NCBI GenBank assembly: GCA_041661245.1
Contig: JBAZUY010000001.1
Location: 294,876-358,875, forward strand
DNA from: an archaeon
Lineage (GTDB): Archaea; Iainarchaeota; Iainarchaeia; Iainarchaeales; JAAZKV01
Direction of reading: 5' to 3'
DNA: 64,000 bases
Shown: piece by piece, positions 1 to 64,000 of the stretch
How positions within the stretch are numbered: position 1 is the first letter of the stretch
How the letters are laid out: every line of letters begins with the position of its first letter
Made by a program: the position numbers and the translations under genes
The notes under the pieces: generated by a model
The model's database searches: none
Told to the model about the DNA's origin: nothing
What the model saw: the letters and a program-made list of their open reading frames with translations, nothing else

Positions 1-280
1 CTCGGTCATCAAAAGTATATTTATCCACGAGCCCAACTAACTCATACTTTGGAATGCCCGTTTCTTCAAGTAGTTCCCTTCCAATAGTACTTATCGCTTC
101 TTCCCCAGCATCAATACCCCCCTTTGGATATTCCCAGCCAGACCAATTTAGCACCCTATGCAAAAGCAGAAACTTTTCGCCATCAAAAGCAATAATCCCC
201 ACAATATCCCGCCTTGACCTAACACTTGAGCGCTTAAGCGGATCAAAGACTACTTTCTTGGAAACATCTTCAGGATACAT
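1..280 (-). CDS. Nudix hydrolase, N-terminal part (gene continues beyond window start)
   Basis: Own translation of the minus strand from the ATG at 278-280: MYPEDVSKKVVFDPLKRSSVRSRRDIVGIIAFDGEKFLLLHRVLNWSGWEYPKGGIDAGEEAISTIGRELLEETGIPKY... This contains the Nudix box GX5EX7REUXEEXGU. It is missing from the ORF track because it is edge-truncated. The + ORF 54..314 is its antisense shadow. Confidence 0.75.
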   Translation of the reverse strand, partial: MYPEDVSKKVVFDPLKRSSVRSRRDIVGIIAFDGEKFLLLHRVLNWSGWEYPKGGIDAGEEAISTIGRELLEETGIPKYELVGLVDKYTFDDR

Positions 281-382
281 AATAACTAAACAAAAAAGCT
301 CCAATAAACTATAAAACCCTCGCTTAGGAAAAAAGAGACAAAAGCGAACATTAAATTACCCATTTAGTACTAATAATAACAC

Positions 383-1090
383 ATGAAAGCAGCTAAACAA
401 AAAACAAAAAAGGTTCAAAAAGAAATTAATTCAAATAAGCTAGACTTACGAAACCGAATAAATATTTTGCTAATAGTTATACTTGTAATAATTTCCTTTT
501 TGGTTAGTTTTGTTGCATACAATGCATTACCGGAAACAATGACGATTCACTGGGGAATAAATGGAGAAGCAAACGGGTTTGCACCAAAAACAATTGGAAT
601 AATGATAATGCCAATAATTACTCTAATTCTTGTTGCTATTTTAATTGCCGTACCAAAACTTGACCCATTAAAAGGAAACATCGAATCATTTAAAGAAAAA
701 TATTATGATTTTATAACAATCTTTTGTGCGTTCATGCTTTACTTACACGCAATAACAATCTTACTTAACTTCGGAATCCAAGCAAATATGATAGCACTAT
801 TAGCTCCAGCATTTGCACTATTAATGTACTACATGGGAATACTTCTTGGAAGTGCTAAAAGGAATTATTTTATCGGAATTAGAACGCCATGGACACTGGA
901 CAACGAAACCGTGTGGAATAAAACTCACAAACTTGGAGAAAAATTATTCAAATTATCTGCGGCAATTTCAATACTAGGAGTAATCTTTCCAAATCAAGCC
1001 ATAATCCTAATCCTTGCCCCCATAATTATTTCATCAATATACTTAGTGGGTTTCTCTTACCTAGAACACAAAAAACAACTCAGAAAGTGA
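383..1090 (+). CDS. SdpI/YhfL-like multi-pass membrane protein (DUF1648-type N-terminus)
   Basis: Hydrophobic multi-TM protein. IHWGINGEANGF lies near the N-terminus and AKRNYFIGIRTPWTL resembles the SdpI-family motif. Confidence 0.55.
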   Translation: MKAAKQKTKKVQKEINSNKLDLRNRINILLIVILVIISFLVSFVAYNALPETMTIHWGINGEANGFAPKTIGIMIMPIITLILVAILIAVPKLDPLKGNIESFKEKYYDFITIFCAFMLYLHAITILLNFGIQANMIALLAPAFALLMYYMGILLGSAKRNYFIGIRTPWTLDNETVWNKTHKLGEKLFKLSAAISILGVIFPNQAIILILAPIIISSIYLVGFSYLEHKKQLRK

Positions 1091-1094
1091 GAGA

Positions 1095-2171
1095 ATGACC
1101 AAAGTTTATTTTACAAAGATTGATTCTTATTCTAAAACTAAAGAAATTAACAAAGCAACTCTAACCCTATTTAAAAAAATTCAATCTGAAGAAAAAATAC
1201 TTGATTTCTCAAAACCAATTCCGATAAAAGTTCATTTTGGAGAGGACAAATGCACTACTTATATTGAATCTAAAAAATTTGAAAGTTTAATTGACTATTT
1301 TAAAGATAATTCAAGACTAAAAAACACCCCTGTAAAACCAAATATATTTTTCACAGAAACAAATGCATTATACAAAGGAAAAAGAACAACAAAAGAATCC
1401 CACACTAACCTTGCAAAAGAACACGGATTCACCCAATTACCAATTATTATTGCTGATGGAGAAATGGGAGAGAATTACTCCGAAGTTAAAATAAAAAAAC
1501 CCCCTGCAAAACATTTTGATTCATGCAAGATTGGAAAAGTAATTGCTGACTCAGAGCAACTAATTGTAATTGCTCATTTTAAGGGACACATGATGGCCGG
1601 ATTTGGAGGAGCAATAAAACAACTCGCAATGGGATGCGCTGCAAGAGGGGGAAAACTTGCGATGCACGCACAATCCAAGCCAATACTAAATCCCCTTGAA
1701 TGTAAAAAATGTCATACCTGCGTAAAAAACTGTCCCGCAAATGCATGCATTATTGACACACTTGTACCACACATTGATTACTCTAAATGCATTGGATGCG
1801 CAAAATGTATTGCAGTATGTCCTTACAGTGCAATGAAAATAAATTGGGCAAGTACTCTTCCTGGAGATTTTGAAGAAAAACTTGCAGAATATGCATACGC
1901 GGCACAAAAAGGAAAAAAAGTAATTTACATTAGTTTTGCACTAAATATTACAAAAGAATGCGATTGTATGGGGACACCACAAAAAACAATTGCAAAAGAC
2001 ATTGGAGTACTTGCATCAATTGACCCAGTGGCACTAGATACGGCTTGTCTTGATTTATTAAAGAAAAGCGAAGGAAAAAAAATATTTAGAGGAGAACATG
2101 CGTTAGAACATGCAGAACAACTTGGCTTCGGAAGTAAAAAATACGAGTTAGTTGAAGTAAACTTAGAATAA
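1095..2171 (+). CDS. DUF362-type Fe-S protein with 2x[4Fe-4S] ferredoxin domain
   Basis: Two ferredoxin-type cysteine motifs, CKKCHTCVKNCP and CIGCAKCIAVCP, sit inside a COG2768/DUF362-like frame. The start is 4 nt after the previous stop. Confidence 0.65.
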   Translation: MTKVYFTKIDSYSKTKEINKATLTLFKKIQSEEKILDFSKPIPIKVHFGEDKCTTYIESKKFESLIDYFKDNSRLKNTPVKPNIFFTETNALYKGKRTTKESHTNLAKEHGFTQLPIIIADGEMGENYSEVKIKKPPAKHFDSCKIGKVIADSEQLIVIAHFKGHMMAGFGGAIKQLAMGCAARGGKLAMHAQSKPILNPLECKKCHTCVKNCPANACIIDTLVPHIDYSKCIGCAKCIAVCPYSAMKINWASTLPGDFEEKLAEYAYAAQKGKKVIYISFALNITKECDCMGTPQKTIAKDIGVLASIDPVALDTACLDLLKKSEGKKIFRGEHALEHAEQLGFGSKKYELVEVNLE

Positions 2172-2214
2172 CCCTTCCAGAAATCCTTATTAATCAAGAA
2201 AACTAATTTCTAAC

Positions 2215-3384
2215 ATGGCAAAAGAAAAGAAAGCCCCGCTTGGCAAGAAAGCAAGTAAAAAAACAATTCACACTTTTGGAATCGCTTCCTTGTTTAATGA
2301 TATGGGAGCAAACATGATTTACCCGATTTGGCCACTGTTTCTTACAAGCGTTCTTGGCGCAAACATGTCAGTACTTGGATTAGTTGACGGACTAGGGGAT
2401 GCACTTGTTTCACTCTCCCAAGCACTAAGTGGATACGCTTCTGATCGATTAAGAAAAAGAAAAGTATTCATTTGGTTAGGTTACCTTTTAGGAGCACTCT
2501 CAAGAATAGGTTACGCTATTTCAACAAGCTGGCCAATGATAATTCCATTTAGAATACTTGACCGAGCAGGAAAGATTCGTGATTCTCCAAGAGATGCAAT
2601 TGTAGCAGATGAATCAGATAACACAAATCGAGGAAAAAACTTTGGTTTAATTAAAGGACTAGATAAAGCAGGAGGAGTGTTAGGAATAATTTTGTGCATA
2701 TTTTTTGTGAATTATTTTGGTTACCAAAATTTCTTTATCCTTGCAGCAATCCCCTCAATTTTGAGTGCGGCACTAGTTTATTTTATAATAAAAGAAAAAA
2801 AGAATAATAAAATAAAATTATACAAAGGAATACAACTCAGAAACTTAACCCCCCAGTACCGTCTCTTTCTTGTTTTAAGTGCAATATTCGCGCTCGGTTC
2901 ATTTAGTTATTCCTTCTTGCTAGTATTTGCAAACAAAGCAGGATATCAAATAGAATTTGTCCCAGTACTTTACTTAATCTACATTTTAGTAGCCGCATTA
3001 TTTTCAATTCCATTTGGAAAACTCTCAGATAAAATTGGGAGAAAAAAAGTAATGTACTTAGCAATGCTCTTTTGGGCACTAACTTGCATTGTTTTCATTT
3101 TCTTTAATTCTCTAATCGCAATAATGATTACTTTTGTGCTGTATGGACTTCACCACGCAGCAATCGCCCCTGTTCAAACGGCATACGTTTCAGAACTCTC
3201 TCCAAAGAAATTTCGTGCAAGCGCACTAGGCGGATTTCAAATGAGCCTCGGATTATGCGCACTCCCTGCTTCCCTTATTGCAGGAATACTATGGGACAAT
3301 ATTTCTCCTGCAGCACCATTTGTACTATCATTGGGACTAACAATAATTGCAATTGTTTTATTACACTTTGTTAAAGAAACTTAA
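2215..3384 (+). CDS. MFS transporter
   Basis: 389 aa with about 12 hydrophobic segments. A DRLRKRK loop follows TM2, which is MFS signature-like. Confidence 0.7.
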   Translation: MAKEKKAPLGKKASKKTIHTFGIASLFNDMGANMIYPIWPLFLTSVLGANMSVLGLVDGLGDALVSLSQALSGYASDRLRKRKVFIWLGYLLGALSRIGYAISTSWPMIIPFRILDRAGKIRDSPRDAIVADESDNTNRGKNFGLIKGLDKAGGVLGIILCIFFVNYFGYQNFFILAAIPSILSAALVYFIIKEKKNNKIKLYKGIQLRNLTPQYRLFLVLSAIFALGSFSYSFLLVFANKAGYQIEFVPVLYLIYILVAALFSIPFGKLSDKIGRKKVMYLAMLFWALTCIVFIFFNSLIAIMITFVLYGLHHAAIAPVQTAYVSELSPKKFRASALGGFQMSLGLCALPASLIAGILWDNISPAAPFVLSLGLTIIAIVLLHFVKET

Positions 3385-3419
3385 TAAATGAATTAAATTA
3401 GGCAGATAAAATAAAATAA

Positions 3420-4265
3420 TCATTCAACTTGGTCAATTATTGATTTATTTATTTGTTGAGCCATGTTTTTATTTTTTGCAATGCTTAACTTCACCTCAGC
3501 TTTTGCAGAAACTATTTTTGCCAATTCTTCAAGGTTAAGATTTTCTAACTTTTTTACTTTCTTAAAAAAAGCATCAAGTGCAAGAGCCGTTTCTTTTTGG
3601 TAATTTGTTTGAATCACAAGAGATCCATGTGTAGAAATTGCATATTCTTTATCAAACTCTGAACGTGATGAAAGAATAGACACTTTTACGCCCAAATCCC
3701 TATAAAACTTTACAGTTAGTTTGTCTAAAATAGTGTTTCCTGTAATTAGAAAATAGGACTTTGTTCCCCCAGATAATAATTTAGTCATGAGTTTTCGTTC
3801 AGATTCAGGAAAAAGAATTGCTTCCCACATGTGATGCGTTTGATAACAATTGATATCCCCTTTTTCCGTTTTATTTGACTCGAGTGAATGCTGCCAAAAC
3901 TTCATCATTTCAGCAATTGAATCAAAAGTAAATACAGACAAATCTTCCCCTATTGCATCAACGCGCTTACGTACAGGCGCAATTGAAAACAATTGTGAAT
4001 GTAGCGCATCAATTTCTTTTTTTGCTTGGGAAATCCAACGTTTATCAATTGAATACTTAGAGTTTTCCTCTATTAATGCACCCGCAATAACTAACTCGTG
4101 CACAGCTTTTCTAACCCCTTGAAAAGTAACTTGCTTACCATGTCTTCTTTGCACCAAATTGGTTAATTGAATAATTTTTAGAGGAGATTCTTTTGTAAGA
4201 ATTCCAAACACAATTGATTTCACAGAATCTTTCCTTCCAAAACAAAGTTCTAGTAATGAATCCAT
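3420..4265 (-). CDS. Winged-helix DNA-binding protein, uncharacterised family (paralogue of 41871..42695)
   Basis: The N-terminal ~70 aa (IVFGILTKESPLKIIQLTNLVQRRHGKQVTFQGVRKAVHELVIAGALIE) look like a wHTH. The same architecture and length occur in the ORF at 41871. Confidence 0.4.
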   Translation of the reverse strand: MDSLLELCFGRKDSVKSIVFGILTKESPLKIIQLTNLVQRRHGKQVTFQGVRKAVHELVIAGALIEENSKYSIDKRWISQAKKEIDALHSQLFSIAPVRKRVDAIGEDLSVFTFDSIAEMMKFWQHSLESNKTEKGDINCYQTHHMWEAILFPESERKLMTKLLSGGTKSYFLITGNTILDKLTVKFYRDLGVKVSILSSRSEFDKEYAISTHGSLVIQTNYQKETALALDAFFKKVKKLENLNLEELAKIVSAKAEVKLSIAKNKNMAQQINKSIIDQVE

Positions 4266-4289
4266 TAAACCATTAAGTTACATGGAATA

Positions 4290-4309
4290 GTTAAACCTTT
4301 TGGTTTAAC
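4290..4309. promoter_or_regulatory. 20-bp palindrome GTTAAACC-TTTT-GGTTTAAC in a divergent promoter region
   Basis: Perfect 8-bp arms read directly. It lies between the wHTH gene (minus, start 4265) and the SDR-like gene (plus, start 4360). Confidence 0.35.
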
Positions 4310-4359
4310 AGAAATTGAACCCATAGTATATCTACCATAAAACCAGCAACTTCCTTACT

Positions 4360-5106
4360 ATGAATAAAAAACTAATAATAATAGCTGGTGCAAGAGGAGA
4401 TCTTGGAAAATTTTACTATGCTCACTTCCAAAAAAAATATGGTGCAAATTGTATTGGGCTAAGCAGCAAAATCAACTCCCCGAACACAGGATTACTCAAG
4501 ATAGATTTGTTTGACAAAAACGCCTGCAGCACTTTTGTCCAAAACTTGAGGTTATCCAAATACAAAGAGATAATCTTGATTCATTCTATAGGAAGGTTTC
4601 TTTTCGAAGAAAAGGGCGTGCCAATAATTGATGAAAATCATGATGGAATTGAAGATGGAATTTATTTAACAAATGTAACAACTTTTCTCAATATTTCCCA
4701 GCCCTTAATTGAAAAAATACAAACCTTGCCAAATACATGTTTGACTTTATGTGCGATAGGATCAATTAGTGATAGGGAAATGGTTCCTTTTTGGCAATCC
4801 TTCTCAAAATCAAAGAATATATTGCGAGAATACATTCACGCAAACATATCCAAGAATGTTCACGGCGTGTTTATCAATATTTCAAGCACAGAGAAAGAAG
4901 AAGAAAGAATCTTTGCTCATAAAAAATATTGGTTATCTTCTAAAGAAGTTGTTAACGCAAGTGTTCGGGCGATTGAAGACAACAACCTATACTGGCAAGA
5001 GATTGACATACTCAAACCAGATCCAGAGTATTACCCCACATATTACAAAGACTACGAAGGGATATACAAAAAATGGATATTTGAATTATATGGAAAAAAT
5101 ATTTGA
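4360..5106 (+). CDS. NAD(P)-binding Rossmann / atypical short-chain dehydrogenase-like protein
   Basis: N-terminal IIIAGARGDLG matches the GxxGxxG-type loop. The usual YxxxK appears as FSKSK, so the protein is atypical. Confidence 0.45.
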   Translation: MNKKLIIIAGARGDLGKFYYAHFQKKYGANCIGLSSKINSPNTGLLKIDLFDKNACSTFVQNLRLSKYKEIILIHSIGRFLFEEKGVPIIDENHDGIEDGIYLTNVTTFLNISQPLIEKIQTLPNTCLTLCAIGSISDREMVPFWQSFSKSKNILREYIHANISKNVHGVFINISSTEKEEERIFAHKKYWLSSKEVVNASVRAIEDNNLYWQEIDILKPDPEYYPTYYKDYEGIYKKWIFELYGKNI

Positions 5107-5124
5107 AACGTACTTTCCTAAGAT

Positions 5125-6261
5125 TTACTTTTCAATTCGCACAATTCCCTGTGTTGCATCAACGGTTACTTTCATTCCATCCTTTAGAACTTTTGTTGCA
5201 GTAGTTGTTCCAATAATGCAAGGCTTTTTCATTTCGCGTGCTGTAATTGCCGCATGGGAAAGAATTCCGCCAGCATCGGTAACAAAGGCACTTGCTTTCT
5301 CCATTAATGGCAAAAACTCTGGGCGAGTCATTCCCGTAACAAGAATATCCCCTTCGTTAAAAACAGCATATCGTTTTGGATGAAGAATAATTCTCACAGT
5401 CCCTGAAACAATTCCTGCAAAAGCAGTTTTTCCTTTCAGAGTAGTTTCTTCTTTTGGTTTTAACAACCAATTTTTTATTTCTAAATACTCTTCACCAACA
5501 AATATTTGCTCCGCCCCATTATTGTACCAAATAACACAACCATTAGAGCGATCTTGCAAAGTTTTTTTTGAAGGAATAACTTTTTTCTTCAAATAATCCC
5601 GCAACTCGTTTTTTGTTAAACAAATAAAAAGTTCTTTTGGGATAGCTTCCTTTTCACCAACACTTGATTCAATTAATCGAACAACTTCTTCAACACCAGT
5701 GTAAACAGACTCTGTTGCAACACGCGCTTTTTGAAAATCATCTAAAAGTAAATCAAGTGATTTTTTTGAAAGATAATCCGCAACTCGTTTAATTAAGAGA
5801 TTTGGAACAACTTGAGCGTACAAAGATTCTTGCAATGAATCAAAATCTTTCTCGGTAAATTTAGTTTTTTTCTTAAGTTTATTAATTAGTTCAAGAGTTT
5901 TTTTAGTTTGAAGGAGAACTTTATTTACCCACTTCTTACCAACTTTAACATCCAGTTCAATTTCGCTTGCAAGAGGAAAAACAAAATCCTTTATTTCTTC
6001 AGGAGTATAAAACTGAGAACTCACTCCATTTTCAAATAAATAAAAAGTATTAGTAAACTTTCTTCCAACACGCTTTTCTATATCTTTTGTATACAAATCC
6101 CCATACCAAGTACAAAAAACTAAACCCACACGAACAGACCAATTTTGAACCCACACTTTTTTTGAAAGAGTTGAAACATCCATAAAATTCACAAATAGAG
6201 AATATATACTTAAATAAAAATTAAATAGCCCCTCCAGTTTTGCAACGTCCTGTTCCGCCAT
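5125..6261 (-). CDS. PEP-utilising enzyme mobile-domain protein (truncated PEP synthase / PPDK-like)
   Basis: C-terminal GDILVTGMTRPEFLPLMEKASAFVTDAGGILSHAAITAREMKKPCIIG is the phospho-His swivel-domain motif. The true start may be the internal ATG at 6183 (MDVSTLSKK). The first 26 codons cover AT-rich promoter-like sequence and a tRNA-fragment repeat. Confidence 0.6.
   Translation of the reverse strand: MAEQDVAKLEGLFNFYLSIYSLFVNFMDVSTLSKKVWVQNWSVRVGLVFCTWYGDLYTKDIEKRVGRKFTNTFYLFENGVSSQFYTPEEIKDFVFPLASEIELDVKVGKKWVNKVLLQTKKTLELINKLKKKTKFTEKDFDSLQESLYAQVVPNLLIKRVADYLSKKSLDLLLDDFQKARVATESVYTGVEEVVRLIESSVGEKEAIPKELFICLTKNELRDYLKKKVIPSKKTLQDRSNGCVIWYNNGAEQIFVGEEYLEIKNWLLKPKEETTLKGKTAFAGIVSGTVRIILHPKRYAVFNEGDILVTGMTRPEFLPLMEKASAFVTDAGGILSHAAITAREMKKPCIIGTTTATKVLKDGMKVTVDATQGIVRIEK
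6217..6235. repeat. Direct repeat copy 1 (AAAATTAAATAGCCCCTCC), duplicate of the tRNA-Gln 3' end plus flank
   Basis: The 19 nt are identical to 6322..6340. Similarity continues with one indel (ctccag vs ctcccag). Confidence 0.7.
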
Positions 6262-6321
6262 GACCAGACGGAAGACGCTTAACGTGCTATCTTCGATAGC
6301 ACAAGAGACTTACTGATAATT

Positions 6322-6340
6322 AAAATTAAATAGCCCCTCC
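6322..6340. repeat. Direct repeat copy 2 (overlaps the 3' acceptor strand of tRNA-Gln and 9-10 nt downstream)
   Basis: See copy 1. About 86 nt separate the two copies. Confidence 0.7.
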
Positions 6341-6403
6341 CAGATTCGAACTGGGGTATCAGGCTTCAAAGGCCTGCATCCTTAGCCACTAGACGAAGGG
6401 GCT
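6331..6403 (-). tRNA. tRNA-Gln (anticodon TTG)
   Basis: Hand-folded cloverleaf. Acceptor AGCCCCT/AGGGGCT, anticodon stem CAGGC/GCCTG with loop CTTTGAA, T arm CCCAG-TTCGAAT-CTGGG, discriminator A. No encoded CCA and a T-rich trailer. Confidence 0.85.
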
Positions 6404-6598
6404 GACTAATTAATCACTTGCTTTGCAAGTAATAGATTTTACGCTTCCGAAGATTTAAATGCCTTCTTGAAAGGCAAAAAATGACCAGGGCCATATCATT
6501 AACACTAAACCTGCCCGTTACATATTGAAGATTCATTTAGTTAAGGCGCACAAAATGAACAGGCATAAAAATAGAAGCCACCTACTATTCTGATTGAT

Positions 6599-7006
6599 AT
6601 GAAACTAATCCAATGGACTGACGAGCTTAGTACTGGAATCAAAAAAATTGATGACGAACATAAAAAGTTTTTAGGGTTACTTAATACTTCAAACAGATTA
6701 GTTAGGGCTAAAAAATATAAAGCACTAAATAAACAACTTCCGGATCTATTTTCTTACGCCAAAACTCACTTTTCAACAGAAGAAGACCTATTCGAGAAAT
6801 ACAACTACCCCTTCTCAAATGAACATAAAAACGAACACCTCCAACTACTCGAAAAAACCATAACCTTCTATGATGATGCAAAAAATGGAAAAAACGTCGG
6901 AGAGGATTTAATGGATTTTCTTAAAGACTGGTTTCAAAACCACTTGAAAAAACACGATTTTAAGTATACTAAATACTTCCAAAAGAACAAAATCAAAGTC
7001 GAATAG
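6599..7006 (+). CDS. Hemerythrin-like metal-binding protein
   Basis: WTDELSTGIKKIDDEHKKF ... HFSTEEDLF ... NEHKNEH ... DWFQNHLKKHD matches the bacteriohemerythrin His/Glu/Asp ligand pattern. Confidence 0.8.
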   Translation: MKLIQWTDELSTGIKKIDDEHKKFLGLLNTSNRLVRAKKYKALNKQLPDLFSYAKTHFSTEEDLFEKYNYPFSNEHKNEHLQLLEKTITFYDDAKNGKNVGEDLMDFLKDWFQNHLKKHDFKYTKYFQKNKIKVE

Positions 7007-7068
7007 ACCAACAAAAAGTTGCCCAAGGGCACTAATTTAAAGCTTTCTTTGGAATAAATTTTTGTAAT

Positions 7069-7143
7069 GGGCGGGTAGCTCAGCCCGATTGGAGCACGCG
7101 ACTGATAATCGCGCGGTCGTGAGTTTAAATCTCACCCTGCCCA
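7069..7143 (+). tRNA. tRNA-Ile (anticodon GAT)
   Basis: Hand-folded. Acceptor GGGCGGG/CCTGCCC (one G-U), D arm GCTC/GAGC, anticodon stem CGCGA/TCGCG with loop CTGATAA, T arm GTGAG-TTTAAAT-CTCAC, discriminator A. Confidence 0.85.
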
Positions 7144-7198
7144 TAAAAATTAGCAATACCAGCGTCAAACCTGGTATGTGCTAATAGAGTAAATAAGC

Positions 7199-7969
7199 CT
7201 AATCAACAACAAACTCATTGAAAATATTCTTTAATATTTTATCTTCTTTCAATTTAATCTTTTTTGGATTAAATTCAACTAAATCAATTGCTGTTGCTTT
7301 TTCTAACCCATAAGAGAAATATTTCTTTGCTAGCGGAACAGACAATCCCCCCGCATGAACGTAGCCAGTTGCTTGCATTATATTTGAGTCCAAAACATCC
7401 ACATCAAAAGAAAGGTACAAATTTTTAGCATTTATTAAAAACTCATTAAATTCTTTAAACACTTTTTCTTTATTTTCTTCAAGATCTTTAAAATAAATTT
7501 GTTTTACTCCGCTTGTTTTAAGGAATTCTTTCTCTGAGGGATAAATCTTTCGAAGACCAAAAAGCAGTATGTTTTGGGGAGGAACTATTTTTTGTTCAAC
7601 TAAAGCACGAACAAAATCCTCATGACTCGGAGTAGAAAGCCCTTCATCACAATCAGAATGAGCATCAAAAATTAAAATTGAGGAATCTTTATTCATCCCT
7701 GCAAAGGCTTTGAAAGTTGAAAAAGTAATATCGTGAGTTCCGCCAAAGAAAACAACTTTCTTCCCAATGCATTTAGTAAATGCTTCCGTAGATTGCAGCA
7801 CAATTTCTTTTTGCTGTAGTTCAACATCGTTTTTTGTTAACTCAAATTCATTTAATTGAACTGAAAAAAGCTCTGATAAGTAATTTGGGGCATTTTCACA
7901 CCCACTATTCTTACCAAGCGCCCCTTCGCTTGTTGAAACCCCAAAGAAACAAAACTTACTCGCAGGCAT
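7199..7969 (-). CDS. speB: Agmatinase / ureohydrolase family
   Basis: Mn-ligand motifs GGTHDITF, IFDAHSDCD and SFDVDVLD. It sits in an operon with deoxyhypusine synthase. Confidence 0.8.
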   Translation of the reverse strand: MPASKFCFFGVSTSEGALGKNSGCENAPNYLSELFSVQLNEFELTKNDVELQQKEIVLQSTEAFTKCIGKKVVFFGGTHDITFSTFKAFAGMNKDSSILIFDAHSDCDEGLSTPSHEDFVRALVEQKIVPPQNILLFGLRKIYPSEKEFLKTSGVKQIYFKDLEENKEKVFKEFNEFLINAKNLYLSFDVDVLDSNIMQATGYVHAGGLSVPLAKKYFSYGLEKATAIDLVEFNPKKIKLKEDKILKNIFNEFVVD

Positions 7970-7980
7970 AAAACCAACCT

Positions 7981-8592
7981 TTATTTTTTTAAGAATACTT
8001 TTGGAAGAAGTTTAGTTGAAAGAACATACGCTACATCAAATGAAAAAATTGTTACCCAAATAATCCACTCGTTTAAAAATAATGACACTAAAAAAGCAGT
8101 TATTTCTAAAAATGGTCTGAGCGAAAAAAAGGAACGCTTAGAACTGTTACCCAAAAACTTTTCAGAATACTTATCCGCAAATTCATCAAGGATACTTGCG
8201 GCAAAAAAAGCAAGTGCTAAAGCGACAAAAGAAAGATTTAATCCAACATTTAACAGCCCTAAAGAAATTAAAAATGCACAAAGCAAAACAAAAAGAAATA
8301 ATGCAATTAAATGCCCAATCACATCAATTTTTCTAGCTAATATTTCCCCAAGAATTGTTCCAATCGCAAGCGGGAAAAGAATTGGCCACAAAACAACGAC
8401 TATTGCAATAAGTAATCCATATAAAACGCCCAATGGAAGAGAAAGTTTTCTTAAAACACCCAAAGACTTGTTTTTGTTTAAAATAACTTTCAAGTCATCT
8501 TCCAGGAAATCAACAAATTTAACTAAAAAGCCAATTAGGAATGATAAAATAGAAACACTAAGAAGCACTACCCAAACCATAAACACAACCAC
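7981..8592 (-). CDS. Multi-pass membrane protein, unknown function
   Basis: Six or so hydrophobic segments. Located between dys and speB on the same strand. Confidence 0.45.
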   Translation of the reverse strand: MVVFMVWVVLLSVSILSFLIGFLVKFVDFLEDDLKVILNKNKSLGVLRKLSLPLGVLYGLLIAIVVVLWPILFPLAIGTILGEILARKIDVIGHLIALFLFVLLCAFLISLGLLNVGLNLSFVALALAFFAASILDEFADKYSEKFLGNSSKRSFFSLRPFLEITAFLVSLFLNEWIIWVTIFSFDVAYVLSTKLLPKVFLKK

Positions 8593-8612
8593 TTTTCAAA
8601 CAATTTAACAGT

Positions 8613-9530
8613 TTACTTTTGAAGATAAGCTGCTAAAAGTAAAGGAAACAAAATTGAAGCATCTCCTTGGACAGAAACGTGATTTGCTTCTTTGTTTATT
8701 TTATTCCAACTAACTGCTTCGTTAGTTCTTGCCCCTGAAAGAGATCCATCATAAGGATCCGTGGAATTAATGTAAATAGCATAATCAAGCCCGCCACGAA
8801 GTAAATTAACTCCAATAGTGTGATGCTTTGCCACTCCTCCTCCCAAAACAATTGCCGCAGTTTTATCTGCAGTGAGAACAATTTGAGAAAGAGACTCCTC
8901 CGCAGTATCATCAATTACAAAATCCTTATGATCTTGTTTAAACATATAAACTTGCAAACCAAATGCTCCATCAAGCATTGCTTGACAGAAAATCGGAATA
9001 TTATTTTTTGCACTCCAATAGAGGAAAGAATTATCATCATTTAATTTTTGGCCCATTCTCTTTGTAATATCACAAGGCGCCCAAATCTTTTTTTCAGAAT
9101 ACATTTCTTTTAAGATTGGCTGGATTTTTTTTTCAAACCAAATATATCGATCGCTTGGAACCAAAATATTTCCAATTCGGTTAATATCCTTTTTATTTAA
9201 TTCAACATCATTCAAATCAAAACTACCAAGCAAAAAAGGCATCTCGGATTTAATGAAATCTTCTTCAATTGAACCAACAGTAGTAATAATAACATCCACT
9301 AATTTTTCTTTTGCTATTTGCGCAAAGATTTCCCGCATACCACTTGAAACCATATTTGAAGTAAAAGTCAAAAAAACCGTGGCTTTATCTTTTTTCATTT
9401 TTCTTAGAATCGTAAGTGCTTTTGAAAGATTAGTCGCCTGCAAGCCGAAAGTCTCCATTCCCTCAACAAGCCCCGAAATGGATAAATCGGAGTTTAATTG
9501 AATTCCTTTAATCTCGATTTCTTTAACCAT
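8613..9530 (-). CDS. dys: Deoxyhypusine synthase
   Basis: 305 aa with the GGGVAKHHTIG motif. Overall collinear with archaeal DHS. Confidence 0.9.
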   Translation of the reverse strand: MVKEIEIKGIQLNSDLSISGLVEGMETFGLQATNLSKALTILRKMKKDKATVFLTFTSNMVSSGMREIFAQIAKEKLVDVIITTVGSIEEDFIKSEMPFLLGSFDLNDVELNKKDINRIGNILVPSDRYIWFEKKIQPILKEMYSEKKIWAPCDITKRMGQKLNDDNSFLYWSAKNNIPIFCQAMLDGAFGLQVYMFKQDHKDFVIDDTAEESLSQIVLTADKTAAIVLGGGVAKHHTIGVNLLRGGLDYAIYINSTDPYDGSLSGARTNEAVSWNKINKEANHVSVQGDASILFPLLLAAYLQK

Positions 9531-9601
9531 AATACCACTAAAATAAACCCACTAGCAAACAATTAAATGCCTTATTTTGCCTTGTTTTGGGCTCTAAAAA
9601 A

Positions 9602-10168
9602 CTAATCAAAAGTAATAACGTATTTCTTGTAGTTTGTTGGAAAATGCTCTAGTTTCTTTGCTTGGTCAGGAGTTAACCCTTCCAAATATTCTTGAATAAG
9701 CTCTAAGGAATTCTTGTGCGCACTTATCGCAACATTGACCTTTTCTTTTTGCATAAAATGAAGTAGTTGGGTCATAAAAGGAAACACTCTATTTCTAACA
9801 ACAGCCATGCTTTCCATTCCTGGAATTTTTTCCACTATCCTTCCATTTAGTCCATTCTCAAGAATAGAAGTATCCGCAAAAACACTTTCAAGTTGACCAG
9901 AAATCGCACCGTAATGCCTTTCACGCAAACGATGATCAATAATTACTTTTGCTTTTGGATGATACTTTAAAACTTCCACAAGTACTTGCTGGCCCCTTAA
10001 TAAATCAGAACAAAAACCAATACTAATATTTTCTTTTTTTAATTTTTTTGCAAGCTCTTTTGCCTGTCTTACCCCTTGTGTACTTAGAGGCAAGTTTAGC
10101 CAACCCATTAAAACATTCTTTTTTGCATGCACTTCTCCGTGACGGAATAAATAAATCGTTTGCTGCAT
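9602..10168 (-). CDS. Histidine phosphatase family protein (phosphoglycerate mutase-like)
   Basis: LFRHGE catalytic RHG motif at the N-terminus and a later AISAHKNS His. Confidence 0.75.
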   Translation of the reverse strand: MQQTIYLFRHGEVHAKKNVLMGWLNLPLSTQGVRQAKELAKKLKKENISIGFCSDLLRGQQVLVEVLKYHPKAKVIIDHRLRERHYGAISGQLESVFADTSILENGLNGRIVEKIPGMESMAVVRNRVFPFMTQLLHFMQKEKVNVAISAHKNSLELIQEYLEGLTPDQAKKLEHFPTNYKKYVITFD

Positions 10169-10230
10169 GACTATACAATTAGCTTTTGTTATTTATATCC
10201 TTAATCTTTGAATGTACAATTAGAAAAAAT

Positions 10231-10749
10231 TCACTTTTTGAGAGCTTTAACAATTTCTTCCCCAAACTCTTTTGCAACTACAGGACCTGAAGCAGTAATT
10301 ATTTTCCCATCCACAACAATAGGAGACCTTGAATATAACGCGCCATGGGCAGTCAAATTTTCTTTTTCAGAAGCAAAACAAGTTGCTTTTTTTCCTTTTA
10401 AAATTCCTGCATTTGCCAAAATACTTGGAGCAATACAAATAGCTGCAACAACGCGATTCATTTCAAAATATTTTTTTGCTAAACCAAGTGCTTCAGAATC
10501 AGAAAAATATTGCTCTGCACCAGAACCTCCAACAAAAATGATTGCATCAAAACCATTATCCACTTGACTCAAAGTAATTGTGGATTCAACAATATTTCCC
10601 CGCATTCCTTTTAGGGCAGCAATATTTTTTGAAGCAACAACGCATTCAATTTCCTTTTTTGCAATTATTGTACGAGGAATAAAGAACTCTTCATCTCGAA
10701 AATTATTTCTTGGAACAACAAAAACTACTCTCATAAAATCACAATCCAA
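10231..10749 (-). CDS. DJ-1/PfpI family protein
   Basis: 172 aa with the nucleophile-elbow AAICIAPSILA and GGSGAE. Confidence 0.8.
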   Translation of the reverse strand: MDCDFMRVVFVVPRNNFRDEEFFIPRTIIAKKEIECVVASKNIAALKGMRGNIVESTITLSQVDNGFDAIIFVGGSGAEQYFSDSEALGLAKKYFEMNRVVAAICIAPSILANAGILKGKKATCFASEKENLTAHGALYSRSPIVVDGKIITASGPVVAKEFGEEIVKALKK

Positions 10750-10778
10750 AAGTTTTCATGCGAAGTCAATTTATCTAT

Positions 10779-11327
10779 TTATGGCTTTAACTCCCTCTCC
10801 CAAGTATCAATAAAATTATCTACAATAACATCAAGAAAACTTTTTTGGTATCGAACTAAAATACCCAAAATGCCTTCTTTATCTTTTAAATAAAAGAATA
10901 ATTTTCCATTAGTATTTTTTTGAAGCACAACTTCTGACAAGAGTAATTTTTGCATGTGAAAGCTAGTTGTGGATAAACCCAACCCCACATTTTTGGAGAT
11001 AACTGGAAGAGTCGCCCTTCTTTTATTCATTAAAAATATTACGATTTTTCTTACAGATTCCTGCCTCAAAAGATTCATTAAAGTAGAATCAACCTCTTCG
11101 TTTTGAAGGGCATAAAAGTGAGAAAACTTTCCTTGCTTTTCTTCCCTGACAAAATTTTTCTTTTTCAAATAATCCAAATGATATTGTAAAGCCCCAGTAG
11201 CAATACTTGTTCGTCTTTGAATCTCTCTAAAATGAAGCCCAGGGTTTTGAACAATAGTTGAATAAATTTTATCCCTTGGAGTAAGCGCCATTGCTTCTTG
11301 GATATTTTTTAACATCAAATTCACCAA
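10779..11327 (-). CDS. ArsR-like transcriptional regulator with two winged-helix units
   Basis: IYSTIVQNPGLHFREIQRRTSIATGALQYHLDYLKKKNFV, plus a second wHTH (VISKNVGLGLSTTSFHMQKLLLSEVV). Confidence 0.6.
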   Translation of the reverse strand: MVNLMLKNIQEAMALTPRDKIYSTIVQNPGLHFREIQRRTSIATGALQYHLDYLKKKNFVREEKQGKFSHFYALQNEEVDSTLMNLLRQESVRKIVIFLMNKRRATLPVISKNVGLGLSTTSFHMQKLLLSEVVLQKNTNGKLFFYLKDKEGILGILVRYQKSFLDVIVDNFIDTWERELKP

Positions 11328-11343
11328 AAACTTTTTTCAAAAA

Positions 11344-11649
11344 CTACTTTCTAAATAATGCCACAAAAAAAGCAAGCATTATGCACAAATCAAGAAAACC
11401 AACAATTGATTTGTTCATAAAATCCCCTGGCGAGAAATAATAATCCGTTACAAGCAATGCTGATTTTACAAAAAATAATCCAAAAGCCCCCGCAACCCAT
11501 TTTAGTTTTGGAGAAGACTTTTTCTTTAAAGCTAAAACCGCTATCCCCGCCATTGCAATTGAAACAATCAAAAGAACCCACAAAGTCAAAGGTTCAATTA
11601 CTCCTACAAAATTAACTCCTTCTCTTAAAAAATCCCAAGGGGCAGACAT
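11344..11649 (-). CDS. Small membrane protein (3 TM)
   Basis: 101 aa, hydrophobic, immediately upstream of the ArsR-like gene on the same strand. Confidence 0.4.
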   Translation of the reverse strand: MSAPWDFLREGVNFVGVIEPLTLWVLLIVSIAMAGIAVLALKKKSSPKLKWVAGAFGLFFVKSALLVTDYYFSPGDFMNKSIVGFLDLCIMLAFFVALFRK

Positions 11650-11708
11650 GACAAATCACCTTAAAGGAATAGAAACAAAGAGCTTAAAATCCAGCATTTT
11701 TGCTTAGA

Positions 11709-12104
11709 CTAGCCTTCAACAAGTTTCACAAAAACCTTTCTTTCTCTTGGACCATCAAACTCTGCAAAGAATATTCCTTGCCAAGTACCAAGAGCAAGAG
11801 CCCCATTTTGAACAATAAACTGCTTTTCACAACCCACAAGAGTGGATTTTAAGTGAGCATCAGAATTACCCTCAGCATGATTAAACTTAATGCTTGGAAC
11901 CAAGTGATCTAATGCATTCAATAAATCATTTACAACATCCGAATCTGAGTTTTCATTAACAATAATACCCGCGGTAGTGTGCGGGCAAAAAACAAGACAC
12001 AATCCATCTTTCACTTTTGAATCAGAAACTATTTTCTCAATTTGAAAAGTAATGTTAACTAATTCATTTCGCTTAGAAGTTTTAACTTTAATTTGGGTTA
12101 GCAT
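11709..12104 (-). CDS. YjbQ/UPF0047 family protein (secondary thiamine-phosphate synthase type)
   Basis: CPHTTAGIIVNENSDSDV, NSDAHLKSTLVG and LGTWQGIFFAEFDGPR. Confidence 0.85.
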   Translation of the reverse strand: MLTQIKVKTSKRNELVNITFQIEKIVSDSKVKDGLCLVFCPHTTAGIIVNENSDSDVVNDLLNALDHLVPSIKFNHAEGNSDAHLKSTLVGCEKQFIVQNGALALGTWQGIFFAEFDGPRERKVFVKLVEG

Positions 12105-12106
12105 TT

Positions 12107-13195
12107 TTAATCCTCTTCAAAAACCACGTTTTTGGGTTTAATTTTTACACACTTTTCTCCGTCTTTAACCTCGCCCAATTCCCAAACTACAATATTATGC
12201 TTTTTGCAAATCCTAAAAATCATTTCAGCACTCTCTTTCGGCGCCATTAACACATACCCCACACCCATGTTCAGAGTATAATACGCTTCCGCATCAGAAA
12301 TGCCCGCTTTTTCTTGTAAGAAACTAAATAATTCCGGTTTTTCTGGAACAAAATCAATTTCGTAACTCAATCTCTTCCTATTCCTCATTATTTTTTTCCA
12401 ACCATGCCCAGTTATTGGTTGCATATAATTAATTTGAGTAGAACTAACAAGATCAACTAATACTTTTGAATAAAGAGTGGTTGGCGTTAGAACTTCTTCC
12501 CCCACAATTTTACCGCTAGGTAGTTCAGTAAAATATCCTTCAGGAAGAGATTCCAATGTTTTTCTAATAAATGAAATACCATTTGAATGAACTCCGCTTG
12601 ACGCTAAACCGAATATTTTGTCTCCTGCTTTCATGTTTTGACCCACTGTTAAATTTTTTTTAGGATTAATTAATCCAATTGAAGCACCAGCTAAATCTAA
12701 AGCCCCCGGCTGAATAATTCCAACAAGGGAAGGAGTTTCCCCACAAGGAAGAGCCATTCCTAATTTTTCACACGCTTTTCTAAAACCTTCAAACAAAGAA
12801 TTAGTTTTTTCATCGCTTGAAAACCAATCAGACTTATGAGTGCTTAAAATATCCCCGTAAACAAAAGGATCCGCCCCAATTGAAGACAAGTCATTTGTGG
12901 ACATGGCAACATTATCCAAACCAATGTTCTCAAAATACTTAACCCCTTTTCCACGTTTGTCTAAAAACATTTTATCTGCAATAATATTTTTTGTCCCCAA
13001 ACCTTCAACATTAAACGCAAGATAATAATCCGAGTTTGGCAATTCTAATGCAACCGCGGATTCCCCAATAGTTTCAGGCAAAATTCGCACACCAATTCTT
13101 TTTGGCGCATCAAGATAGGGAGTAAATTTAGAGATTGCTGCTTTTTTTACAGGATCAAGTTTAGAATAATCAACAAATTCCGAATATTGCACCAA
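12107..13195 (-). CDS. purM: AIR synthase (PurM)-like protein
   Basis: NVEGLGTKN, VAMSTNDL, CGETPSL and SSGVHSNGISFIRK are collinear with the PurM motifs GTDGVGTK, VAMCVNDL, GGETAEMP and SSGPHSNGYSLVRK. Confidence 0.75.
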   Translation of the reverse strand: MVQYSEFVDYSKLDPVKKAAISKFTPYLDAPKRIGVRILPETIGESAVALELPNSDYYLAFNVEGLGTKNIIADKMFLDKRGKGVKYFENIGLDNVAMSTNDLSSIGADPFVYGDILSTHKSDWFSSDEKTNSLFEGFRKACEKLGMALPCGETPSLVGIIQPGALDLAGASIGLINPKKNLTVGQNMKAGDKIFGLASSGVHSNGISFIRKTLESLPEGYFTELPSGKIVGEEVLTPTTLYSKVLVDLVSSTQINYMQPITGHGWKKIMRNRKRLSYEIDFVPEKPELFSFLQEKAGISDAEAYYTLNMGVGYVLMAPKESAEMIFRICKKHNIVVWELGEVKDGEKCVKIKPKNVVFEED

Positions 13196-13214
13196 ATCAC
13201 CATCTTAAAATAAA

Positions 13215-15143
13215 TTAACAAACTCTAACCTGAACTAATTTTAGTTTTAGTACTTCTTGTACTTTTTGGGGACTAACTGTCCCTTTAGTTTCTCGCATTA
13301 TTAGCCCCGCTAAAAAGTTTAATGATTTTTCATTTCCTGCTTTAAAGTCAAGAACTGCTTTATCATTTGCGCAAATTATTTTATCAACAATTGCTTCAAG
13401 ATCCACTGTTTCCGAGATTAACAAATTATTTTTCTTCAAATAATCTGCGGGAGTAGATTTATCCCCAGAAATATAATTAATCACTGATTGCTTTGCATTC
13501 TTATCAGAAACTTTTCCAGATTTGATTAATTCAACTAAACCGACTAAATCTTCAGCTCTAATTGAAACATCAGCAAAAGATAAGGCATCATGATTCAACA
13601 CAGCTAGAACTTCTCTTGTCAAAATTCTTGCAGAAATTGAAGGATCTGCTTTCTTTTCAATTAAACTGTCAAATATTTTTCCTAAATTAAAATCTCCGCA
13701 TAATACTCTTGCATCATATTCAGAGAAACCAAATTGCCCCATTAGCCTTTTTGCTTTTTGTTCAGGCAGTTCAGGCATACTAGCTTTAACTTTAATCAAG
13801 TAATCTTTTGTCAAAGAAACTTTAACTAAATCCGGGTCAAAAATATAACCATAATCATCTTCAGTTTCTTTTTTTCTTAAAGGAACAGTCACTCCGCTTT
13901 CTGCATTAAAAGCTCTTGTGTGCTGTTCAATTACCCGCCCTGCTTTAAATTCAACTTTTTGTCTAGCAAGTTCATAAGTAAGAGCTTTTTCTGCAGCAGC
14001 ATAACCTGAAACATTTTTTATTTCAGTTCTTAATCCGCCATTAATGGAGATATTACAATCCGCTTTCAAAGTAGTATCAGGACGTAATACATGCAAATAA
14101 CTCAAAATGTTTTCCAACGTATTCAAAAATTCCCTTGCTTCGGCAGGAGAAGATAAATCTGGTTCAGTTACTATTTCAATTAAAGGAAGTCCTGAACGAT
14201 TATAATCAATTAAAACGTAATTACTTTTCCCCATTCCATCCGGATGAACTAATGCGGCAGGATCCCATTCAATATGCGCTCTTCGTATCCGCACTTTTTT
14301 TCCACTCGGAAGAATTATTTCCCCCTTTTCTGCAATAGGAACTTCATATTGAGTGATTTGATAATTCATTGCCATATCTGGGTAAAAGTATGTTTTTCTT
14401 GAAAAAAAGAAATCCTCATTAATTTTGCAATTTAAAGCAAGCCCGACTTTTGTTGCAAGTTCAACCGCTTTTTCATTTAACACGGGCTTACTACCAGGGT
14501 GCCCTAAACAAATTGGGCAGCACAAAGTATTTGGTTCAGCTTCAATAGAATGAACAACCTTTTTTACTTCATCACTTTTTTCTTCAATTAATTCTTCTTC
14601 GGAAATATTTGCAATGGAAAAGTTGTCCAGGATTTTGAGCAGTTCTTCTTTTTTAATTTTTATGCCCGCAGTTTGCGCACCCGCATTAAAAGACAATAAT
14701 TCGTTTGAAAGTAAATTTTCATCAATTACTTTTTTTATTCCTTCAATTGTTGGAGGAACTAAACCCACAACACAATTTGTATATTCTTTAACTTCCTTCT
14801 TTGTAGCCATCCTAATTTCCGAAGCATTAAGTAAAGCCATTGCTTTATTTTCGTCAAGTTTTCTATTTCCAGAGAGCACAAATAAAATCGGATTAGAATC
14901 AACAACATAAACCAAAGCTTTTGCAATTTGAGAAATATGAACATTTCTTACTCTTGCAGAATCAATCGGTCTTGTTACAGCCTCATGCTCAACAAACTCA
15001 AACTTTGACCCCTTAACTTCCAAATACTCTTTTACCCAAGGTTTTTGCACCGCACTAGTCGGACAAGAACAAAACAATTTGCTCTCAGTACCCAAGTAAG
15101 CATGAATTTCAAGCCCAATGATTACACTAGTTTCGTCAGTCAT
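13215..15143 (-). CDS. gatB: Asp/Glu-tRNA amidotransferase subunit B with an inserted YbaK/ProX-like domain
   Basis: GLEIHAYL...LFCSCPT, then an insertion of about 175 aa, then LCCPICLGHPGSKPVLN, the IEWDPA region and a YqeY-like tail (LNFLAGLIMRETKG). 642 aa versus about 470-480 for a typical GatB. Shares ATGA overlaps with neighbouring genes. Confidence 0.9.
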   Translation of the reverse strand: MTDETSVIIGLEIHAYLGTESKLFCSCPTSAVQKPWVKEYLEVKGSKFEFVEHEAVTRPIDSARVRNVHISQIAKALVYVVDSNPILFVLSGNRKLDENKAMALLNASEIRMATKKEVKEYTNCVVGLVPPTIEGIKKVIDENLLSNELLSFNAGAQTAGIKIKKEELLKILDNFSIANISEEELIEEKSDEVKKVVHSIEAEPNTLCCPICLGHPGSKPVLNEKAVELATKVGLALNCKINEDFFFSRKTYFYPDMAMNYQITQYEVPIAEKGEIILPSGKKVRIRRAHIEWDPAALVHPDGMGKSNYVLIDYNRSGLPLIEIVTEPDLSSPAEAREFLNTLENILSYLHVLRPDTTLKADCNISINGGLRTEIKNVSGYAAAEKALTYELARQKVEFKAGRVIEQHTRAFNAESGVTVPLRKKETEDDYGYIFDPDLVKVSLTKDYLIKVKASMPELPEQKAKRLMGQFGFSEYDARVLCGDFNLGKIFDSLIEKKADPSISARILTREVLAVLNHDALSFADVSIRAEDLVGLVELIKSGKVSDKNAKQSVINYISGDKSTPADYLKKNNLLISETVDLEAIVDKIICANDKAVLDFKAGNEKSLNFLAGLIMRETKGTVSPQKVQEVLKLKLVQVRVC

Positions 15144-15643
15144 TTTCTCATCCTCTTAACAAATACTTCATCGTACAAATCTAATCCTTCTTTTAAATAA
15201 AAATGTCTAGCGCGTTTATTTCTTCGGTCAATTACCACGCGAACAACATCAATTCCTTTTTGTTTAGCAATCTTGAAAGCTTTTTTTAATAAATGCTCTC
15301 CAACTTTATGTTCTCGATATCCCTTCTCAACATAAAGATCCACAAGTTCTGCTTCATTTTTCCAAACGTAAATTTGCATTGGTTCGTTTGGAATTGGATT
15401 AACTGCAACAAGTGCATACCCAATTAATTTACCCTTCTCTTCAGCCACGAGTACAAAAGAATCTTTTGATAAAATTGCAGCTTTATTTTCTTTTTTTATT
15501 TCATTTGCATAATCTTTCTTGAAAGTATAATACCAACCATATTTTTTGTGAAAATCCATTAACTCTTTTCCAAAAAAGGAAACCTTCTCCAAATCAGCAA
15601 GAGTTGCAAACCTGTATTTTATAATTGGTTTTTGTTTATTCAT
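15140..15643 (-). CDS. GNAT-family N-acetyltransferase
   Basis: 167 aa with the acetyl-CoA loop YREHKVGEHLLKKA. Its ATG overlaps the gatA stop (ATGA at 15640-15643). Its stop overlaps the gatB ATG (ATGA at 15140-15143). Confidence 0.8.
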   Translation of the reverse strand: MNKQKPIIKYRFATLADLEKVSFFGKELMDFHKKYGWYYTFKKDYANEIKKENKAAILSKDSFVLVAEEKGKLIGYALVAVNPIPNEPMQIYVWKNEAELVDLYVEKGYREHKVGEHLLKKAFKIAKQKGIDVVRVVIDRRNKRARHFYLKEGLDLYDEVFVKRMRK

Positions 15644-17064
15644 GCTTCCACAACCTTTGCAAAAGAATAAAGTCTTTTTTCTTGTAAGTGAGGAGCAATA
15701 GCCATTAAACCAACCGGCAAGCCATTACTAAATCCTGCATTAACACTAACATGAGGCAAGCCCGCAAGATTTGCAGGAACCGTGCAAAGATCCATTGCAA
15801 AGTTTTGCATAGGGGTAAGTTTTTCTATTTCATCAAATCTAGGCGCAGTAACAGGCATTGTTGGGCAAAGTAACAAATCGTATTTTTTGAAAGCACTATT
15901 AAATTCATCAATTAATTTTGTTCTAACCTTCATTGCTTTCAAGTAATAAGCATCACGATAACCACTCATTCTGGCAAATGTTCCAAGAATAATTCTTCTC
16001 TTGGCTTCTTCGCTAAATTCTTTACTTCTTATTTCTGAAAAATATTCATCAAAGTGCTTTCCTTGCACCTCCCCTTGAACACCATACCGAAGTCCGCACA
16101 ATTTTGCTAAATTTGTTGAAGCCTCGCAAGTAGCAATTGTATAATATGCACTAAGCGCATACTTCACATTTAATGGGAGAGTAACCTCTTCAACAACAAA
16201 AAACTTTTTTAGCTCATTAATCTTTGTTTGAATTACTTTTTTTACTTCCTCATCACACCCATCAAAAAAATCTTTTATTACTGCAATCTTCTTTATTACT
16301 GCTTCTTCTTTTCTAAATCCGTTTGCTAAAGAAGTAGAATCTTTAGGATCAAAACCGGCAATCACTTCAAGTAAAAGCGCAGCATCATCAGCATTTTTTG
16401 CAATTGCTCCAATTTTATCCAGGGAATTTGCATAATCAATTAAACCATATCTTGAAACAACCCCATAAGTAGGAGTAATTCCAACACTTCCGCAAAAAGA
16501 AGCAGGACAAGCAATACTTCCCCCAGTACTTTCTCCAATCGCTAAGTGATAAGTTTTTGTGTAAGCTGTAAAACCTGCAGCACCCCCGCTTGAACCCCCA
16601 CAAGATCGTGAATTATCAAAAGGATTTTTTGGAACTTTTTCAGTGTGTGTTGCAAATGTTCCAAACCCAAATTCATCCTGAGTAGTTTTTGCTAAAATAA
16701 TTGCCCCTTCTGCTCTTGCTTTTTCAATTACGGTTGCATCAAAAACTGGTTTATACCCTTTAAGTATTTTTGAACCAGCTTTGGATTCAATTCCTTTAAC
16801 ACAAATTGCATCTTTTACAGTTACTGGAACACCAAAAAGTTTTCCATAATATTTTGAGTCCTTTGTTTCAAAACTTTTTTTTAATTCTTCAAACTGTTTT
16901 AGAACATCTTTAACATCAAACTCTTCAATGTAATTTAATTTCTTGGATTCAGTTGTTTTAATTTCTGAAATAACTTGCGCAAGGTTTTTGTCCACGAGTG
17001 AAAAGTCTTTTCTAGCATTTTCAACAAAAAACTCAATTGTATCTTCTCTTTTCATCAAAATCAC
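15640..17064 (-). CDS. gatA: Asp/Glu-tRNA amidotransferase subunit A
   Basis: Amidase signature GGSSGGAAG. 474 aa. Confidence 0.93.
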   Translation of the reverse strand: MILMKREDTIEFFVENARKDFSLVDKNLAQVISEIKTTESKKLNYIEEFDVKDVLKQFEELKKSFETKDSKYYGKLFGVPVTVKDAICVKGIESKAGSKILKGYKPVFDATVIEKARAEGAIILAKTTQDEFGFGTFATHTEKVPKNPFDNSRSCGGSSGGAAGFTAYTKTYHLAIGESTGGSIACPASFCGSVGITPTYGVVSRYGLIDYANSLDKIGAIAKNADDAALLLEVIAGFDPKDSTSLANGFRKEEAVIKKIAVIKDFFDGCDEEVKKVIQTKINELKKFFVVEEVTLPLNVKYALSAYYTIATCEASTNLAKLCGLRYGVQGEVQGKHFDEYFSEIRSKEFSEEAKRRIILGTFARMSGYRDAYYLKAMKVRTKLIDEFNSAFKKYDLLLCPTMPVTAPRFDEIEKLTPMQNFAMDLCTVPANLAGLPHVSVNAGFSNGLPVGLMAIAPHLQEKRLYSFAKVVEA

Positions 17065-17103
17065 TTAAATAAAAATAAATTTAATTAATACAAAAAATTA
17101 ACC

Positions 17104-17406
17104 CTACAATGCCTTCGGCCCCTTAATGTAACCATCCTGCTTTAACTTAACCGAAACATTTTGTAAAGCCTCATCTAAAGTAAGAGTCTTTCCAGGAAGA
17201 TCTTTTCTAAACCTATTACTCATTTCAACAGGCTGAAAACTAGCTTTTGTATCAGTCGCATCAATACTGTCAAGTTTATTGAAAGAATCCAGAATTATTT
17301 CTTTTATTTGCGGAACGAATTTTTCAAGTTCTTCCTCAGTCAAAGTAAGCCTTGCATTAATAGCAACTTTTCGAATCAAATCCTTTGTTACTTCTATTTG
17401 AACCAT
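17104..17406 (-). CDS. gatC: Asp/Glu-tRNA amidotransferase subunit C
   Basis: 100 aa, directly upstream of gatA. GatC-like N-terminal helix (VAINARLTLTEEELEKF) and a C-terminal DGY..GPK. Confidence 0.7.
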   Translation of the reverse strand: MVQIEVTKDLIRKVAINARLTLTEEELEKFVPQIKEIILDSFNKLDSIDATDTKASFQPVEMSNRFRKDLPGKTLTLDEALQNVSVKLKQDGYIKGPKAL

Positions 17407-17488
17407 ATCAGAAATGGATGGAAAAGGTTTTTTAAAGGAAAAAGTCGGTAAGTAATACTTAAAGAAAAAGCATAATTAGGCGAAACAA

Positions 17489-18016
17489 ATGGCTGGGGGA
17501 AAAATACACGGACAGGGAGGACATGGCCGCTTTTCAAAAGAACTCCAAAGAAAATACGCGCATAGCGAAGAAGCACTGGCAAAAATTGCAAGAGCAAAAG
17601 AAAAAAGCGTCCGATGGTTTGAAAGAAAATCAATGGCTCTTAAGGAACACATTGAAACTAACCTCAACAAAACAGCTGTTGGTGCAATAAAAAATATTGA
17701 GGCTTCCACCAGTTCCAAAACCAGGACTCCAATCAGCAGAAACAACGCATTAGTCAGATTAATCGCGGTAGATCAATGGTTTTTCGAGCATGCAACAAAA
17801 AAAGCAAAAGAACTTGGCATTGAAAGAGAAGTCGAACCAGAAGCACTCCACTTGCTAAAAAGAGAAGAACGAGAAAACTATTGGGGAGAATTAGTTGGAA
17901 AACACGTGTACTTTGGATTTACGTTTCATGGAAGGACTTCAAAAGAACTAAAAGAAGAAATAGAAAAATGGAAGATTAGAGTTCCAAGAATCGCCCAAGG
18001 ACAATACACCAGATAA
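17489..18016 (+). CDS. Hypothetical basic protein
   Basis: 175-aa ORF with no motif I recognise. Antisense ORFs in the track look spurious. Confidence 0.4.
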   Translation: MAGGKIHGQGGHGRFSKELQRKYAHSEEALAKIARAKEKSVRWFERKSMALKEHIETNLNKTAVGAIKNIEASTSSKTRTPISRNNALVRLIAVDQWFFEHATKKAKELGIEREVEPEALHLLKREERENYWGELVGKHVYFGFTFHGRTSKELKEEIEKWKIRVPRIAQGQYTR

Positions 18017-18038
18017 TTTTTTTCTGAAAAAAGAAAAA

Positions 18039-19016
18039 TTAGAACTCGCTAATCAATTTTTGTTTGTGTTGTTTTAGCGGCTTTGCATTATACCCTTGCT
18101 TGTTTAGTTTTCTTGCAAACTCTTCACAAAACCCATGATCAGTTAAAATTAGTTTGGGATTTGAAAGTTTTACATATTCCAAAAGATCATTAAAATCAGC
18201 ATGATTACTTAGAGGAAAAGTTCTGTCAAATGCCCCTCTATGTTCCCACCCTGTTGCAAGAGCAGAAAATATTTTTCGTTTATCAAAATGTTCAACAGTT
18301 GCAAACAAATGCCTATCAACTAATTGAGGAGGCATGATTAAAACACTCGAGTCTTTTAAATTGTGTTCAAGCTTTAAGTACTCTCCAAGTTTTACTCCAT
18401 GCTTTTTGTAAATATTATTTAATTCAAAAATAGAGTCATGAACAATTGGAACAACTCCGGCTTCATTTGCAATCCGAGTAAGTTCTTGGGCTTTACCAAG
18501 CGAATACCCACTTAACAAAACTAATCCTTGTTTTGATTTTTCACTAACCCAAGAAATTAATTCATTTGTTACTTCCTCTTGTTTTGGAAAAACATACTGC
18601 GGCGAACCAAAAGTAGTTTCAAGAACAAGCGTTTCGCAGGGAAGTACCTCTGACCCTTTAAACAACAAAGAATCTTGTAATCTAAAATCGCTAGTGAATA
18701 CATTTTCTTTTCCATCCTCAGTTAATAACGCCTGAGCCGAACCCAAAATATGCCCATTAGGTTTTAACTCCATTGTAAATCCATCAAACTTTTTTTTAGT
18801 ATTTAATTCAAGAGGCAAAAAATCTGCTTCCCCATATCGTTGTTTTACTAGATCAATAGTCTGGGGCGTTGCAATGAAAGTAGATTTTTTTGAAAGCTTA
18901 ACATGATCCGAATGCGCATGAGATAAAAAAACATTCTTGCCTTTTGGCATGCGATGAGGATCAATACACAAATCCTTGAAAAAAAGAGAAGAATCCTGAC
19001 GAAACACTTTAATCAA
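18039..19016 (-). CDS. MBL-fold beta-CASP exonuclease (ligase-associated DNA-damage-response exonuclease-like / SNM1-type)
   Basis: FLSHAHSDHV (HxHxDH), NGHILGSAQ, ETTFGSP, GYSLGKAQEL and GWEHRG...LSNHADFNDLLEYV...LTDHG. The annotated start is a TTG created at the edge of an inserted element. Confidence 0.65.
   Translation of the reverse strand: MIKVFRQDSSLFFKDLCIDPHRMPKGKNVFLSHAHSDHVKLSKKSTFIATPQTIDLVKQRYGEADFLPLELNTKKKFDGFTMELKPNGHILGSAQALLTEDGKENVFTSDFRLQDSLLFKGSEVLPCETLVLETTFGSPQYVFPKQEEVTNELISWVSEKSKQGLVLLSGYSLGKAQELTRIANEAGVVPIVHDSIFELNNIYKKHGVKLGEYLKLEHNLKDSSVLIMPPQLVDRHLFATVEHFDKRKIFSALATGWEHRGAFDRTFPLSNHADFNDLLEYVKLSNPKLILTDHGFCEEFARKLNKQGYNAKPLKQHKQKLISEF
18971..19007. repeat. 37-nt direct repeat copy 1 (codons ~5-16 of the MBL nuclease gene)
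   Basis: AAATCCTTGAAAAAAAGAGAAGAATCCTGACGAAACA is identical to 19094..19130. Coordinates are +/-1 nt. Confidence 0.8.
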
Positions 19017-19093
19017 ACTCCCCTATGCCACTAGCCCTGTCGCAGACAGGACGAATGTTATTCGTTATGCCGATGGCGAAACATGGCATACAA
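19008..19093. other. ~86-nt palindrome-rich spacer (candidate miniature inserted element or structured leader)
   Basis: TATGCCA ... TGGCATA (7-nt inverted repeat) encloses CCTGTC-gca-GACAGG, ACGAAT-gtt-ATTCGT and GCC-gat-GGC. G+C is locally higher than in the surroundings. Confidence 0.5.
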
Positions 19094-19130
19094 AAATCCT
19101 TGAAAAAAAGAGAAGAATCCTGACGAAACA
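19094..19130. repeat. 37-nt direct repeat copy 2 (orphaned original 5' end with ATG)
   Basis: Identical to copy 1. On the minus strand it is preceded by an ATG (MFRQDSSLFFKDFC...), and this frame stops inside the spacer. Confidence 0.8.
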
Positions 19131-19185
19131 TAAATAAGTACTGCCAGAGGACTATAAAAAATCTTCCGAGCCACAAATAATCAAC

Positions 19186-19836
19186 ATGAACAAAGAGTAC
19201 GTAATAAAATTAACTGAAGGGTATGCAAGAAAAACTCTTGAAGGGGAATTAAGCGGACACGATTACTGGCACGTTTATAGAGTTTGGAAAACTGCAAAAT
19301 TTATTGCTAAAAAAGAAAAAGCGGATTCATTCATTGTAGAACTCGCAGCACTCTTGCATGATATTGCTGATTGGAAAGCATACGACGGAGACACCACTAT
19401 TGGACCCAGACTCGCAAGAGAATGGCTGGAAAGCATTGAAGTAGACGCCCAAACAATTTCACACGTTTGCGAAATAATTAATGATTTATCTTTCAAAGGA
19501 GCAGAAGTTAAAACCCCAATGAGAACACTTGAAGGCAAAATAGTTCAAGACGCAGACAGACTTGATGCAATTGGCGCAATAGGAATCGCAAGAACATTCG
19601 CATACGGAGCAAGTAAAGGGAGAGAAATGTATAACCCATCAATACCCCCAAAAAAACACAAAACGTTTGAAGAATACAAGCAAAGCAAAAGCGTGACAAT
19701 AAATCACTTCTATGAAAAACTCCTTTTACTAAAAGACTTAATGAACACAAAAACCGCTAAAAAGTTAGCAAAAGAAAGACACAAGTTCATGGAAGAATTT
19801 TTAGACCAGTTTTTCGACAAGTGGGAATGCAAATAA
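19186..19836 (+). CDS. HD-domain phosphohydrolase
   Basis: HDYWHVYRV, LLHDIADWK and QDADRLDAIGAIGIARTFAYG. Confidence 0.8.
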   Translation: MNKEYVIKLTEGYARKTLEGELSGHDYWHVYRVWKTAKFIAKKEKADSFIVELAALLHDIADWKAYDGDTTIGPRLAREWLESIEVDAQTISHVCEIINDLSFKGAEVKTPMRTLEGKIVQDADRLDAIGAIGIARTFAYGASKGREMYNPSIPPKKHKTFEEYKQSKSVTINHFYEKLLLLKDLMNTKTAKKLAKERHKFMEEFLDQFFDKWECK

Positions 19837-19901
19837 ACTCAATTCAAACCTAAAAGTGCCCGCGCAAAAGCTTTAAATTAAAGAAAAGTCATATTCAAGA
19901 C

Positions 19902-20930
19902 ATGGCTACTCTTGAAGAACACGTTAGTCTGTGCGTTAAAGAAGTTAATACTCTTCACGAAGCAGCTAGCAGAACTAATTGGGCTGAACTTAACAGAGAA
20001 GGATTTGTTTTTGAACTCGAGCAAAACACAATGCGATTACGCGAGTTATACTTAAAGTTTGATGAAATAAACCGCGAACTAAAAATGTTAATGGAGAAAA
20101 ATACTCCAGAACTAGACACAATAATCACTGAAATGGCAAGAGAAATCACAGTTCTTGAAGCAAATATCAGCATGGAAAAGAAAAAAAAACTAAAAAACGA
20201 ACTAGTTAATGAAAAAGAACCCACTGAAATGCCAGAACTTTATTCCTCACTTCAACAAAAAATACTCACACTCGCACTAAAAGCAAGATACAATATTGAC
20301 AAAGCAAGCAATTTTATTGCATCAAGAAAACTTCCTTTTGTAAGAAGAGGAAACACTGCAAGAAATTTACTTGACGCATTGCAAAAAAAAGATGAAGAAC
20401 TAAACGAAGTAAAACAAAAAAACATTGAATTAAAAAGGAAAACTTATTTTGGACTAGCTCAAGAAAAAAGCATTGCAGAAATAGAACTGGAACTAAATGA
20501 AATGGATAAAAGACTTGAAGAATCAGTTAATGAAGCAAAAAAATCAATGAAAACCCACATTGCCCAAATAAATTACGTAGAAGGAAGCTTTGCACACTTA
20601 AAAACAAAAATTGACGAAATAGAAAGCATGCACTCCGCATTCACTCATAAAACAATTGAACTAATACGTGATCTAAAAAAAGAAAGAGATTATGCAAAAA
20701 CTCTCGCACTTGAAATAGAAAACGAGACAATGCACTCACGACAAGAGTATACTAAAGGAGTGCTAAGCATGGAAGAGAAAAAACAAGCGCTTGAAGAAAA
20801 AATGCGGGAGAGATTCGAAAAGGAACTTAACTCAATGAAAAAACAACTAGATGAAAAGGAAATGGCTCTTTTGAACACTCACAAATTAATTGGAGAACTA
20901 GAAAACCAATTAAAAAAGAAAACTCAATAA
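19902..20930 (+). CDS. Long coiled-coil protein, unknown function
   Basis: 342 aa, K/E/L-rich with heptad-like composition throughout. Confidence 0.45.
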   Translation: MATLEEHVSLCVKEVNTLHEAASRTNWAELNREGFVFELEQNTMRLRELYLKFDEINRELKMLMEKNTPELDTIITEMAREITVLEANISMEKKKKLKNELVNEKEPTEMPELYSSLQQKILTLALKARYNIDKASNFIASRKLPFVRRGNTARNLLDALQKKDEELNEVKQKNIELKRKTYFGLAQEKSIAEIELELNEMDKRLEESVNEAKKSMKTHIAQINYVEGSFAHLKTKIDEIESMHSAFTHKTIELIRDLKKERDYAKTLALEIENETMHSRQEYTKGVLSMEEKKQALEEKMRERFEKELNSMKKQLDEKEMALLNTHKLIGELENQLKKKTQ

Positions 20931-20944
20931 GTTAACTAATATAA

Positions 20945-21400
20945 TTAAAGCGAAAAGTCTTTGTCTTTTGGCAGGAAGCTTTCTTCGTTAAAAAGAATTT
21001 TTACAATTAAGTCACTAAAGTCGAGAATAAGTTTGTCTTTTTTATCCAAATACTCTTCTTCATCCATTCCGCTAAATTCATCAGAATCAACTACTTTAAG
21101 TATTCTGGTTTTTGAACCAATTTCTACATCAATTAATTTTTTCTTAATAAAATCCGCCATTTCTTCATCATCAAGCAAAGCAAAAACAAAAATAAAATCA
21201 CTCTCTTCACTTGCTTCAAGCGCAACTATTGGGATATCCTCTGCAAAAGGAACAAACCTTTCTTCAAGCTCAAGTCCCGAAATTTTCTTTGATAAAACCT
21301 TTGCAAGACCGGGAAAAATGTTAACCGAATTATCCTTGTACCCCAAAAAAGTGATTTTCATACAACAAATAGGCCTTTTGAAGAATTTAATTCTTTCCAA
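20945..21400 (-). CDS. Acidic hypothetical protein
   Basis: The D/E-rich ORF is more protein-like than the Ser-rich antisense ORF 20961..21449. The start is possibly the internal MKITFLG. Confidence 0.4.
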   Translation of the reverse strand: MERIKFFKRPICCMKITFLGYKDNSVNIFPGLAKVLSKKISGLELEERFVPFAEDIPIVALEASEESDFIFVFALLDDEEMADFIKKKLIDVEIGSKTRILKVVDSDEFSGMDEEEYLDKKDKLILDFSDLIVKILFNEESFLPKDKDFSL

Positions 21401-21464
21401 AACCCAAAAAGAAACGCTTATAAAAAAGAAGTTCTTAATTATAGCATAGAAAATAGGTGTTTTT

Positions 21465-23057
21465 TTGTACGATCCATACTCTGAGCCAAATTATAACCCT
21501 GGCGGAGGCTCAATGCCCCAACAACCACAAGGGTTTCAAATGCCACAAATTAATATGCCAAACTTTGATAATAACGGATTAGCTGGCCCTTCAATGGACA
21601 TAAAGAAATTTATTCCACTAATTATAGTATTGATAATAGTAGCGATAATTGGTTTTGCAGTACTCACTTGGCTTGGAATGCAACACACAGTAACAATTAA
21701 TTTAACTGATACTGACGGAACAGAACTTGAAGGAACCTTGATTTTAAAAGACAGCCAAGGAACAACAATCAAATCCATGACTCCAAAAAATAGTTCAAGT
21801 TCATTCACAGGAACCCTAATGGAGGGAGACTACGCAGCAACAGTAAGTGCAATAGGGTATAACAAAACAAACAAATCGATAAAAGTTACAAGCGAAAAAA
21901 ATACATTCACAATAGAAGTCCCAAGAAATTTAACTGCAACCCTAAGCATGTCACTTGAAGCCACTGAAATATATGACGGGCAAACAATAACAGGGACTCT
22001 AACAGTACACAACACAGGAGATTCATTTAATTTAACTGACATTATTAGTGCTTCTTCATCAAATATTGATGCAAAAATAATTAACACTTCCCCAGAAACA
22101 ATAATTCCAGGAGATGTAGTGCTTGATTTTAATGCAAAAGTAAAATCCGCAACTGCCCTTTCACAATTAACTCCAGCAAGCATTCAATTCAAAGTAAGAG
22201 GAACAACAATACTGAGCGAGAAAAAAGATTTATCCGCACTACCAGTAGTTTCTGACACTGAAATAGAAATTACTCCTTCAGGTAAAATCACTACTTCAGG
22301 ACTTACTGCAGGAACAAGAACCCCATTAAAGATTACAATTACTAATAAAAATAAGAAATTTCCAGTTAAAAATGTTTTAGTAACAATAAATACAGATAAT
22401 TCGGATTATACTCAAAACCTATCCTGGCTGGAGTTTAATCAATCAATAACAAACAAACCAAACTCAATACTAATTGATAATATTGATCCAAATAATGGAA
22501 AAAAAGAAATAACACTATATATTACTCCTCCAATTAATTCAGCAGTTAATGATGCATTCATTGGATATCTAAGTCTTACTTCCTATTCAATTAAAAGAGA
22601 AAAGAAACCAGATGTAGAGTTTAAAGTTACAATTGCAAAAAAGGCAGATTTACAATTATTAGGAATTGATTCTCCATTCAATGTAACTTGCAGCAGAGCA
22701 ACAAGTTCTTGTGAAGTAAAACCCCTTACACCAAACGCTATAAGGTTCAAAAATAATGGAAATGTGGACATCACAAATGTTTCTTTTGAAGTTGCACTTC
22801 TAAATCCTGCATCCACTTCAAATTGCCAACAATACTTAACAAGATTTGTCACAACAAACACAGACCCATTAAAAATACCTCTAATTAAAGCTGGAACTGA
22901 GGAGCCAATAACAACAGAACTCACAGCTTCATTTGAAGACACAGCAACATACGCAGATTGTGTAATCACTTGGAAGTATATTGATCCAGTTGCAAATCCG
23001 ACAGCAACAGTAAATGACTCCAAAAAAATGACTATTAAAAAAACAACAACTAACTAA
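21465..23057 (+). CDS. Membrane-anchored surface protein with a large T/N/S-rich beta-type ectodomain
   Basis: P/Q-rich N-tail (PGGGSMPQQPQGFQMPQ), one TM (IPLIIVLIIVAIIGFAVLTWLG), then about 460 aa of repetitive beta-strand-like sequence. TTG start preceded by GGTG. Confidence 0.5.
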   Translation: MYDPYSEPNYNPGGGSMPQQPQGFQMPQINMPNFDNNGLAGPSMDIKKFIPLIIVLIIVAIIGFAVLTWLGMQHTVTINLTDTDGTELEGTLILKDSQGTTIKSMTPKNSSSSFTGTLMEGDYAATVSAIGYNKTNKSIKVTSEKNTFTIEVPRNLTATLSMSLEATEIYDGQTITGTLTVHNTGDSFNLTDIISASSSNIDAKIINTSPETIIPGDVVLDFNAKVKSATALSQLTPASIQFKVRGTTILSEKKDLSALPVVSDTEIEITPSGKITTSGLTAGTRTPLKITITNKNKKFPVKNVLVTINTDNSDYTQNLSWLEFNQSITNKPNSILIDNIDPNNGKKEITLYITPPINSAVNDAFIGYLSLTSYSIKREKKPDVEFKVTIAKKADLQLLGIDSPFNVTCSRATSSCEVKPLTPNAIRFKNNGNVDITNVSFEVALLNPASTSNCQQYLTRFVTTNTDPLKIPLIKAGTEEPITTELTASFEDTATYADCVITWKYIDPVANPTATVNDSKKMTIKKTTTN

Positions 23058-23095
23058 ATATCCCCCAAATTAGCCAAAAAGATAAAGCTTTTATT

Positions 23096-23731
23096 TTGGC
23101 AAAACAATACTCTGCTATGCCCCAAGCACGCAACCCAAAGACTCTTCAATTTGTAGACTTATCCGAATTAAAGCTTGAAACAAAACTTAAGGAAAAAGAA
23201 GTAACAAACAATCAAAAAGAAATAAGAAAATCCATTAATGCAATAGGAAAACCAGTTGAACTTCCAAAAAAAAGTGAAAAAAGATTCGAAGACTTATTTG
23301 GAAAGAAAAAAGAAAAAACAGCAATAAAAATTGTGATAACCGCTTTTGTGATTTTGTTTCTTTTTTTATTATTCTTACAGCCAAGCTTGTATTTTTATAA
23401 CACAAACGACAACACCATTTTAGCAAATCTTTCAGACAGAGAACTGACAAATGTAAAAGTATATTCAGCTAACACGTTGTTTGATTTATTCTCCTTAACA
23501 AGTAAACCCCCTATTTTACAAAAAGCAAACATGCTCCGAAAAGAAGAAATAAAAATGGATTTTCGAACAACAACAGTACTAATTGCCTTTGCAGATAGAC
23601 AACTCCCCGCAATAGGAACAATAATAACCCAAGAAGACTTTAATCAAAACACAACTATTAATAACACAAACACAGATAGTAATGCAGGAATATACAGAGG
23701 ATTACAAGGACAAATCCCAACGAGTGATTAA
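23096..23731 (+). CDS. Single-pass membrane protein, unknown function
   Basis: Central TM (IKIVITAFVILFLFLLFLQPSL). The start is TTG, or alternatively the ATG at about 23117. Confidence 0.4.
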   Translation: MAKQYSAMPQARNPKTLQFVDLSELKLETKLKEKEVTNNQKEIRKSINAIGKPVELPKKSEKRFEDLFGKKKEKTAIKIVITAFVILFLFLLFLQPSLYFYNTNDNTILANLSDRELTNVKVYSANTLFDLFSLTSKPPILQKANMLRKEEIKMDFRTTTVLIAFADRQLPAIGTIITQEDFNQNTTINNTNTDSNAGIYRGLQGQIPTSD

Positions 23732-23732
23732 A

Positions 23733-24386
23733 ATGGCAGATGAAAAGAGTATTATTAGAATAATTCAAAAAATGGTTCAGGATAACGAACCTGAAGAAAA
23801 GATAGTCAAAACCCTACAAGCAATGGGAGTAAGCGAAGACCAATCAAAAAGACTACTTTTAATCGCACAAGCAGATACCTTTACCCTACTCAGTTCCGAA
23901 ATTGACAAAATTGTTTCAGAAAAAGTAAATGAAAAACAAAAACAACTTGAAACCGAAATTAAAGATATTATTGAAAAAGAACTTACTGAAAAGAAAAAAG
24001 AAATAAACTCAGACATTGAAAAGGAATACCTAAAAAATAAAGCAGCACTATCAGAAAACCAAAAACAATTCCAATCCTCAGTAAACGATGCTATTTCAAA
24101 AATTGCAAAACTCAATGAGGAAGTTTACGCAATGTCAAGCGAGAATAAGAAAATGATTGAAACAGTAGAAAAAGATTTAACTGAAACAAAACTCAAAGGA
24201 GTAAAAGTAAGACGCTCAATTATAAGAAACGCACTGCTTGCTTTAGGAATATTACTATTTGGAACCGCAGCAGGAACAATAGGAGTAATGTTATTTTTGA
24301 TGCCGTTTAACATAGATTATGTTACAAGCGCAATTGTTCTTACCCTAATTGGAAGCATGCTAATCTACCTTTGTGCAAACATCTAA
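23733..24386 (+). CDS. Coiled-coil protein with C-terminal double TM anchor
   Basis: The track ORF begins at 23682, but the ATG at 23733 (MADEKSI) follows the previous stop by 1 nt. K/E coiled coil followed by two hydrophobic segments. Confidence 0.45.
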   Translation: MADEKSIIRIIQKMVQDNEPEEKIVKTLQAMGVSEDQSKRLLLIAQADTFTLLSSEIDKIVSEKVNEKQKQLETEIKDIIEKELTEKKKEINSDIEKEYLKNKAALSENQKQFQSSVNDAISKIAKLNEEVYAMSSENKKMIETVEKDLTETKLKGVKVRRSIIRNALLALGILLFGTAAGTIGVMLFLMPFNIDYVTSAIVLTLIGSMLIYLCANI

Positions 24387-24500
24387 CAAAAGAATGCGAG
24401 CCCCCCACAAATTTTGACAAAAGGAGTCATTTGTTTGCCCATAAAAACACCTTTTTATTCCTTTTTGCTTCCAAATTAACTATTCAAAACAAGGGATAAT

Positions 24501-25994
24501 ATGGCTGACATTAAAGAAAAGAAGGACTTTCAATTAGAACTAGCTAAGTACTTAGCCGAGAAAGACTTTGTATATGGACCAGAACCAGAACTATATTCCC
24601 CCGTAGCAGGATTTTACTCTTACGGACTCGTAGGAAAAGCAATGAAGAATAATTTAGAACAAACAATTCGAAATGTATTTACACGAAACAATTTCTTTGA
24701 AGTTGAATTTCCATTAATTACCCCAGAAATAATTTGGGAAGCAAGCGGACACTTAAAGGGATTTAATGACCCAATAATAATTTGCTCAAAATGCAAAGCA
24801 TCATTTAGAGCAGACAAATTAATTGAAGAAACTACAGGAATCGCTGCAGACCACTTTGATAACGGCAAATTAATTGACACAATTAAAGAAAAAGAAATTA
24901 ATTGCCCAACTTGCAAAGGAAGATTCAATCTTGACATTCAAAGACAAAGTTTAATGATGAAAACAATTATTGGAAAAGATACAGTTGCATACAATAGACC
25001 AGAAACAGCAACAACAACTTATTTACCATTCAAACATTATGTTAATTTCTTTAGAGGAAAATTACCATTCACTGTATTTCAAATCGGAAAAGCTTTTCGA
25101 AACGAAATCTCTCCAAGACAACACTTAATCAGACAAAGAGAGTTTACTCAAGCTGAATCACAAATGTTTTTGAGTAAAGAAATGAAAATTGATTTTGAAT
25201 GGTTTGAAAATATTAAAGAAACCGAGTTGCCACTTTGGACTGAAGAAATGCAAAAGAGCGAGAAGACTTGGAAGTTTATTTCACTTGCAAGTGCAATGGA
25301 ACAAAAATATTTGAAAAACAAGGCATACGCTTGGAACCTATGGTTATCTTACGAAATAATGACTCAAATGGGAATACCAAAAGAAAAAATAAGATTCCGA
25401 CAACACCACACTGATGAAAGAGCATTTTACTCTGATGATACTTGGGACTTAGAAGTGGAAACAAATTCGTTTGGCTGGGTAGAAATGGTTGGAATAAGCG
25501 ACAGAACAAATTACGATTTAACACAACACTCAAAATATTCTAAAACTGAACTAACTGTTCGAACTGAAGATGGAAAAGTATTCATTCCAGACGTAATAGA
25601 AGTTGCATTCGGTGTGGACAGACCATACTACGCACTACTCGATTTAGCATTTTTACGAAGAGAAACAGATGCACAAAGAACAGTGCTTTCTCTTCCAGCA
25701 AAAATTGCACCAATACAAGTAGGAATATTTCCACTAATTAAAAAAGATGGATTACCAGAAAAAGCAAAAGAAATAGTTACAACACTAAAAGGATTTAGAA
25801 CATACTACGATGAAGCAGGAAGTATTGGAAAAAGATACTCACGACTTGACGCAATCGGAGTACCATTTTGTATTACAATTGACCACGAAACACTAAAAGA
25901 CAATTGTGTAACTGTGAGAGAAAGAGATTCACTGAAACAAGAAAGAGTAAAAATAACTGAACTTGCTAGCACACTAGGAAAAGCGTTCAACTAA
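24501..25994 (+). CDS. glyS: Glycyl-tRNA synthetase (archaeal/eukaryotic alpha2 type)
   Basis: GPEPELYSPVAGFYSYGLVG, FRNEISPRQHLIRQREFTQAE and EVAFGVDRPYYALLD. Confidence 0.9.
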   Translation: MADIKEKKDFQLELAKYLAEKDFVYGPEPELYSPVAGFYSYGLVGKAMKNNLEQTIRNVFTRNNFFEVEFPLITPEIIWEASGHLKGFNDPIIICSKCKASFRADKLIEETTGIAADHFDNGKLIDTIKEKEINCPTCKGRFNLDIQRQSLMMKTIIGKDTVAYNRPETATTTYLPFKHYVNFFRGKLPFTVFQIGKAFRNEISPRQHLIRQREFTQAESQMFLSKEMKIDFEWFENIKETELPLWTEEMQKSEKTWKFISLASAMEQKYLKNKAYAWNLWLSYEIMTQMGIPKEKIRFRQHHTDERAFYSDDTWDLEVETNSFGWVEMVGISDRTNYDLTQHSKYSKTELTVRTEDGKVFIPDVIEVAFGVDRPYYALLDLAFLRRETDAQRTVLSLPAKIAPIQVGIFPLIKKDGLPEKAKEIVTTLKGFRTYYDEAGSIGKRYSRLDAIGVPFCITIDHETLKDNCVTVRERDSLKQERVKITELASTLGKAFN

Positions 25995-26531
25995 GCGCAA
26001 ACGATATTTTTGTTTTTTCAATAATTCTTTTCTTTGCGCAGCAAAATTTTCAGAATAGTTTTTACCAAGCAATTCTTCCACTTTATTTTTTCCATACATC
26101 ACTTGAAAAGGCTCTTGCATTCCCGCTTGGTCCAATTTAAATGTTGCAGCATCCACATACCGAAAATCAAGTGCAAATAATTTAACTGCCGCACGCTCAA
26201 AAATATCCAACTTGCGCTTTTCAGCAGAAGTTAATGCGGGTTTATTTAGCACGATTGTTAAATCCAAATCACTTGGCCTTGGCGCAAATCGCTTTATCTT
26301 AGTTGCTTTCCTTACCCCAAGTTGAGTACTCCCATAAACAACTACTGAAAGCAAGTTTCCGCCAAAAGTTCTTTTTAGCCAAGGCAATACAAAAGTCCTT
26401 ACCGCTAGTTCCCTAGCATGCGACTCATTAAGGCTCTCGCTCGCTTTTGCCCTTCTAAATGTCTGTCTTGAACGCAATTTTGCCACTCGTGTTTGAATAT
26501 CACTGAACTTTCGCAACTTAACCTTCTGCAT
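25974..26531 (-). CDS. Minimal nucleotidyltransferase (Pol-beta superfamily) domain protein
   Basis: VVVYGSTQLG ... PSDLDLTIVL matches GS-x(n)-DxD. Convergent with glyS, overlapping its 3' end by 21 nt. Confidence 0.55.
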   Translation of the reverse strand: MQKVKLRKFSDIQTRVAKLRSRQTFRRAKASESLNESHARELAVRTFVLPWLKRTFGGNLLSVVVYGSTQLGVRKATKIKRFAPRPSDLDLTIVLNKPALTSAEKRKLDIFERAAVKLFALDFRYVDAATFKLDQAGMQEPFQVMYGKNKVEELLGKNYSENFAAQRKELLKKQKYRLRLVERFS

Positions 26532-26615
26532 AAATATCTAATTCATTCAGACTTAATAAACCCAAAAGTTAGCCTTAAACAACCCTTTAAAATACTTGAG
26601 AATTATTGATTTTAT

Positions 26616-27905
26616 ATGGAACAAAGAGATTTTTTAAGAAAGAAGCTAATGAAGAAGACTCGCGAGCAAATTAGCGAAAAGTTTGCCGGAAAAGAGATTC
26701 ACATCATTAAAGCGGTTAATTTACTTACAGACCTTGATTCTATTAATAACTTAATGAACGAAAATGCTAGTGAATGGAAAGTTAGACAACCTACAGGCGA
26801 AGCAGAAACAGCTTATAATGAACTAGAAAAAAATACTCAAAGTATTTCAATTGAAAAAGAAAAACTGCAAGACTTTGTTATAAAAGAAATGGAAAGCGAG
26901 TTCCCTAATTTTTCAGCAATTGCAACTCCGGTAATTGGAGCAAAATTACTTGCAAGCGCAGGATCAAAAAAGAGATTATGCTTTATGCCAGCTTCAACAA
27001 TTCAAGTTTTAGGAGCAGAAAAAGCATTATTTGCACACTTAAGAAAAAATGCTAAAAGTCCAAAACACGGACACTTATTCAATCATCCACTTTTACAAAA
27101 CTTACCAAGATACAAAAGAGGAACAGCCGCAAGAGTAATCGCAGGGAAATTATCAATTGCACTAAAAGTAGATTATTTTAATGGAGAAAATAATTCAAGC
27201 GAAGTAAAAAAAGAACTTGAAGAAAGAATTAATGAAATCGCTGCAAAGACACCAACTCCAAAACAAGAACAAAACGAAGCAAATTATGACAGTATTAATA
27301 CTGAAAGAAGAAAAGAACAATTTGATAAAGAAAATAAAAAGAAAGATTATAGAAGAGAAGAACAACAAGCAAGCCAAAGTGGAGAACATAAAACTTTTAC
27401 TCCAGAAGAAAGAAGAGCGTTCTTTGAAAAAAATGGAATGAGAAGACCTGCCCAACAAGAATCACGAGGCAACCAATGGTCAGATAGAGCACCATCATAT
27501 CCAAGAAGAGAATCCTCATTTGGAAGAGATAGAGGCCCAAGCAGATCCCCAGGATTTGGACCAAGAAGAGAAGGACCTTCATTTGGTGGCGGTTACGGCG
27601 GAAGAGATTCTAGAGGAAGTAGTAGTTATGGACCTCGAAGAGAATCATTCGGACCAAGAAGAGAAGGAAGTAGTTTTGCTCCAAGAAGAAGTGAAGGTGG
27701 GTTTGCACCAAGAAGAGATTTTGCCCCACGGGGAGATTATGGTCCAAGAGAAGAAGGAAGTTACGGATCTGAAAGAAGCTTTGGCGGTGGATTTAATAGG
27801 GGCCCAAGAAGGGAAGGAAGTACATTTGGAGAAAGAAGAGAAAATAGATATTCAACAGGCGGAAGAAGAGCCGGAAAACCAAGAAAGTTCGTGAAAAAAT
27901 ACTAA
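26616..27905 (+). CDS. Nop5 (Nop56/58) homologue lacking the N-terminal domain, with K/E-rich then RGG/GAR-like tail
   Basis: NOSIC-like IIKAVNLLTDLDSINNLM..EW. Nop domain FPNFSAIATPVIGAKLLASAGS...MPASTIQVLGAEKALFAHL...KHGHLFNHPLL...RGTAARVIAGKLSIALKVDYF. Tail repeats FGPRREG(P/S)SF. Confidence 0.85.
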   Translation: MEQRDFLRKKLMKKTREQISEKFAGKEIHIIKAVNLLTDLDSINNLMNENASEWKVRQPTGEAETAYNELEKNTQSISIEKEKLQDFVIKEMESEFPNFSAIATPVIGAKLLASAGSKKRLCFMPASTIQVLGAEKALFAHLRKNAKSPKHGHLFNHPLLQNLPRYKRGTAARVIAGKLSIALKVDYFNGENNSSEVKKELEERINEIAAKTPTPKQEQNEANYDSINTERRKEQFDKENKKKDYRREEQQASQSGEHKTFTPEERRAFFEKNGMRRPAQQESRGNQWSDRAPSYPRRESSFGRDRGPSRSPGFGPRREGPSFGGGYGGRDSRGSSSYGPRRESFGPRREGSSFAPRRSEGGFAPRRDFAPRGDYGPREEGSYGSERSFGGGFNRGPRREGSTFGERRENRYSTGGRRAGKPRKFVKKY

Positions 27906-27967
27906 TTAACTTAACTTAATCACAAACTCTTGCAAACCTTAATAAATTCTGCAAATATAAAATAAGT

Positions 27968-28945
27968 ATGCACTTACCAACTTTTCTCTCCATCGGCGTA
28001 CCAGCCTACCATGAAGAAGCATCAATCAAACGAGCACTAAACAGCATTTTAGAAAATACTCTTTGGAAAGCAATGAGCTCAGAAAGAAAAGAATTAGTTG
28101 TTTGTGTTAATGGCTGCAAAAATGGAAAAGCTGACGCAACCGCAAAAGTAGTCCTCGAACTTGCAAAACAACACCCTGAAATAAAAGTATTAATTGAAGA
28201 AAAAGCAGGACACATTAGAGCAAAGAATATTCTCGCAAGAGAAATGTCCAAAAAAGCAGATGTTTCATTTTTCTTTGATTCAGATGTGATTCTTAGAAGA
28301 CAAACAATTGAAAGACTCTATGATGCACTCCACACTAGAAAAGATATTGATTTAGTCGGAGCAAAAGTAATGCCCGCAGAAGCATTTGCAAGCCCGACTT
28401 CTCGTGGAGCAATTGCACAAAAAAATGTAGAAGACTATCACTCAAACCAACACAACAGTGCCTGGCAACACCGAGTCTCAGGATGCGGGTATGCAATAAG
28501 AACACCAATAATAAAATCAATTACACTCCCCGAACACCCAATGATTGCGGAAGACTCCTACTTGAGTAGATTAATTGGACCAAAAAGAACACTGCGAATA
28601 CCAACTGCAACAGTAGTATACCGTTGTGTAAGGACTTTTGCCGATATTAGAAGACAAAGAGTAAGATACAAAATTTCGGATTATAATCTTTCAAAACTAC
28701 TTCCAAAAGAAGAAACCCAAAACAAAACTAGTCAAACTAAAAGAAAAACTTTGAGAGAAAAACTCAGAACTTTTGTGGAAGACCCCCCAAAAAGACGTTT
28801 ACTAAAATTACAAATAATGGCAAATAACGGACTTGCCGAATCCCAAGCAAATATACTCCTTGGACTAAACAGAATTGGAATAAAAGCAAATATGTGGAAA
28901 CACACTTCAAGAGATAAACTTGGAAAAGGCGGAAAAAGAAGATAA
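27968..28945 (+). CDS. Family 2 glycosyltransferase
   Basis: N-terminal SIGVPAYHEEASIKRALNSIL and FFFDSDVIL (DxD). Confidence 0.7.
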   Translation: MHLPTFLSIGVPAYHEEASIKRALNSILENTLWKAMSSERKELVVCVNGCKNGKADATAKVVLELAKQHPEIKVLIEEKAGHIRAKNILAREMSKKADVSFFFDSDVILRRQTIERLYDALHTRKDIDLVGAKVMPAEAFASPTSRGAIAQKNVEDYHSNQHNSAWQHRVSGCGYAIRTPIIKSITLPEHPMIAEDSYLSRLIGPKRTLRIPTATVVYRCVRTFADIRRQRVRYKISDYNLSKLLPKEETQNKTSQTKRKTLREKLRTFVEDPPKRRLLKLQIMANNGLAESQANILLGLNRIGIKANMWKHTSRDKLGKGGKRR

Positions 28946-28995
28946 GAATTAGAGCCAATAGAAATCAATAAAACCCCATTCGCACTAATTATTTT

Positions 28996-29631
28996 ATGGA
29001 CTTTTACTTAACATCCTACCACTTTGGTAAAGCATTCAAAGAATTTGGAAAAATGGCCCCAAAAAACAAAAAAGTTGCAGTAATTTCAAACGCAGTTGAT
29101 TACTACACTGACCAAAAGAGAAAAGAAAAAAGCCAGAAAAAAATATTCAAAAAACTAATTGAAGTTGGACTCAAACCCGAAACCGTAGATTTGAAAGATT
29201 ACTTTGGAAAAAAGAAAAAACTAGAAAAAAAACTAAAAGAATTTGGTGCTTTTTGGATAAAAGGAGGAAATACATTTTTCCTTCGCAAAGCAATGGAACT
29301 CAGCGGATTTGATAAAATATTTGCAAAATTAGTTAAAAAGAAAAATCTCCTTTATGGAGGATCAAGTGCAGGAGTGTGTATTCTTGGACCTGATCTTAGA
29401 GGCATTGAACTAGTTGACAGCATTAAGAAAAAACCTTATGGGAAGAAAGTAAATTTTACTGCACTTGGAGTGTTTGATTATTATTTTTTACCGCATTACA
29501 AATCCAAACACCCCGAAATGGCAAAAATCAAAGTAGTAATGAACCATTACATTAAACAAAAAAAATTATTCAAGACAATCCAAGACGGAGAAACAATTAT
29601 TATAAAAAACGGAATGGAACGAATAGTATAA
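28996..29631 (+). CDS. Peptidase S51 (dipeptidase E-like) family
   Basis: IKGGNTFFL and GGSSAGVCILG (nucleophile Ser context). Confidence 0.65.
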   Translation: MDFYLTSYHFGKAFKEFGKMAPKNKKVAVISNAVDYYTDQKRKEKSQKKIFKKLIEVGLKPETVDLKDYFGKKKKLEKKLKEFGAFWIKGGNTFFLRKAMELSGFDKIFAKLVKKKNLLYGGSSAGVCILGPDLRGIELVDSIKKKPYGKKVNFTALGVFDYYFLPHYKSKHPEMAKIKVVMNHYIKQKKLFKTIQDGETIIIKNGMERIV

Positions 29632-29634
29632 GAA

Positions 29635-30330
29635 ATGGTGAAACAAATGAAAGGACATGTGGCATATCGATTCAGCACTCCAGTTTACCCTGGAAATATA
29701 GTGTATACCAATCTGATTCGAAAGCACGAGTGCCCAAACAATTGCAGGTTTTGCAGCAGACCCCGAAATGGAAAGCCTGCCAAAAAACCCACTATTTATG
29801 AAAAAAAAGCAGGAGTGTCTTTATTTCTAGAACGTAGCCCAACAGTGGAAACTGCTATGAAGCAATTAAAAGCGACCCTAAAAAAGGGCGATAAAGAAAT
29901 TGCGTTTGTGGGACTAGGCGAACCCTTAACCCAATTTCCAAAACTCATTAAAATATTAAAAAAAATAAAACAACAATACAAAATAAGAACAAGACTCGAC
30001 ACAAATGGAATACTAAGAGGCACATATCCAAATGCAGCGGCAAAATTAAAAGAAGCAGGACTTGATGAAATACGAATTTCTTTGAACGCAACCAATGCTA
30101 AAGACTACCAAACATTATGCAGACCCGCAGTTAAAGATGCTTTTTTTCACTTGACCCAATTTATTCAAGAATGTGTTGCGTGTGGAATAAAAACAAAAGT
30201 AAGTTTTGTAACTGGATTTAAAACGTCCGAATTCAAACAACAAACAAAACAAGAACTAACGGAATTTGCACAAACGTTAGGTGTAACTCCAGAAGACATA
30301 ATTTTTAGAGAATATGTACCCATAAGATAA
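29635..30330 (+). CDS. Radical SAM protein
   Basis: CPNNCRFC matches CxxxCxxC. GLGEPL follows, in a TIM-barrel-like remainder. Confidence 0.7.
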   Translation: MVKQMKGHVAYRFSTPVYPGNIVYTNLIRKHECPNNCRFCSRPRNGKPAKKPTIYEKKAGVSLFLERSPTVETAMKQLKATLKKGDKEIAFVGLGEPLTQFPKLIKILKKIKQQYKIRTRLDTNGILRGTYPNAAAKLKEAGLDEIRISLNATNAKDYQTLCRPAVKDAFFHLTQFIQECVACGIKTKVSFVTGFKTSEFKQQTKQELTEFAQTLGVTPEDIIFREYVPIR

Positions 30331-30375
30331 TCCCCGTGGGAAAAAAAAACAATTCAAAGAAATGATAATAAATAC

Positions 30376-31041
30376 GTGATTAATATGAAAGAAATCTTTA
30401 ATGGAATATTCGCTGAAGGAAAATCAATATATACAAAAAACCTTTTACCTGGGAAAAAAATATATGGCGAGAGACTACTTAACATAAAAGACACTCAATA
30501 TAGAGAGTGGGATGTTTACCGTTCAAAATATGGAGCTGGAATTGTTAATGGAATAAAAGAAAGTATTTTCTTTAACGGGGCAAGTGTGCTCTATTTGGGA
30601 AGCGCAGAAGGAACAACAGTAAGCCATGTTTCAGACATTGTAGGGGAGAAAGGAAATATTTTTTGTGTGGATATTAGCGAAATTGCAATGAACAAACTTT
30701 CAAAACTTGCAGAAGAACGAACAAACTTGTTCCCCGTCTTAAGCGATGCACAAATCACAGACAATTACAAAGAATACTTCGAAGAGAAAGTGGACGCAAT
30801 GTTCCAAGATATTTCTCAAAGAAACCAAGCCGAGATATTTGTTAGAAATGCCCAATTTTTAAAAAAAGGCGGACTTGGAGCACTTGCATTAAAAACAAAA
30901 AGTATATCCCAAAGCGAGAAAAAGGAGATAATCCTCCAAGAGGAAAAGAATAAATTAGAGAAAGACTTTGAAATAATGCAAGTAGTTGACCTCGAACCAT
31001 TCGAAAAAGAGCACTACTTAATATTAGTAAGAAAGAAGTGA
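30376..31041 (+). CDS. flpA: Fibrillarin (rRNA/tRNA 2'-O-methyltransferase)
   Basis: YREWDVYRSKYGAGIVNGI and VLYLGSAEGTTVSHVSDIVG. The likely start is the ATG at 30385 rather than the GTG at 30376. Confidence 0.9.
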   Translation: MINMKEIFNGIFAEGKSIYTKNLLPGKKIYGERLLNIKDTQYREWDVYRSKYGAGIVNGIKESIFFNGASVLYLGSAEGTTVSHVSDIVGEKGNIFCVDISEIAMNKLSKLAEERTNLFPVLSDAQITDNYKEYFEEKVDAMFQDISQRNQAEIFVRNAQFLKKGGLGALALKTKSISQSEKKEIILQEEKNKLEKDFEIMQVVDLEPFEKEHYLILVRKK

Positions 31042-31045
31042 GACA

Positions 31046-31609
31046 ATGATAAAACGAGAATTAAAGAGAAAATCAATTCACATATCATTCGGCATACTAA
31101 TACTCTTACTCATTAATTTTGCAGGCACAGAAATTAGTTTGCACATCATAGGATTATCTTTAATCGCAGGAACAATAATATCCCTGGGAATCACTCGCGG
31201 GCACAATTTTGACATATTCAAGAATATTGTTGAAGGAGTAGAAAGAGAAAACGAAAAACACTTCCCAGGAAAAGCAGCAATTTTCTTTTTTATTTCAGCA
31301 ATAGTTTTATTAATTTTTTTTAAAAATTCCCCAACAATAGTACTTGCCGCGCTGAGTGTGCAAGTATTCGCTGATTCAATGGCTGCAATAATCGGAACCA
31401 AATATGGGAAACACAAACTTCTTGGTAAGAAGAGCTGGGAAGGAACATTAACCTGCTTAATCGTTTCAATTATTTGCATTAACTTTTTCTTCCCACTAAG
31501 CACTGCAATAATAGTTGGAATCATTGCAACAATTGTCGAGCTATTACCATTTGATGACAACCTTTGGGTGCCGCTTGCAACTGGGGCAGCAATTCGACTA
31601 TTACTTTGA
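31046..31609 (+). CDS. CTP-dependent polyprenol (dolichol) kinase / cytidylyltransferase-family membrane protein
   Basis: FADSMAAIIGTKYGKHKLLGKKSWEGT and ELLPFDDNL, which are COG0170-like. The long antisense ORF 31078..31743 is rejected. Confidence 0.55.
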   Translation: MIKRELKRKSIHISFGILILLLINFAGTEISLHIIGLSLIAGTIISLGITRGHNFDIFKNIVEGVERENEKHFPGKAAIFFFISAIVLLIFFKNSPTIVLAALSVQVFADSMAAIIGTKYGKHKLLGKKSWEGTLTCLIVSIICINFFFPLSTAIIVGIIATIVELLPFDDNLWVPLATGAAIRLLL

Positions 31610-31659
31610 ACATCCGAAGCAATTGGTTTATTTAAACGGAACAGGAATATTAGATACTT

Positions 31660-31932
31660 ATGAAACCGCACAATTGGAAAAAAATAAACAAGAACGTACG
31701 CGCTAATAGAGAAATTGATATTGCTGAAACAAACATATTTCACCCGGTTACCCCTAAATGGGGAGGGGCAGGGAAGAGTGCAAAAGCCAGGTATAAACTA
31801 ATCCGAAGCATAGTTAGCAAAGAAGGAGGATACACTCCAAGAACAGCTAAATTCGTACGATTTTTACGCTGGATAGAAGCAAATAAACTCACCATAAAGA
31901 GAAAGTTAAAAAAACCAAAAAGCAAAGCATGA
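31660..31932 (+). CDS. Small basic hypothetical protein
   Basis: 90 aa, K/R-rich, no recognisable motif. Confidence 0.35.
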   Translation: MKPHNWKKINKNVRANREIDIAETNIFHPVTPKWGGAGKSAKARYKLIRSIVSKEGGYTPRTAKFVRFLRWIEANKLTIKRKLKKPKSKA

Positions 31933-31970
31933 AAAATTATTAAACCCTCTTAATCAACTACTTCAATAAG

Positions 31971-32043
31971 GGGCCCGTAGTATAGTGGATTAGTATAGGT
32001 CCGTCCTAAGGACTAGATGCGAGTTCGATTCCCGCCGGGCCCG
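31971..32043 (+). tRNA. tRNA-Arg (anticodon CCT)
   Basis: Hand-folded. Acceptor GGGCCCG/CGGGCCC, D stem GTAT/GTAT (two G-U), anticodon stem GGTCC/GGACT with loop GTCCTAA. T arm GCGAG-TTCGATT-CCCGC has one A-C mismatch. Discriminator G. Confidence 0.75.
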
Positions 32044-32065
32044 TTAAAAAAATACCCTCAAAAAG

Positions 32066-32359
32066 TTATTGCTCGGAATAAATCCTCTTTAAACCGAAGA
32101 TAACAGTGAGCAATGCAACTATTCCAATTGCAAGTAAAATGTATTCTCCTTCTGCAGAGGTTAGATTAGTATCATACCAAAATATTCTTGAAAATGTTGG
32201 AAAAATTGCAATAACAAAAATTATTGCACTGGATACTACAAGAGCCCATTTTCTTTCTATTTCAACTTTACTAAGCCAAATACGATAAATGCAATAAATT
32301 ATGAAAACAAATACTGTGGCTGCTAAGTCGCCAAACCAATCCCCAAACAAATTAACCAT
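32066..32359 (-). CDS. Small membrane protein (3 TM)
   Basis: 97 aa, hydrophobic. Confidence 0.4.
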   Translation of the reverse strand: MVNLFGDWFGDLAATVFVFIIYCIYRIWLSKVEIERKWALVVSSAIIFVIAIFPTFSRIFWYDTNLTSAEGEYILLAIGIVALLTVIFGLKRIYSEQ

Positions 32360-32395
32360 ATTAATTCAATAACAAAAAGAGTATTTATTATTAAC

Positions 32396-32701
32396 TCACT
32401 TAAAGGAAAACAATACTTTCCCAAAATTAACAACCTTATTTTGTAAAATCTCAATTCCTTCACTTTTAAGCAAAGCAATTTTTCTCTTTACCCCAAAAGC
32501 GTAACCTCCAACATTTCCGTTACTTTGAATTACTCTATGACAAGGAATTTTTATCGGAACCAGATTTTTGTTTAATGCATTACCAACCGCTCTTGAAGAA
32601 TTAGGGGAAGAAATTGATTTAGCAAGTTCTTTGTAAGTGGTTACTTTTCCTTTTGGAATCAAACTACACTTTTGCAAGACTTTTTCTTCAAACGAAACCA
32701 T
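32396..32701 (-). CDS. ogt: Methylated-DNA-protein-cysteine methyltransferase, C-terminal-domain-only form
   Basis: IPCHRVI active-site motif within a 101-aa protein. Confidence 0.8.
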   Translation of the reverse strand: MVSFEEKVLQKCSLIPKGKVTTYKELAKSISSPNSSRAVGNALNKNLVPIKIPCHRVIQSNGNVGGYAFGVKRKIALLKSEGIEILQNKVVNFGKVLFSFK

Positions 32702-32783
32702 AACTTATACTTGACGAAAAAAGTTATTAACCCCGAGGACAACTGACGAAACCATTATTAAGCGGTTTAGGTCTATTATTAGC

Positions 32784-33500
32784 ATGGACAAGTTGGCAAT
32801 GACTATTGCAGGAGAAATTACTCTCTCAAGCGACCCAGGCGGCTCAATGAAGAAATGGAGAGAGATATTTGGAGTCCACCAAACAGAACTTGCTACCCAT
32901 TTGAAAGTTTCTTCTTCAACTATTTCAGATTATGAAGGGGGAAGAAGAAAAAATCCAGGAATTGGAGTAATTGCAAGACTAGTCAATGCACTTATTGAAC
33001 TTGACAAACACAAAGGCGGAAAAACTGTTAAACAATTAGAAAAGGATTTTGCCCAAGACCAAAGCACTGCATTTGAATCCCACGAATTTACTAGCGGAAT
33101 TAAAGCTACAGAAATTGTAAAAAAAGTAAATGGGGACGTTGTTTGTTTGCCTCACAAAATAAAAGAAGAAACTGTTTTTGGTTACACTATAATTGATTCA
33201 ATAAAAGTGATCCTTGAAGTACCAGTACACGAATACATGATGATTTACGGAAAAACACCAAATAGAGTTTTGGTTTTCCGACACGTTGAAAATGGAAGAT
33301 CCCCACTAATTGCTGTTAAAGTTGGAAGATTCTCAACAGATATGAAACCAAGTATGATAATCTTACACGGAATATTTACTGCAGAACGCCCAGTGGATCC
33401 AATTGCAATCAAAATCGCTGAAAGTGAAAAAATTCCGTTAGTTACAACCGCAATGCCAATAGAAGAACTAACAAAAGTACTAAGCGAATTTGAAAAGTAA
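32784..33500 (+). CDS. XRE-type HTH regulator with conserved archaeal C-terminal domain
   Basis: QTELATHLKVSSSTISDYEGGRR helix-turn-helix. 238 aa. Confidence 0.6.
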   Translation: MDKLAMTIAGEITLSSDPGGSMKKWREIFGVHQTELATHLKVSSSTISDYEGGRRKNPGIGVIARLVNALIELDKHKGGKTVKQLEKDFAQDQSTAFESHEFTSGIKATEIVKKVNGDVVCLPHKIKEETVFGYTIIDSIKVILEVPVHEYMMIYGKTPNRVLVFRHVENGRSPLIAVKVGRFSTDMKPSMIILHGIFTAERPVDPIAIKIAESEKIPLVTTAMPIEELTKVLSEFEK

Positions 33501-33550
33501 AAAAATAGATTTAAACTAGTTTTTAATTAAACTAATTAATTAAATTAGTT

Positions 33551-34252
33551 TCACTTTTTCTTTATCGAATAAGTAAATCGATAAACCGGTTTGTTTCCAA
33601 ACCCTCCACCGATTTGTTTCTTTGAAACTAGTAGATTTGTTTTGTAAAGTTTAGTTAATTTTCTTGCAACCTTAACTGCCCCTCTATTTGAACCAATCCA
33701 AAGATCATGCCCATTTTTTTCAGTCATGATTTTTATTGGAGCACTAAGTGAATCCTTTGGCTGTTCGTTTAACAATAATTGTTTTGTTACTTCAAGCATT
33801 GCATCAGCTTCTTCATTATTTGTTGCTCGAAGTTGAATAATTGCTTCACGATAATTAGAAACAAGTTTCATACAAGAATCACAAGAAACTTTTTGTAAGA
33901 AAAATTCATCATTTTTTGTTTGCTTTACAAGAGTTCCTTCAAGCAACCCTTCAACAGTTATTTTTGCAGAATAATCAATTTTTGTTATAGGCGTAATTTC
34001 AACAAATGTTTTTGGTTGCTCTATTGCATGAAGAAGTTTTATTCTTGAAGCAATCTCGTTAGCAACTATTTCATCACTAGGATAAGTCCAACTACCCTTA
34101 ATTCTTGCCTTACCGCACTTAACGCAAATATCAATATTAATGTCCTTAAGTTCAAACAAATCATTACGCTTAAGGTAACAATCTGTACACATGCCGTGAA
34201 CTAACGCATCAGTGGTTCTACCACACTTTACACAAAACTTTTCAAAACTCAT
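33551..34252 (-). CDS. NMD3-like zinc-ribbon protein
   Basis: N-terminal CVKCG...CTDC...CVKCG cysteine pairs followed by an NMD3-like body. 233 aa. Confidence 0.5.
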   Translation of the reverse strand: MSFEKFCVKCGRTTDALVHGMCTDCYLKRNDLFELKDINIDICVKCGKARIKGSWTYPSDEIVANEIASRIKLLHAIEQPKTFVEITPITKIDYSAKITVEGLLEGTLVKQTKNDEFFLQKVSCDSCMKLVSNYREAIIQLRATNNEEADAMLEVTKQLLLNEQPKDSLSAPIKIMTEKNGHDLWIGSNRGAVKVARKLTKLYKTNLLVSKKQIGGGFGNKPVYRFTYSIKKK

Positions 34253-34301
34253 AAATAATACCTATTCCGCTAGGGTTAAAAATCGCTTTATGCACGGCAT
34301 C

Positions 34302-34814
34302 TTAGGGAGCAATCTTATAGTGACTGAACAGTTCCCACCCATTCCAATTCCTTACCTTGGATTTATCCACTTCAAGTAAATCAAGAATCTTTCGTAATTC
34401 TTTCTCGTTAGGAGATTCCACTTCAAAATAAGGAGGAATTTCTTTAAACTCTTGAATTTCAACAAGAGAATTCTCTAACTTATAAGTAATTCTATGACTT
34501 GGTTTTAATTCTTCAGAAACCAACCCAACCTTTTCTAGCAAAGTTTTCATCACAGAAAAATCACTAACCTCAACTTCATATTCATCGTCTTCTTTGGCAA
34601 ACTTTCCAGCCTTGTGTTCTTTAAGAGTTAAATAATATTTTCCTTTCTTTCTCAAACGAAGAGTTTTGTTAGAGTTATGAAAATCTTTTTTAGGAGTATC
34701 AAAAACAGTTGTGCTAACGTCACATTCAGCAATTTTTTTAGCACCCAAAGAAACAAGTTTTTTTATTACTTGAATTTTATTTATTTCAATTACCTTTACT
34801 TCTAGTTCTTTCAT
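34302..34814 (-). CDS. CYTH-domain protein (class IV adenylate cyclase / triphosphatase fold)
   Basis: N-terminal ELEVKV (ExExK) and LRLRKKG. 170 aa. Confidence 0.65.
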   Translation of the reverse strand: MKELEVKVIEINKIQVIKKLVSLGAKKIAECDVSTTVFDTPKKDFHNSNKTLRLRKKGKYYLTLKEHKAGKFAKEDDEYEVEVSDFSVMKTLLEKVGLVSEELKPSHRITYKLENSLVEIQEFKEIPPYFEVESPNEKELRKILDLLEVDKSKVRNWNGWELFSHYKIAP

Positions 34815-34853
34815 AAAAGCAATAAATCAAATCAAACCAAAAAGGATTAATTT

Positions 34854-36137
34854 TCAAGAAAATTCAGTTTTCTTATCCGCTTGAAGAGCAGTAGCTTTGA
34901 TTCCAGTTTCGTTGAGTATCTTTGTTGAGAAGGATTTCATTGCATCTTTGTCTCCGTGAACCATGAATACTTCTTTAGGAGACCATTTCTTAATTGCTTT
35001 AATCAACTCGCTTTGTGAAGGATGAGCTGAGAAATCAAACTTTTCATATCTGCATCCAACTTTTGTAATTACTCCAGTTTTGTCATCAGGTAATTTTCCT
35101 TCATTCATGAGTGTTCTGCCAGGAGTTCCTTCAGCTTGATAACTAGTTAAGTGAATCTTACTTCTAGGATCATTAAATATTTTTTTAACGTAATGCATTA
35201 CTGGTCCGCCTTTCATCATTCCCGAAGTTGAGACAATAATACTTGGTTGCTTTAGTGCTTTTGCTCTTCCTTGTTTTCCTTCAACCCAATTAACAGAATT
35301 CATTGCTTTTCTTAATCCTCTTGGATCTTTAATTAAATCAGAATGCTGGAAATAAACTTCAGAAACTTGTTTACCCATTCCATCAAAGAAAATTGGCGCA
35401 TCAAGATTATACTTTGATAAAATATCAACAATTTCTTGACTTCTTCCAATAGCAAGAACAGGAACTATCGCCCATCCCCCTCTTTCAACTGTACTTTGAA
35501 CAGATTCGCAAAATGCTTTTTCTTCAAGTTTTCTATCCGCCTGTTCTCTATCCCCGTAAGTTGATTCAGTCATCAAATAATCCACAGGACCCACATCAAG
35601 ATTTGCGCCAGTATGAAGCTGAGTTTCATTTACCTTAAAATCCCCGGTATAAAGGAAGTTTTTTTCTTTGTAAGTTAGTTTTGTTAAAGCAGAACCCAAA
35701 ATGTGCCCTGCATCAAAAAATTCTAAAGAAACATTAGGACTCAAATTTACTTTCTTATCGTAAGGAACAACAAAATTATACTTGTGCGTTCGTTCAATCT
35801 CAGGTTTAGTGTATTTTGGAGCAAGCCCTTCAAGTTCAGCAATCTTAATTGAATCCTTCCACAAAATGTCCGCAAGTTCCAAAGTTGGCTGAGTCATAAA
35901 ACTCAAACACTCAGAGTTCTTGTAAAAATAAGGAAGTAATCCAGAGTGATCCAAGTGCGCGTGAGAAATAATTGCAGCTTTAACAGGTTCAGTTACTTCT
36001 GTAGGATATTGAACTTCATCAATGTTTAATTTAACTCCAAAATCAAGTAAGAATTTTTCTCCAAAGTCTAAAACAAATGCACTTCTTCCAACTTCTTGGC
36101 AAGCACCATGTCCTGTTATTGAAAACTTTTTATCCAT
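34854..36137 (-). CDS. beta-CASP MBL ribonuclease (aCPSF2-type, no KH domains)
   Basis: ISHAHLDHSG, GHILGSA, ESTYGD and C-terminal VHGD. 427 aa. Confidence 0.8.
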   Translation of the reverse strand: MDKKFSITGHGACQEVGRSAFVLDFGEKFLLDFGVKLNIDEVQYPTEVTEPVKAAIISHAHLDHSGLLPYFYKNSECLSFMTQPTLELADILWKDSIKIAELEGLAPKYTKPEIERTHKYNFVVPYDKKVNLSPNVSLEFFDAGHILGSALTKLTYKEKNFLYTGDFKVNETQLHTGANLDVGPVDYLMTESTYGDREQADRKLEEKAFCESVQSTVERGGWAIVPVLAIGRSQEIVDILSKYNLDAPIFFDGMGKQVSEVYFQHSDLIKDPRGLRKAMNSVNWVEGKQGRAKALKQPSIIVSTSGMMKGGPVMHYVKKIFNDPRSKIHLTSYQAEGTPGRTLMNEGKLPDDKTGVITKVGCRYEKFDFSAHPSQSELIKAIKKWSPKEVFMVHGDKDAMKSFSTKILNETGIKATALQADKKTEFS

Positions 36138-36217
36138 CCCAAAATCACATTCTTTAAAAAAAGCCTTAACTCTCTAATTTCAAGCTTTTACTCTAACTTA
36201 TAAAAGGAAGAACCGCT

Positions 36218-36835
36218 TTATAATCTTTTTGCCCACTTGCCCCGCTTTACATGCCCTTTACTTACTTCTTTATGCACTTTTTGGGTTTCCCCCAAAGAAT
36301 TGGCCGAAAATAGGATTGCAAGAACAATTGGAAACAAAATTGAGGAAATTAATGCAAAAAGAGCCGCTTTGAATAAAAAATCTTCAAAAATTAGCGGGTG
36401 CGTTCCAATTACATAATCAAAAAAATCATTAATCAAAAATAGAACTATCGCAAAAAGAACGTGCTTAAATTTGAACTGAAATAATTTTGCAAAAATTATT
36501 GTTTCAATAATTAAAAGAAGATGACTTAAAATAAACAACCAATACACACTCATTTCGCCGCTTAAATAAAACACAAAAATTGTCCAAAGACCGTACTTAA
36601 AGTTTCCAACAATTGAAATCAGTGAAAGCATTGCGCTAGGCTTTTCTCTAATTAAAAGCAAAACATTAATTCCAAAAAGTAATGCAAATATCGGGCAATC
36701 AGCAACAAATATCCAAAATAACGGACTAGTTTGATTTAATTGCGGCAAATAATAAGAAAGAGAATAAATTCCCGCAGCAAAATTAATCAACGCAAGTAAA
36801 AAAAGAAATCTTTTATCATAAAGAAACTCAATCAT
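36218..36835 (-). CDS. DUF1405-like membrane protein
   Basis: About 6 TM with FWIFVADCPIFALLF, typical of DUF1405. Confidence 0.5.
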   Translation of the reverse strand: MIEFLYDKRFLFLLALINFAAGIYSLSYYLPQLNQTSPLFWIFVADCPIFALLFGINVLLLIREKPSAMLSLISIVGNFKYGLWTIFVFYLSGEMSVYWLFILSHLLLIIETIIFAKLFQFKFKHVLFAIVLFLINDFFDYVIGTHPLIFEDFLFKAALFALISSILFPIVLAILFSANSLGETQKVHKEVSKGHVKRGKWAKRL

Positions 36836-36875
36836 TCATAAATCCCTCTGGCAAAGTCAAATAAATAACGAATCG

Positions 36876-36912
36876 AAATAAAGAAAAAGAAACCCGTCGG
36901 CAAATGCCGACG
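36876..36912 (-). terminator. GC-rich hairpin plus T-run downstream of 36931..37989
   Basis: On the minus strand, CGTCGGCA-tt-TGCCGACG is followed by GGTTTCTTTTTCTTTATTT. It stands out in AT-rich DNA. Confidence 0.6.
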
Positions 36913-36930
36913 AGTGAATTAATGCTTATT

Positions 36931-37989
36931 TTAGCAACTTCCGCCTTGAGTAGTTGCTGTTGCGTCACCGCTTAAAACTGCAGAACACTCAGCAGGTGCA
37001 GTTGTAAATGAATTACAAATAGCAACCTTGTATGCTTCAGAATTACCGTATTGGTAAACTGCAGTAGTGTTAACTCCGTTGATTAATAAAGTTGGAGAAC
37101 CGTTTGCATTAGCAGCTGTTGAAGCAGCTTCATTTGCTTTCATTAAAGCAACTCCTTCACTTGCAACACAAGCATTGATTTTTGCTTTATCAATACCAAG
37201 AGCTGTTGCACCAGTTTCCCAGCAAGATCCATTTGATCCACAATTATCGTTCACATAAACCATGAAATTCATTAATTTGTTCATGTCATAGTTCTTTAGA
37301 ACACAAGCTTCTCTTTCGTTTTGTACTACTTCAGGAGCACCGTGTAATGAAACAACATTGTTTCCATCAGTGTTCACAATAAAATGAACATTGAAAGTTG
37401 CTTTATCTTTTAGTAAATTATATACTGGCAACATTGTGTCTTCTGCTTTATTTCCAAAAGGACAGAAACTCATTACATACAAATCAACAACAGGTTTGTC
37501 AGTTTTTACTGGAGTTGCTGTAACTGGTTCTTCTGTAACAGGTTTTGCAATAGCTTTATTCATATCCATTGCCTTATCCATTGCTAAAACTAATTTTTCT
37601 GAATTAGCATAAGCTATTCCAGCTAATTGATTTGCATCTCCTTTAATTGCATAAATGTTTAACTCTAAAAGTCCGCCAACAATAGTGTTAGTGTCTTCAA
37701 CTACAAAAGTTATTCCATTATTTGCAAAATTATCATTAATGTATTTTCCCGCAGTTAACATTACACTTGTTTTGTCAATAGTTTGAACTTGTGCATTTGT
37801 ATTATTTGTAGCAGACATTGATCCTGCTCCAAATCCAACCCATGTAGCAATAATAGCTGTTACTATAACTAAAGCTGCGATTAAAGCGATAGTAGACACT
37901 CCAAGACCAAGAATCTTTTGCTCTTGGGAAGCAGCCTCTACGTGCGCATGATGCTCATGATGAGCATGTTCCTTATGTTCTTTACTCAT
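36931..37989 (-). CDS. Membrane-anchored DsbA/thioredoxin-like protein with His-rich N-terminal tail
   Basis: MSKEHKEHAHHEHHAHVE tail, one TM, then LYVMSFCPFG (CPFG in place of CxxC) and GSPTLLINGV (DsbA-like). Several further Cys pairs. Confidence 0.5.
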   Translation of the reverse strand: MSKEHKEHAHHEHHAHVEAASQEQKILGLGVSTIALIAALVIVTAIIATWVGFGAGSMSATNNTNAQVQTIDKTSVMLTAGKYINDNFANNGITFVVEDTNTIVGGLLELNIYAIKGDANQLAGIAYANSEKLVLAMDKAMDMNKAIAKPVTEEPVTATPVKTDKPVVDLYVMSFCPFGNKAEDTMLPVYNLLKDKATFNVHFIVNTDGNNVVSLHGAPEVVQNEREACVLKNYDMNKLMNFMVYVNDNCGSNGSCWETGATALGIDKAKINACVASEGVALMKANEAASTAANANGSPTLLINGVNTTAVYQYGNSEAYKVAICNSFTTAPAECSAVLSGDATATTQGGSC

Positions 37990-38082
37990 ACCAAATCCTC
38001 CAAAATGTTTAGTAATAAAAATAAATTATCTTTAAAAAAAACACTAAAATTCAACTTTTAAACCTACTCTCAAGCAAAATAA

Positions 38083-38529
38083 TCACACTTGTTTTTTGAC
38101 TAAGAGCGAATTACAGTCAAGTCCGAGATTGTTATCCAATATTACAGGATTTGGATTTGTTTTACCTGTCAAATTGTTCAAAACACAAAGTTCAGTACTA
38201 TTAGGACCATAACAATTACCGTAAGCAACCCAATTGTAAACTCCGCTTACTCCAACATACAAACTCCAAATCATTGAAAGAATCATTATAATAGTAAAAA
38301 TCCAAGAAATAGTTTCAAAGTGCTTAAACACAAATCCGCCCAAGTCCTTGTTTACTCCAGAAAGTCTAGTAGTAATTTTCATTTTCATTTTCTTATCAAA
38401 AGAAGTAGTGCATTTTCTTAAAGTAACTTTTCTAAAAACGCAGTCTAATGCCTCAAAGAAATAAGCCCGGTATTTAGCAGAGATAAGCCCCAGCACTGCG
38501 AATACTACTAATGCAATTACACAAATCAT
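38083..38529 (-). CDS. Two-TM membrane protein with paired cysteines
   Basis: CVFRKVTLRKC follows TM1 and GNCYGPNSTELC follows TM2. Confidence 0.4.
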   Translation of the reverse strand: MICVIALVVFAVLGLISAKYRAYFFEALDCVFRKVTLRKCTTSFDKKMKMKITTRLSGVNKDLGGFVFKHFETISWIFTIIMILSMIWSLYVGVSGVYNWVAYGNCYGPNSTELCVLNNLTGKTNPNPVILDNNLGLDCNSLLVKKQV

Positions 38530-38555
38530 ACAATCACTTTCTTACATAATAGGTA

Positions 38556-38619
38556 CTGAAACCATTAATATGGGTTAGTGAAACCAAGTAACACCCTTGT
38601 TTCCACGCTGTGAAACAAG
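38556..38619. promoter_or_regulatory. Three direct TGAAAC(C/A)A repeats plus one inverted copy upstream of 38083..38529
   Basis: ctgaaaccat (38556), gtgaaaccaag (38578) and gtgaaacaag (38610). CTTGTTTC/GAAACAAG forms an 8-bp inverted repeat at 38596..38619. Confidence 0.35.
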
Positions 38620-38718
38620 ATTACTTAAGTTCCCCCCAATAACGCCATTGCAAAATTGAAGATAAGAAATAAGAAAATGTTTAAAAAGAAAAGGAAATTG
38701 CTCTGCTTTAGACTAACG

Positions 38719-40410
38719 TTAATTTTTCTTAGGAACAACTTTAACAGGCGCAGGGGAAGTACCGGCAAACTTTTCTTTTAATTCAGCCATTTTTTTCTCT
38801 TCAAGTTTTTCAAATAAAATTCCTTCTTTTTTTAGTTGTCTTCCTTCTTCAATTTCTTTAAAACTACCTTCAATCCCCGTTTCAACTAAAGGATTTGATT
38901 CATTAAGCATTAACCAAATCTTTTCACTCGCAACAGGGGTAAATGGATGATACAATACTGCCAAAATCTTGCACAAATCAATGCACTCCGCAATTATTGA
39001 TAAAGCTGCAGGCATATCTGTTTTTGATAAAGTCCAAGGGGCAGTATCTTGTAAATATTTATTTCCAACAGAACTAATCTCGTTCGCTTTCATTAAAGCA
39101 TCCTTGATTTTTACTTGCTTGAAAAGTTCTTGATAATCTTTAACCATTGGTTTTATTTTTTCAATTAAAGTATTAGAATTCTTTTTTGCTTTCTTTAATT
39201 CATTATATTTTTCATCAAGAGAAATAACTCTATTAACAAAATTTCCAAAGTTCCCAACAAGTTCATTATTCACTTTAATCATGAAATCATTCCACTCAAA
39301 CGCGGAATCCCCTGATTCAGGTCGGATTCTAAATAAATAATATCTCCAAATATCAACAGCGATCCCAGTTTCTTTTGCCGAATCCCCAAACACCCCAGTG
39401 CTTTTACTTTTAGAGAATTTTTTGTCTTCATAATTCAAATAATCAGTTGAAGCTAAGTAATCCACGAGTTTGTAATTTTCTTTTGTTCCAATTAAAAATG
39501 CAGGGAACATTATTGCGTGGAAAGGAACATTATCCTTACCCATGAACTGGTACAAATTGACATCTTTATTCATCCACCAGTTCTTCCAAGTGTCAGGTTT
39601 GTTTTCAATTGTAATTCCAATATACCCAATAGGTGCATCAAACCAACTATAGAATACTTTATTTTCCCAACCAGCAAGAGGAATTTTTACGCCCCATTCA
39701 AGATCACGAGTAATGCATCTTTCTTTTAGCCCTTGTTTTAACCACTGATCAGTAATGTTAACTGCAACATCACTCCATTTCTTTTTAGTGGTGTCATACC
39801 ATGTCCTCAAATCAGGCTCGATTTTTGGCAAATCAATATACAAGTGTTTGGTTTCTTTCATCACTGGTTTTGTTCCATCAATCTTGGAAATAGGATTAAT
39901 TAATTCAATTGGTTCAAGAAGTTTTCCACACGCGTCACATTGATCGCCTCTTGCTCCACTCGCATGACAATAAGGACACTCCCCTTCAACAAATCTATCA
40001 CTTAAAAATTTCTTTGATTTTTCTGAATACAATTGAGTAATAGTATGCTCTGTAATTAGTCCATTTTCATAAAGCTTTTTGAAAATGTGTTGAGTAATTT
40101 CTGCATTTTCTTTACTTGAGGTTCTCCCTAAACAATCATAACTAGTCAAAAACCAATCATAAATGGATTTGTGAATTATAAAATACTTGTCAACTAATTG
40201 TCTTGGAGTTACTCCTTCTTCAAGCGCTTTAACTTCAGCGGTAGTTCCGTGTTCATCAGTACCTAAAACAAACAAAACTTCATTCCCATCAATTCTCATG
40301 AATCTACTAAAAGCATCCGCACTCAAAACAGAACCAATTAAGTTCCCCAAATGAGGAACATTATTTACATACGGTAAAGCACTTGTAACCAAAATCTTAT
40401 TCTTAACCAA
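38719..40410 (-). CDS. metG: Methionyl-tRNA synthetase
   Basis: ALPYVNNVPHLGNLIG (HIGH), KFSKSKS (KMSKS) and the CPYC...CDAC zinc knuckle. TTG start. Confidence 0.92.
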   Translation of the reverse strand: MVKNKILVTSALPYVNNVPHLGNLIGSVLSADAFSRFMRIDGNEVLFVLGTDEHGTTAEVKALEEGVTPRQLVDKYFIIHKSIYDWFLTSYDCLGRTSSKENAEITQHIFKKLYENGLITEHTITQLYSEKSKKFLSDRFVEGECPYCHASGARGDQCDACGKLLEPIELINPISKIDGTKPVMKETKHLYIDLPKIEPDLRTWYDTTKKKWSDVAVNITDQWLKQGLKERCITRDLEWGVKIPLAGWENKVFYSWFDAPIGYIGITIENKPDTWKNWWMNKDVNLYQFMGKDNVPFHAIMFPAFLIGTKENYKLVDYLASTDYLNYEDKKFSKSKSTGVFGDSAKETGIAVDIWRYYLFRIRPESGDSAFEWNDFMIKVNNELVGNFGNFVNRVISLDEKYNELKKAKKNSNTLIEKIKPMVKDYQELFKQVKIKDALMKANEISSVGNKYLQDTAPWTLSKTDMPAALSIIAECIDLCKILAVLYHPFTPVASEKIWLMLNESNPLVETGIEGSFKEIEEGRQLKKEGILFEKLEEKKMAELKEKFAGTSPAPVKVVPKKN

Positions 40411-40510
40411 AATAACACCATTTTCTATAAGTAAGACTCACTAAAAAGGGTTTAAAAAAACACAAGTGGGGGGCAAAGTAAGAGAAACTCCAAACTATTC
40501 AAATACGCTT

Positions 40511-40532
40511 TAATCAACCAATTGGTTGATTA
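40511..40532. promoter_or_regulatory. 22-bp perfect palindrome TAATCAACCAA|TTGGTTGATTA (candidate operator)
   Basis: Read directly. It lies about 17 nt upstream of an ATATTAAT TATA-like box and about 45 nt upstream of the ATG at 40578. Confidence 0.45.
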
Positions 40533-40577
40533 GTTTTCTACCTCAACCATATTAATCACCCTAAACGCATTAGTAAT

Positions 40578-40769
40578 ATGGACACCCCAAGACTCCCCCA
40601 ATTTGAAGAAAGAATAATTAGTTACTTGGAATATGAACAAGTTCAGCAAATTATTCAAGAAATGGGGAGTTGCGATTTTCTTTTAATTGAACACAAATCC
40701 AGAACAAAACAACTATTTTTCAAGAAAATCCCTTACGAACCAGAAACACTAATAATAGGTGAACAATAA
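40578..40769 (+). CDS. Small hypothetical protein (63 aa)
   Basis: ORF whose stop overlaps the next start (TAATG at 40767-40771). Confidence 0.35.
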   Translation: MDTPRLPQFEERIISYLEYEQVQQIIQEMGSCDFLLIEHKSRTKQLFFKKIPYEPETLIIGEQ

Positions 40770-41074
40770 TGCTAAGTGTTCTTGAAAATGCATACTTTAG
40801 AAAAGCCCAAGAACATCCAAACTTTAGTCAAACCCACCAAAAAATACTATTTGCACTCCTAACAGAACAAAAATACTATGCAAAAAACGAACTACTACTC
40901 TTTGCCAACCACTGCGAAAAAAAACTAGACACAGCGATAAAAGAACTAGAATCCACCGGCACCATCAAAACAGAAGGGTGGCTAGTAAAAATAAATGATT
41001 ATGAAACACTAAACCGCAAGTTGATTCCAGAATTGGAGATGATTGAAAACAAAGTAAAAACAAAAAAAGGCTAA
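40769..41074 (+). CDS. Small hypothetical protein, possible winged helix (101 aa)
   Basis: HQKILFALLTEQKYYAKNELLLFANHCEKKLDTAIKELESTGTI resembles a wHTH. Confidence 0.35.
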   Translation: MLSVLENAYFRKAQEHPNFSQTHQKILFALLTEQKYYAKNELLLFANHCEKKLDTAIKELESTGTIKTEGWLVKINDYETLNRKLIPELEMIENKVKTKKG

Positions 41075-41103
41075 TTCAAAAACTGTTTGGCCAGAGCTAA
41101 TTT

Positions 41104-41850
41104 ATGGAAACATATGATTTTAGTAAACCAATTCATTACACTGCAACAGTGTTTGTGATTCATGAAAAAAAGCTTTTGTTATTGAAACAAGATAAAAGCT
41201 CTTTTTGGTTACTCCCTGGAGGACACATTGAAGACAATGAACTACCGCATGAAGCGGCTGTTCGAGAAGTACTTGAAGAAACCGGATTAACTATTGAACT
41301 ATTACAAAAACCCGATGAGAACGCAAGAACAAAAATAGCAACACCCTTGCCAATACCAATTACGCTACAATTACTACCTTGCAGAGACAAAAAAGACATT
41401 TCCTTTTATTACACTGCAAAAGTAGTTTCAGGTGAAGTAAAAATTGATTCTGAATCCACAAGTGCAAAATGGTTTACGCTTAAAGAAATACTAAACACTC
41501 CGGAAGTTGGACCGAATACAAAATATTACGCAAGGAAACTATTAGAAGAAACAAAACTCGTTCGTGATAATATCCCAAAAATAATGCTTTCAGTAGGTAA
41601 ACAACCCATAACACACATTGCTAATGAAAAAGAATACAAAGAATACTTACTCAAAAAACTTGATGAAGAAGTTCTTGAAGTTAAAAATGATTTAAACGAA
41701 GAAGAACTAGCCGATGCTTTAGAAGTAATATATGCACTAGCAGAAACAATAGGAAAAACCCCACAGAACTTGGAAAATCTAAGAAAACTCAAAAAAGAGA
41801 AAAACGGCGGATTTGAGAAGAAAATCATCCTAGAAAACCATTTAAAATAA
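41104..41850 (+). CDS. Nudix hydrolase fused to a MazG/PRA-PH-like all-alpha NTP pyrophosphohydrolase domain
   Basis: Nudix box GGHIEDNELPHEAAVREVLEETGL. The C-terminal half has LVRDNIPKIM...EEVLEV...EELADALEVIYALAE, a MazG-like EExxE/D helix pair. Confidence 0.7.
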   Translation: METYDFSKPIHYTATVFVIHEKKLLLLKQDKSSFWLLPGGHIEDNELPHEAAVREVLEETGLTIELLQKPDENARTKIATPLPIPITLQLLPCRDKKDISFYYTAKVVSGEVKIDSESTSAKWFTLKEILNTPEVGPNTKYYARKLLEETKLVRDNIPKIMLSVGKQPITHIANEKEYKEYLLKKLDEEVLEVKNDLNEEELADALEVIYALAETIGKTPQNLENLRKLKKEKNGGFEKKIILENHLK

Positions 41851-41870
41851 GTTTAGGGCAAAAATAAGGT

Positions 41871-42695
41871 ATGCAAACAAGCCTTTTGGCACCGTTACTA
41901 GGAAACTCTACAAAAAGCACAATAATCCAACTCTTATCGGAAAAATCACTAACTTTGAAAGAACTACACAACCAAATAGAAAAAACAAACTCAAAATCAA
42001 TCACTTACCAAGCAACACACAAAGCAGTAAGCGAAATGATAAACGAAGAAATATTAATTAAAAATCTCAACAAAAAAATCGAAATAAATAAAGCCTGGGT
42101 GGAAAAGATAAACACATTCACTGTTACACTTAACTCAAAGATTGATAGTCCTAAAGAAAATTTACCAGGAAAATCAGAAACATATTATTTTGACAATTTT
42201 GTGGAATATGCAAGATTCACAATAAGATTTTTTATAGATGCCCCAAATCCAGGAAACAAAGAAGGAGTTTGTATCCTCCGCCATTCGTGGCCATTGTTTG
42301 GAATGAGCACTAGGGATTACGAATTACTAAAAAAATTATTCTCGGAAACAACCTTTTATGAAATTGTAAAAAACAACACCCCCTTAGATGTTGCATTTGG
42401 AAAAACTGTTGAGCAAATTGGAAAAAAAGTGAAACTGCCCGTAAAATACGAGTCCAACTGCGAGGTGGTAGTGAAAGGAGATCAAGTCTACCAAGCATTT
42501 TATACAGAGGATTTCATAAAAACATTTGATACGCTTTACAATCAATACACCACTATGAACGACACAGTAATGAATGAACTAATTACAAAAATAATGGCAC
42601 CAAAAACAAAGATCACAGTAAACATATTCAAAGACAAAGAAACCGCTGAAAAAATAAGGAAAGAAGTTCTAGTGCAATTTAAAAAAAAGAACTGA
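41871..42695 (+). CDS. Winged-helix DNA-binding protein, paralogue of 3420..4265
   Basis: TIIQLLSEKSLTLKELHNQIEKTNSKSITYQATHKAVSEMINEEILI aligns by eye with the N-terminus of the 3420 ORF. Similar length. Confidence 0.4.
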   Translation: MQTSLLAPLLGNSTKSTIIQLLSEKSLTLKELHNQIEKTNSKSITYQATHKAVSEMINEEILIKNLNKKIEINKAWVEKINTFTVTLNSKIDSPKENLPGKSETYYFDNFVEYARFTIRFFIDAPNPGNKEGVCILRHSWPLFGMSTRDYELLKKLFSETTFYEIVKNNTPLDVAFGKTVEQIGKKVKLPVKYESNCEVVVKGDQVYQAFYTEDFIKTFDTLYNQYTTMNDTVMNELITKIMAPKTKITVNIFKDKETAEKIRKEVLVQFKKKN

Positions 42696-43371
42696 TTTTG
42701 CCAAGAATATTTTCGTGATTCGCAAGAAGATATCCTTCTTTTTTTGCTAATTCAATTAAACTAGGAGTCGGATTTAGCGCAATTTTTTTTCCAGTCAAAT
42801 CAAAGATTTGCTTGTCATGAATCGTGTCCCCAATCCCAATAGAATCTTTCAAAGAAATCTTTTTTAATTTGCAGAAAGATTCAATTGCTTTCTTTTTTCC
42901 CGCTTCTGACTGCAAATCCGTAACTACCCGCGGAACATATCTTCCATTTTTTACTTCAACTTGGGATGCAAAAACATAATCCATTCCCAAAAAATTTTTT
43001 ATCAGTACGGCAGTTTCAAAAACCCCCACAGAAATTCCTATTACCAAATACCCTTCGTTTTGAAAGGATTTTACCAATTCTTTAGACGTAGAGTATATTT
43101 TGTGCTTAAAGGAAGGAAAAAATAATTTAGCCTCCGCTTCGAGAGTTTCTTGTTTGAGACCACTTATTCCATTTGCCCAAATATTTGCCCATTCTTTGAG
43201 CCAAGGAACGAACTCAATCTGGCCCAGTTTATACATTTGCATTAGTTTGTTTTGCTGCAAATAAGACGCTTCAGAAAAAAGATCCTTTTTGTGCAAGTAT
43301 TCCACAAAATCAATTGTAATGAACCCTTGCAACAAAGTCCCATCAATATCTGTAAACACTGCTTTAACCAT
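42679..43371 (-). CDS. HAD-IB family hydrolase (phosphoserine-phosphatase-like)
   Basis: AVFTDIDGTLL (DxDxT) and GIGDTIHD. Confidence 0.7.
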   Translation of the reverse strand: MVKAVFTDIDGTLLQGFITIDFVEYLHKKDLFSEASYLQQNKLMQMYKLGQIEFVPWLKEWANIWANGISGLKQETLEAEAKLFFPSFKHKIYSTSKELVKSFQNEGYLVIGISVGVFETAVLIKNFLGMDYVFASQVEVKNGRYVPRVVTDLQSEAGKKKAIESFCKLKKISLKDSIGIGDTIHDKQIFDLTGKKIALNPTPSLIELAKKEGYLLANHENILGKISSFF

Positions 43372-43375
43372 TTAA

Positions 43376-44425
43376 TCAACTAAACAAACGTTTTCTTTTG
43401 TTCTTGTCCGAAAGCACTCTTGATTTTTCAAACTTTTCGACTATCCTTGAAAGTAAATCTTTACAATTTTTTGAATATTCCTTAAGTGGGTCTGAAGAGC
43501 TATTTAATGCATCTGCACAATATTTCCCGCTCCGTAGAGCATAACTTATCCCTTCTGCACTACTAGGGCTAATTAAACCCGCAGCTTCGCCACATAGGAG
43601 AACTGAATCTCGCCCCAAGAACAAATCTCTTGATGAACTTGGACGCAAAACTATTGAAGAATTCATAATACCTTCGCCAGTTATCCCAAATTTTTCTGAT
43701 ATTTTCTTCTTCAACAACAAAAATTTTTCCTTAGAATCTTTCGGATCTAATAGAGCCCCAATTTCAATAAACGGCTTTTTTGGAATTATCCACGCATAAA
43801 AGTCAGTTAATTCATTGTCAAAGATAAAATATGCATTGTCCACAGGAATACTACTTCTAATAAACTCTTGAATCCCTATGTAAAACTGAATTTCGTGAGA
43901 ATCAAGTTTTTTTCGCACTCTTGATAAAGCACCATCACACCCAACTAAATACTTTGCAATTATTGGTTTGACCAAACCATTTGCTTCCAACATTACTACC
44001 TTGTGGACTCCATCATGAGTAGCAGTATACTCTACAAAAGTTGTATTTTTTAAGAAATAAACATTTGACTTGTTTCGCACTTTGTCAAAAAGAAAATTGT
44101 CCAACATAAATCGGTCTGTATTCCAAAATCCTTTCTTTGAAACTTTCTCAGAACCATTATTCCAATCGACATAAGTTATGTCTAAGTTCTTTGGCTCAAC
44201 CAAAACACGCTTGTCCAATGTGCTTCCAAAAAAATCTTTACCTTCAGTTACTAATATCCCACTACATGCTTTTTTTCTCGGAAAATCTTTAGAATCGACA
44301 AGTAGAACCTTGAACTTTTCAGATAGATTTGCAGCAAGAGTACACCCTGCCGCCCCAGCCCCGACAATTACTATGTCAAACCCAAGCTCTAGGGAGTCCA
44401 AATCTTTTACAATCATTAGATTCAC
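43376..44425 (-). CDS. Geranylgeranyl reductase family flavoprotein
   Basis: IVIVGAGAAGCTLA FAD loop and LLCGEAAGLISPSSAEGISYAL. Confidence 0.8.
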   Translation of the reverse strand: MNLMIVKDLDSLELGFDIVIVGAGAAGCTLAANLSEKFKVLLVDSKDFPRKKACSGILVTEGKDFFGSTLDKRVLVEPKNLDITYVDWNNGSEKVSKKGFWNTDRFMLDNFLFDKVRNKSNVYFLKNTTFVEYTATHDGVHKVVMLEANGLVKPIIAKYLVGCDGALSRVRKKLDSHEIQFYIGIQEFIRSSIPVDNAYFIFDNELTDFYAWIIPKKPFIEIGALLDPKDSKEKFLLLKKKISEKFGITGEGIMNSSIVLRPSSSRDLFLGRDSVLLCGEAAGLISPSSAEGISYALRSGKYCADALNSSSDPLKEYSKNCKDLLSRIVEKFEKSRVLSDKNKRKRLFS

Positions 44426-45217
44426 CTAAATTAGTTTTCTTCCCGAATATTTTTTTGATAAGTTGAACATTTTTTCAAATTCAGCAAGTCCTTCTTTAGA
44501 CTCAATCATTGACCCTATGTGCAGTGCATCTGCCCCCGACTCCAAAAGCCCTTTAACATGGGCTATGCTTTTTATCCCGCTTGTAGGAATCAAGAAAAGG
44601 TCTGTTTTGTCATGTATCAATCGCACATGAGATTCTGGAGGTGGAAGAAAACTACCAGATCCACCAGCCATAATATAAAATCTAATGCCCAAATACTGGC
44701 AAGCCAACGCATTTGCAAGACTAATCTCAGGTTTATTCCCAGGAATAGGGTTTGCTTGAGTTAACCAATTAGCAGTGCCCCTAGAACTTCTCTCATCAAA
44801 AACATACGCTGTGGGAATGGGCTCCAGGTATTCTGCTTTTAACAATGGCGCACCCATTATCAATGAGTCTCTTAAATAAAATAAATTTGTTGCATTAAAC
44901 ACTGTTGCCCAGTAAATGGACGAACGACCATCCTTGCCTTTTAGAAGAAAACTGCTTGTATTTGATATATAAGTGGAAAAAGTAAAATCAAAATCTTTCA
45001 CAATTATATCAAACAGAGCTTGAATTGAGACAGGATCAATCAAACTACTTCCAACGGCAATATGTTGCACCCCATACGAATCAAGTTTTTGCAACATTTT
45101 TACAGCATCGGCAATTGATTGTTTATCCGGATCAATCTGGGGGATAATTAAAGGATGCTCTTCTCTAAGGGAATAAATTTTCTTTTCAACTTTCCCAATT
45201 TTAAACATACTTCCCAC
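44426..45217 (-). CDS. Geranylgeranylglyceryl phosphate synthase (PcrB/GGGPS family)
   Basis: PQIDPDK, IAVGSS, YIMAGGSGS and IPTSGIKS...LLESGADALHIGSMIE are collinear with GGGPS motifs. Confidence 0.7.
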   Translation of the reverse strand: MGSMFKIGKVEKKIYSLREEHPLIIPQIDPDKQSIADAVKMLQKLDSYGVQHIAVGSSLIDPVSIQALFDIIVKDFDFTFSTYISNTSSFLLKGKDGRSSIYWATVFNATNLFYLRDSLIMGAPLLKAEYLEPIPTAYVFDERSSRGTANWLTQANPIPGNKPEISLANALACQYLGIRFYIMAGGSGSFLPPPESHVRLIHDKTDLFLIPTSGIKSIAHVKGLLESGADALHIGSMIESKEGLAEFEKMFNLSKKYSGRKLI

Positions 45218-46367
45218 CGAATAGCAAACTTAAATGCCCTTTGTTTAAATCAACGGTTGGCTTCTCAAATAAAACCTTTTTCCCAGTTAACTCAGTAACC
45301 ACTCCTGACAAAAACCCACGCATTATTATATAATCTATTTCTTTGTACCACTTTGTCCAAGGAAAGTGGTTAACTAGAACCTTTATTTCAGTACTTGTTG
45401 AAGAAAAAGGAATAACTTCCCCCCAGCCCAAAGCTGAGAGAACATCAAAAACATCTTTCTGATTTTTGCCAAATTGAGATAGGATATTCTTCCCAGTATT
45501 AAATGCAGAGTCAAATAATTGGGCAGAATATTTTTCATTTCCACTATTTTTTAGTTCAAGTTCAAGTATATAAGTCCCACTTACTTCAAATAAAAAAAAT
45601 CTTTTATCCTTGTATTTTACTATTCCCCCTTGATAATCAAAAAACTTAAAGTCCAAGTATGTTTGAAAAGACTTGTTACAACTAGTCTGGGCCTGAGCAT
45701 TAAATTTAACATAATCTTGAAAGTCTTCAAGCAATCCATCTAAACTTGTCTCAGAAAATAATTCCAAATTGGAATAATTATCTTTTAAATAAGTAACTGG
45801 TGCCGCAGTAACTGTCCCCTCATATAACTCCTCTACTTTTTTTACATCATGGAGAACTACTTCAACTGAAGGATCTTGGAATATCCACGCCATCATACCT
45901 GCAGTTCCACCCGTAGCAAAAATATATTCATACCCCAATTTTTCAAAAATTGTAAACTTCTTCAAAGCATAATCCGTCTTTGGAATTTTAGAATCCGTAA
46001 CATGCTCAATACTACTCGCATAGGTTCCTTCAACAAATTTGCTTGTGATAAAGACCCAATCTTTTATCTTATCCCCCGGGTTATCTTTGATATTCTCAAA
46101 TTTTCCAGATTGGGCAAAACGGTACCCAAACTTTTTCCCTATCGAATATAATTTTTGTCGACCCTTGTCACCAAACTTGGAAATTATATTGCTCTCGAAA
46201 TCAACAAAAAACTCCTCTGGATAAAATATTTGACGAGCGTAAATATTGGTCTTCCCAGAGATCTTAAAATCAAGAAACCCTGGTTTGTTAAAAACAAGCG
46301 CGCCTGGAATAACAAATCGTTTTAAGTACATTCCAACAAAGTTATCCTTTAGTGGCACACATAACAC
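45201..46367 (-). CDS. Hypothetical protein with two V4R-like (4-vinyl reductase, hydrophobic-ligand-binding) units
   Basis: KLYSIGKKFGYRFAQSG in the first half. LSALGWGEV...IIMRGFLSGVVTELTGKKV in the second half resembles the V4R pattern. By-eye call only. Confidence 0.4.
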   Translation of the reverse strand: MLCVPLKDNFVGMYLKRFVIPGALVFNKPGFLDFKISGKTNIYARQIFYPEEFFVDFESNIISKFGDKGRQKLYSIGKKFGYRFAQSGKFENIKDNPGDKIKDWVFITSKFVEGTYASSIEHVTDSKIPKTDYALKKFTIFEKLGYEYIFATGGTAGMMAWIFQDPSVEVVLHDVKKVEELYEGTVTAAPVTYLKDNYSNLELFSETSLDGLLEDFQDYVKFNAQAQTSCNKSFQTYLDFKFFDYQGGIVKYKDKRFFLFEVSGTYILELELKNSGNEKYSAQLFDSAFNTGKNILSQFGKNQKDVFDVLSALGWGEVIPFSSTSTEIKVLVNHFPWTKWYKEIDYIIMRGFLSGVVTELTGKKVLFEKPTVDLNKGHLSLLFGGKYV

Positions 46368-46368
46368 C

Positions 46369-47133
46369 TCATAAGATTGTTACTCCCTCTGCTGTGAGGT
46401 CATAAGACTTTAATCCGCCATCCATAGGAGTATATCTCATTTTTCTTATCTCCATATTCCTACTGTTTGAATCTCCAACTGTCATGGACCTTAAACATAT
46501 TACTCCATCAGCAATAAATTCAGAAACCCCATCTGCACTCAAAGTCCTTTGGTCTTCAGGAAGTTCAGTTGTTAACATTGAAGTAATATTAAATTTCTTT
46601 ATTTCTTTAAACAATTTGTAAAGAATACTTTTGCTTATGATTTGTTCAGTTCTTGGGATTGGATTTACTGTTTCTGCAATTTGAACCATGGAGAATCCAT
46701 TATCTTCTCCAATTCCTGCAACCATTAATGAATCAGTCAAAGTAGTTAATGAATCAATGATTAGTCTCTTTGGTTTAAACTCTTGAACTAGTTTGTTAAG
46801 CTCTTCAAGAAAACTTCCACCACTAGTGATATCAAAGTAAACAATTTTAATCAAATTTCTTTGTTCTAAGTCTGATAATTTCCAATTAAACCCATTAGCT
46901 TGTTTGTAAAGTTCTTCCCTTGTTTGTTCTGTTGAAACATAAAGTCCTTTTTCTCCGAAAAGTGCAGCTCCGTTGATTAAGTATTGTAAACAAAAAGTTG
47001 ATTTTCCGGTTCCTGCTCCACCAGAAATTAGAACCGTGTTTCCTTGAGGAAAACCCCCATTTAGGGCTTTATCTAGACCTTGTATACCAGTCTTTGTTCG
47101 AATAACTTCTTCAATAGCCATTTTAATCTGCAA
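46369..47133 (-). CDS. KaiC/RadA-like single-domain RecA-superfamily ATPase
   Basis: GIQGLDKALNGGFPQGNTVLISGGAGTGKSTF (Walker A) and RLIIDSLT (Walker B). The likely start is the ATG at 47121 (MAIEE). Confidence 0.8.
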   Translation of the reverse strand: MQIKMAIEEVIRTKTGIQGLDKALNGGFPQGNTVLISGGAGTGKSTFCLQYLINGAALFGEKGLYVSTEQTREELYKQANGFNWKLSDLEQRNLIKIVYFDITSGGSFLEELNKLVQEFKPKRLIIDSLTTLTDSLMVAGIGEDNGFSMVQIAETVNPIPRTEQIISKSILYKLFKEIKKFNITSMLTTELPEDQRTLSADGVSEFIADGVICLRSMTVGDSNSRNMEIRKMRYTPMDGGLKSYDLTAEGVTIL

Positions 47134-47186
47134 TATAGAACGAAAAACTAGTATTTAAAGATGACTAGGGGGTTAACTTGAAAGAA

Positions 47187-47585
47187 TTACTTGAACCTTA
47201 TCTCAATTGAATCAATTTTTGGTTCAATGAATGTTTTTGTTCCTTTCTTTTTCTTTTCAATTGCGCCGTGTTTCTCAAGAATAGACAAATCTCTGCTTAT
47301 TGCTTCTTGCTTACGACCTGTTAGTTCTGTTAACTCCGAAACGCATGCCCTTGGCTCATACTCAAGAATTTGTTTCAATAAGTGCATTCTTTCAGGAGAT
47401 ATTACTTCCATTGCTTCTTTAGCATTTTTTACATAAATTGTATGGGTGTTAGGTCTGCGCTTTGAAGGATTGTACCACGCTTGACGCATGTCCTCCACCA
47501 TATTGCCCCCAATCTTGATTATTAATTGTCTCACACCATCACCATACATATAACCACCAATGTTATATTTAATATTATCCATCAA
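47187..47585 (-). CDS. HTH antitoxin-like protein (TumA / HVO_A0114-like)
   Basis: ISPERMHLLKQILEYEPRACVSELTELTGRKQEAISRDLSILEKHGAIE. Overlaps the upstream partner by 11 nt. Confidence 0.5.
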   Translation of the reverse strand: MMDNIKYNIGGYMYGDGVRQLIIKIGGNMVEDMRQAWYNPSKRRPNTHTIYVKNAKEAMEVISPERMHLLKQILEYEPRACVSELTELTGRKQEAISRDLSILEKHGAIEKKKKGTKTFIEPKIDSIEIRFK

Positions 47586-47895
47586 AAAAGGCTATTTTAT
47601 ATTTGAACCATTTTTCTCTAAGTTCTGCAATGCACCACTCAACTGTATTAAAATCTAATTCCATTTGAATATACTGTTTTTCTTTTTTCCCAGAAGCAAA
47701 GAACTTATGGATGTGAAAAGCTTCCTTTTGACTGGAATCAAAACGAATAATTTCAAGCGCTCCGCTTTCTTTTTTAGATAAATAAACAACGGCAAAATCA
47801 AATAAGTTGCCTGATTCAGAATCATAAGAAAAATTTACTACACAAACATCGTCTTTTCCAAAAAGGGCTTCTTCAAACACTTCCTTTGTAATCAT
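47575..47895 (-). CDS. TumE-like (DUF6516-type) toxin candidate
   Basis: 106 aa. IIRFDSSQKEAFHIHKF resembles the rYD..pH.HkH core of that family. The call is also supported by pairing with the HTH gene. Confidence 0.45.
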   Translation of the reverse strand: MITKEVFEEALFGKDDVCVVNFSYDSESGNLFDFAVVYLSKKESGALEIIRFDSSQKEAFHIHKFFASGKKEKQYIQMELDFNTVEWCIAELREKWFKYKIAFFDG

Positions 47896-48017
47896 AAAAA
47901 AGCGTTTGAAACTTGATTATTTAAAGACACAGTTAGTTTTCGTCAATTGACTTAAGAAAAAGTAGAAAAAAACTACAAAATTCATATTCAGAAGAGTATT
48001 GAAAATACGAATAGAAT

Positions 48018-49508
48018 TTATTTCTGTTCTTCAACTTTCTTTTCAGGTCTCATTTGTGGGAAGAAGATTACATCCCTAATTGTAGAAGAGTTTGTCAAAA
48101 TCATTACGATTCTATCAATTCCAAGCCCAAGTCCTGCTGCGGGAGGCATTCCGTATCCGATTGCATCCAAGAAGTCATCATCAAGTTGATGGTTTTCTCC
48201 TTTTGCTTTTCCTTGATCTTTTTGTTCTTCGAAGAATTGTCTTTGTAATATTGGATCATTTAATTCTGAGTATGCATTACACAATTCATTTCCGTTAATG
48301 TAACATTCTGTTCTTTCAATTAAAAGTTCTTTATCCTCTCGTGAAGGTTTACATAAAGGAGTTGTTTCTTTAGGATATTCTGTAACCCAAGTTGGTTGCA
48401 TTAATTCTGCTTCGCAAAAGTGTTCAAATAATTCTGCAACAACAAGACCCCATTTCTTTGAATCCGCATCAATTTCCACTTTCTCAGTTCTTGCAATATC
48501 AAGTAATTCTTCAAGAGTCAAAGTTTTTACCGCTTTACCGAGTTTTTCGCTTAATGCATCAAGCATTTTGATTCTCTTCCATGGAGCTTTAAGATCAATT
48601 TCGTTTCCTTCATAAAGAACTTTAGTTGAACCATTTACTTTTAATGCAACATACTCAATTAACTCTTCAGTTAATTTCATTATATCATTTAAATCAGCAT
48701 AAGACCAATAATATTCACACTCAGTAAATTCAGGGTTGTGAGTTTTATCTACATCTTCATTTCTAAAGTTTTTACAAATAGTATAAACTTTTTCATATCC
48801 GCCAACTAATAATCTTTTCAAATAAAGTTCTGGAGAAATTGTTAAATAAAAATTTGATTTCCAAGCATAAGACATAGTAGTAAATGGTCTTGCACTAGCC
48901 CCCCCATAATTTGGTTGAAGGGTTGGAATTTCTACTTCTAAAAATCCTTTAGAATCTAAATATTCTCTCCAAGCAGAAATAATTTTTGATCTTTTTACAA
49001 AAATATCCCTAGTTTCTGGATTCATTATTAAATCCAAATATCTTTTTCTTTGTCTAATTTCAATATCCTGTAGTCCATGGAACTTTTCTGGCAAGGGAAG
49101 AATAGATTTACATAAAACTTCTAAAGAATCAACTAAAATAGATAACTCTCCTCTTTGAGTTCTATAAACTTTTCCTTTAGTTCCAACAATATCCCCTAAA
49201 TCAATCATGTCAAGTAAAGTAAAAACTTCATCAGGAGTATCTCCTTTTTTTAAGAAAAATTGAATCATTCCTTTTGCATCAGCAACTTTTAGGAATGCAA
49301 TTGCACCAAAACTCCTCTTTGCCATTACTCTTCCTGCAATATTAAACTCAGGCCCTTTTTCTTCATTTTTTAGTGAAACAAAATCTTTTTGTAAATCCGC
49401 TGAATAAGAAGTAGTTTCAAACTTGTAAGGATAGGGATTAATTCCTTTATCTACCAATTTTTGCAAATTATCTTTCTTTGCCTTTACAAGATCGTTTTCC
49501 ATAAACAA
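48018..49508 (-). CDS. lysS: Lysyl-tRNA synthetase, class II
   Basis: OB-fold N-domain, FRNEDVDKTHNPEFTECEYY (motif 2) and GLGLGIDRIVMILT (motif 3). Confidence 0.92.
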   Translation of the reverse strand: MFMENDLVKAKKDNLQKLVDKGINPYPYKFETTSYSADLQKDFVSLKNEEKGPEFNIAGRVMAKRSFGAIAFLKVADAKGMIQFFLKKGDTPDEVFTLLDMIDLGDIVGTKGKVYRTQRGELSILVDSLEVLCKSILPLPEKFHGLQDIEIRQRKRYLDLIMNPETRDIFVKRSKIISAWREYLDSKGFLEVEIPTLQPNYGGASARPFTTMSYAWKSNFYLTISPELYLKRLLVGGYEKVYTICKNFRNEDVDKTHNPEFTECEYYWSYADLNDIMKLTEELIEYVALKVNGSTKVLYEGNEIDLKAPWKRIKMLDALSEKLGKAVKTLTLEELLDIARTEKVEIDADSKKWGLVVAELFEHFCEAELMQPTWVTEYPKETTPLCKPSREDKELLIERTECYINGNELCNAYSELNDPILQRQFFEEQKDQGKAKGENHQLDDDFLDAIGYGMPPAAGLGLGIDRIVMILTNSSTIRDVIFFPQMRPEKKVEEQK

Positions 49509-49587
49509 CTTCCCTAACGTTTAATTAAAAAAGGTTGGCAAAAGCCCTCCAGAAACATTATTAAGGAACTTGAAAGAATAGTATTTT

Positions 49588-50454
49588 ATGAGCCCCTCAA
49601 AAAGAAGAGTAAACGTAGCAGCCAATTCAAACAGGTCTTTATTTGAGACACTCAAAAGTCGACTCACTCCTGATGAAGTACGCGCACTCAACCAGCAATT
49701 CGTTAGAGTTGCAAGAATCAATAGGGGCGCTCAAAAAGGAATTTTTCTAAACCCTGAAAATAGCAAAATTGATTCAGATACAATGAAACGTGTTCATGCT
49801 CGATGGGAAAAAAGAGCAGGCGCCCCAGTGATTGGCGCAGATTATCTGTTGTATAAGAAAAAAGGAAAAATGCAACCACGAAGGATCCAGTCTCAAGAAG
49901 TAGCCATTAGATTTGCTTTAAAAGATTTAATTGCAAATACAATTCACTTAAAACCATCCCTTATTGAAAAACACATCTTGGAAGAATTAATCCTCTCTCA
50001 CCCGCATAGAAAATTCCCAGGAACCTCAATTGCCCCAAAAATGAAAGCGGACATATTACTTATGCGACTACTAAACAACTCAAGTTCTGCAAGAGCTAGA
50101 GAACTAGTAGAGGCAATTTCCAATCGAGCAATTAAGATTCAGAAATTAGCGCAATCAAAAGAAGTGTATTCTAACACAAAAAGTGATTCATTCATTAACA
50201 TTGGATCCAGAATTGGCGGGCTTATTACCCAACTTGAATTAGAACTTGGAGATCATCGATTCACAAAAGACTCTGCACACGCTTTCGCAAAAAGAATACA
50301 AACCCAAATACAACAAAGAGAAGAAGAAAGAAGACAACTAGCACACATGAAAGAACTAGAACATAGAAAAGGAATACTCCGTGAAGTAGATGCCGAACTT
50401 AATAAAGCACGAGAAGACCTTACAACATTTAAGGAAAAACATCACATCCAATAA
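49588..50454 (+). CDS. Hypothetical basic protein
   Basis: 288-aa ORF with no recognisable motif and a C-terminal coiled coil. Confidence 0.4.
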   Translation: MSPSKRRVNVAANSNRSLFETLKSRLTPDEVRALNQQFVRVARINRGAQKGIFLNPENSKIDSDTMKRVHARWEKRAGAPVIGADYLLYKKKGKMQPRRIQSQEVAIRFALKDLIANTIHLKPSLIEKHILEELILSHPHRKFPGTSIAPKMKADILLMRLLNNSSSARARELVEAISNRAIKIQKLAQSKEVYSNTKSDSFINIGSRIGGLITQLELELGDHRFTKDSAHAFAKRIQTQIQQREEERRQLAHMKELEHRKGILREVDAELNKAREDLTTFKEKHHIQ

Positions 50455-50522
50455 ATTGCCAAAATCAAATCACAAACACCAATTTAAGCTATACAAATTA
50501 TTACACCTAAATCAAAATAGGC

Positions 50523-50530
50523 TTTATAAA
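50523..50530 (+). promoter_or_regulatory. TATA box (TTTATAAA) of the trp operon promoter
   Basis: This is the only strong TATA-like octamer in the 328-nt intergenic region. It lies about 25 nt upstream of the ATG at 50553. Confidence 0.4.
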
Positions 50531-50552
50531 GGTCACAAGCACTAGTGTTATT

Positions 50553-50588
50553 ATGAAACATTTATTTGTCTGGAGTCCTTTCATCTAA
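50553..50588 (+). CDS. Candidate leaderless trp leader peptide MKHLFVWSPFI (11 codons)
   Basis: Own reading: ATG AAA CAT TTA TTT GTC TGG AGT CCT TTC ATC TAA. The Trp codon sits inside a segment that can pair with 50613..50625. Confidence 0.35.
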   Translation: MKHLFVWSPFI

Positions 50589-50782
50589 TTTAATTAGGCT
50601 CACCAAGCGAGTACTCCAGGCAAATTATAACATTTTTATTTCAACTTACCTCCAAACAGGCGTTTTTAAGTCTAATTCTCATCCAAATATATTTGTCTGG
50701 TGGCAGTAATAAGCCTCTAAAAATAAGGTTTTATTAGGAAAAATTAATTTTAAAAAAGGATAAAATTAAGGGGATGGATTAA

Positions 50783-52069
50783 ATGAAAACAGAGAATAAG
50801 AAAGAAAGTGAATTAAGTAAAAAAGTGATAATGCTTACCAAGGAAGAGATTCCAACACACTATTATAATGTGCTAGCGGATTTACCTTTTCCATTACCAA
50901 TGCCACAAGGAGATTTAGAAATACTGGGCAAAATATTTCCTCAAGAAATACTCGGACAAGAAATGAGTCAAGAAAAATTTATTCCAATCCCTGATGAAGT
51001 AAGAGAGATTTATGCAAAAATAGGACGACCAACTCCATTACAAAGAGCAGATAGACTTGAAAAAGCACTTGGAACAAATTGTAAAATATTTTTCAAAAGA
51101 GAAGACACTACATTACAAGGAAGTCACAAAATTAATACTGCACTGGCACAAGCCTATTATATCAAAAAAGCAGGTTACAAAAATGTTACAACAGAAACAG
51201 GAGCAGGACAATGGGGATGCGCACTTTCACTTGCATCAAAATTCTTTGGATTAAACTGTACGGTTTACCAAGTAAAATGCAGTTATGAACAAAAACCTGC
51301 AAGAAGAACAATAATGAAATTATTTGGAGCAAAAGTAATTGCAAGTCCAAGTGACACTACAAAAATTGGAAGAGAAATGCAAAAAAAATTCCCAAACACT
51401 TCTGGATCATTAGGAATGGCTATTGCAGAAGCTGTTGAAGTTGCAAAAGAAAGAGAAGACACAGTATACAGTTTAGGAAGCGTACTAAACCACGTACTAT
51501 TACACCAAACAATAATTGGACAAGAAGTAAAAAAGCAACTTGAAAAAATCGGAGAAAAAGCAGATGTTATTATTGCATGCGTTGGAGGAGGAAGTAACTT
51601 CGGAGGAATCGCATTCCCTTTCATCCCGGATGTACTCAAAGGAGAAAAAATTGAAATTATTGCAGTTGAACCAAGTGAAGTGCCAAGTATGACAAAAGGA
51701 GAATACAAATTTGATTATGGAGACACAGGAAAACAAACTCCATTACTAAAAATGTACACTCTTGGAGCGGATTATGTTCCCGAAGCAATATACGCTGGAG
51801 GATTAAGATACCACGGAATGTCTCCAATTGTTTCCCTGCTATTTGACCACAAATTAATCAAAGCAGTTTCCCATACTCAAAAAGAATGCTTTGAAGCAGC
51901 AAAATTATTTGCAGAAACAGAAGGAATAATTGCAGCACCAGAATCAAGCCATGCACTAAAAGAAGCAATTGAACAAGCAAAGAAAAATAATGGAAAAACA
52001 ATTGTATTCAATTTATCCGGAAATGGGATATTGGATTTAAGTGCATATGAAAAAGTATTGGAATTGTAA
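50783..52069 (+). CDS. trpB2: Tryptophan synthase beta chain, TrpB2 (long) type
   Basis: EDTTLQGSHKINTALAQAYY, TETGAGQWG and GGGSNFGG. 428 aa with an N-terminal extension. Confidence 0.9.
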   Translation: MKTENKKESELSKKVIMLTKEEIPTHYYNVLADLPFPLPMPQGDLEILGKIFPQEILGQEMSQEKFIPIPDEVREIYAKIGRPTPLQRADRLEKALGTNCKIFFKREDTTLQGSHKINTALAQAYYIKKAGYKNVTTETGAGQWGCALSLASKFFGLNCTVYQVKCSYEQKPARRTIMKLFGAKVIASPSDTTKIGREMQKKFPNTSGSLGMAIAEAVEVAKEREDTVYSLGSVLNHVLLHQTIIGQEVKKQLEKIGEKADVIIACVGGGSNFGGIAFPFIPDVLKGEKIEIIAVEPSEVPSMTKGEYKFDYGDTGKQTPLLKMYTLGADYVPEAIYAGGLRYHGMSPIVSLLFDHKLIKAVSHTQKECFEAAKLFAETEGIIAAPESSHALKEAIEQAKKNNGKTIVFNLSGNGILDLSAYEKVLEL

Positions 52070-52125
52070 AAAAAGAATAAATAATCAAAAGTAAAGTGGA
52101 AAGAAATAATTAATGAAAAACGGAA

Positions 52126-53313
52126 GTGAATGAAGATATGGAAAAAAATATTTTTGATACAAAGAACACACGCTTTGGAGAATTTGGCGGACAATTCATC
52201 CCCGAAATGATGATGCCTGCACAAAAAGCTCTTGAGGAAGCATTCAACAAATACGCATTCACTTCAGAGTTTCAAAAAGAACTAGATTATTTACTAAAAG
52301 AATTCGCAGGAAGAGAAACCCCCCTCTATTTTGCAGAAAATATGTCAAAAGATATTGGATGCAAAGTTTACCTAAAAAGAGAAGATCTCTTACACAGTGG
52401 AGCACACAAAATAAATAACGCACTCGGACAAGCCCTACTTGCAAAAAAAATGGGTAAAAAAGAAATCATTGCAGAAACAGGAGCAGGACAACACGGAGTA
52501 GCAACAGCAATTGTTGGAGCACTATTCAAAATCCCTGTAAAAGTATTCATGGGAGAAATTGATGTAAAAAGACAAGCACTAAATGTTTACCGAATGAAAC
52601 TATTTGGAGCAGAAGTAATTTCAGTAACAAGCGGAAGCAAAACTCTAAAAGATGCTGGAAACGAAGCAATGAGATATTATTTAGCAAACGTAGAAACTTG
52701 TTATTATTTAATAGGAAGCGCAGTAGGACCACACCCTTATCCAAAAATAGTTCAACACTTCCAAAAAGTAATTGGAAAAGAAATTAAAGAACAAATACTT
52801 GCAAAAGAAAAAAAACTTCCCAGTGTTATTGTTGCATGCATTGGAGGAGGATCAAACGCAATAGGAGCATTTGATAATTTCCTAAATGATAAAAGCGTTA
52901 AACTTGTTGGAATTGAAGCCGGGGGAAACGGAGTAAAACATGGAAAAACACTTGGAGAAGGAACAATCGGAATTTTCCAAGGAAGCAAATCATATTTACT
53001 TCAAACAAAAGACGGACAAGTATGCGAAGCGCACAGTATTTCAGCTGGACTTGATTATCCGGGAGTCGGCCCAGTACACAGTTTCCTAAAAGATAGCAAA
53101 AGAGGAACTTACGAAAGCGCAACAGATGATGAAGCAGTAAAAGCACTTAGATACTTGTGCAAAATGGAAGGAATTTTACCAGCACTAGAATCCTCACACG
53201 CAATTGCATATGTTTTACGAAACAAAGGAAAATTCAAAAAAGAGGACATTGTTGTAATTAACCTCTCAGGAAGAGGAGACAAAGATGTTAATCAATTATT
53301 AGAGGTGGAATAA
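52126..53313 (+). CDS. trpB: Tryptophan synthase beta chain, TrpB1 type
   Basis: FGEFGGQFIPE, HSGAHKINNALGQ, TGAGQHG and GGGSNAIG. Confidence 0.93.
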   Translation: MNEDMEKNIFDTKNTRFGEFGGQFIPEMMMPAQKALEEAFNKYAFTSEFQKELDYLLKEFAGRETPLYFAENMSKDIGCKVYLKREDLLHSGAHKINNALGQALLAKKMGKKEIIAETGAGQHGVATAIVGALFKIPVKVFMGEIDVKRQALNVYRMKLFGAEVISVTSGSKTLKDAGNEAMRYYLANVETCYYLIGSAVGPHPYPKIVQHFQKVIGKEIKEQILAKEKKLPSVIVACIGGGSNAIGAFDNFLNDKSVKLVGIEAGGNGVKHGKTLGEGTIGIFQGSKSYLLQTKDGQVCEAHSISAGLDYPGVGPVHSFLKDSKRGTYESATDDEAVKALRYLCKMEGILPALESSHAIAYVLRNKGKFKKEDIVVINLSGRGDKDVNQLLEVE

Positions 53314-54083
53314 TGTTTAAGAGCAAAGTTTTCATGCCATTCGCAGTACTTGGAGACCCCAACTATGAAGAATCACTAAAAATAATTCAAGGATTTGTAA
53401 AAAATGGAGCAGGAGCACTAGAACTTGGATTTGCATTTAGTGACCCAATCGCAGATGGACCAATAATACAAAAAGCAAATAATCGGGCACTAGAAAATGG
53501 AATCACTACAAAGAAAGCATTTGAAATAATTGAAAAAGTGAGAAAAGACACAAGTATTCCAATTAGCGTAATGTTAAGTTACAACATTGTTTACAACTAT
53601 GGAGTAGAAAACTTTTACAAAAAATGCGCAGAACTAAAAGTAGATGGAGTCCTTTGCCCGGATGTACCCCTTGAGGAAGCGGAAGAATTAATTGAACTTT
53701 CAAAAAAATACAAACTCGCACAAATATTCATTGTATCCCCAACTACAACAAAAGAAAGAATGGGACTACTCAACAAATACGCAAGCGGATACACCTACAT
53801 GGTTTCTCTACTTGGAACAACAGGAGTAAAAACAGAACTAAACACACAACTCCCAGCAATGATAAAACTTTGTAAAAAAGAAATGAAACTCCCACTCTAC
53901 GTAGGATTTGGAATAAGTAAGCCAGAACACGCAGCTAACGTAATAAAACTAGGCGCTGACGGAGCAATAAGCGGATCAGCTATTTGTAAAATAGTTGAAG
54001 AAAACTTAACTAATCCCAAAGAAATGCAAGCAAAGATCAACAAATTTTGCAAAGAAATGAGTGAGGCCGTAAAGAATGCCTGA
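53313..54083 (+). CDS. trpA: Tryptophan synthase alpha chain
   Basis: LELGFAFSDPIADGPIIQKA and GFGISKPEH. The ATG overlaps the trpB stop. Confidence 0.9.
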   Translation: MFKSKVFMPFAVLGDPNYEESLKIIQGFVKNGAGALELGFAFSDPIADGPIIQKANNRALENGITTKKAFEIIEKVRKDTSIPISVMLSYNIVYNYGVENFYKKCAELKVDGVLCPDVPLEEAEELIELSKKYKLAQIFIVSPTTTKERMGLLNKYASGYTYMVSLLGTTGVKTELNTQLPAMIKLCKKEMKLPLYVGFGISKPEHAANVIKLGADGAISGSAICKIVEENLTNPKEMQAKINKFCKEMSEAVKNA

Positions 54084-55428
54084 TATTTTAGATCAGATAG
54101 TGGAGAACAAAAGAAAGGAAGTTTTAATTTCTAAGAAAAAACTCCCTCTTGCAAAACTCCAAAAAGGACTGCTTCCTAGCGAGAAAAACTTCTTTTCCGC
54201 ACTAAAAGGAAAAAACAACATTATTGCAGAAATAAAATACAAATCCCCTTCAGCAGGGAAGATTGGAAAAAAGAGATCAATTAAAGAAATTGCAACTGCT
54301 TACAACAAATACGCAAGTGCAATCTCTGTACTCACTGATAAAAAATTCTTTGCAGGAGATTTGAAGTACATTAAAGAAACAAAAAAATACACCCAGTTAC
54401 CAATACTTAGAAAAGATTTCATTATTGATGAATACCAAATATACGAAGCAAGATATTTTGGGGCAGATGCCATATTACTAATTGCATCAATACTTTCTGC
54501 TGAAGAAATTGAGAAATATTTATTCATTGCACGAAAACTTGGAATGGAAGCTTTAGTTGAAACAAAAACAAAAGAAGAAATAGAAAAAGTACTTCGTACA
54601 AGTGCAAGAATAATTGGAATTAATAATAGAAATTTAGCGGATTTCAAAATTACGCTTAATACTACAAAGGAACTAAAAAAACTAATCCCTGCCGAGCGAA
54701 TTGTTGTTAGTGAATCAGGGATTTACACAAAAGCAGACATTTTGGACCTTGACACAAATGCAGCACTAATTGGAACTTCTTTAATTGAAGCAAAAGATAT
54801 TAGTGAAAAACTCTCTTCCCTTCACAAAGTAAAAGTAAAAATCTGCGGAATCACAAATTTAGAAGATGCAAAAAATGCAATAGACGCAGGAGCAGACATT
54901 TTGGGATTTAATTTTTATACAAAAAGCCCGCGATATATACCGACTGCAAAAGCAACTGAAATAATTAAGAACTTGCCAAACACCGTACAAACTGTAGGAG
55001 TATTTGTAAACTCTCCTGCAAAAGAAGTTAAAGAAATCCAAAAACAAACCGGAATTGATTTCATTCAATTACACGGAGATGAAACAGAAAAATTTTGCAA
55101 ACAAATTGGAGCAAACACAATAAAAGCCCAAAGAGTAAAAGAAAAACTACCCACGGAGAAAGAATTGATTTACGCAAGACTATATGACACCTTCGACCCT
55201 AACGCATTTGGAGGAACTGGAAAAACATTCGATAAGAAACTATTAAAACAGGCAAAAGGCAAAATAATTGTAGCTGGCGGGCTAAAAATAGATAATGTAA
55301 ATGAATCCATTCAGTCAATTCACCCCTACGCACTAGACACTTGCTCGGGAGTAGAAAGCACCCTTGGAAAGAAAGATAAAACAAAAATGATTAATTTTAT
55401 TCAAAAGGTGAGAGAAAATGACAATTAA
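54076..55428 (+). CDS. trpCF: Fused indole-3-glycerol-phosphate synthase / phosphoribosylanthranilate isomerase
   Basis: N-terminal half ILDQIVENKRKEV, AEIKYKSPSAG and ILRKDFIIDEYQI. C-terminal half VKICGITNLEDA. Confidence 0.9.
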   Translation: MPDILDQIVENKRKEVLISKKKLPLAKLQKGLLPSEKNFFSALKGKNNIIAEIKYKSPSAGKIGKKRSIKEIATAYNKYASAISVLTDKKFFAGDLKYIKETKKYTQLPILRKDFIIDEYQIYEARYFGADAILLIASILSAEEIEKYLFIARKLGMEALVETKTKEEIEKVLRTSARIIGINNRNLADFKITLNTTKELKKLIPAERIVVSESGIYTKADILDLDTNAALIGTSLIEAKDISEKLSSLHKVKVKICGITNLEDAKNAIDAGADILGFNFYTKSPRYIPTAKATEIIKNLPNTVQTVGVFVNSPAKEVKEIQKQTGIDFIQLHGDETEKFCKQIGANTIKAQRVKEKLPTEKELIYARLYDTFDPNAFGGTGKTFDKKLLKQAKGKIIVAGGLKIDNVNESIQSIHPYALDTCSGVESTLGKKDKTKMINFIQKVRENDN

Positions 55429-56899
55429 AATTACTACAAAAATCACCCCAATAAAATACACTAATCCTTTCGATTTGTACTCCAAGCTAAGCAATAAAGG
55501 AAACTTACTGAGTTTATTATTTGAATCAAAATCACCAAATCAAAAATATGAAAGAAAAAGCATGATTGTGGCAGACCTAGCTTTAAAGATTGTTGGAAAA
55601 AATGAAAACTTTAGCGTAATTGCATTAAACAAAGCGGGAGAGAAATTACTTTCTAACTTTTCCAAAAAAGATTTTACTTATTCAACAAATTTCACACAGG
55701 ATAAAAGAAATATTTCAGGCAAAGTAGAAAAGAAAGAAAATAATGAATTAAGCGAAGAGGAAAATGAGAAACTGGCAAACATTTCATTTGTAATAAAAAC
55801 AATCCTTGCAAAATTCGAGTCCGAGAACTCGTATGCTGGACTTTATGGAGTATTTGCTTATGATTTTGCCAAAAACTTTTACAAGGTAAAAGAGAAACAA
55901 ATAGATCTTGGAGAAAAAGACTTCGAACTCTTTTTACCAACAAAAGTTTATGTGATGTATGACGATGAAAAACGAGCAGAGGAACTGAACTTTTATTTTA
56001 ATGGAAAAAAGTTTTCTAGCGAAAACCCAATTAAAGGATTTGAATTCAAAAAAGAAACAAATAAAATAGAATATGATCTTAGCGACGAAGAATACAAAAA
56101 AATCGTTGGAAAAGCAATTACCGATATCAAAAATGGGCGAGTGATGCAATGTGTCTTATCAAGAAAAACAACCGTGCCTTTGCAAAAGCACCCATTTGAA
56201 TCATACCGTGAACTAAGAGAAACAAATCCCTCCCCTTATTCATTTTATTATAACCTTGGAGAAAATGAAATCCTTTACGGAGCTTCACCAGAAATGCACA
56301 TTAAAATTGACATTACCCCAAGAGGAAAAGAAATACAAATTCGACCAATCGCAGGAACAATAATGCGATCGGCAAATCCTTTAGAGGATGCGGAGAATAG
56401 AAAACAATTACTTAATGATGAAAAAGAAATAAGAGAGCACACAATGCTAGTGGATCTTGCAAGACACGAACTATACAAATTATGTAATTCTCAAAGTGTA
56501 GAAGTAACAGATCTTTACACGCTCGAACACTATCCTAACCTTTACCATTTAGTTTCAGGGGTTAAAGGAATATTAAAGAAAAATAACAATGCAATTGATG
56601 CACTACTTGTAACTCTTCCTGCAGGCACATTAAGCGGAGCACCAAAACAAGAATCAATGAACATGATTGAACAATATGAAGGATCAAAGCGAGGATTTTA
56701 TGGAGGAGCAAGCGGGGTAGTTTCATTTAACGGAGCATGCAACACAGGAATCACAATCAGATCTGTGCACGTAAGAAACAATAAATCAGAAATCCGCGGA
56801 GGAGCAGGAGTAGTTGCTTTATCCACCCCCGAAGGAGAATTACAAGAAATTAAACTAAAAATATCAAAAGCAATGAGTGTACTGGAGGAGAAAAAATGA
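55418..56899 (+). CDS. trpE: Anthranilate synthase component I
   Basis: LYGASPEMH, GTLSGAPK and RGFYGGASG. Confidence 0.9.
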   Translation: MTIKITTKITPIKYTNPFDLYSKLSNKGNLLSLLFESKSPNQKYERKSMIVADLALKIVGKNENFSVIALNKAGEKLLSNFSKKDFTYSTNFTQDKRNISGKVEKKENNELSEEENEKLANISFVIKTILAKFESENSYAGLYGVFAYDFAKNFYKVKEKQIDLGEKDFELFLPTKVYVMYDDEKRAEELNFYFNGKKFSSENPIKGFEFKKETNKIEYDLSDEEYKKIVGKAITDIKNGRVMQCVLSRKTTVPLQKHPFESYRELRETNPSPYSFYYNLGENEILYGASPEMHIKIDITPRGKEIQIRPIAGTIMRSANPLEDAENRKQLLNDEKEIREHTMLVDLARHELYKLCNSQSVEVTDLYTLEHYPNLYHLVSGVKGILKKNNNAIDALLVTLPAGTLSGAPKQESMNMIEQYEGSKRGFYGGASGVVSFNGACNTGITIRSVHVRNNKSEIRGGAGVVALSTPEGELQEIKLKISKAMSVLEEKK

Positions 56900-58539
56900 A
56901 AATAGTTTTTATTGACAATTATGATTCCTTTGCAAATACAATTGCAGCATACTTTGCTAATGCCGGCGCAGAAGTAGTAATGTACAACTCAAACTGTTCA
57001 ATTGAAACAATAAAAAAACAAAAACCTGACCTTATTTTACTTGGGCCAGGACCTAACGGACCAAGAGAAGCAGGAAATTATTTAGAAGTAATTGATAAAT
57101 TCCATAAAACTACCCCAATTTTTGGAATATGTTTAGGATTTCAAGCAATAATGGAATACTTTGGAGAAAGCGTAAAACCATTAGCGGAAGTAATGCATGG
57201 ACAAGCAAGTGAAGTAGAACATGATGGAAAAACAATTTTCCGAGGAATTGCACCAAAACAAAAATTCGCAAGGTATCATTCATTAGGAGTACTAAAAGTT
57301 CCTGAATGTTTTGAGTTATCTGCAAAAGCAGGAAATGTAGTGATGTCTGCAAGACACAAAACATACCAAGTGGAAGGAGTACAATTCCACCCCGAATCAA
57401 TTCTCTCAATGCACAACGAAGGCGGGGAAAAACTTATTGAAAATATAATAAACCAATGTGGAAAAGTGCGCGATAACACTACAAGCAACATAAGTTTTGG
57501 AAAAGAAACTCTTCCAATCAATCAAACATCAAATAATCTTAAAGAAATAATAAAAAAAGTAATTCAAAAGGAAGAACTAAACGAAAAAGACGTGGAGGAA
57601 ATTGTTACTTTGATTGAACAAAACACATTTATCCCAACTCAACTCGCAGGATTACTTTGTGCACTTGAAACAAAAAAAATAACTGCAAATGAACTTTCAC
57701 TACTTGTTGAAAAATTAATTCAGAAAGCACAAACTGTTGACCTCGGAAAGGATTGCATTGATGTTTGCGGAACTGGAGGGGATGGAAAAAATACATTTAA
57801 TATTTCCACAGCAACGATGTTTGTTATAGCGGGAGCAGGAGTTAAAGTTGCAAAACACGGAAACAAAGCGGTATCCTCAAGCAGCGGGAGCTTTGATGCT
57901 CTTGAAGCCCTAGGAATTAATACTGCCAACATAACGATTAATCCAAAAGAAACAATGAATAAAACTGGAATTGCATTTTTATTCGCACAAAAACACCACC
58001 CTTTATTCAAAAATGTTGGGCCACTTCGAAAAGAACTGGGAGTTAAAACAGTATTCAATTTAATGGGACCTCTACTTAATCCTGCAAAAACTAAAAAACA
58101 ATTAATGGGAGTATTTAATCCAGAACTCACAGAAACAATTGCAGAAGTAATGAAGAAAAGAGGAATAGAAAGAGCAATGGTCGTTAATGGAGAAGGACTT
58201 GACGAAATAACAATTACTGGAAAAACAAAAATAACTCAACTTGAAAAAAGCAAAATCACAACAACATATTTTGATCCAAAAGAATTTGGATTCAACTATG
58301 CAAAATTTTCTGAACTTGAGGCAAAAACAAAAGAAGAAAGCGCACAAATAATACTTGACATCTTAAACGGAAAGAAAGGAGCAAAAAGAGACATAGTTGT
58401 GCTAAATGCTGCAGCAGCACTTATTGTTGCAGGAAAAGCAAAGGATTTCAAAGAGGGAATAAAATTAGCTCAAGAGTCAATTGATTCAGGCAACGCACTA
58501 AATACATTTGAAGAACTCAAGAAAACTTCTCAAAGTTAA
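56896..58539 (+). CDS. trpGD: Fused anthranilate synthase component II (glutamine amidotransferase) / anthranilate phosphoribosyltransferase
   Basis: IDNYDSF and GICLGFQAI (GATase Cys), then CGTGGDGKNTFNISTA and KHGNKAVSSSSGSFDALEALG. Confidence 0.9.
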   Translation: MKIVFIDNYDSFANTIAAYFANAGAEVVMYNSNCSIETIKKQKPDLILLGPGPNGPREAGNYLEVIDKFHKTTPIFGICLGFQAIMEYFGESVKPLAEVMHGQASEVEHDGKTIFRGIAPKQKFARYHSLGVLKVPECFELSAKAGNVVMSARHKTYQVEGVQFHPESILSMHNEGGEKLIENIINQCGKVRDNTTSNISFGKETLPINQTSNNLKEIIKKVIQKEELNEKDVEEIVTLIEQNTFIPTQLAGLLCALETKKITANELSLLVEKLIQKAQTVDLGKDCIDVCGTGGDGKNTFNISTATMFVIAGAGVKVAKHGNKAVSSSSGSFDALEALGINTANITINPKETMNKTGIAFLFAQKHHPLFKNVGPLRKELGVKTVFNLMGPLLNPAKTKKQLMGVFNPELTETIAEVMKKRGIERAMVVNGEGLDEITITGKTKITQLEKSKITTTYFDPKEFGFNYAKFSELEAKTKEESAQIILDILNGKKGAKRDIVVLNAAAALIVAGKAKDFKEGIKLAQESIDSGNALNTFEELKKTSQS

Positions 58540-58587
58540 ATCCAAAACAACACAAGGCTAAGTTTAAAAAAGACAAGAAAACAAGTA

Positions 58588-59715
58588 ATGTTTAATCAAA
58601 GTGAAAAAATGACTGAAAAAGAAAAAGTAGTGGTGGATCCATGGGGAAGCGACCTTGTGGAGGATTACACAAGACTCCAAAAAGAATTTGGAATGAGCGA
58701 ATTTGATAAAACAATGTTCCCTGAACCAAATTTACAAATGCGAAGAGGAGTAAACTTCGGCATACAAGACGCTGAAGCTATAGCTACCGCTATCAAGAAC
58801 AAAAAACCATTTTACGTACTAAGCGGAATAATGCCTTCAAGCGAAAAAATACACTTAGGAACAGAAACAGTAATTCAAAATATTAGATACTTCCAAGACC
58901 ATGGAGCAAAAACCTACGTTGTAATTGCGGATGTTGAATCCCAAGCAACAAGAGGAATAACTCTTGAAGAAGGGAAAAAAAGAGCTCTTGAATTTCACAT
59001 TCCCGCATATATTGCACTAGGCCTCGACCCAGCAAAAACAAATTTTTATTTGCAAAGCGAAAACAAGAAAGTTTCAAACCTTGCGGCAATAGCCTCACAA
59101 AAAGTAACAGAGAATGAATTTAGAGCAATCTATGGTTCAGTTCATCCAGCAAAAGTAATGAGTGCATTTACACAAATGGGAGATATACTCTACCCACAGT
59201 TAGCTGAAAAAATGCCAGGAATAATCCCTGTTGGAATTGATCAAGCCCCACACATTAGAATGGTCAGAGATGTTGCAAGAAGACTAAAAGCAGAATACGG
59301 ATTCTTTTTGCCAAGTGCATTGTACAATAAATATACTTCAGCACTTGATGGATCATTTAAGATGAGTAAAAGTGCTAGCGAACTAGGAAAAATAGAAATC
59401 CCTGAAAAAGACTTGGGAGTACTTGAAAAGAAAATAAACAAAACTCTAACAGGGGGAAGAGCAACACGCGAAGAACAAAAAGCAAAAGGTGGAGACATTG
59501 CAAAATGCATTGTTTACGAGTACTGCAAAAACCATTTTATTAAAGACGACAAAATACTTCAAACAATGTTTGAAGAATGCACTACTGGAAAAAATCTTTG
59601 CGGAGAATGTAAAGCAAAATACCCAGTACCTTATGCTAAAAAGTTCTATGAAGATTTTAATAAAAAGTTTGAGGAAGCAAAAAAAACTATTGGAAAACTA
59701 AGGTTTGTTGATTAA
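58588..59715 (+). CDS. trpS: Tryptophanyl-tRNA synthetase (archaeal/eukaryotic type)
   Basis: GIMPSSEKIHLG (HIGH-like), FKMSKS (KMSKS) and AKCIVYEYC. 48 nt after trpGD on the same strand. Confidence 0.9.
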   Translation: MFNQSEKMTEKEKVVVDPWGSDLVEDYTRLQKEFGMSEFDKTMFPEPNLQMRRGVNFGIQDAEAIATAIKNKKPFYVLSGIMPSSEKIHLGTETVIQNIRYFQDHGAKTYVVIADVESQATRGITLEEGKKRALEFHIPAYIALGLDPAKTNFYLQSENKKVSNLAAIASQKVTENEFRAIYGSVHPAKVMSAFTQMGDILYPQLAEKMPGIIPVGIDQAPHIRMVRDVARRLKAEYGFFLPSALYNKYTSALDGSFKMSKSASELGKIEIPEKDLGVLEKKINKTLTGGRATREEQKAKGGDIAKCIVYEYCKNHFIKDDKILQTMFEECTTGKNLCGECKAKYPVPYAKKFYEDFNKKFEEAKKTIGKLRFVD

Positions 59716-60480
59716 ATGAAATATACTTCTTCACAAAGAAGCGCAGCTTCCCAAGCTAAATCAAGACACACAAAAATACCTTTTACTAAAGCCTTAGGAC
59801 AAGTACTTGAAGCAAGTTCAAAAGCAAGAGCAAGAAATAGGGCTGAAAAACTAAGTGAACTACGAAGATTCACTTGGATGCTAAAAAGAGCAGGATTTAA
59901 AGATGCAAGCAATATGGGCGCAGGAGTGGATATTTCAATTGAAACTGTAATCAGAGGAAAAAAAGTAAAAATAACTGCCGACCAAAAAGTTGCTAACGGT
60001 GGAAAACACGGAGACGGAGCAATAGAAACAAGAATACAAAACAAGCAACTTTACAACAAAGCAGATTGGATAATCGTATTAAACAAAGAAAGAACAATGG
60101 AAGCTTTCCCTGCTGAAGCACTAGCCAGATTTGTAAAACAACAATTTGGAAGCTTAAGATTTTACGAACGCAGAAAAAAATATGATGTTTATTCAGTAAG
60201 ACTAGCAGACCTTTACAGATTTATGAAACAAATATTAGAATCTGAACCAATAAAAATAGGATTAAGCAAAGAAGCAGGAAAGTTGCTTATTGAAGAAATG
60301 ATTAAACGCGAAAGAGCAAAGTTACCCCCACTAGCTAAACCAAAAAATCCGCCAATTTATAGAGGCCCTGTTAGAAAAGGATTAACAAGAGCAAAAAATG
60401 CTAAAGCACCAAACACCCCACTTAGAAGCAGGCAGAGAATATTTGATAGAAAAGTTAATCCAGGGATAAGACAAAAGTAA
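59716..60480 (+). CDS. Hypothetical protein with PD-(D/E)xK-like motif, paralogue A
   Basis: The start abuts the trpS stop. GVDISIE...KITADQK...NKADWIIVLNKE...FPAEALARFVKQQ. Basic P/K/R-rich tail. Confidence 0.45.
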   Translation: MKYTSSQRSAASQAKSRHTKIPFTKALGQVLEASSKARARNRAEKLSELRRFTWMLKRAGFKDASNMGAGVDISIETVIRGKKVKITADQKVANGGKHGDGAIETRIQNKQLYNKADWIIVLNKERTMEAFPAEALARFVKQQFGSLRFYERRKKYDVYSVRLADLYRFMKQILESEPIKIGLSKEAGKLLIEEMIKRERAKLPPLAKPKNPPIYRGPVRKGLTRAKNAKAPNTPLRSRQRIFDRKVNPGIRQK

Positions 60481-60538
60481 AACTAACCCAAGTCCTTATC
60501 CAACATAGTAATAAAAACTATAATGCTGTTAGACTAGT

Positions 60539-61231
60539 GTGATGTTTGAAACCCCAAACACTGCCTTTTTGCCAGAACTGGAGTTCTTGCTAGAAATATC
60601 TCGCGCTAAAAACTGTCGCAAACATTCATTCTCAAAAAAACACTTTGACCACCACCACTTAGAGGCAACATGCTTGCTTCAAAATCAAATGAGAGAACGA
60701 TTGAAAAATATTATTCCCCGCGAAATGAAACCAATTGAAGATCCGCACTATGGCATCGATTATTTATATAACGAAATTACACTTGATCAAAAATTTTCTT
60801 TTGGAGGGCTAGGAGAGAACACAATAAAAGTCAGAGTAGATGAACGAAGACTAGTGAACAATTCTGATTGGACGATGATAATAAACAAAAATCACGAACT
60901 GGAATTTTTTCCAACAAAAAAACTTGCGCTATTTGTGAAAAAAAACTGGGGAATTGTTCAAAAAAGATTAGTTGGTAAAAAAGAAAGCTACTCCGAATAT
61001 GCCGTTAAAATTGATGAATTGTACATTATTGAAAAAGTAAAACCAATCCTATGCGAACTTGAAGAACACTCCATAAAAGAAGCCTTACACAAAATAACTC
61101 AAGAACAGGAAAAGATACTCGTGGAAGAAGCAATCCAATTTAACAAAACAATAGTTTACAAAACAAAAATGCTTTGTTTTGAACCAATACTTGCGAAAAT
61201 TGCGGCAGGAGAGCAGAGAATTAACCCTTAA
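60539..61231 (+). CDS. Hypothetical protein with PD-(D/E)xK-like motif, paralogue B
   Basis: GIDYLYNEITLDQK...NNSDWTMIINKN...FPTKKLALFVKKN aligns by eye with paralogue A. Confidence 0.45.
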   Translation: MMFETPNTAFLPELEFLLEISRAKNCRKHSFSKKHFDHHHLEATCLLQNQMRERLKNIIPREMKPIEDPHYGIDYLYNEITLDQKFSFGGLGENTIKVRVDERRLVNNSDWTMIINKNHELEFFPTKKLALFVKKNWGIVQKRLVGKKESYSEYAVKIDELYIIEKVKPILCELEEHSIKEALHKITQEQEKILVEEAIQFNKTIVYKTKMLCFEPILAKIAAGEQRINP

Positions 61232-61253
61232 ATAGAAGACCGTCTAAATATAT

Positions 61254-61772
61254 TTGATGACTACAAAAAAGAAGGTTTCCTTACGAGAAGCAACAATAGA
61301 TGACTCAGAATTTGTTTATGCGCTAACGAAAGACAAAGACTACCAGAAGTATTTTCCATCAAATTTAATCGCAACTGATTTAGAAGATCAAAAAAGAAAA
61401 CTAAGACATTTTGTTGCACAAATGCAAAACCAGAATGGATACTATTTCATAATTTTGTTTGGAAAAGAAAAAGCAGGAATCTTAGATTTGTATAAGATAG
61501 ACCGGAAAAACAACCGTGCAGCAATAGGATATGGAATTGACAAAAAATATTGGGGGAAAGGAATAGCAACTACTGCATTAAAAGAAGCAATGAAATATTC
61601 TAAAGAAAAACAAAAACTCCACGCACTTGCCGCATACATTCACCCAAAAAATATTGCAAGCCAAAAAGTAATGAAAAAATGCAAGTTCAAAAAAGTTGGA
61701 ACCCTAAAGGATTATGATTTTGAGAAAGGAAAATATGAAGACCAAGTATTATACTGGAAAATATTAAAGTGA
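61254..61772 (+). CDS. GNAT acetyltransferase (RimJ/RimL-like)
   Basis: GYGIDKKYWGKGIATTALKEAMKY and IHPKNIASQKVMKKCKFKKVG. Confidence 0.75.
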   Translation: MMTTKKKVSLREATIDDSEFVYALTKDKDYQKYFPSNLIATDLEDQKRKLRHFVAQMQNQNGYYFIILFGKEKAGILDLYKIDRKNNRAAIGYGIDKKYWGKGIATTALKEAMKYSKEKQKLHALAAYIHPKNIASQKVMKKCKFKKVGTLKDYDFEKGKYEDQVLYWKILK

Positions 61773-61776
61773 TAAA

Positions 61777-62121
61777 ATGCCACACAAACACCTATTAAGA
61801 CTCACAAGCGCAAGGGGCGTAGAAGCAGGACTTGAATCCTATAAAGCCCTTCTTGAGAGAGAACACTCCGCCAAAAGCAGGATAGCAACAAGAAATGGAA
61901 TTACAAGAAGATTGCTTGGCATTCTTGAACAACATGAAAAGTACGGACACAACGAAATACAAATGCAAGCCATACGAACAATAATAAGCGAACTCAGAAA
62001 AGCCAAGACACCTAAACAAATAGAAAGAATACTCATGATAACTTGTCTTTTAAAACAAACCCCTGCTCACCTCTACACTTCAACAAAAAAACTAAAAATA
62101 GAGCCAAATCCGCATAAATAG
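61777..62121 (+). CDS. Hypothetical basic protein
   Basis: 114-aa ORF starting 4 nt after the GNAT stop. Confidence 0.35.
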   Translation: MPHKHLLRLTSARGVEAGLESYKALLEREHSAKSRIATRNGITRRLLGILEQHEKYGHNEIQMQAIRTIISELRKAKTPKQIERILMITCLLKQTPAHLYTSTKKLKIEPNPHK

Positions 62122-62388
62122 TCAAAATGTTACATCTAAACCTGCTTAGTCCTTATTAATCAAGCATGAAGAATATGTTTAGTGATTATGATGACTCAAA
62201 TGGATATCGAAATAATGCTGCAATTAAATGCTTTGATAAAACTTGAAGAGTCGTCAGAGTCGAGCTAATTCTTCGCTTAATTTTAATCCAAATTTGGACT
62301 AAATAGGCTGTTTTAAATGATTTTGTTAAATTAGAGTAAGTATTGAATAAACACACAATGAGATTATATTTGAATTGGAGATGATGAA

Positions 62389-63672
62389 ATGATTGACCCA
62401 AAAGTAATTAGAGAAAACTACATTGAAGTAAAACAAAACCTAGAAACACGAAGAGACTCGTCAATCATTGAAAAATTAGACAAGTGGACTGCACAGGACA
62501 AGGAATGGAGAACACTAAAACAAGAAGTTGATGATCTTCGCGGAAAAAGAAATACTATTACTGAAAGTATTAAAATGGCAAAAGGAAAAGGAGAAGACAT
62601 TGCTCCGCTACTTGAGAAAGCAAAAAAGCTTCCTGAAGAAATAAAGCAAAAAGAAACAAGACTAAAAGAGCTTGAGATTGAAAACAAGTCAATCTTAATG
62701 GGAATACCAAACATGCTTACCGAAGATGTCCCTTATGGAAAAGATGGCGACGACAATGTTGTTGTTAAAACATGGGGAACAGCAACAAAAAACACAAATC
62801 TAATCCACCATGGAGATTTAGCAAAAAATTTAGGACTGGCTGAATTTGACCGCGCAGTAAAAATTGCAGGAGAAGGATTCTATGCACTAAAAGGAGATTT
62901 GGCACTACTAAACCTTGCAATACTCCATTATGCAACTGAAAAATTAACGAGAAAAGGATTCTCAATGGTAATACCCCCATTCATGATGAATAGAAAAGCA
63001 TACGAAGGAGTAACGGATCTTGGAGACTTTGAAAGTGTAATGTACAAAGTCGAAAACGAAGATCACTACATGATTGCAACAGCAGAACATCCGCTTACTT
63101 CAATGCTAATGGACGAAACAATTGAAGAGAAAGATCTTCCAATAGTACAAGCAGGATACTCAATGAACTTTAGAAAAGAAATTGGAAAACACGGACTGGA
63201 TGAAAGAGGATTATTCAGACTCCACCAATTTGATAAAGTAGAACAAATAGTATTCTGCACTCCACAAGAAAGCCAAAAATGGCACGAAGAAATGGTAAAG
63301 AACGCAGAAGAACTTTGCAGGGATTTTGAAATACCCCATCGAGTAGTATTGATTTGCACAGGGGACATAGGGACTGTTGCTGCAAAGAAATATGATATTG
63401 AATGCTGGTCACCAAGAGAAGGAAAATACTTTGAAACACACTCCCTCTCAAACTGCACAACCTACCAAGCAACAAGACTTAATATAAAATATAAAAAAGC
63501 GAATGGAGAAAAAGAATTCCTTCACACGCTTAACGCAACAGAAGTGGCAATACCAAGAATGCTAAGAGCAATACTTGAAAACCACCAAACAGCAGAAGGA
63601 ACAATAAAAATTCCAAAAGCACTACAACCATACATGTTTGGTAAAACAGAAATCACAGGAAAGAAACAATAA
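62389..63672 (+). CDS. serS: Seryl-tRNA synthetase (standard type)
   Basis: N-terminal coiled coil, FRKEIGKHG, TGDIGTVAAKKYDIECW and SLSNCTTYQATRLNIKY. Confidence 0.93.
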   Translation: MIDPKVIRENYIEVKQNLETRRDSSIIEKLDKWTAQDKEWRTLKQEVDDLRGKRNTITESIKMAKGKGEDIAPLLEKAKKLPEEIKQKETRLKELEIENKSILMGIPNMLTEDVPYGKDGDDNVVVKTWGTATKNTNLIHHGDLAKNLGLAEFDRAVKIAGEGFYALKGDLALLNLAILHYATEKLTRKGFSMVIPPFMMNRKAYEGVTDLGDFESVMYKVENEDHYMIATAEHPLTSMLMDETIEEKDLPIVQAGYSMNFRKEIGKHGLDERGLFRLHQFDKVEQIVFCTPQESQKWHEEMVKNAEELCRDFEIPHRVVLICTGDIGTVAAKKYDIECWSPREGKYFETHSLSNCTTYQATRLNIKYKKANGEKEFLHTLNATEVAIPRMLRAILENHQTAEGTIKIPKALQPYMFGKTEITGKKQ

Positions 63673-63705
63673 TTTAGAATAAAACAAAAAATTAAATTGA
63701 CAAAG

Positions 63706-63729
63706 AATGAATTAGAAAATTCATTTTTT
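63706..63729 (+). terminator. Hairpin AATGAATT-agaa-AATTCATT plus T-run between convergent genes
   Basis: 8-bp perfect stem followed by TTTTT. It overlaps the stop codon of the convergent minus-strand ORF. Confidence 0.5.
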
Positions 63730-64000
63730 GTCTTTTCTTTTCCCAATAACAAAGCACTCAGAATTTAATTTGTCTTCGCTTCTTGCGAACAAAAGTAAAT
63801 CCCCATCTTCGGCAAATGCTCTTTGTTGTCCATCAAAACCAACAACAGTACTTCCGCTTAGTTCTTCAAAATCAGCAAAATCTCTTGACAATCTAAAAGG
63901 ACCAAACTTATTTTTATAAACAAAATTTACTTCAAAGAACTTCTTTTGTGCAAGAGTAGGAGCTTTTCCTCTAATTGACCCTGCTTTTTTTAAGAAAGTA
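63721..64000 (-). CDS. C-terminal part of an unidentified protein (gene starts beyond window end)
   Basis: Own translation of the minus strand: ...TFLKKAGSIRGKAPTLAQKKFFEVNFVYKNKFGPFRLSRDFADFEELSGSTVVGFDGQQRAFAEDGDLLLFARSEDKLNSECFVIGKRKDKK*. The + ORF 63728..63919 is its antisense shadow. Confidence 0.5.
   Translation of the reverse strand, partial: TFLKKAGSIRGKAPTLAQKKFFEVNFVYKNKFGPFRLSRDFADFEELSGSTVVGFDGQQRAFAEDGDLLLFARSEDKLNSECFVIGKRKDKK

What the first reader, a model, noticed from the sequence alone, without database searches (positions are those of the whole stretch)
14529..15053. GatB with a ~175-aa YbaK/ProX-like aminoacyl-tRNA editing domain inserted between its CSC and CPxCLG motifs
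Seen: the 642-aa ORF is collinear with canonical GatB (typically about 470-480 aa). The matching parts are residues 1-30 (GLEIHAYLGTESKLFCSCPTS) and residues ~207 to the end (LCCPICLGHPGSKPVLN ... YqeY-like tail). The two Cys motifs are normally only about 10-20 residues apart, but here about 175 residues intervene. The insert reads ISQIAKALVYVVDSNPILFVLSGNRKLDENKAMALLNASEIRMATKKEVKEYTNCVVGLVPPTIEGIKKVIDENLLSNELLSFNAGAQTAGIKIKKEELLKIL. By eye it has the hallmarks of the YbaK/ProX/ProRS-INS superfamily. These are the conserved Lys in K-[AT]-L-hydrophobic, a run of hydrophobics then G..+LD..K, the A..eEV...T....G.v.P loop, and a terminal aG....i.i....L. Established: these domains hydrolyse mis-acylated tRNAs. 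GatB handles the aminoacylated CCA end of Asp-tRNA(Asn)/Glu-tRNA(Gln). Inference: a cis-fused deacylase-type domain on the transamidosome could proofread or clear unamidated or mis-acylated tRNA. Alternatively it could simply hold the CCA end. I know of no described GatB with this architecture.
Basis: partly seen in the sequence, partly recalled or inferred. Interest (0 to 1): 0.8.

Follow-up and report, generated by a model that had tools for sequence, protein, structure and literature searches.

The report
GatB carrying an inserted tRNA-deacylase domain
In a group of tiny-genome archaea, the enzyme subunit that converts Asp-tRNA(Asn) into Asn-tRNA(Asn) carries an inserted copy of a domain that normally strips wrong amino acids off tRNAs, which hints at an undescribed hydrolytic quality-control step in this indirect tRNA-charging pathway.

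Summary
The 642-aa ORF (13215-15143, minus strand) is a genuine GatB in a gatC-gatA-(GNAT)-gatB operon. Residues 31-205 are looped out between the CxC and CxxC halves of its four-Cys motif.

Residues 36-180 are an INS/YbaK-superfamily domain:
- Pfam tRNA_edit E=1e-21.
- AlphaFold pLDDT 96.
- TM 0.88 and rmsd 1.7 Å to T. thermophilus ProX (ProXp-x).
- The catalytic Lys (K75) and the GXXXP loop (G127-P131) are invariant.
- dN/dS is about 0.1.

It is not an artefact. 32 of the 120 best GatB clusters and 12 GTDB species carry the domain, all DPANN and nearly all labelled Iainarchaeota. A second architecture has the same domain fused N-terminally to GatB.

The domain is dispensable. A syntenic relative with 94% core identity lacks exactly these 516 bp, and about 10 presence/absence changes map on the tree.

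The nearest relatives of the domain are fused to the GatB tail domain (YqeY). Other close relatives are fused, repeatedly, to non-discriminating AspRS in CPR bacteria.

Best reading: an accessory cis-acting aminoacyl-tRNA deacylase that checks the tRNA(Asn)/transamidation route. The substrate is unknown. I found no description of it in the literature. I rate it a new variant of a known kind.

The parts
17104..17406 (-). gatC (100 aa), first gene of the operon
   Evidence: Pfam GatC PF02686, E=2.3e-10.
15640..17064 (-). gatA (474 aa, amidase)
   Evidence: Pfam Amidase, E=5.6e-110.
15140..15643 (-). GNAT N-acetyltransferase gene (167 aa) wedged between gatA and gatB. It overlaps each by 4 nt. 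It is a variable accessory gene and is not correlated with the insert.
   Evidence: Pfam Acetyltransf_1, E=1.3e-15. Present in L002; absent in L001, L003 and L005.
13215..15143 (-). gatB with insert (642 aa). It is identical to NCBI MFA6064518.1 / MFA6399151.1, which are annotated only as GatB.
15054..15143 (-). GatB residues 1-30: strand beta1 (GLEIH, with E12 and H14) and the first half of the four-Cys motif (C25, C27 at 15063-15071).
   Evidence: Aligned to 3h0l/3al0 residues 1-31. G10, L11, E12, H14, C25 and C27 are invariant in 59 sequences.
14529..15053 (-). The whole insert as flagged, residues 31-205. The indel relative to the insert-less syntenic relative L001 is window 14536-15051 (516 bp, replaced by 6 bp).
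   Evidence: blastn of L001 against the window; DNA alignment of the junctions.
14604..15038 (-). ProX-like (INS/YbaK superfamily) deacylase domain, residues 36-180.
   Evidence: Pfam tRNA_edit, E=9.8e-22. AF2 pLDDT 96 and pTM 0.90. Foldseek to 2z0k/2cx5: TM 0.88-0.89, rmsd 1.7-1.8 Å, 31% identity. dN/dS 0.09-0.10.
14919..14921 (-). Codon of K75, the strictly conserved catalytic Lys of the INS superfamily (QIAKAL).
   Evidence: Invariant in 20/20 clade members and 99% conserved in 146 nearest homologues. Its role is described in PMC11286415.
14751..14765 (-). G127-L-V-P-P131, the GXXXP loop of the INS superfamily.
   Evidence: G127, V129, P130 and P131 are invariant. Its role is described in PMC11286415.
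14529..14603 (-). Acidic flexible linker (residues 181-205) returning the chain to GatB.
   Evidence: pLDDT <50 at residues 192-199. Length and sequence vary. dN/dS 0.21-0.28, against about 0.1 for the domain.
14508..14519 (-). C209-P-I-C212, the second half of the four-Cys motif. It comes immediately after the insert.
   Evidence: C209 and C212 are invariant.
13215..14528 (-). Remainder of GatB: the cradle domain continued, the helical domain and the YqeY-like tail (residues 490-636 = 13236-13676), plus the stop codon.
   Evidence: Pfam GatB_N 200-448 and GatB_Yqey 490-636. Foldseek to GatB chains: target-normalised TM 0.81-0.87.

Best explanation
The insert is a folded, selectively maintained ProXp-x-like aminoacyl-tRNA deacylase domain. 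It is looped out of the four-Cys knuckle of the GatB cradle domain. The N-side connector is short (~8 residues) and the C-side tether is flexible, acidic and ~25 residues long.

GatB itself looks intact, so the protein should still work as the kinase/transamidase subunit of GatCAB.

Most likely mechanism (inferred): the helical and tail domains of GatB hold tRNA(Asn), and possibly tRNA(Gln). The 3' end of that tRNA can then sample either the GatB phosphorylation/amidation pocket or the tethered deacylase pocket. This would resemble how the CCA end moves between the synthetic site and the INS editing site in bacterial ProRS. The deacylase would hydrolyse an ester that should not reach the ribosome.

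Candidate substrates, in order of my preference:
1. Asp-tRNA(Asn) that fails to be amidated.
2. A product amidated on the wrong tRNA (Asn-tRNA(Asp)). Archaeal GatCAB does not read the first base pair.
3. A non-cognate, D- or non-protein aminoacyl group put on tRNA(Asp/Asn) by ND-AspRS.

The module is accessory. It improves quality control but is not needed for transamidation, and it has been lost many times.

What is shown: domain identity, fold, retention of catalytic motifs, purifying selection, clade distribution, dispensability, and recurrent fusion of related domains to pathway partners.

What is inferred: catalytic activity, action in cis on GatB-bound tRNA, and substrate identity.
For: Identity and fold.

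Catalytic hallmarks: K75 and G127xxxP131 are invariant. So are H53, R66, T122, D141 and F152-N-A-G155, which are shared with the nearest free-standing homologues.

Selection: dN/dS of the domain is 0.09-0.10, against 0.05-0.08 for the GatB core and 0.21-0.28 for the linker.

GatB intact: the NCBIfam equivalogs are above cut-off. The catalytic strand and the four Cys are invariant. The gene sits in a gatC-gatA-gatB operon.

Not an artefact: 32 of 120 clusters from JGI, NCBI, ENA and Logan carry the domain. Twelve GTDB species representatives carry it.

Functional coupling:
- The same domain clade occurs in two topologies, as the Zn-loop insert and as an N-terminal fusion.
- An exhaustive profile search of 1.84e9 representatives found no free-standing member of the clade. 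Only 3 representatives reached E<=1e-30, and all are GatB-linked or fragments.
- The next tier of hits contains another GatB N-terminal fusion, two ProX-YqeY proteins and 8 AspRS-ProX fusions.
- GatB-linked and YqeY-linked domains group together and share derived residues I73, S151 and G160.
- ND-AspRS-ProX fusions are widespread in CPR Microgenomates.
- In the N-terminal-fusion lineage, aspS sits in the same operon as gatCAB.

Conceptual precedent: H. pylori GluRS2 hydrolyses excess Glu-tRNA(Gln). Transamidosomes have been described as editing-like systems. Archaeal GatCAB lacks first-base-pair discrimination.
Against: - No activity, substrate or geometry could be tested. The structure tool returns no coordinates, so I do not know whether the deacylase pocket can reach the tRNA 3' end held by GatB.
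- Hydrolysing Asp-tRNA(Asn) on the very enzyme (GatB or ND-AspRS) that makes or consumes it would be a futile cycle unless it is kinetically gated.
- The domain is dispensable. L001 has 94% core identity, is syntenic over 17 kb, and lacks exactly the insert. About 10-11 presence/absence changes map on the NJ tree.
- Related domains are also fused to unrelated partners (RuvX, redoxin, GmrSD, a PBP). AspRS-linked domains look like ordinary free-standing family members.
- aspS-ProX and ProX-YqeY genes are not next to gatCAB in the two loci examined.
Confidence: 0.55

Rival explanations
1. Generic trans-editing factor hitch-hiking on GatB. The domain would do the usual ProXp-x-type job, clearing Ala/Abu or other small mischarged residues from tRNA(Pro) and other tRNAs. 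It would be fused to a housekeeping gene only for co-expression or stability in a streamlined genome, with no mechanistic link to transamidation.
For: - The closest characterised family is ProXp-x (2CX5).
- Archaeal-type ProRS lacks an INS domain (established knowledge).
- The insert is dispensable and often lost.
- Related domains are fused to unrelated partners.
- The long flexible linker would allow action in trans.
Against: - Partner choice is strongly non-random. Of the multidomain proteins among the 150 nearest representatives, 11 outside the clade involve GatB, YqeY or AspRS. None involves ProRS or any other synthetase.
- Two independent topologies on GatB have been retained.
- No free-standing member of the clade exists in 1.84e9 representatives.
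- The clade has its own invariant residues: Q72-I73, K138, S151 and G160.
Confidence: 0.25
2. Non-catalytic acceptor-end or partner-binding module. The domain would bind the aminoacylated CCA end, protecting or handing over Asp-tRNA(Asn). Alternatively it would dock ND-AspRS to build a transamidosome. In either case it would not hydrolyse anything.
For: - YbaK is known to work in a synthetase-YbaK-tRNA ternary complex (cited).
- GatCAB protects ester bonds.
- Fusion to either AspRS or GatB would fit a bridging role.
Against: Every residue that marks catalytic INS-family members is invariant: K75, GXXXP and FNAG. A mere binding module would be expected to let some of them drift. The purifying selection is as strong as on the GatB core.
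Confidence: 0.13
3. Artefact or selfish insertion: an assembly chimera, or an intein-like or otherwise mobile element that happens to sit in gatB.
For: - Presence and absence are patchy among close relatives at one fixed site.
- One insert-less hit (P0098) is indeed a chimera at its 5' end.
Against: - The same architecture occurs at 45-88% identity in dozens of independent assemblies and in 12 GTDB species.
- The composition equals that of the flanks.
- The fold is ProX, with no Hint, endonuclease or transposase features.
- Insert divergence tracks core divergence, so inheritance is vertical rather than by recent spread.
- No terminal repeats are visible in the aligned junction sequences.
Confidence: 0.02

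Closest known systems
ProXp-x / ProX trans-editing factors (T. thermophilus TTHA1699, PDB 2CX5/2Z0K; A. pernix APE2540, 1WDV; R. palustris ProXp-x)
   Same: - Same fold: TM 0.88, rmsd 1.7 Å, 31% identity.
- Best sequence matches among solved structures.
- Same catalytic Lys and GXXXP loop.
   Different: - The known members are free-standing ~155-aa proteins that act in trans on Abu/Ala-tRNAs.
- Here the domain is an internal insert in GatB.
- It forms a separate clade, with a score gap of 213 to 117 bits.
- It has its own invariant residues: I73, K138, S151 and G160.
- The substrate is unknown.
INS editing domain of bacterial ProRS
   Same: An INS-superfamily domain inserted inside the catalytic domain of a host enzyme that holds the tRNA, so that the CCA end can move between two sites. 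This is the closest architectural analogue. Fold match to 2J3L: TM 0.78.
   Different: - The host is an amidotransferase subunit, not a synthetase.
- Sequence similarity is weak (E~1e-7 to 1e-8 with the clade profile).
- The insert here is dispensable.
YbaK (Cys-tRNA(Pro) deacylase)
   Same: Same superfamily and fold (1DBX, TM 0.87).
   Different: It fails the YbaK equivalog, scoring 36.9 bits against a cut-off of 153. According to the 2024 review, YbaK is found only in bacteria.
GatE of archaeal GatDE, with its AspRS-like insertion domain
   Same: It shows that the GatB/GatE cradle tolerates a whole inserted domain (my own knowledge of 1ZQ1 and 2D6F; both are fold hits).
   Different: The inserted fold is different (GAD/AspRS-insertion-like), the insertion position in the cradle is different, and the insert is constitutive in GatE.
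H. pylori GluRS2 hydrolysing excess Glu-tRNA(Gln) in the transamidosome
   Same: A functional precedent for hydrolytic removal of the mischarged intermediate of an indirect pathway.
   Different: That activity resides in the synthetase active site, not in a dedicated editing domain. The pathway is bacterial and makes Gln.
ND-AspRS with a C-terminal tRNA_edit domain (CPR Microgenomates) and ProX-YqeY two-domain proteins, both found here
   Same: Related ProX-like domains fused to other components, or to tRNA-binding modules, of the same pathway.
   Different: - The hosts and topologies differ.
- AspRS-linked domains resemble ordinary free-standing members.
- As far as my searches show, neither is described in the literature.

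Membership tests
GatB (Asp-tRNA(Asn)/Glu-tRNA(Gln) amidotransferase subunit B) | Full-length match to the curated GatB equivalog models, above their cut-offs | tested here: met
   NF004012 scores 504 bits (cut-off 338) and TIGR00133 scores 444 bits (cut-off 314.8), each in two stretches flanking the insert.
GatB (Asp-tRNA(Asn)/Glu-tRNA(Gln) amidotransferase subunit B) | Cradle + helical + YqeY-like tail architecture and fold | tested here: met
   Pfam GatB_N and GatB_Yqey. Foldseek gives a target-normalised TM of 0.81-0.87 to 3ip4_B, 3h0l_B and 2g5i_B.
GatB (Asp-tRNA(Asn)/Glu-tRNA(Gln) amidotransferase subunit B) | Encoded together with gatC and gatA | tested here: met
   The gene order is gatC 17104-17406, gatA 15640-17064, GNAT, gatB. 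Relatives show the same order.
GatB (Asp-tRNA(Asn)/Glu-tRNA(Gln) amidotransferase subunit B) | ATP-dependent transamidation of Asp-tRNA(Asn) or Glu-tRNA(Gln) | not testable with these tools
   This needs an enzyme assay. Only the conservation of GLEIH (E12, H14) and other invariant residues is shown.
INS / YbaK superfamily (Pfam tRNA_edit PF04073) | Profile match above the Pfam gathering score | tested here: met
   77.8 bits against 25.5, E=9.8e-22, residues 53-170.
INS / YbaK superfamily (Pfam tRNA_edit PF04073) | YbaK/ProX fold | tested here: met
   The insert-only AF2 model has pLDDT 96. It gives TM 0.86-0.89 to 2cx5, 2z0k, 1wdv and 1dbx.
INS / YbaK superfamily (Pfam tRNA_edit PF04073) | Strictly conserved Lys and the GXXXP loop | tested here: met
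   K75 and G127-L-V-P-P131 are invariant in the clade and aligned with the 99%-conserved K, G and P of homologues. The definition is taken from PMC11286415.
INS / YbaK superfamily (Pfam tRNA_edit PF04073) | Hydrolysis of an aminoacyl-tRNA ester | not testable with these tools
   This needs deacylation assays with the wild type and K75A.
ProXp-x family specifically | Closest sequence and structure relationship to ProXp-x representatives | tested here: inconclusive
   2CX5 is the best single-sequence and fold hit. With the clade profile, however, 3op6 (function unknown) scores higher. The clade is also separated from all free-standing proteins by a large score gap. No sequence-similarity-network assignment was done.
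ProXp-x family specifically | Abu-tRNA deacylation with a preference for A73 | not testable with these tools
   This is a biochemical property.
YbaK (Cys-tRNA(Pro) deacylase, TIGR00011) | Equivalog score above the cut-off | tested here: not met
   36.9-40.5 bits against a cut-off of 153.25.
Intein or other mobile insertion | Hint, endonuclease or transposase domain, or terminal repeats | tested here: not met
   tRNA_edit is the only significant Pfam match in the insert; the one other match there, DUF424, is far below threshold (E=0.1). The junctions are clean and show no repeats. The fold is ProX.

The most novel reading that the evidence does not exclude
The ProX-like module would be a dedicated hydrolytic proofreading site of the tRNA-dependent asparagine pathway, the first editing site found on an amidotransferase. 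It would clear Asp-tRNA(Asn) that escapes amidation. Alternatively it would clear Asn-tRNA(Asp) made because archaeal GatCAB ignores the first base pair. Ultra-small-genome lineages would have recruited this solution repeatedly: on GatB in DPANN Iainarchaeota and on ND-AspRS in CPR Microgenomates. That would reveal a third fidelity mechanism for indirect aminoacylation, alongside transamidosome channelling and elongation-factor discrimination.
Probability: 0.33. Interest if true: 0.8.

Novelty: new variant of a known kind. Interest (0 to 1): 0.62.

Why it matters
How cells keep the deliberately mischarged intermediates of the indirect Asn/Gln pathways out of proteins is usually explained by channelling in transamidosomes and by rejection at EF-Tu. 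In mycobacteria the pathway is known to leak and cause adaptive mistranslation.

A catalytically intact deacylase domain built into GatB, with relatives on the partner ND-AspRS, points to a hydrolytic checkpoint that nobody has tested. It gives concrete constructs to test:
- natural alleles with and without the insert, at 94% core identity;
- a K75A mutant;
- two natural topologies.

It also extends the INS superfamily, which a recent review describes as single-domain apart from ProRS INS, to new multidomain contexts. And it gives a possible functional handle on ProX-like families whose function is unknown.

Tried and rejected
1. Searching the insert alone with the word-indexed protein search returned only P0121. 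That protein turned out to be a frameshifted fragment of an N-terminal-fusion GatB, not a free-standing homologue. The exhaustive profile search replaced this approach.

2. I took P0013/P0098 as a second near-identical pair with and without the insert (96% core identity). I rejected it because P0098 has a foreign 5' end of ~65 residues on a 1.5-kb contig, so it is a chimera.

3. I asked whether the neighbouring GNAT and AIRS/PurM-like genes travel with the insert. They do not: L002 has GNAT only, L003 has AIRS only, and L001 and L005 have neither.

4. I asked whether the insert spread laterally like a homing element. No pair of lineages has a young insert in an old core. Insert distance is about 1.4-1.6 times core distance for close pairs and plateaus near 0.45 for distant pairs. 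Repeated loss is therefore favoured. NJ trees on 145 columns cannot exclude some allelic recombination.

5. I looked for a second tRNA_edit gene in the window and in all fetched loci. There is none.

6. I tried to find the position of the GatB Zn site relative to the tRNA in the literature. The Aquifex structure paper is not held, and no coordinates are available from the model, so the geometry is untested.

7. I checked for operon linkage of CPR aspS-ProX and of ProX-YqeY to gatCAB. Neither is linked in the loci examined.

8. No Rfam elements lie near the locus. The window holds only three tRNAs.
Full report
**1. Observation**

The window carries, on the minus strand, the genes gatC (17104-17406), gatA (15640-17064), a 167-aa GNAT acetyltransferase (15140-15643) and a 642-aa ORF (13215-15143).

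The 642-aa protein passes the curated NCBIfam GatB equivalog cut-offs. Pfam splits GatB_N into residues ~1-30 and 200-448, with GatB_Yqey at 490-636. Between the two GatB_N pieces it places tRNA_edit (PF04073) at residues 53-170, with E=9.8e-22 and 77.8 bits against a gathering score of 25.5.

Alignment to solved GatBs shows collinearity. Query residues 1-28 match chain residues 1-28, and query 200/201 resumes at chain residue 30-32. Relatives without the insert have 5-7 residues there.

The insert lies between C25-x-C27 and C209-x-x-C212, and all four Cys are invariant in 59 aligned family members. From my own memory, these four Cys form a structural Zn site in Aquifex GatB. I could not retrieve the paper to confirm this.

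The observation and its coordinates are therefore correct.

**2. What the insert is**

- By sequence, the insert's best solved relatives are T. thermophilus ProX TTHA1699 (2CX5; E=1e-11) and A. pernix APE2540.
- With a profile of 20 clade members, the order of hits is 3op6, 2cx5, 1wdv, then ProRS INS, YbaK and ProXp-ala.
- The full-length AlphaFold model has pLDDT 86 and pTM 0.71. Residues 36-185 score 82-97 and the segment 192-199 scores below 50.
- The insert modelled alone has pLDDT 96 and pTM 0.90.
- Foldseek gives TM 0.88-0.89, rmsd 1.7-1.8 Å and 31% identity to 2z0k/2cx5, and TM 0.87 to YbaK 1dbx. The rest of the protein matches GatB chains with a target-normalised TM of 0.81-0.87.
- A 2024 review uses 2CX5 as the representative of ProXp-x, an Abu/Ala-tRNA deacylase family.
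- The YbaK equivalog is failed, at 36.9 bits against a cut-off of 153.

The INS superfamily is defined functionally by a strictly conserved Lys and a GXXXP loop (PMC11286415). Here these are K75 (QIAKAL) and G127-L-V-P-P131. Both are invariant in 20/20 clade members. They align with the 99%-conserved K, G and P of the 146 nearest homologues, as do H53, R66, T122, D141 and F152-N-A-G155.

dN/dS of the domain is 0.09-0.10, against 0.05-0.08 for the GatB core and 0.21-0.28 for the linker. dS is saturated, so these values are rough.

The domain is therefore folded, under purifying selection, and looks catalytically competent.

**3. Not an artefact, and where it occurs**

The query is identical to NCBI MFA6064518.1 / MFA6399151.1 from a 788-kb archaeal MAG contig, which is annotated simply as GatB.

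Of the 120 best GatB clusters, 32 carry the domain at 45-88% identity. They come from JGI, NCBI, ENA and Logan assemblies.

A scan of one genome per GTDB species found 12 species with it. They are labelled Candidatus Iainarchaeum or Forterrea, or simply 'archaeon'/'uncultured archaeon'; one is labelled Woesearchaeota. The window itself is archaeal: it has Nop56/58 and deoxyhypusine synthase. Base composition across the insert equals that of its flanks.

**4. A second architecture**

About ten clusters (P0090, P0101, P0102 and others, ~620 aa) carry the same domain clade as an N-terminal fusion ahead of a complete GatB. Insert identity to the query is ~50%, and the clade-specific residues are the same. 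The sequence reads ...ADVSFGRT-MVGLECHVQL...CGC...CPVCLG.

In that lineage the operon is aspS (bacterial-type, with a GAD domain)-gatC-gatA-x-x-[ProX-gatB].

So the association with GatB has survived a topological rearrangement.

**5. Dispensability**

Locus L001 (GCA_964578405.1) is syntenic with the window over 17 kb at 80-92% nucleotide identity. Its GatB is 94% identical in the core. That is closer than any insert-bearing relative; the best of those is 89%. Yet window 14536-15051 (516 bp) is replaced by 6 bp in L001. The GNAT gene and the AIRS/PurM-like gene at 12107-13195 are also cleanly absent from L001.

On an NJ tree of the core, insert-bearing sequences are scattered among insert-less ones. 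Fitch parsimony needs about 10-11 changes. One apparent case, P0098, is a chimera and was discounted.

Insert and core distances are correlated (Pearson r=0.66; Spearman only 0.30). The insert evolves ~1.4-1.6 times faster than the core between close pairs and plateaus near 0.45 between distant ones. No pair shows a young insert in an old core.

I therefore favour one ancient acquisition followed by repeated precise loss. Some allelic replacement by recombination cannot be excluded. The apparent excess of insert-bearing sequences among deep branches is a ranking bias of the hit list.

**6. Relatives of the domain**

A profile search of 1.84 billion representative proteins gave only three hits at E<=1e-30. 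These were a GatB with insert, a truncated one, and a frameshifted N-terminal-fusion fragment. The score then drops from 213 to 117 bits. No free-standing member of this clade exists in that library.

In the next tier, most hits are ~155-aa free-standing proteins. The multidomain ones are:
- another, divergent ProX-GatB N-terminal fusion (P0124);
- two ProX + GatB_Yqey proteins (P0125, P0154);
- eight class IIb synthetases with a C-terminal ProX domain.

The synthetase fusions include a bacterial AspRS with a GAD domain (P0140, 815 bits on the aspS equivalog). They also include an archaeal-type ND-AspRS (P0128, 508 bits against a cut-off of 353 on aspartate--tRNA(Asn) ligase). The remaining multidomain hits are a few unrelated fusions to RuvX, redoxin, GmrSD and a PBP, and tandem triplications.

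GatB-linked and YqeY-linked domains cluster together and share derived residues I73, S151 and G160. AspRS-linked domains resemble the free-standing consensus.

A search with P0128 shows that ND-AspRS-ProX fusions are common in CPR Microgenomates (Roizman-, Ames-, Woese- and Pacebacteria). They are annotated only as aspartate--tRNA(Asn) ligase, and they too are patchy relative to domain-less relatives.

None of the multidomain neighbours involves ProRS or another synthetase. This partner bias is the main argument that the domain's job is tied to tRNA(Asn)/tRNA(Asp) and the transamidation route.

**7. Mechanism (inferred)**

GatB binds the tRNA elbow and D-loop with its helical and tail domains, and takes the acceptor end into the cradle (PMC2811023). 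The deacylase is anchored at the cradle by an ~8-residue connector and a ~25-residue flexible return linker. It could offer the CCA end a second, hydrolytic destination, as INS does in ProRS.

Plausible substrates are:
- Asp-tRNA(Asn) that is not amidated;
- non-cognate or D-aminoacyl groups placed by ND-AspRS.

There is precedent for hydrolysing an excess mischarged intermediate in H. pylori GluRS2. Transamidosomes have been described as editing-like systems.

A domain on either AspRS or GatB could reach the same tRNA in a transamidosome. That would explain why related domains sit on either partner.

Against this reading:
- hydrolysing the pathway's own intermediate would be futile unless kinetically gated;
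- the domain is dispensable;
- I could not test geometry, activity or substrate.

**8. Rivals**

- A generic ProXp-x-type trans-editing factor merely fused for expression (0.25).
- A non-catalytic CCA- or partner-binding module (0.13).
- An artefact or selfish element (0.02).

Details and refuting results are given in the structured fields.

**9. Novelty**

Of nine full-text searches, those aimed at such a fusion found no description of a GatB or AspRS carrying an INS-superfamily domain. [quoted passage not shown]

The sequences have been public for years, for example archaeon GW2011_AR21 and the CPR KKU91974.1, but they are annotated only by their host enzyme.

This is a known domain and a known enzyme in a new combination that is mechanistically suggestive. 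I rate it a new variant of a known kind, with interest 0.62.

Noticed in passing
window 15140-15643 (-): A 167-aa GNAT N-acetyltransferase gene sits between gatA and gatB, overlapping each by 4 nt, which suggests translational coupling. It is present in the relative L002 and absent in L001, L003 and L005. Some GNATs acetylate aminoacyl-tRNAs, but nothing here shows that this one does. Its best NCBIfam match, RimI, is far below the cut-off.
   Followed up: partly
window 12107-13195 (-): An AIR-synthase-related (PurM-like) gene lies immediately downstream of gatB. It scores 198 bits against a purM cut-off of 236. It is cleanly absent in L001, L002 and L005 and present in L003. The ends of gatB therefore look like a hotspot for gene-sized indels.
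   Followed up: partly
P0128, P0275-P0393; L021 8001-9815: Non-discriminating AspRS with a C-terminal tRNA_edit (ProX-like) domain is widespread in CPR Microgenomates. It is annotated only as aspartate--tRNA(Asn) ligase. Bacterial-type AspRS (with a GAD domain) carrying the same appendage also exists (P0140, P0135). I found no description of either.
   Followed up: partly
P0125 / L022 8001-8936; P0154: These are two-domain proteins made of a ProX-like deacylase plus the GatB YqeY tail domain, with no GatB catalytic part. P0125 lies in an archaeal genomic context. They look like a deacylase with a borrowed tRNA(Asn/Gln)-binding module.
   Followed up: partly
L007 876-7875: In the Iainarchaeota lineage with the N-terminal fusion, a bacterial-type AspRS (with a GAD domain) sits in one operon with gatC, gatA, an inositol monophosphatase-like gene, an MBL-fold gene and ProX-gatB.
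   Followed up: no
P0098 (ENA, 1470-bp contig): This GatB is essentially identical to P0013 from residue ~68 on (a single mismatch near the C terminus), but its first ~65 residues are bacterial-like and foreign. It is probably an assembly chimera at the conserved FFFSRKTYFYPD region. It would mislead presence/absence counts.
   Followed up: yes
L001 16394-16996, corresponding to the window junction ~7196-7200 next to tRNA-Ile 7068-7144: The relative L001 has a ~200-aa ORF here with a weak LAGLIDADG_3 match. The window has no counterpart to it.
   Followed up: no
L001 8589-10004 and 13986-14903: In L001, gatA and the deoxyhypusine synthase gene are each called as fragments, although the DNA aligns end to end with the window. 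This suggests frameshift errors in that assembly. The 516-bp absence of the insert is not an error of that kind.
   Followed up: partly
window 17400-18016 (+): This region has unusual strand composition (AT skew +0.35 to +0.41, positive GC skew). It holds a 175-aa Lys/Glu-rich ORF with no Pfam match, divergent from the gat operon.
   Followed up: no
window 48018-49508 (-) and 50783-60480 (+): The archaeon has a class II (bacterial-type) LysRS, scoring 623 bits on NF001756. It also has a trp gene cluster with fused trpC-trpF (54076-55428) and fused trpG-trpD (56896-58539).
   Followed up: no

What the first reader, a model, noticed from the sequence alone, without database searches (positions are those of the whole stretch)
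50523..50782. Attenuator-like trp leader: leaderless Trp-containing uORF, duplicated TATTTGTCTGG element and mutually exclusive pairings
Seen: the 328-nt region upstream of trpB2 has a TATA box (TTTATAAA, 50523-50530). About 25 nt downstream an ATG (50553) opens an 11-codon ORF, MKHLFVWSPFI-stop. Segment 1 (ATTTGTCTGGAGT, 50564-50576) contains the TGG codon and is complementary over 13 bp (one G-U) to segment 2 (ACTCCAGGCAAAT, 50613-50625). Segment 2 is followed 7 nt later by TTTTTATTT (50633-50641). The 11-mer TATTTGTCTGG recurs at 50690-50700 as segment 3, where it runs into TGG TGG CAG TAA (50698-50709). That is a tandem Trp pair in a frame that has no ATG but has an in-frame TTG at 50566. 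Segment 3 can pair with segment 2 over 10 bp, so the 1:2 and 2:3 pairings are mutually exclusive. Established: bacterial trp operons use ribosome stalling at Trp codons in a leader peptide to choose between alternative RNA structures. Oligo-T tracts terminate archaeal RNA polymerase. Ribosome-mediated attenuation is not an established mechanism for archaeal trp operons, where TrpY-type repression is the known mode. Inference: this is a candidate translation-coupled attenuator, or a translational switch, in an archaeon. It may have been acquired together with a bacterial-style operon.
Basis: partly seen in the sequence, partly recalled or inferred. Interest (0 to 1): 0.7.

Follow-up and report, generated by a model that had tools for sequence, protein, structure and literature searches.

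The report
Archaeal tryptophan-sensing leader with overlapping ORFs
The stretch in front of this archaeon's tryptophan operon is a conserved control region in which ribosomes reading tiny Trp-codon-bearing reading frames appear to sense tryptophan supply, a kind of control not established in archaea and possibly working by a deliberate reading-frame slip at the Trp codon.

Summary
The seg1:seg2 hairpin folds far better than shuffles (z -4.4).

Homologous leaders were found at 26 trpB2 loci of DPANN (Iainarchaeota-like) archaea. They share these features:
- An operator-like inverted repeat.
- A TATA box 21-23 nt before an ATG, which implies a leaderless transcript.
- A mini-ORF with one in-frame UGG. 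The ATG-to-UGG distance takes seven values, all multiples of 3.
- A covarying hairpin that holds that UGG in its 5' arm.
- New here: a +1-frame ORF that is open from that UGG for 29-78 codons in all 26 loci. It always ends W(W)-x0-5-stop, and in the window ...FVWWQ*.

The 2:3 pairing and the oligo-T tract are not conserved. No known RNA family matches.

Most relatives carry a tRNA-Trp gene or a tRNA-like relic between the leader and trpB2. Sixteen have a second Trp mini-ORF with trpB2 in its +1 frame, which is a textbook signature of programmed +1 frameshifting. The window has lost both.

Best reading: a ribosome-mediated sensor of charged tRNA-Trp, probably through a +1 slip at a slowly decoded UGG. 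The sensing role is well supported. The slip and the output step are inferred. New variant of a known kind; high interest.

The parts
50490..50506 (.). Operator-like inverted repeat TATACAAATTATTACAC. The family consensus is TGTACA-N4-RTYACA, and L167 has the perfect palindrome TGTGAC-AAAT-GTCACA. It lies 16 nt upstream of the TATA box.
   Evidence: Conserved at the same position in 22 of the 23 loci compared. The only other window matches, with 3 mismatches, lie inside ORFs. The protein that binds it is unknown.
50523..50530 (+). TATA box TTTATAAA.
   Evidence: An A/T-rich 8-mer lies 21-23 nt upstream of the uORF1 ATG in 25 loci. By general knowledge of archaeal promoters, this spacing puts the transcription start at or next to the A of the ATG.
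50553..50588 (+). uORF1, a leaderless mini-ORF encoding MKHLFVWSPFI-stop, with one Trp codon at 50571-50573.
   Evidence: Present in 26 loci. The ATG-to-TGG distance is 15, 18, 21, 27, 30, 33 or 48 nt, always a multiple of 3.
50568..50574 (+). GUC UGG A: the Trp decoding site, and the candidate pause and +1 shift site (GUC U|GGA).
   Evidence: The codon before UGG is GUC in 23 loci, CUU in 2 and GUU in 1. The +1 frame is open from here in all 26.
50564..50576 (+). 5' arm of the conserved hairpin (segment 1). It contains the UGG.
50613..50625 (+). 3' arm of the conserved hairpin (segment 2).
   Evidence: Hairpin z = -4.41. It is predicted in all 18 loci folded. Covariation score is 0.264 against 0.178 for shuffles, with 0 of 500 shuffles as high. 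The arms differ completely in L170 and L162, yet the UGG stays in the 5' arm.
50599..50604 (+). CTCACC motif in the hairpin loop. Function unknown.
   Evidence: Invariant in the five loci first aligned and present across the main clade, often with a second copy after the hairpin. It is read in a different frame in L159, so it acts at the nucleic-acid level. It is not seen in L162, L166, L168 or L170.
50566..50709 (+). Long leader ORF in the +1 frame of uORF1. Entry is at TTG 50566, or by a +1 slip at 50572. It encodes ...GVLSSNLIRLTKRVLQANYNIFISTYLQTGVFKSNSHPNIFVWWQ, stops at 50707-50709, and a second TAA follows at 50710-50712.
   Evidence: The frame is open for 29-78 codons in all 26 loci and always ends W(W)x0-5-stop. 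Trp occurs nowhere else in the peptide. Shuffle p per locus is 0.016-0.34, and the sum of log10 p over 15 lineages is -15.9.
50633..50641 (+). T-run TTTTTATTT, 7 nt after the hairpin. A second T5 lies at 50663-50667.
   Evidence: T-runs of 5 or more occur in this part of the leader in 16 of 23 loci, about twice the shuffle expectation, but are absent in 7.
50690..50703 (+). Segment 3: a repeat of TATTTGTCTGG that runs into the tandem Trp codons TGG TGG (50698-50703) at the end of the long ORF.
   Evidence: Only the Trp codon or codons are conserved across the family; the repeat and the 2:3 pairing are lineage-specific.
50768..50775 (+). Shine-Dalgarno-like AAGGGGAT, 7 nt before the trpB2 ATG.
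   Evidence: Relatives have GGAG(A/U)UGA(U/A) at the same place.
50783..52069 (+). trpB2, the first gene of the operon. In the window its N-terminal extension MKTENKKESELSKKVI is in frame with the enzyme body.
   Evidence: NF009057 scores 646.7 bits against a cutoff of 366. In 16 relatives the equivalent extension is a separate Trp mini-ORF with trpB2 in its +1 frame.
52126..59715 (+). Rest of the operon: trpB, trpA, trpCF, trpE, trpGD and trpS (tryptophanyl-tRNA synthetase, 58588-59715).
   Evidence: Pfam. NCBIfam: TIGR00263 trpB scores 593.7 bits and TIGR00233 trpS scores 205.9 bits against a cutoff of 176.75.

Best explanation
Window 50490-50782 is the promoter and 5' leader of a tryptophan-supply operon (trpB2-trpB-trpA-trpCF-trpE-trpGD-trpS) in a DPANN, Iainarchaeota-like archaeon. 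It acts as a ribosome-mediated sensor of charged tRNA-Trp.

Shown:
- The TATA box lies 22 nt before ATG 50553, so the mRNA is probably leaderless.
- The 11-codon uORF1 has one UGG (50571), which sits in the 5' arm of a conserved hairpin.
- A second reading frame, +1 relative to uORF1, is open from that UGG for 45 codons and ends UGG UGG CAG UAA.
- This architecture is conserved in 26 loci although the sequence between the anchors is scrambled.

Inferred mechanism:
- A ribosome loads on the 5' AUG while the RNA is still being made, before segment 2 exists to close the hairpin.
- With plentiful Trp-tRNA it reads UGG, terminates at 50586-50588 and leaves. The hairpin then closes, which would also block further leaderless initiation. 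About 190 nt of U-rich leader stay untranslated, so transcription ends early at U-runs and/or through the archaeal termination factor.
- With scarce Trp-tRNA the ribosome pauses with UGG in the A site and slips +1 (GUC U|GGA). It translates the long ORF through the hairpin and the U-runs close behind the polymerase, then parks on the terminal UGG UGG. This shields the nascent RNA so that the polymerase reaches trpB2.

An unidentified protein bound at the inverted repeat upstream of the TATA box probably adds a second, transcriptional layer of control.
For: uORF1 is translated through its UGG:
- The ATG-to-TGG distance takes seven values (15 to 48 nt), all multiples of 3. That implies at least six in-frame indels, with a chance probability of about (1/3)^6.
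- The TATA-to-ATG gap is 21-23 nt in 25 loci.

The +1 ORF is real:
- It has no stop in the +1 frame in any of 26 loci over 29-78 codons. In the 23 loci tabulated, frame 0 has 1-7 stops over the same span and frame +2 has 0-5.
- Shuffle tests sum to log10 p = -15.9 over 15 lineages.
- Trp occurs only in the last 1-7 residues of the peptide.
- The peptide is otherwise unconserved. Selection therefore acts on being translated, as in leader peptides.

The hairpin is real: z = -4.4, it covaries, and L170 and L162 have entirely different arms with the UGG still in the 5' arm.

A +1 slip rather than separate initiation:
- L159, L164, L166 and L162 have no ATG, GTG or TTG in the +1 frame upstream of the UGG.
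- In L162 the +1 frame is closed by TAG immediately before the site, and the +1 ORF contains no canonical start codon at all. It still runs 45 codons to ...SWLW-stop.
- The TTG at 50566 lies inside the hairpin stem, under uORF1, and has no Shine-Dalgarno sequence.

Parallel evidence from relatives, at the second mini-ORF in 16 loci:
- It ends ..RRDL(A/V/L)W..stop, and trpB2 is always in its +1 frame.
- The TGG-to-Met distance is 3n+1, with n = 9 to 22.
- The stretch in between encodes a conserved L-G-x-K-V with synonymous Leu and Gly codon changes. In 9 loci it has no start codon, and a TAG closes the frame just before the site.
- L163 (interrupted) and L087 (contiguous) differ by one extra T exactly at GCC-U-GG.

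Other points:
- L166 and L170 use the uORF2-type peptide and a CUU UGG site in the uORF1 position, which links the two kinds of site.
- The operon supplies everything that determines Trp-tRNA levels: TrpB2, the pathway enzymes, TrpRS and, in relatives, tRNA-Trp itself.
- A slow A-site codon is a known driver of +1 frameshifting (PMC5009743).
Against: - No experimental data exist. The transcription start, the translation of either ORF, the slip and the termination step are all inferred.
- Of the 25 loci tabulated (the window included) do have a TTG or GTG in the +1 frame shortly upstream of the UGG. Separate initiation of the long ORF therefore cannot be excluded for the window.
- The codons before UGG (GUC, GCC) cannot re-pair in the +1 frame. 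The slip would have to be of the out-of-frame A-site binding type. Only the CUU UGG sites resemble prfB.
- The uORF1-type site has no clear Shine-Dalgarno-like stimulator.
- No conserved terminator was found: T-runs are absent in 7 of 23 loci. The output step rests on analogy with polarity and factor-dependent termination.
- The invariant CTCACC motif and the role of the terminal Trp codons are not explained.
- Shuffle p-values were multiplied across related lineages, which overstates independence.
- The arms-only alignment used for covariation was built from RNAfold partners, so it leans toward the structure.
Confidence: 0.5

Rival explanations
1. Stall-only leader-peptide control without frameshifting. 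uORF1 (from ATG 50553) and the long ORF (from TTG 50566) are initiated independently. Ribosomes stalled at UGG 50571 and at UGG UGG 50698-50703 under Trp limitation shield the RNA or remodel it, as in bacterial attenuators and the mycobacterial leaderless poly-Cys short ORFs.
For: - Of the 25 loci tabulated, 22 have a TTG or GTG in the +1 frame upstream of the UGG.
- L087, L163 and L173 changed TTG to GTG, and L170 has a GTG at a different position.
- Tandem Trp codons near the end of a leader peptide are the classical design.
- Leaderless short ORFs work as attenuators in mycobacteria (bioRxiv 10.1101/834739).
Against: - The TTG is part of the conserved hairpin arm, so its conservation is explained by pairing.
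- It has no Shine-Dalgarno sequence, lies 5 nt before the UGG of an overlapping ORF, and is buried in a hairpin of -19 to -31 kcal/mol.
- Four lineages lack any upstream start in that frame. L162 has no canonical start anywhere in the ORF and yet keeps it open to W-L-W-stop.
- No conserved structure was found that a stalled ribosome would open. Pairing of the post-Trp region with the Shine-Dalgarno region is at background in most loci.
- This model leaves the in-frame conservation of uORF1's own UGG without a role.
Confidence: 0.27
2. The first reader's model, a bacterial-style structural attenuator. The 1:2 hairpin plus the downstream oligo-T terminates transcription. A ribosome stalled on segment 1 frees segment 2 to pair with segment 3, or simply prevents 1:2, and so allows read-through.
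For: - In the window and L078 both 1:2 and 2:3 are well above background: -19/-21 and -14/-17 kcal/mol, with z = -3.5 and -4.1 for 2:3.
- A T5 run follows the hairpin by 7-8 nt.
- T-runs are about twice as frequent in these leaders as expected.
Against: - The 2:3 pairing is at background in at least 10 of 21 loci.
- 7 of 23 loci have no T-run at all, and where one exists its distance from the hairpin ranges from about 0 to more than 60 nt.
- No terminator-like hairpin plus T-tail was detected.
- By general knowledge, archaeal polymerase terminates at oligo-T without needing a hairpin, so 1:2 would not gate it in the bacterial manner.
- The model does not explain the conserved +1 ORF.
Confidence: 0.1
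3. Regulation is purely transcriptional, through the protein that binds the inverted repeat upstream of the TATA box (TrpY-like). The small ORFs and the hairpin are then by-products of a pre-tRNA or mRNA leader with no sensing role.
For: - The inverted repeat TGTACA-N4-RTYACA is conserved in 22 of 23 loci.
- TrpY repression through TRP boxes is the characterised archaeal trp repression mechanism (PMC6737238). That the TRP box consensus is TGTACA is my recollection and was not verified here.
Against: - It cannot explain the multiples-of-3 spacing of ATG to UGG, the stop-free +1 frame in 26 of 26 loci that always ends in Trp codons, or the +1 arrangement of trpB2 in 16 relatives.
- An operator and a leader sensor are not mutually exclusive.
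Confidence: 0.05
4. A T-box-like or other RNA sensor that binds uncharged tRNA-Trp directly. The UGG would be presented as a specifier, and UGGU of segment 3 would pair with the ACCA 3' end.
For: UGGUGG is complementary to the CC-A-CCA 3' end of the co-encoded tRNA-Trp. Segment 2 resembles the tRNA-Trp anticodon loop sequence CUCCAGA.
Against: - No T-box or other Rfam family matches in the window at E <= 10 or in 20 relatives.
- The fourth base of the segment-3 UGGN is U or C while the discriminator stays A73, so there is no covariation.
- This idea does not explain the reading-frame conservation.
Confidence: 0.02

Closest known systems
Bacterial trp leader-peptide attenuator (E. coli trpL; Rfam Trp_leader)
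   Same: A short ORF upstream of trp genes carries Trp codons near its end (window ...FVWWQ-stop; E. coli ...GWWRTS-stop). A hairpin contains the regulatory codons. The sensor is the rate of decoding by charged tRNA-Trp.
   Different: - There is no sequence or structure match to the Rfam family.
- There is no conserved antiterminator/terminator pair and no intrinsic terminator.
- The promoter is archaeal and the mRNA is probably leaderless.
- There are two overlapping frames, with a Trp codon at the point where they diverge.
Leaderless poly-Cys short ORF attenuators of mycobacteria (bioRxiv 10.1101/834739)
   Same: A leaderless sensory short ORF is the first cistron of an amino-acid operon. 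Ribosome pausing at codons for the cognate amino acid gives the signal.
   Different: There, a stalled ribosome opens a structure that hides the next gene's ribosome-binding site. No such conserved pairing was found here. That system is bacterial and has no overlapping +1 ORF.
Autoregulatory programmed +1 frameshifting (bacterial prfB/RF2; eukaryotic antizyme)
   Same: A short 0-frame ORF ends soon after a slow-to-decode codon, and the product continues in the +1 frame. The shift rate reports the availability of the decoding factor. The uORF2 sites of relatives even have a Shine-Dalgarno-like AGGGAU 3 nt before the P-site codon, as prfB has AGGGGG-UAU-CUU UGA (prfB sequence from memory).
   Different: - The slow codon is a sense codon (UGG) that reports an aminoacyl-tRNA, not a release factor or polyamines.
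- The P-site codons GUC and GCC cannot re-pair in the +1 frame.
- In the window the +1 product is a leader peptide, not the enzyme.
- The review PMC5009743 treats hungry-codon frameshifting only as an unresolved possibility for starvation-specific products and gives no such amino-acid-biosynthesis control among the passages I read.
TrpY / TRP-box repression in Methanothermobacter and Tar activation in Thermococcus (PMC6737238)
   Same: Both are archaeal control of trp genes. A conserved inverted repeat containing TGTACA sits next to the core promoter.
   Different: Those systems are purely protein/DNA based and have no leader ORFs. No TrpY gene was looked for here, and the operator's partner is unknown.
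T-box riboswitches of bacterial trp and trpS genes
   Same: They sense tRNA-Trp charging upstream of trp and trpS genes.
   Different: There is no Rfam match, no specifier-loop or T-box architecture, and no covariation with the discriminator base.

Membership tests
Bacterial leader-peptide transcription attenuator (trpL type) | A short translated leader ORF with regulatory codons for the cognate amino acid. | tested here: met
   uORF1 has an in-frame UGG in 26 loci, at spacings that are all multiples of 3. The long ORF ends W(W)x0-5-stop.
Bacterial leader-peptide transcription attenuator (trpL type) | Mutually exclusive antiterminator and terminator hairpins. | tested here: not met
   The 2:3 pairing is at background in at least 10 of 21 loci. 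No 3:4 element was found.
Bacterial leader-peptide transcription attenuator (trpL type) | An intrinsic terminator (GC-rich hairpin followed by a U-tract) before the first structural gene. | tested here: not met
   The terminator scan found none in 50300-50900. T-runs are absent in 7 of 23 loci.
Bacterial leader-peptide transcription attenuator (trpL type) | A match to the curated RNA family (Rfam Trp_leader). | tested here: not met
   No match at gathering score or at E <= 10, and none in 20 relatives.
Programmed +1 ribosomal frameshift sensor (prfB/antizyme type) | The 0-frame ORF terminates shortly after a slow-to-decode codon, and the +1 frame is open from that codon onward. | tested here: met
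   In the window, UGG is at 50571, the 0-frame stop at 50586-50588, and the +1 frame is open for 45 codons. The same holds in 26 of 26 loci and at 16 uORF2 sites.
Programmed +1 ribosomal frameshift sensor (prfB/antizyme type) | The +1 product has no initiation codon of its own. | tested here: inconclusive
   Met at uORF2->trpB2 in 9 relatives, and at the uORF1 site in L159, L164, L166 and L162. Not met in the window, where TTG 50566 is in the +1 frame.
Programmed +1 ribosomal frameshift sensor (prfB/antizyme type) | Homologues with a contiguous ORF that matches the predicted trans-frame product. | tested here: met
   This holds for trpB2 in relatives. L087 MENKRRDLT-GSKLGEKVIML matches L163 MKNKRRDLA|GSKLGNKVIML, which has one extra T. 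L081 compares with L002 in the same way. No contiguous version of uORF1 plus the long ORF was found.
Programmed +1 ribosomal frameshift sensor (prfB/antizyme type) | A stimulatory Shine-Dalgarno-like element a few nt upstream, and a P-site tRNA able to re-pair in the +1 frame. | tested here: inconclusive
   AGAAGGGAUUUA lies before GCC UGG at uORF2 sites. No clear element precedes the window's GUC UGG. Re-pairing is possible only at the CUU UGG sites (L159, L166, L170).
Programmed +1 ribosomal frameshift sensor (prfB/antizyme type) | A trans-frame protein is actually made, and its yield responds to the sensed factor. | not testable with these tools
   This needs reporters, ribosome profiling or proteomics.
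T-box riboswitch | Stem I specifier loop, the T-box sequence, and UGGN pairing with the discriminator plus CCA. | tested here: not met
   No RF00230 match. The N of UGGN varies between U and C while the discriminator stays A.
TrpY/TRP-box repression | TRP-box operator at the promoter, and a TrpY regulator encoded in the genome. | not tested
   An inverted repeat containing TGTACA is conserved, but the TRP-box consensus is from memory and no TrpY homologue was searched for.

The most novel reading that the evidence does not exclude
An amino-acid sensor built on programmed +1 frameshifting at a 'hungry' sense codon. In this DPANN clade the decoding speed of single UGG codons would decide which reading frame the ribosome follows. 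The first decision, in the leaderless leader, is between early termination and translation of a long leader ORF. The second, in 16 relatives, is at the start of trpB2, so that the enzyme is made only when Trp-tRNA is scarce. The operon under this control supplies tRNA-Trp, TrpRS and Trp synthesis. That would make it a self-contained homeostat for charged tRNA-Trp, and the first ribosome-mediated attenuation system described in archaea.
Probability: 0.5. Interest if true: 0.95.

Novelty: new variant of a known kind. Interest (0 to 1): 0.85.

Why it matters
- According to PMC6737238, the characterised archaeal trp regulators are the DNA-binding proteins TrpY and Tar, and little else is known. 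My full-text searches found no report of leader-peptide attenuation in archaea or of this leader.
- This family gives a concrete, sequence-defined candidate for translation-coupled gene control in archaea, and it occurs in reduced DPANN genomes.
- If the frameshift reading holds, it would be the first case I know of in which starvation-induced ('hungry codon') frameshifting is used as the sensor for an amino-acid pathway. That would be a new regulatory logic next to attenuators, T-boxes and riboswitches.
- It also bears on annotation. In 16 related genomes trpB2 is probably mis-called from an internal Met, and its true N-terminus needs recoding.

Tried and rejected
- Known RNA families. Rfam found only three unrelated tRNAs in the window at gathering score. 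At E <= 10 on 50400-50850 it gave only chance-level hits. In 20 related loci it found nothing but the leader tRNAs.
- Bacterial promoter and terminator scan: none found.
- The 2:3 alternative pairing as a family feature: rejected.
- Oligo-T after the hairpin as a conserved terminator: enriched but not universal.
- An anti-Shine-Dalgarno element after the terminal Trp codons pairing with the trpB2 ribosome-binding site: 8-9 bp in L079, L080 and L005, background elsewhere and in the window. By-eye checks of a UCAUCC:GGAUGG pairing in the window found that it is not kept in L078.
- T-box-like pairing of UGGN with the tRNA 3' end: no covariation with the discriminator base.
- CTCACC pairing with segment 3 (UCACCA:UGGUGR) or acting as a mimic of the 16S 3' end: possible in some loci, not conserved. 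The motif remains unexplained.
- A third +1 slip from the long ORF into the trpB2 frame in the window: the frames fit, but two stops intervene.
- Other copies of the operator or of GTCTGGAG in the window: none of significance.
- A gapless arm-finding script failed on L082 because its stem has a bulge, so I used RNAfold partners instead.
- Literature searches for TrpY/TRP box, archaeal attenuation, Trp-codon frameshifting and Diapherotrites trp genes found no prior description. One search was rejected for syntax.
Full report
OBSERVATION. They are TTTATAAA at 50523-50530; ATG 50553 opening MKHLFVWSPFI-stop (to 50588); segment 1 (50564-50576) complementary to segment 2 (50613-50625); TTTTTATTT at 50633-50641; the 11-mer TATTTGTCTGG at 50563-50573 and again at 50690-50700; TGG TGG CAG TAA at 50698-50709; and TTG 50566 in that frame. 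The hairpin is not a chance feature. RNA 50553-50645 folds into it at -21.5 kcal/mol, against -10.4 +/- 2.5 for dinucleotide shuffles (z = -4.41, 0 of 200 shuffles as good). The whole leader is only weakly structured (z = -1.75). No bacterial-type terminator or sigma-70 promoter is present, and no Rfam family matches, even at E <= 10.

CONTEXT. The leader precedes trpB2 (50783-52069). Then come trpB, trpA, a trpC-trpF fusion, trpE, a trpG-trpD fusion and a tryptophanyl-tRNA synthetase gene (58588-59715) (Pfam; NCBIfam, with TrpB2, TrpB and TrpRS all above curated cutoffs). The TrpB2 protein is identical to one from an unclassified 'archaeon' MAG. Its nearest relatives (63-87% identity) come from MAGs labelled archaeon, Candidatus Iainarchaeum or Diapherotrites, that is DPANN archaea.

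RELATED LOCI. I collected trpB2 loci in three ways: from one genome-collection scan, from one metagenome scan with an N-terminal alignment, and from twelve exact-protein look-ups. Twenty-six distinct loci carry a recognisably homologous or architecturally equivalent leader. These are the window plus L001-3, L005, L078-84, L086, L087, L089, L090, L158, L159(-161), L162-164, L166, L167, L168(/169), L170 and L173. L171, the Aenigmatarchaeota locus L007 and the bacterial loci do not carry it. In several relatives the operon is only leader-tRNA-trpB2-trpS plus two further genes. The leader therefore travels with trpB2 and trpS, not with the full pathway.

WHAT IS CONSERVED: PROMOTER AND uORF1. An inverted repeat, TGTACA-N4-RTYACA, lies 14-18 nt upstream of the TATA box in 22 of 23 loci. 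In the window it is 50490-50506; L167 has the perfect palindrome TGTGAC-AAAT-GTCACA. This looks like an operator for a dimeric DNA-binding protein. An A/T-rich 8-mer lies 21-23 nt before the ATG in 25 loci. By general knowledge of archaeal promoters, that spacing places the transcription start at or next to the A of the ATG, so the mRNA is probably leaderless. uORF1 is present in every locus with one UGG in frame. The ATG-to-TGG distance is 15, 18, 21, 27, 30, 33 or 48 nt, always a multiple of 3. That implies at least six in-frame length changes. The codon before UGG is GUC in 23 loci, CUU in 2 and GUU in 1. The stop follows 1-10 codons later.

WHAT IS CONSERVED: HAIRPIN AND MOTIF. The hairpin with UGG in its 5' arm is predicted in all 18 loci folded, at -19 to -31 kcal/mol. 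On an arms-only alignment of 21 loci, 76% of cells pair, against 29-46% when the partner column is slid. The covariation score is 0.264 against 0.178 for shuffles (0 of 500 as high), with compensatory changes at five positions. That alignment was built from RNAfold partners and so leans toward the structure. The GC-richer, distant loci L170 (CUUUGGCU/AGCCAAAG) and L162 (UGGCUG/CAGCCA) have wholly different arms and still place the UGG in the 5' arm. A CTCACC motif in or just after the hairpin loop is invariant in the main clade. It is read in a different frame in L159, so it is a nucleic-acid signal. I could not assign it a function.

THE NEW OBSERVATION: A LONG +1-FRAME ORF. Translating the leaders in three frames showed that the +1 frame is free of stops in every locus. 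It is open from the uORF1 UGG onward for 29-78 codons, across the hairpin and a spacer that cannot be aligned between lineages. It then stops 0-5 codons after one or two Trp codons. Examples are window ...NIFVWWQ*, L005 ...FFVWWRY*, L159 ...SKWWHSQN* after 78 codons, L168 ...HSVWWQP* after 75, L166 ...HWWPWSGN*, L162 ...SWLW*. In the 23 loci tabulated, frame 0 has 1-7 stops over the same span and frame +2 has 0-5. Per-locus dinucleotide-shuffle probabilities are 0.016-0.34, and log10 p summed over 15 lineages is -15.9. This overstates independence, but the spacers are effectively unrelated in sequence. Trp occurs nowhere else in these peptides, and the peptides are otherwise not conserved. That is the signature of a leader peptide: it must be translated, and what it encodes does not matter.

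WHAT IS NOT CONSERVED. The 2:3 pairing is strong in the window and L078 (z = -3.5 and -4.1) and moderate in a few lineages. It is at background in at least ten of 21 loci. T-runs of 5 or more occur in the leader in 16 of 23 loci, about twice the shuffle expectation. They are absent in seven, and their distance from the hairpin varies widely. Pairing between the region after the terminal Trp codons and the trpB2 ribosome-binding site exists only in three loci. UGGN of segment 3 does not covary with the tRNA discriminator base. The bacterial terminator/antiterminator model and a T-box-like model therefore both fail as family-wide explanations.

WHAT RELATIVES HAVE AND THE WINDOW HAS LOST: tRNA-Trp. 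Between the long ORF and trpB2, most relatives carry a tRNA-Trp(CCA) gene (53-73 bits). It carries an intron in L089 and L173. I read the L089 intron as the canonical 37/38 position; ARAGORN called it differently. Other relatives carry a decayed tRNA-like relic (33-54 bits). The window and L078 have nothing there. A small hairpin whose sequence differs between loci, seen by eye only, follows the tRNA and precedes a strong Shine-Dalgarno sequence, GGAG(A/U)UGA(U/A).

WHAT RELATIVES HAVE AND THE WINDOW HAS LOST: A SECOND TRP MINI-ORF. In 16 loci the ATG after that Shine-Dalgarno sequence opens a second mini-ORF ending ...RRDL(A/V/L)W-x0-15-stop. The nucleotide consensus is AGAAGGGAUUUA GCC UGG N. 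trpB2 lies in the +1 frame of this mini-ORF in all 16. The TGG-to-Met distance is always 3n+1, with n = 9, 10, 12, 16, 19, 21 or 22. The intervening codons encode a conserved ...L-G-(K/T)-K-V-(V/I)-M-L. The Leu codon is TTA, CTC, CTT, TTG, CTG or CTA, and the Gly codon is GGA or GGC, which means selection acts on the protein. Yet nine loci have no ATG, GTG or TTG in that frame, and a TAG closes it immediately before the site. Loci with a contiguous ORF match the predicted trans-frame product. L087 MENKRRDLT-GSKLGEKVIML compares with L163 MKNKRRDLA|GSKLGNKVIML, which differs by one extra T at GCC-U-GGA. L081 is L002 plus 2 nt. This is the classical comparative signature of programmed +1 frameshifting, here at a Trp codon. 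A Shine-Dalgarno-like AGGGAU lies 3 nt before the P-site codon, as in prfB. In the window the extension (MKTENKKESELSKKVI) is simply in frame.

MECHANISM. What is shown is that two overlapping frames are under selection to be translated, that they diverge at a UGG, and that the second frame ends in UGG codons. Which ribosomes read the second frame is inferred. I favour a +1 slip at the slowly decoded UGG (GUC U|GGA), for these reasons:
- Four lineages (L159, L164, L166, L162) have no start codon in the +1 frame upstream of the UGG. L162 has none anywhere in the ORF and has a TAG right before the site, yet keeps 45 open codons ending W-L-W-stop.
- The TTG at 50566 lies in the stem, under uORF1, and has no Shine-Dalgarno sequence. 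Its conservation is explained by pairing.
- L166 and L170 use the uORF2-type peptide with a CUU UGG site in the uORF1 position.
- The same design is strongly supported for trpB2 in relatives.
- A slow A-site codon is an accepted driver of +1 shifts (PMC5009743).

Against this, 22 of the 25 loci tabulated, including the window, have a TTG or GTG available in the +1 frame. GUC and GCC cannot re-pair in the +1 frame. Nothing is experimentally known.

The output step is also inferred, from the U-rich leader, the enrichment of T-runs and general knowledge of archaeal termination and polarity. Under Trp sufficiency there would be early termination of translation, closure of the hairpin, and premature transcription termination on naked U-rich RNA. 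Under starvation there would be continued coupled translation and a ribosome parked on UGG UGG. The logic fits the cargo: the operon supplies Trp synthesis, TrpRS and, ancestrally, tRNA-Trp, which together are everything that sets the level of charged tRNA-Trp.

COMPARISON AND NOVELTY. The element works like a bacterial leader-peptide attenuator and like the leaderless poly-Cys short ORFs of mycobacteria (bioRxiv 10.1101/834739). It fails the membership tests for the trpL family: there is no terminator/antiterminator pair and no Rfam match. It shares the anatomy of prfB/antizyme-type +1 frameshift sensors, but the sensed species would be an aminoacyl-tRNA. PMC6737238 names the DNA-binding proteins TrpY and Tar as the characterised archaeal trp regulators, and my full-text searches found no description of this leader. 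I rate it a new variant of a known kind, with high interest. The most novel reading still allowed is a hungry-codon frameshift cascade acting as a homeostat for charged tRNA-Trp, at about even odds.

Noticed in passing
L001:3838-3908, L005:3894-3964, L084:865-935, L086:2810-2880, L087:2340-2410, L089:2826-2908, L090:2834-2904, L158:2296-2366, L159:2375-2445, L163:1347-1417, L167:735-805: A genuine tRNA-Trp(CCA) gene sits inside the leader, between the long leader ORF and trpB2. L089 carries a 12-nt intron, and L173 has a much longer insertion that looks like an intron. The window and L078 have lost this tRNA completely. Whether it is the only tRNA-Trp gene of these genomes is unknown.
   Followed up: partly
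L002:3876-3948, L003:1263-1334, L081:2851-2921, L080:2816-2890, L082:2730-2795, L083:1556-1626; also L164, L166, L168, L170: Where the tRNA-Trp has decayed, a tRNA-like relic is kept at the same spot. It retains the acceptor and T arm, but the anticodon arm is scrambled, replaced by about 110 nt, or deleted (Rfam 33-54 bits). L082 and L083 also carry an extra copy of the 3' half. This suggests the relic is retained as an RNA-processing signal.
   Followed up: partly
L003:1354-1389 and the equivalent sites in L001, L002, L079, L080, L082-84, L086, L088, L158, L159, L163, L164, L167, L173: A second Trp mini-ORF (..RRDL[AVL]W..stop) lies after a strong Shine-Dalgarno sequence, with trpB2 in its +1 frame and no start codon of its own. 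This is a probable programmed +1 frameshift at AGAAGGGAUUUA GCC U|GG. Gene callers start trpB2 at an internal Met (the 412-aa forms).
   Followed up: yes
window 50490-50506: The inverted repeat TGTACA-N4-RTYACA upstream of the TATA box is conserved in 22 of 23 loci. It is an operator for an unidentified regulator. Its resemblance to the TrpY 'TRP box' is from memory only.
   Followed up: partly
window 50599-50604: The invariant CTCACC motif, usually TAGGCTCACC(AGG/TCA), often has a second copy just 3' of the hairpin in relatives. It resembles the 16S rRNA 3' end GAUCACCUCC. No conserved pairing partner or role was found.
   Followed up: partly
e.g. L005 about 3968-3990, L090 about 2908-2945, L079 about 700-720 (between the tRNA and the Shine-Dalgarno sequence): A small hairpin whose sequence differs between loci but which always forms a stem-loop (GCACA-TAACT-TGTGC, GTGC-GAAA-GCAC, GCATC...GGATGC) lies between the tRNA 3' end and the ribosome-binding site. 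It was seen by eye only.
   Followed up: no
L158:3794-6208, L159:3828-6243; window 59716-60480: In several relatives the operon is only trpB2-trpS, followed by a conserved protein of about 250 aa with no Pfam or NCBIfam match and a GNAT acetyltransferase. In the window the six pathway genes are inserted between trpB2 and trpS, and the unknown 254-aa gene follows trpS.
   Followed up: no
L007: about 700-1035: The Aenigmatarchaeota trpB2 locus lacks this leader. It has a small ORF with a helix-turn-helix-like sequence ending right at the trpB2 ribosome-binding site, which may be a dedicated regulator.
   Followed up: no
L006:3700-4000: The Ca. Iainarchaeum locus lacks uORF1 and the hairpin. It keeps a short ORF with two Trp codons (..FQVWRHPKTKTWQ*), a tRNA-like relic and the Shine-Dalgarno sequence. 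It is a divergent or decaying version of the leader.
   Followed up: partly
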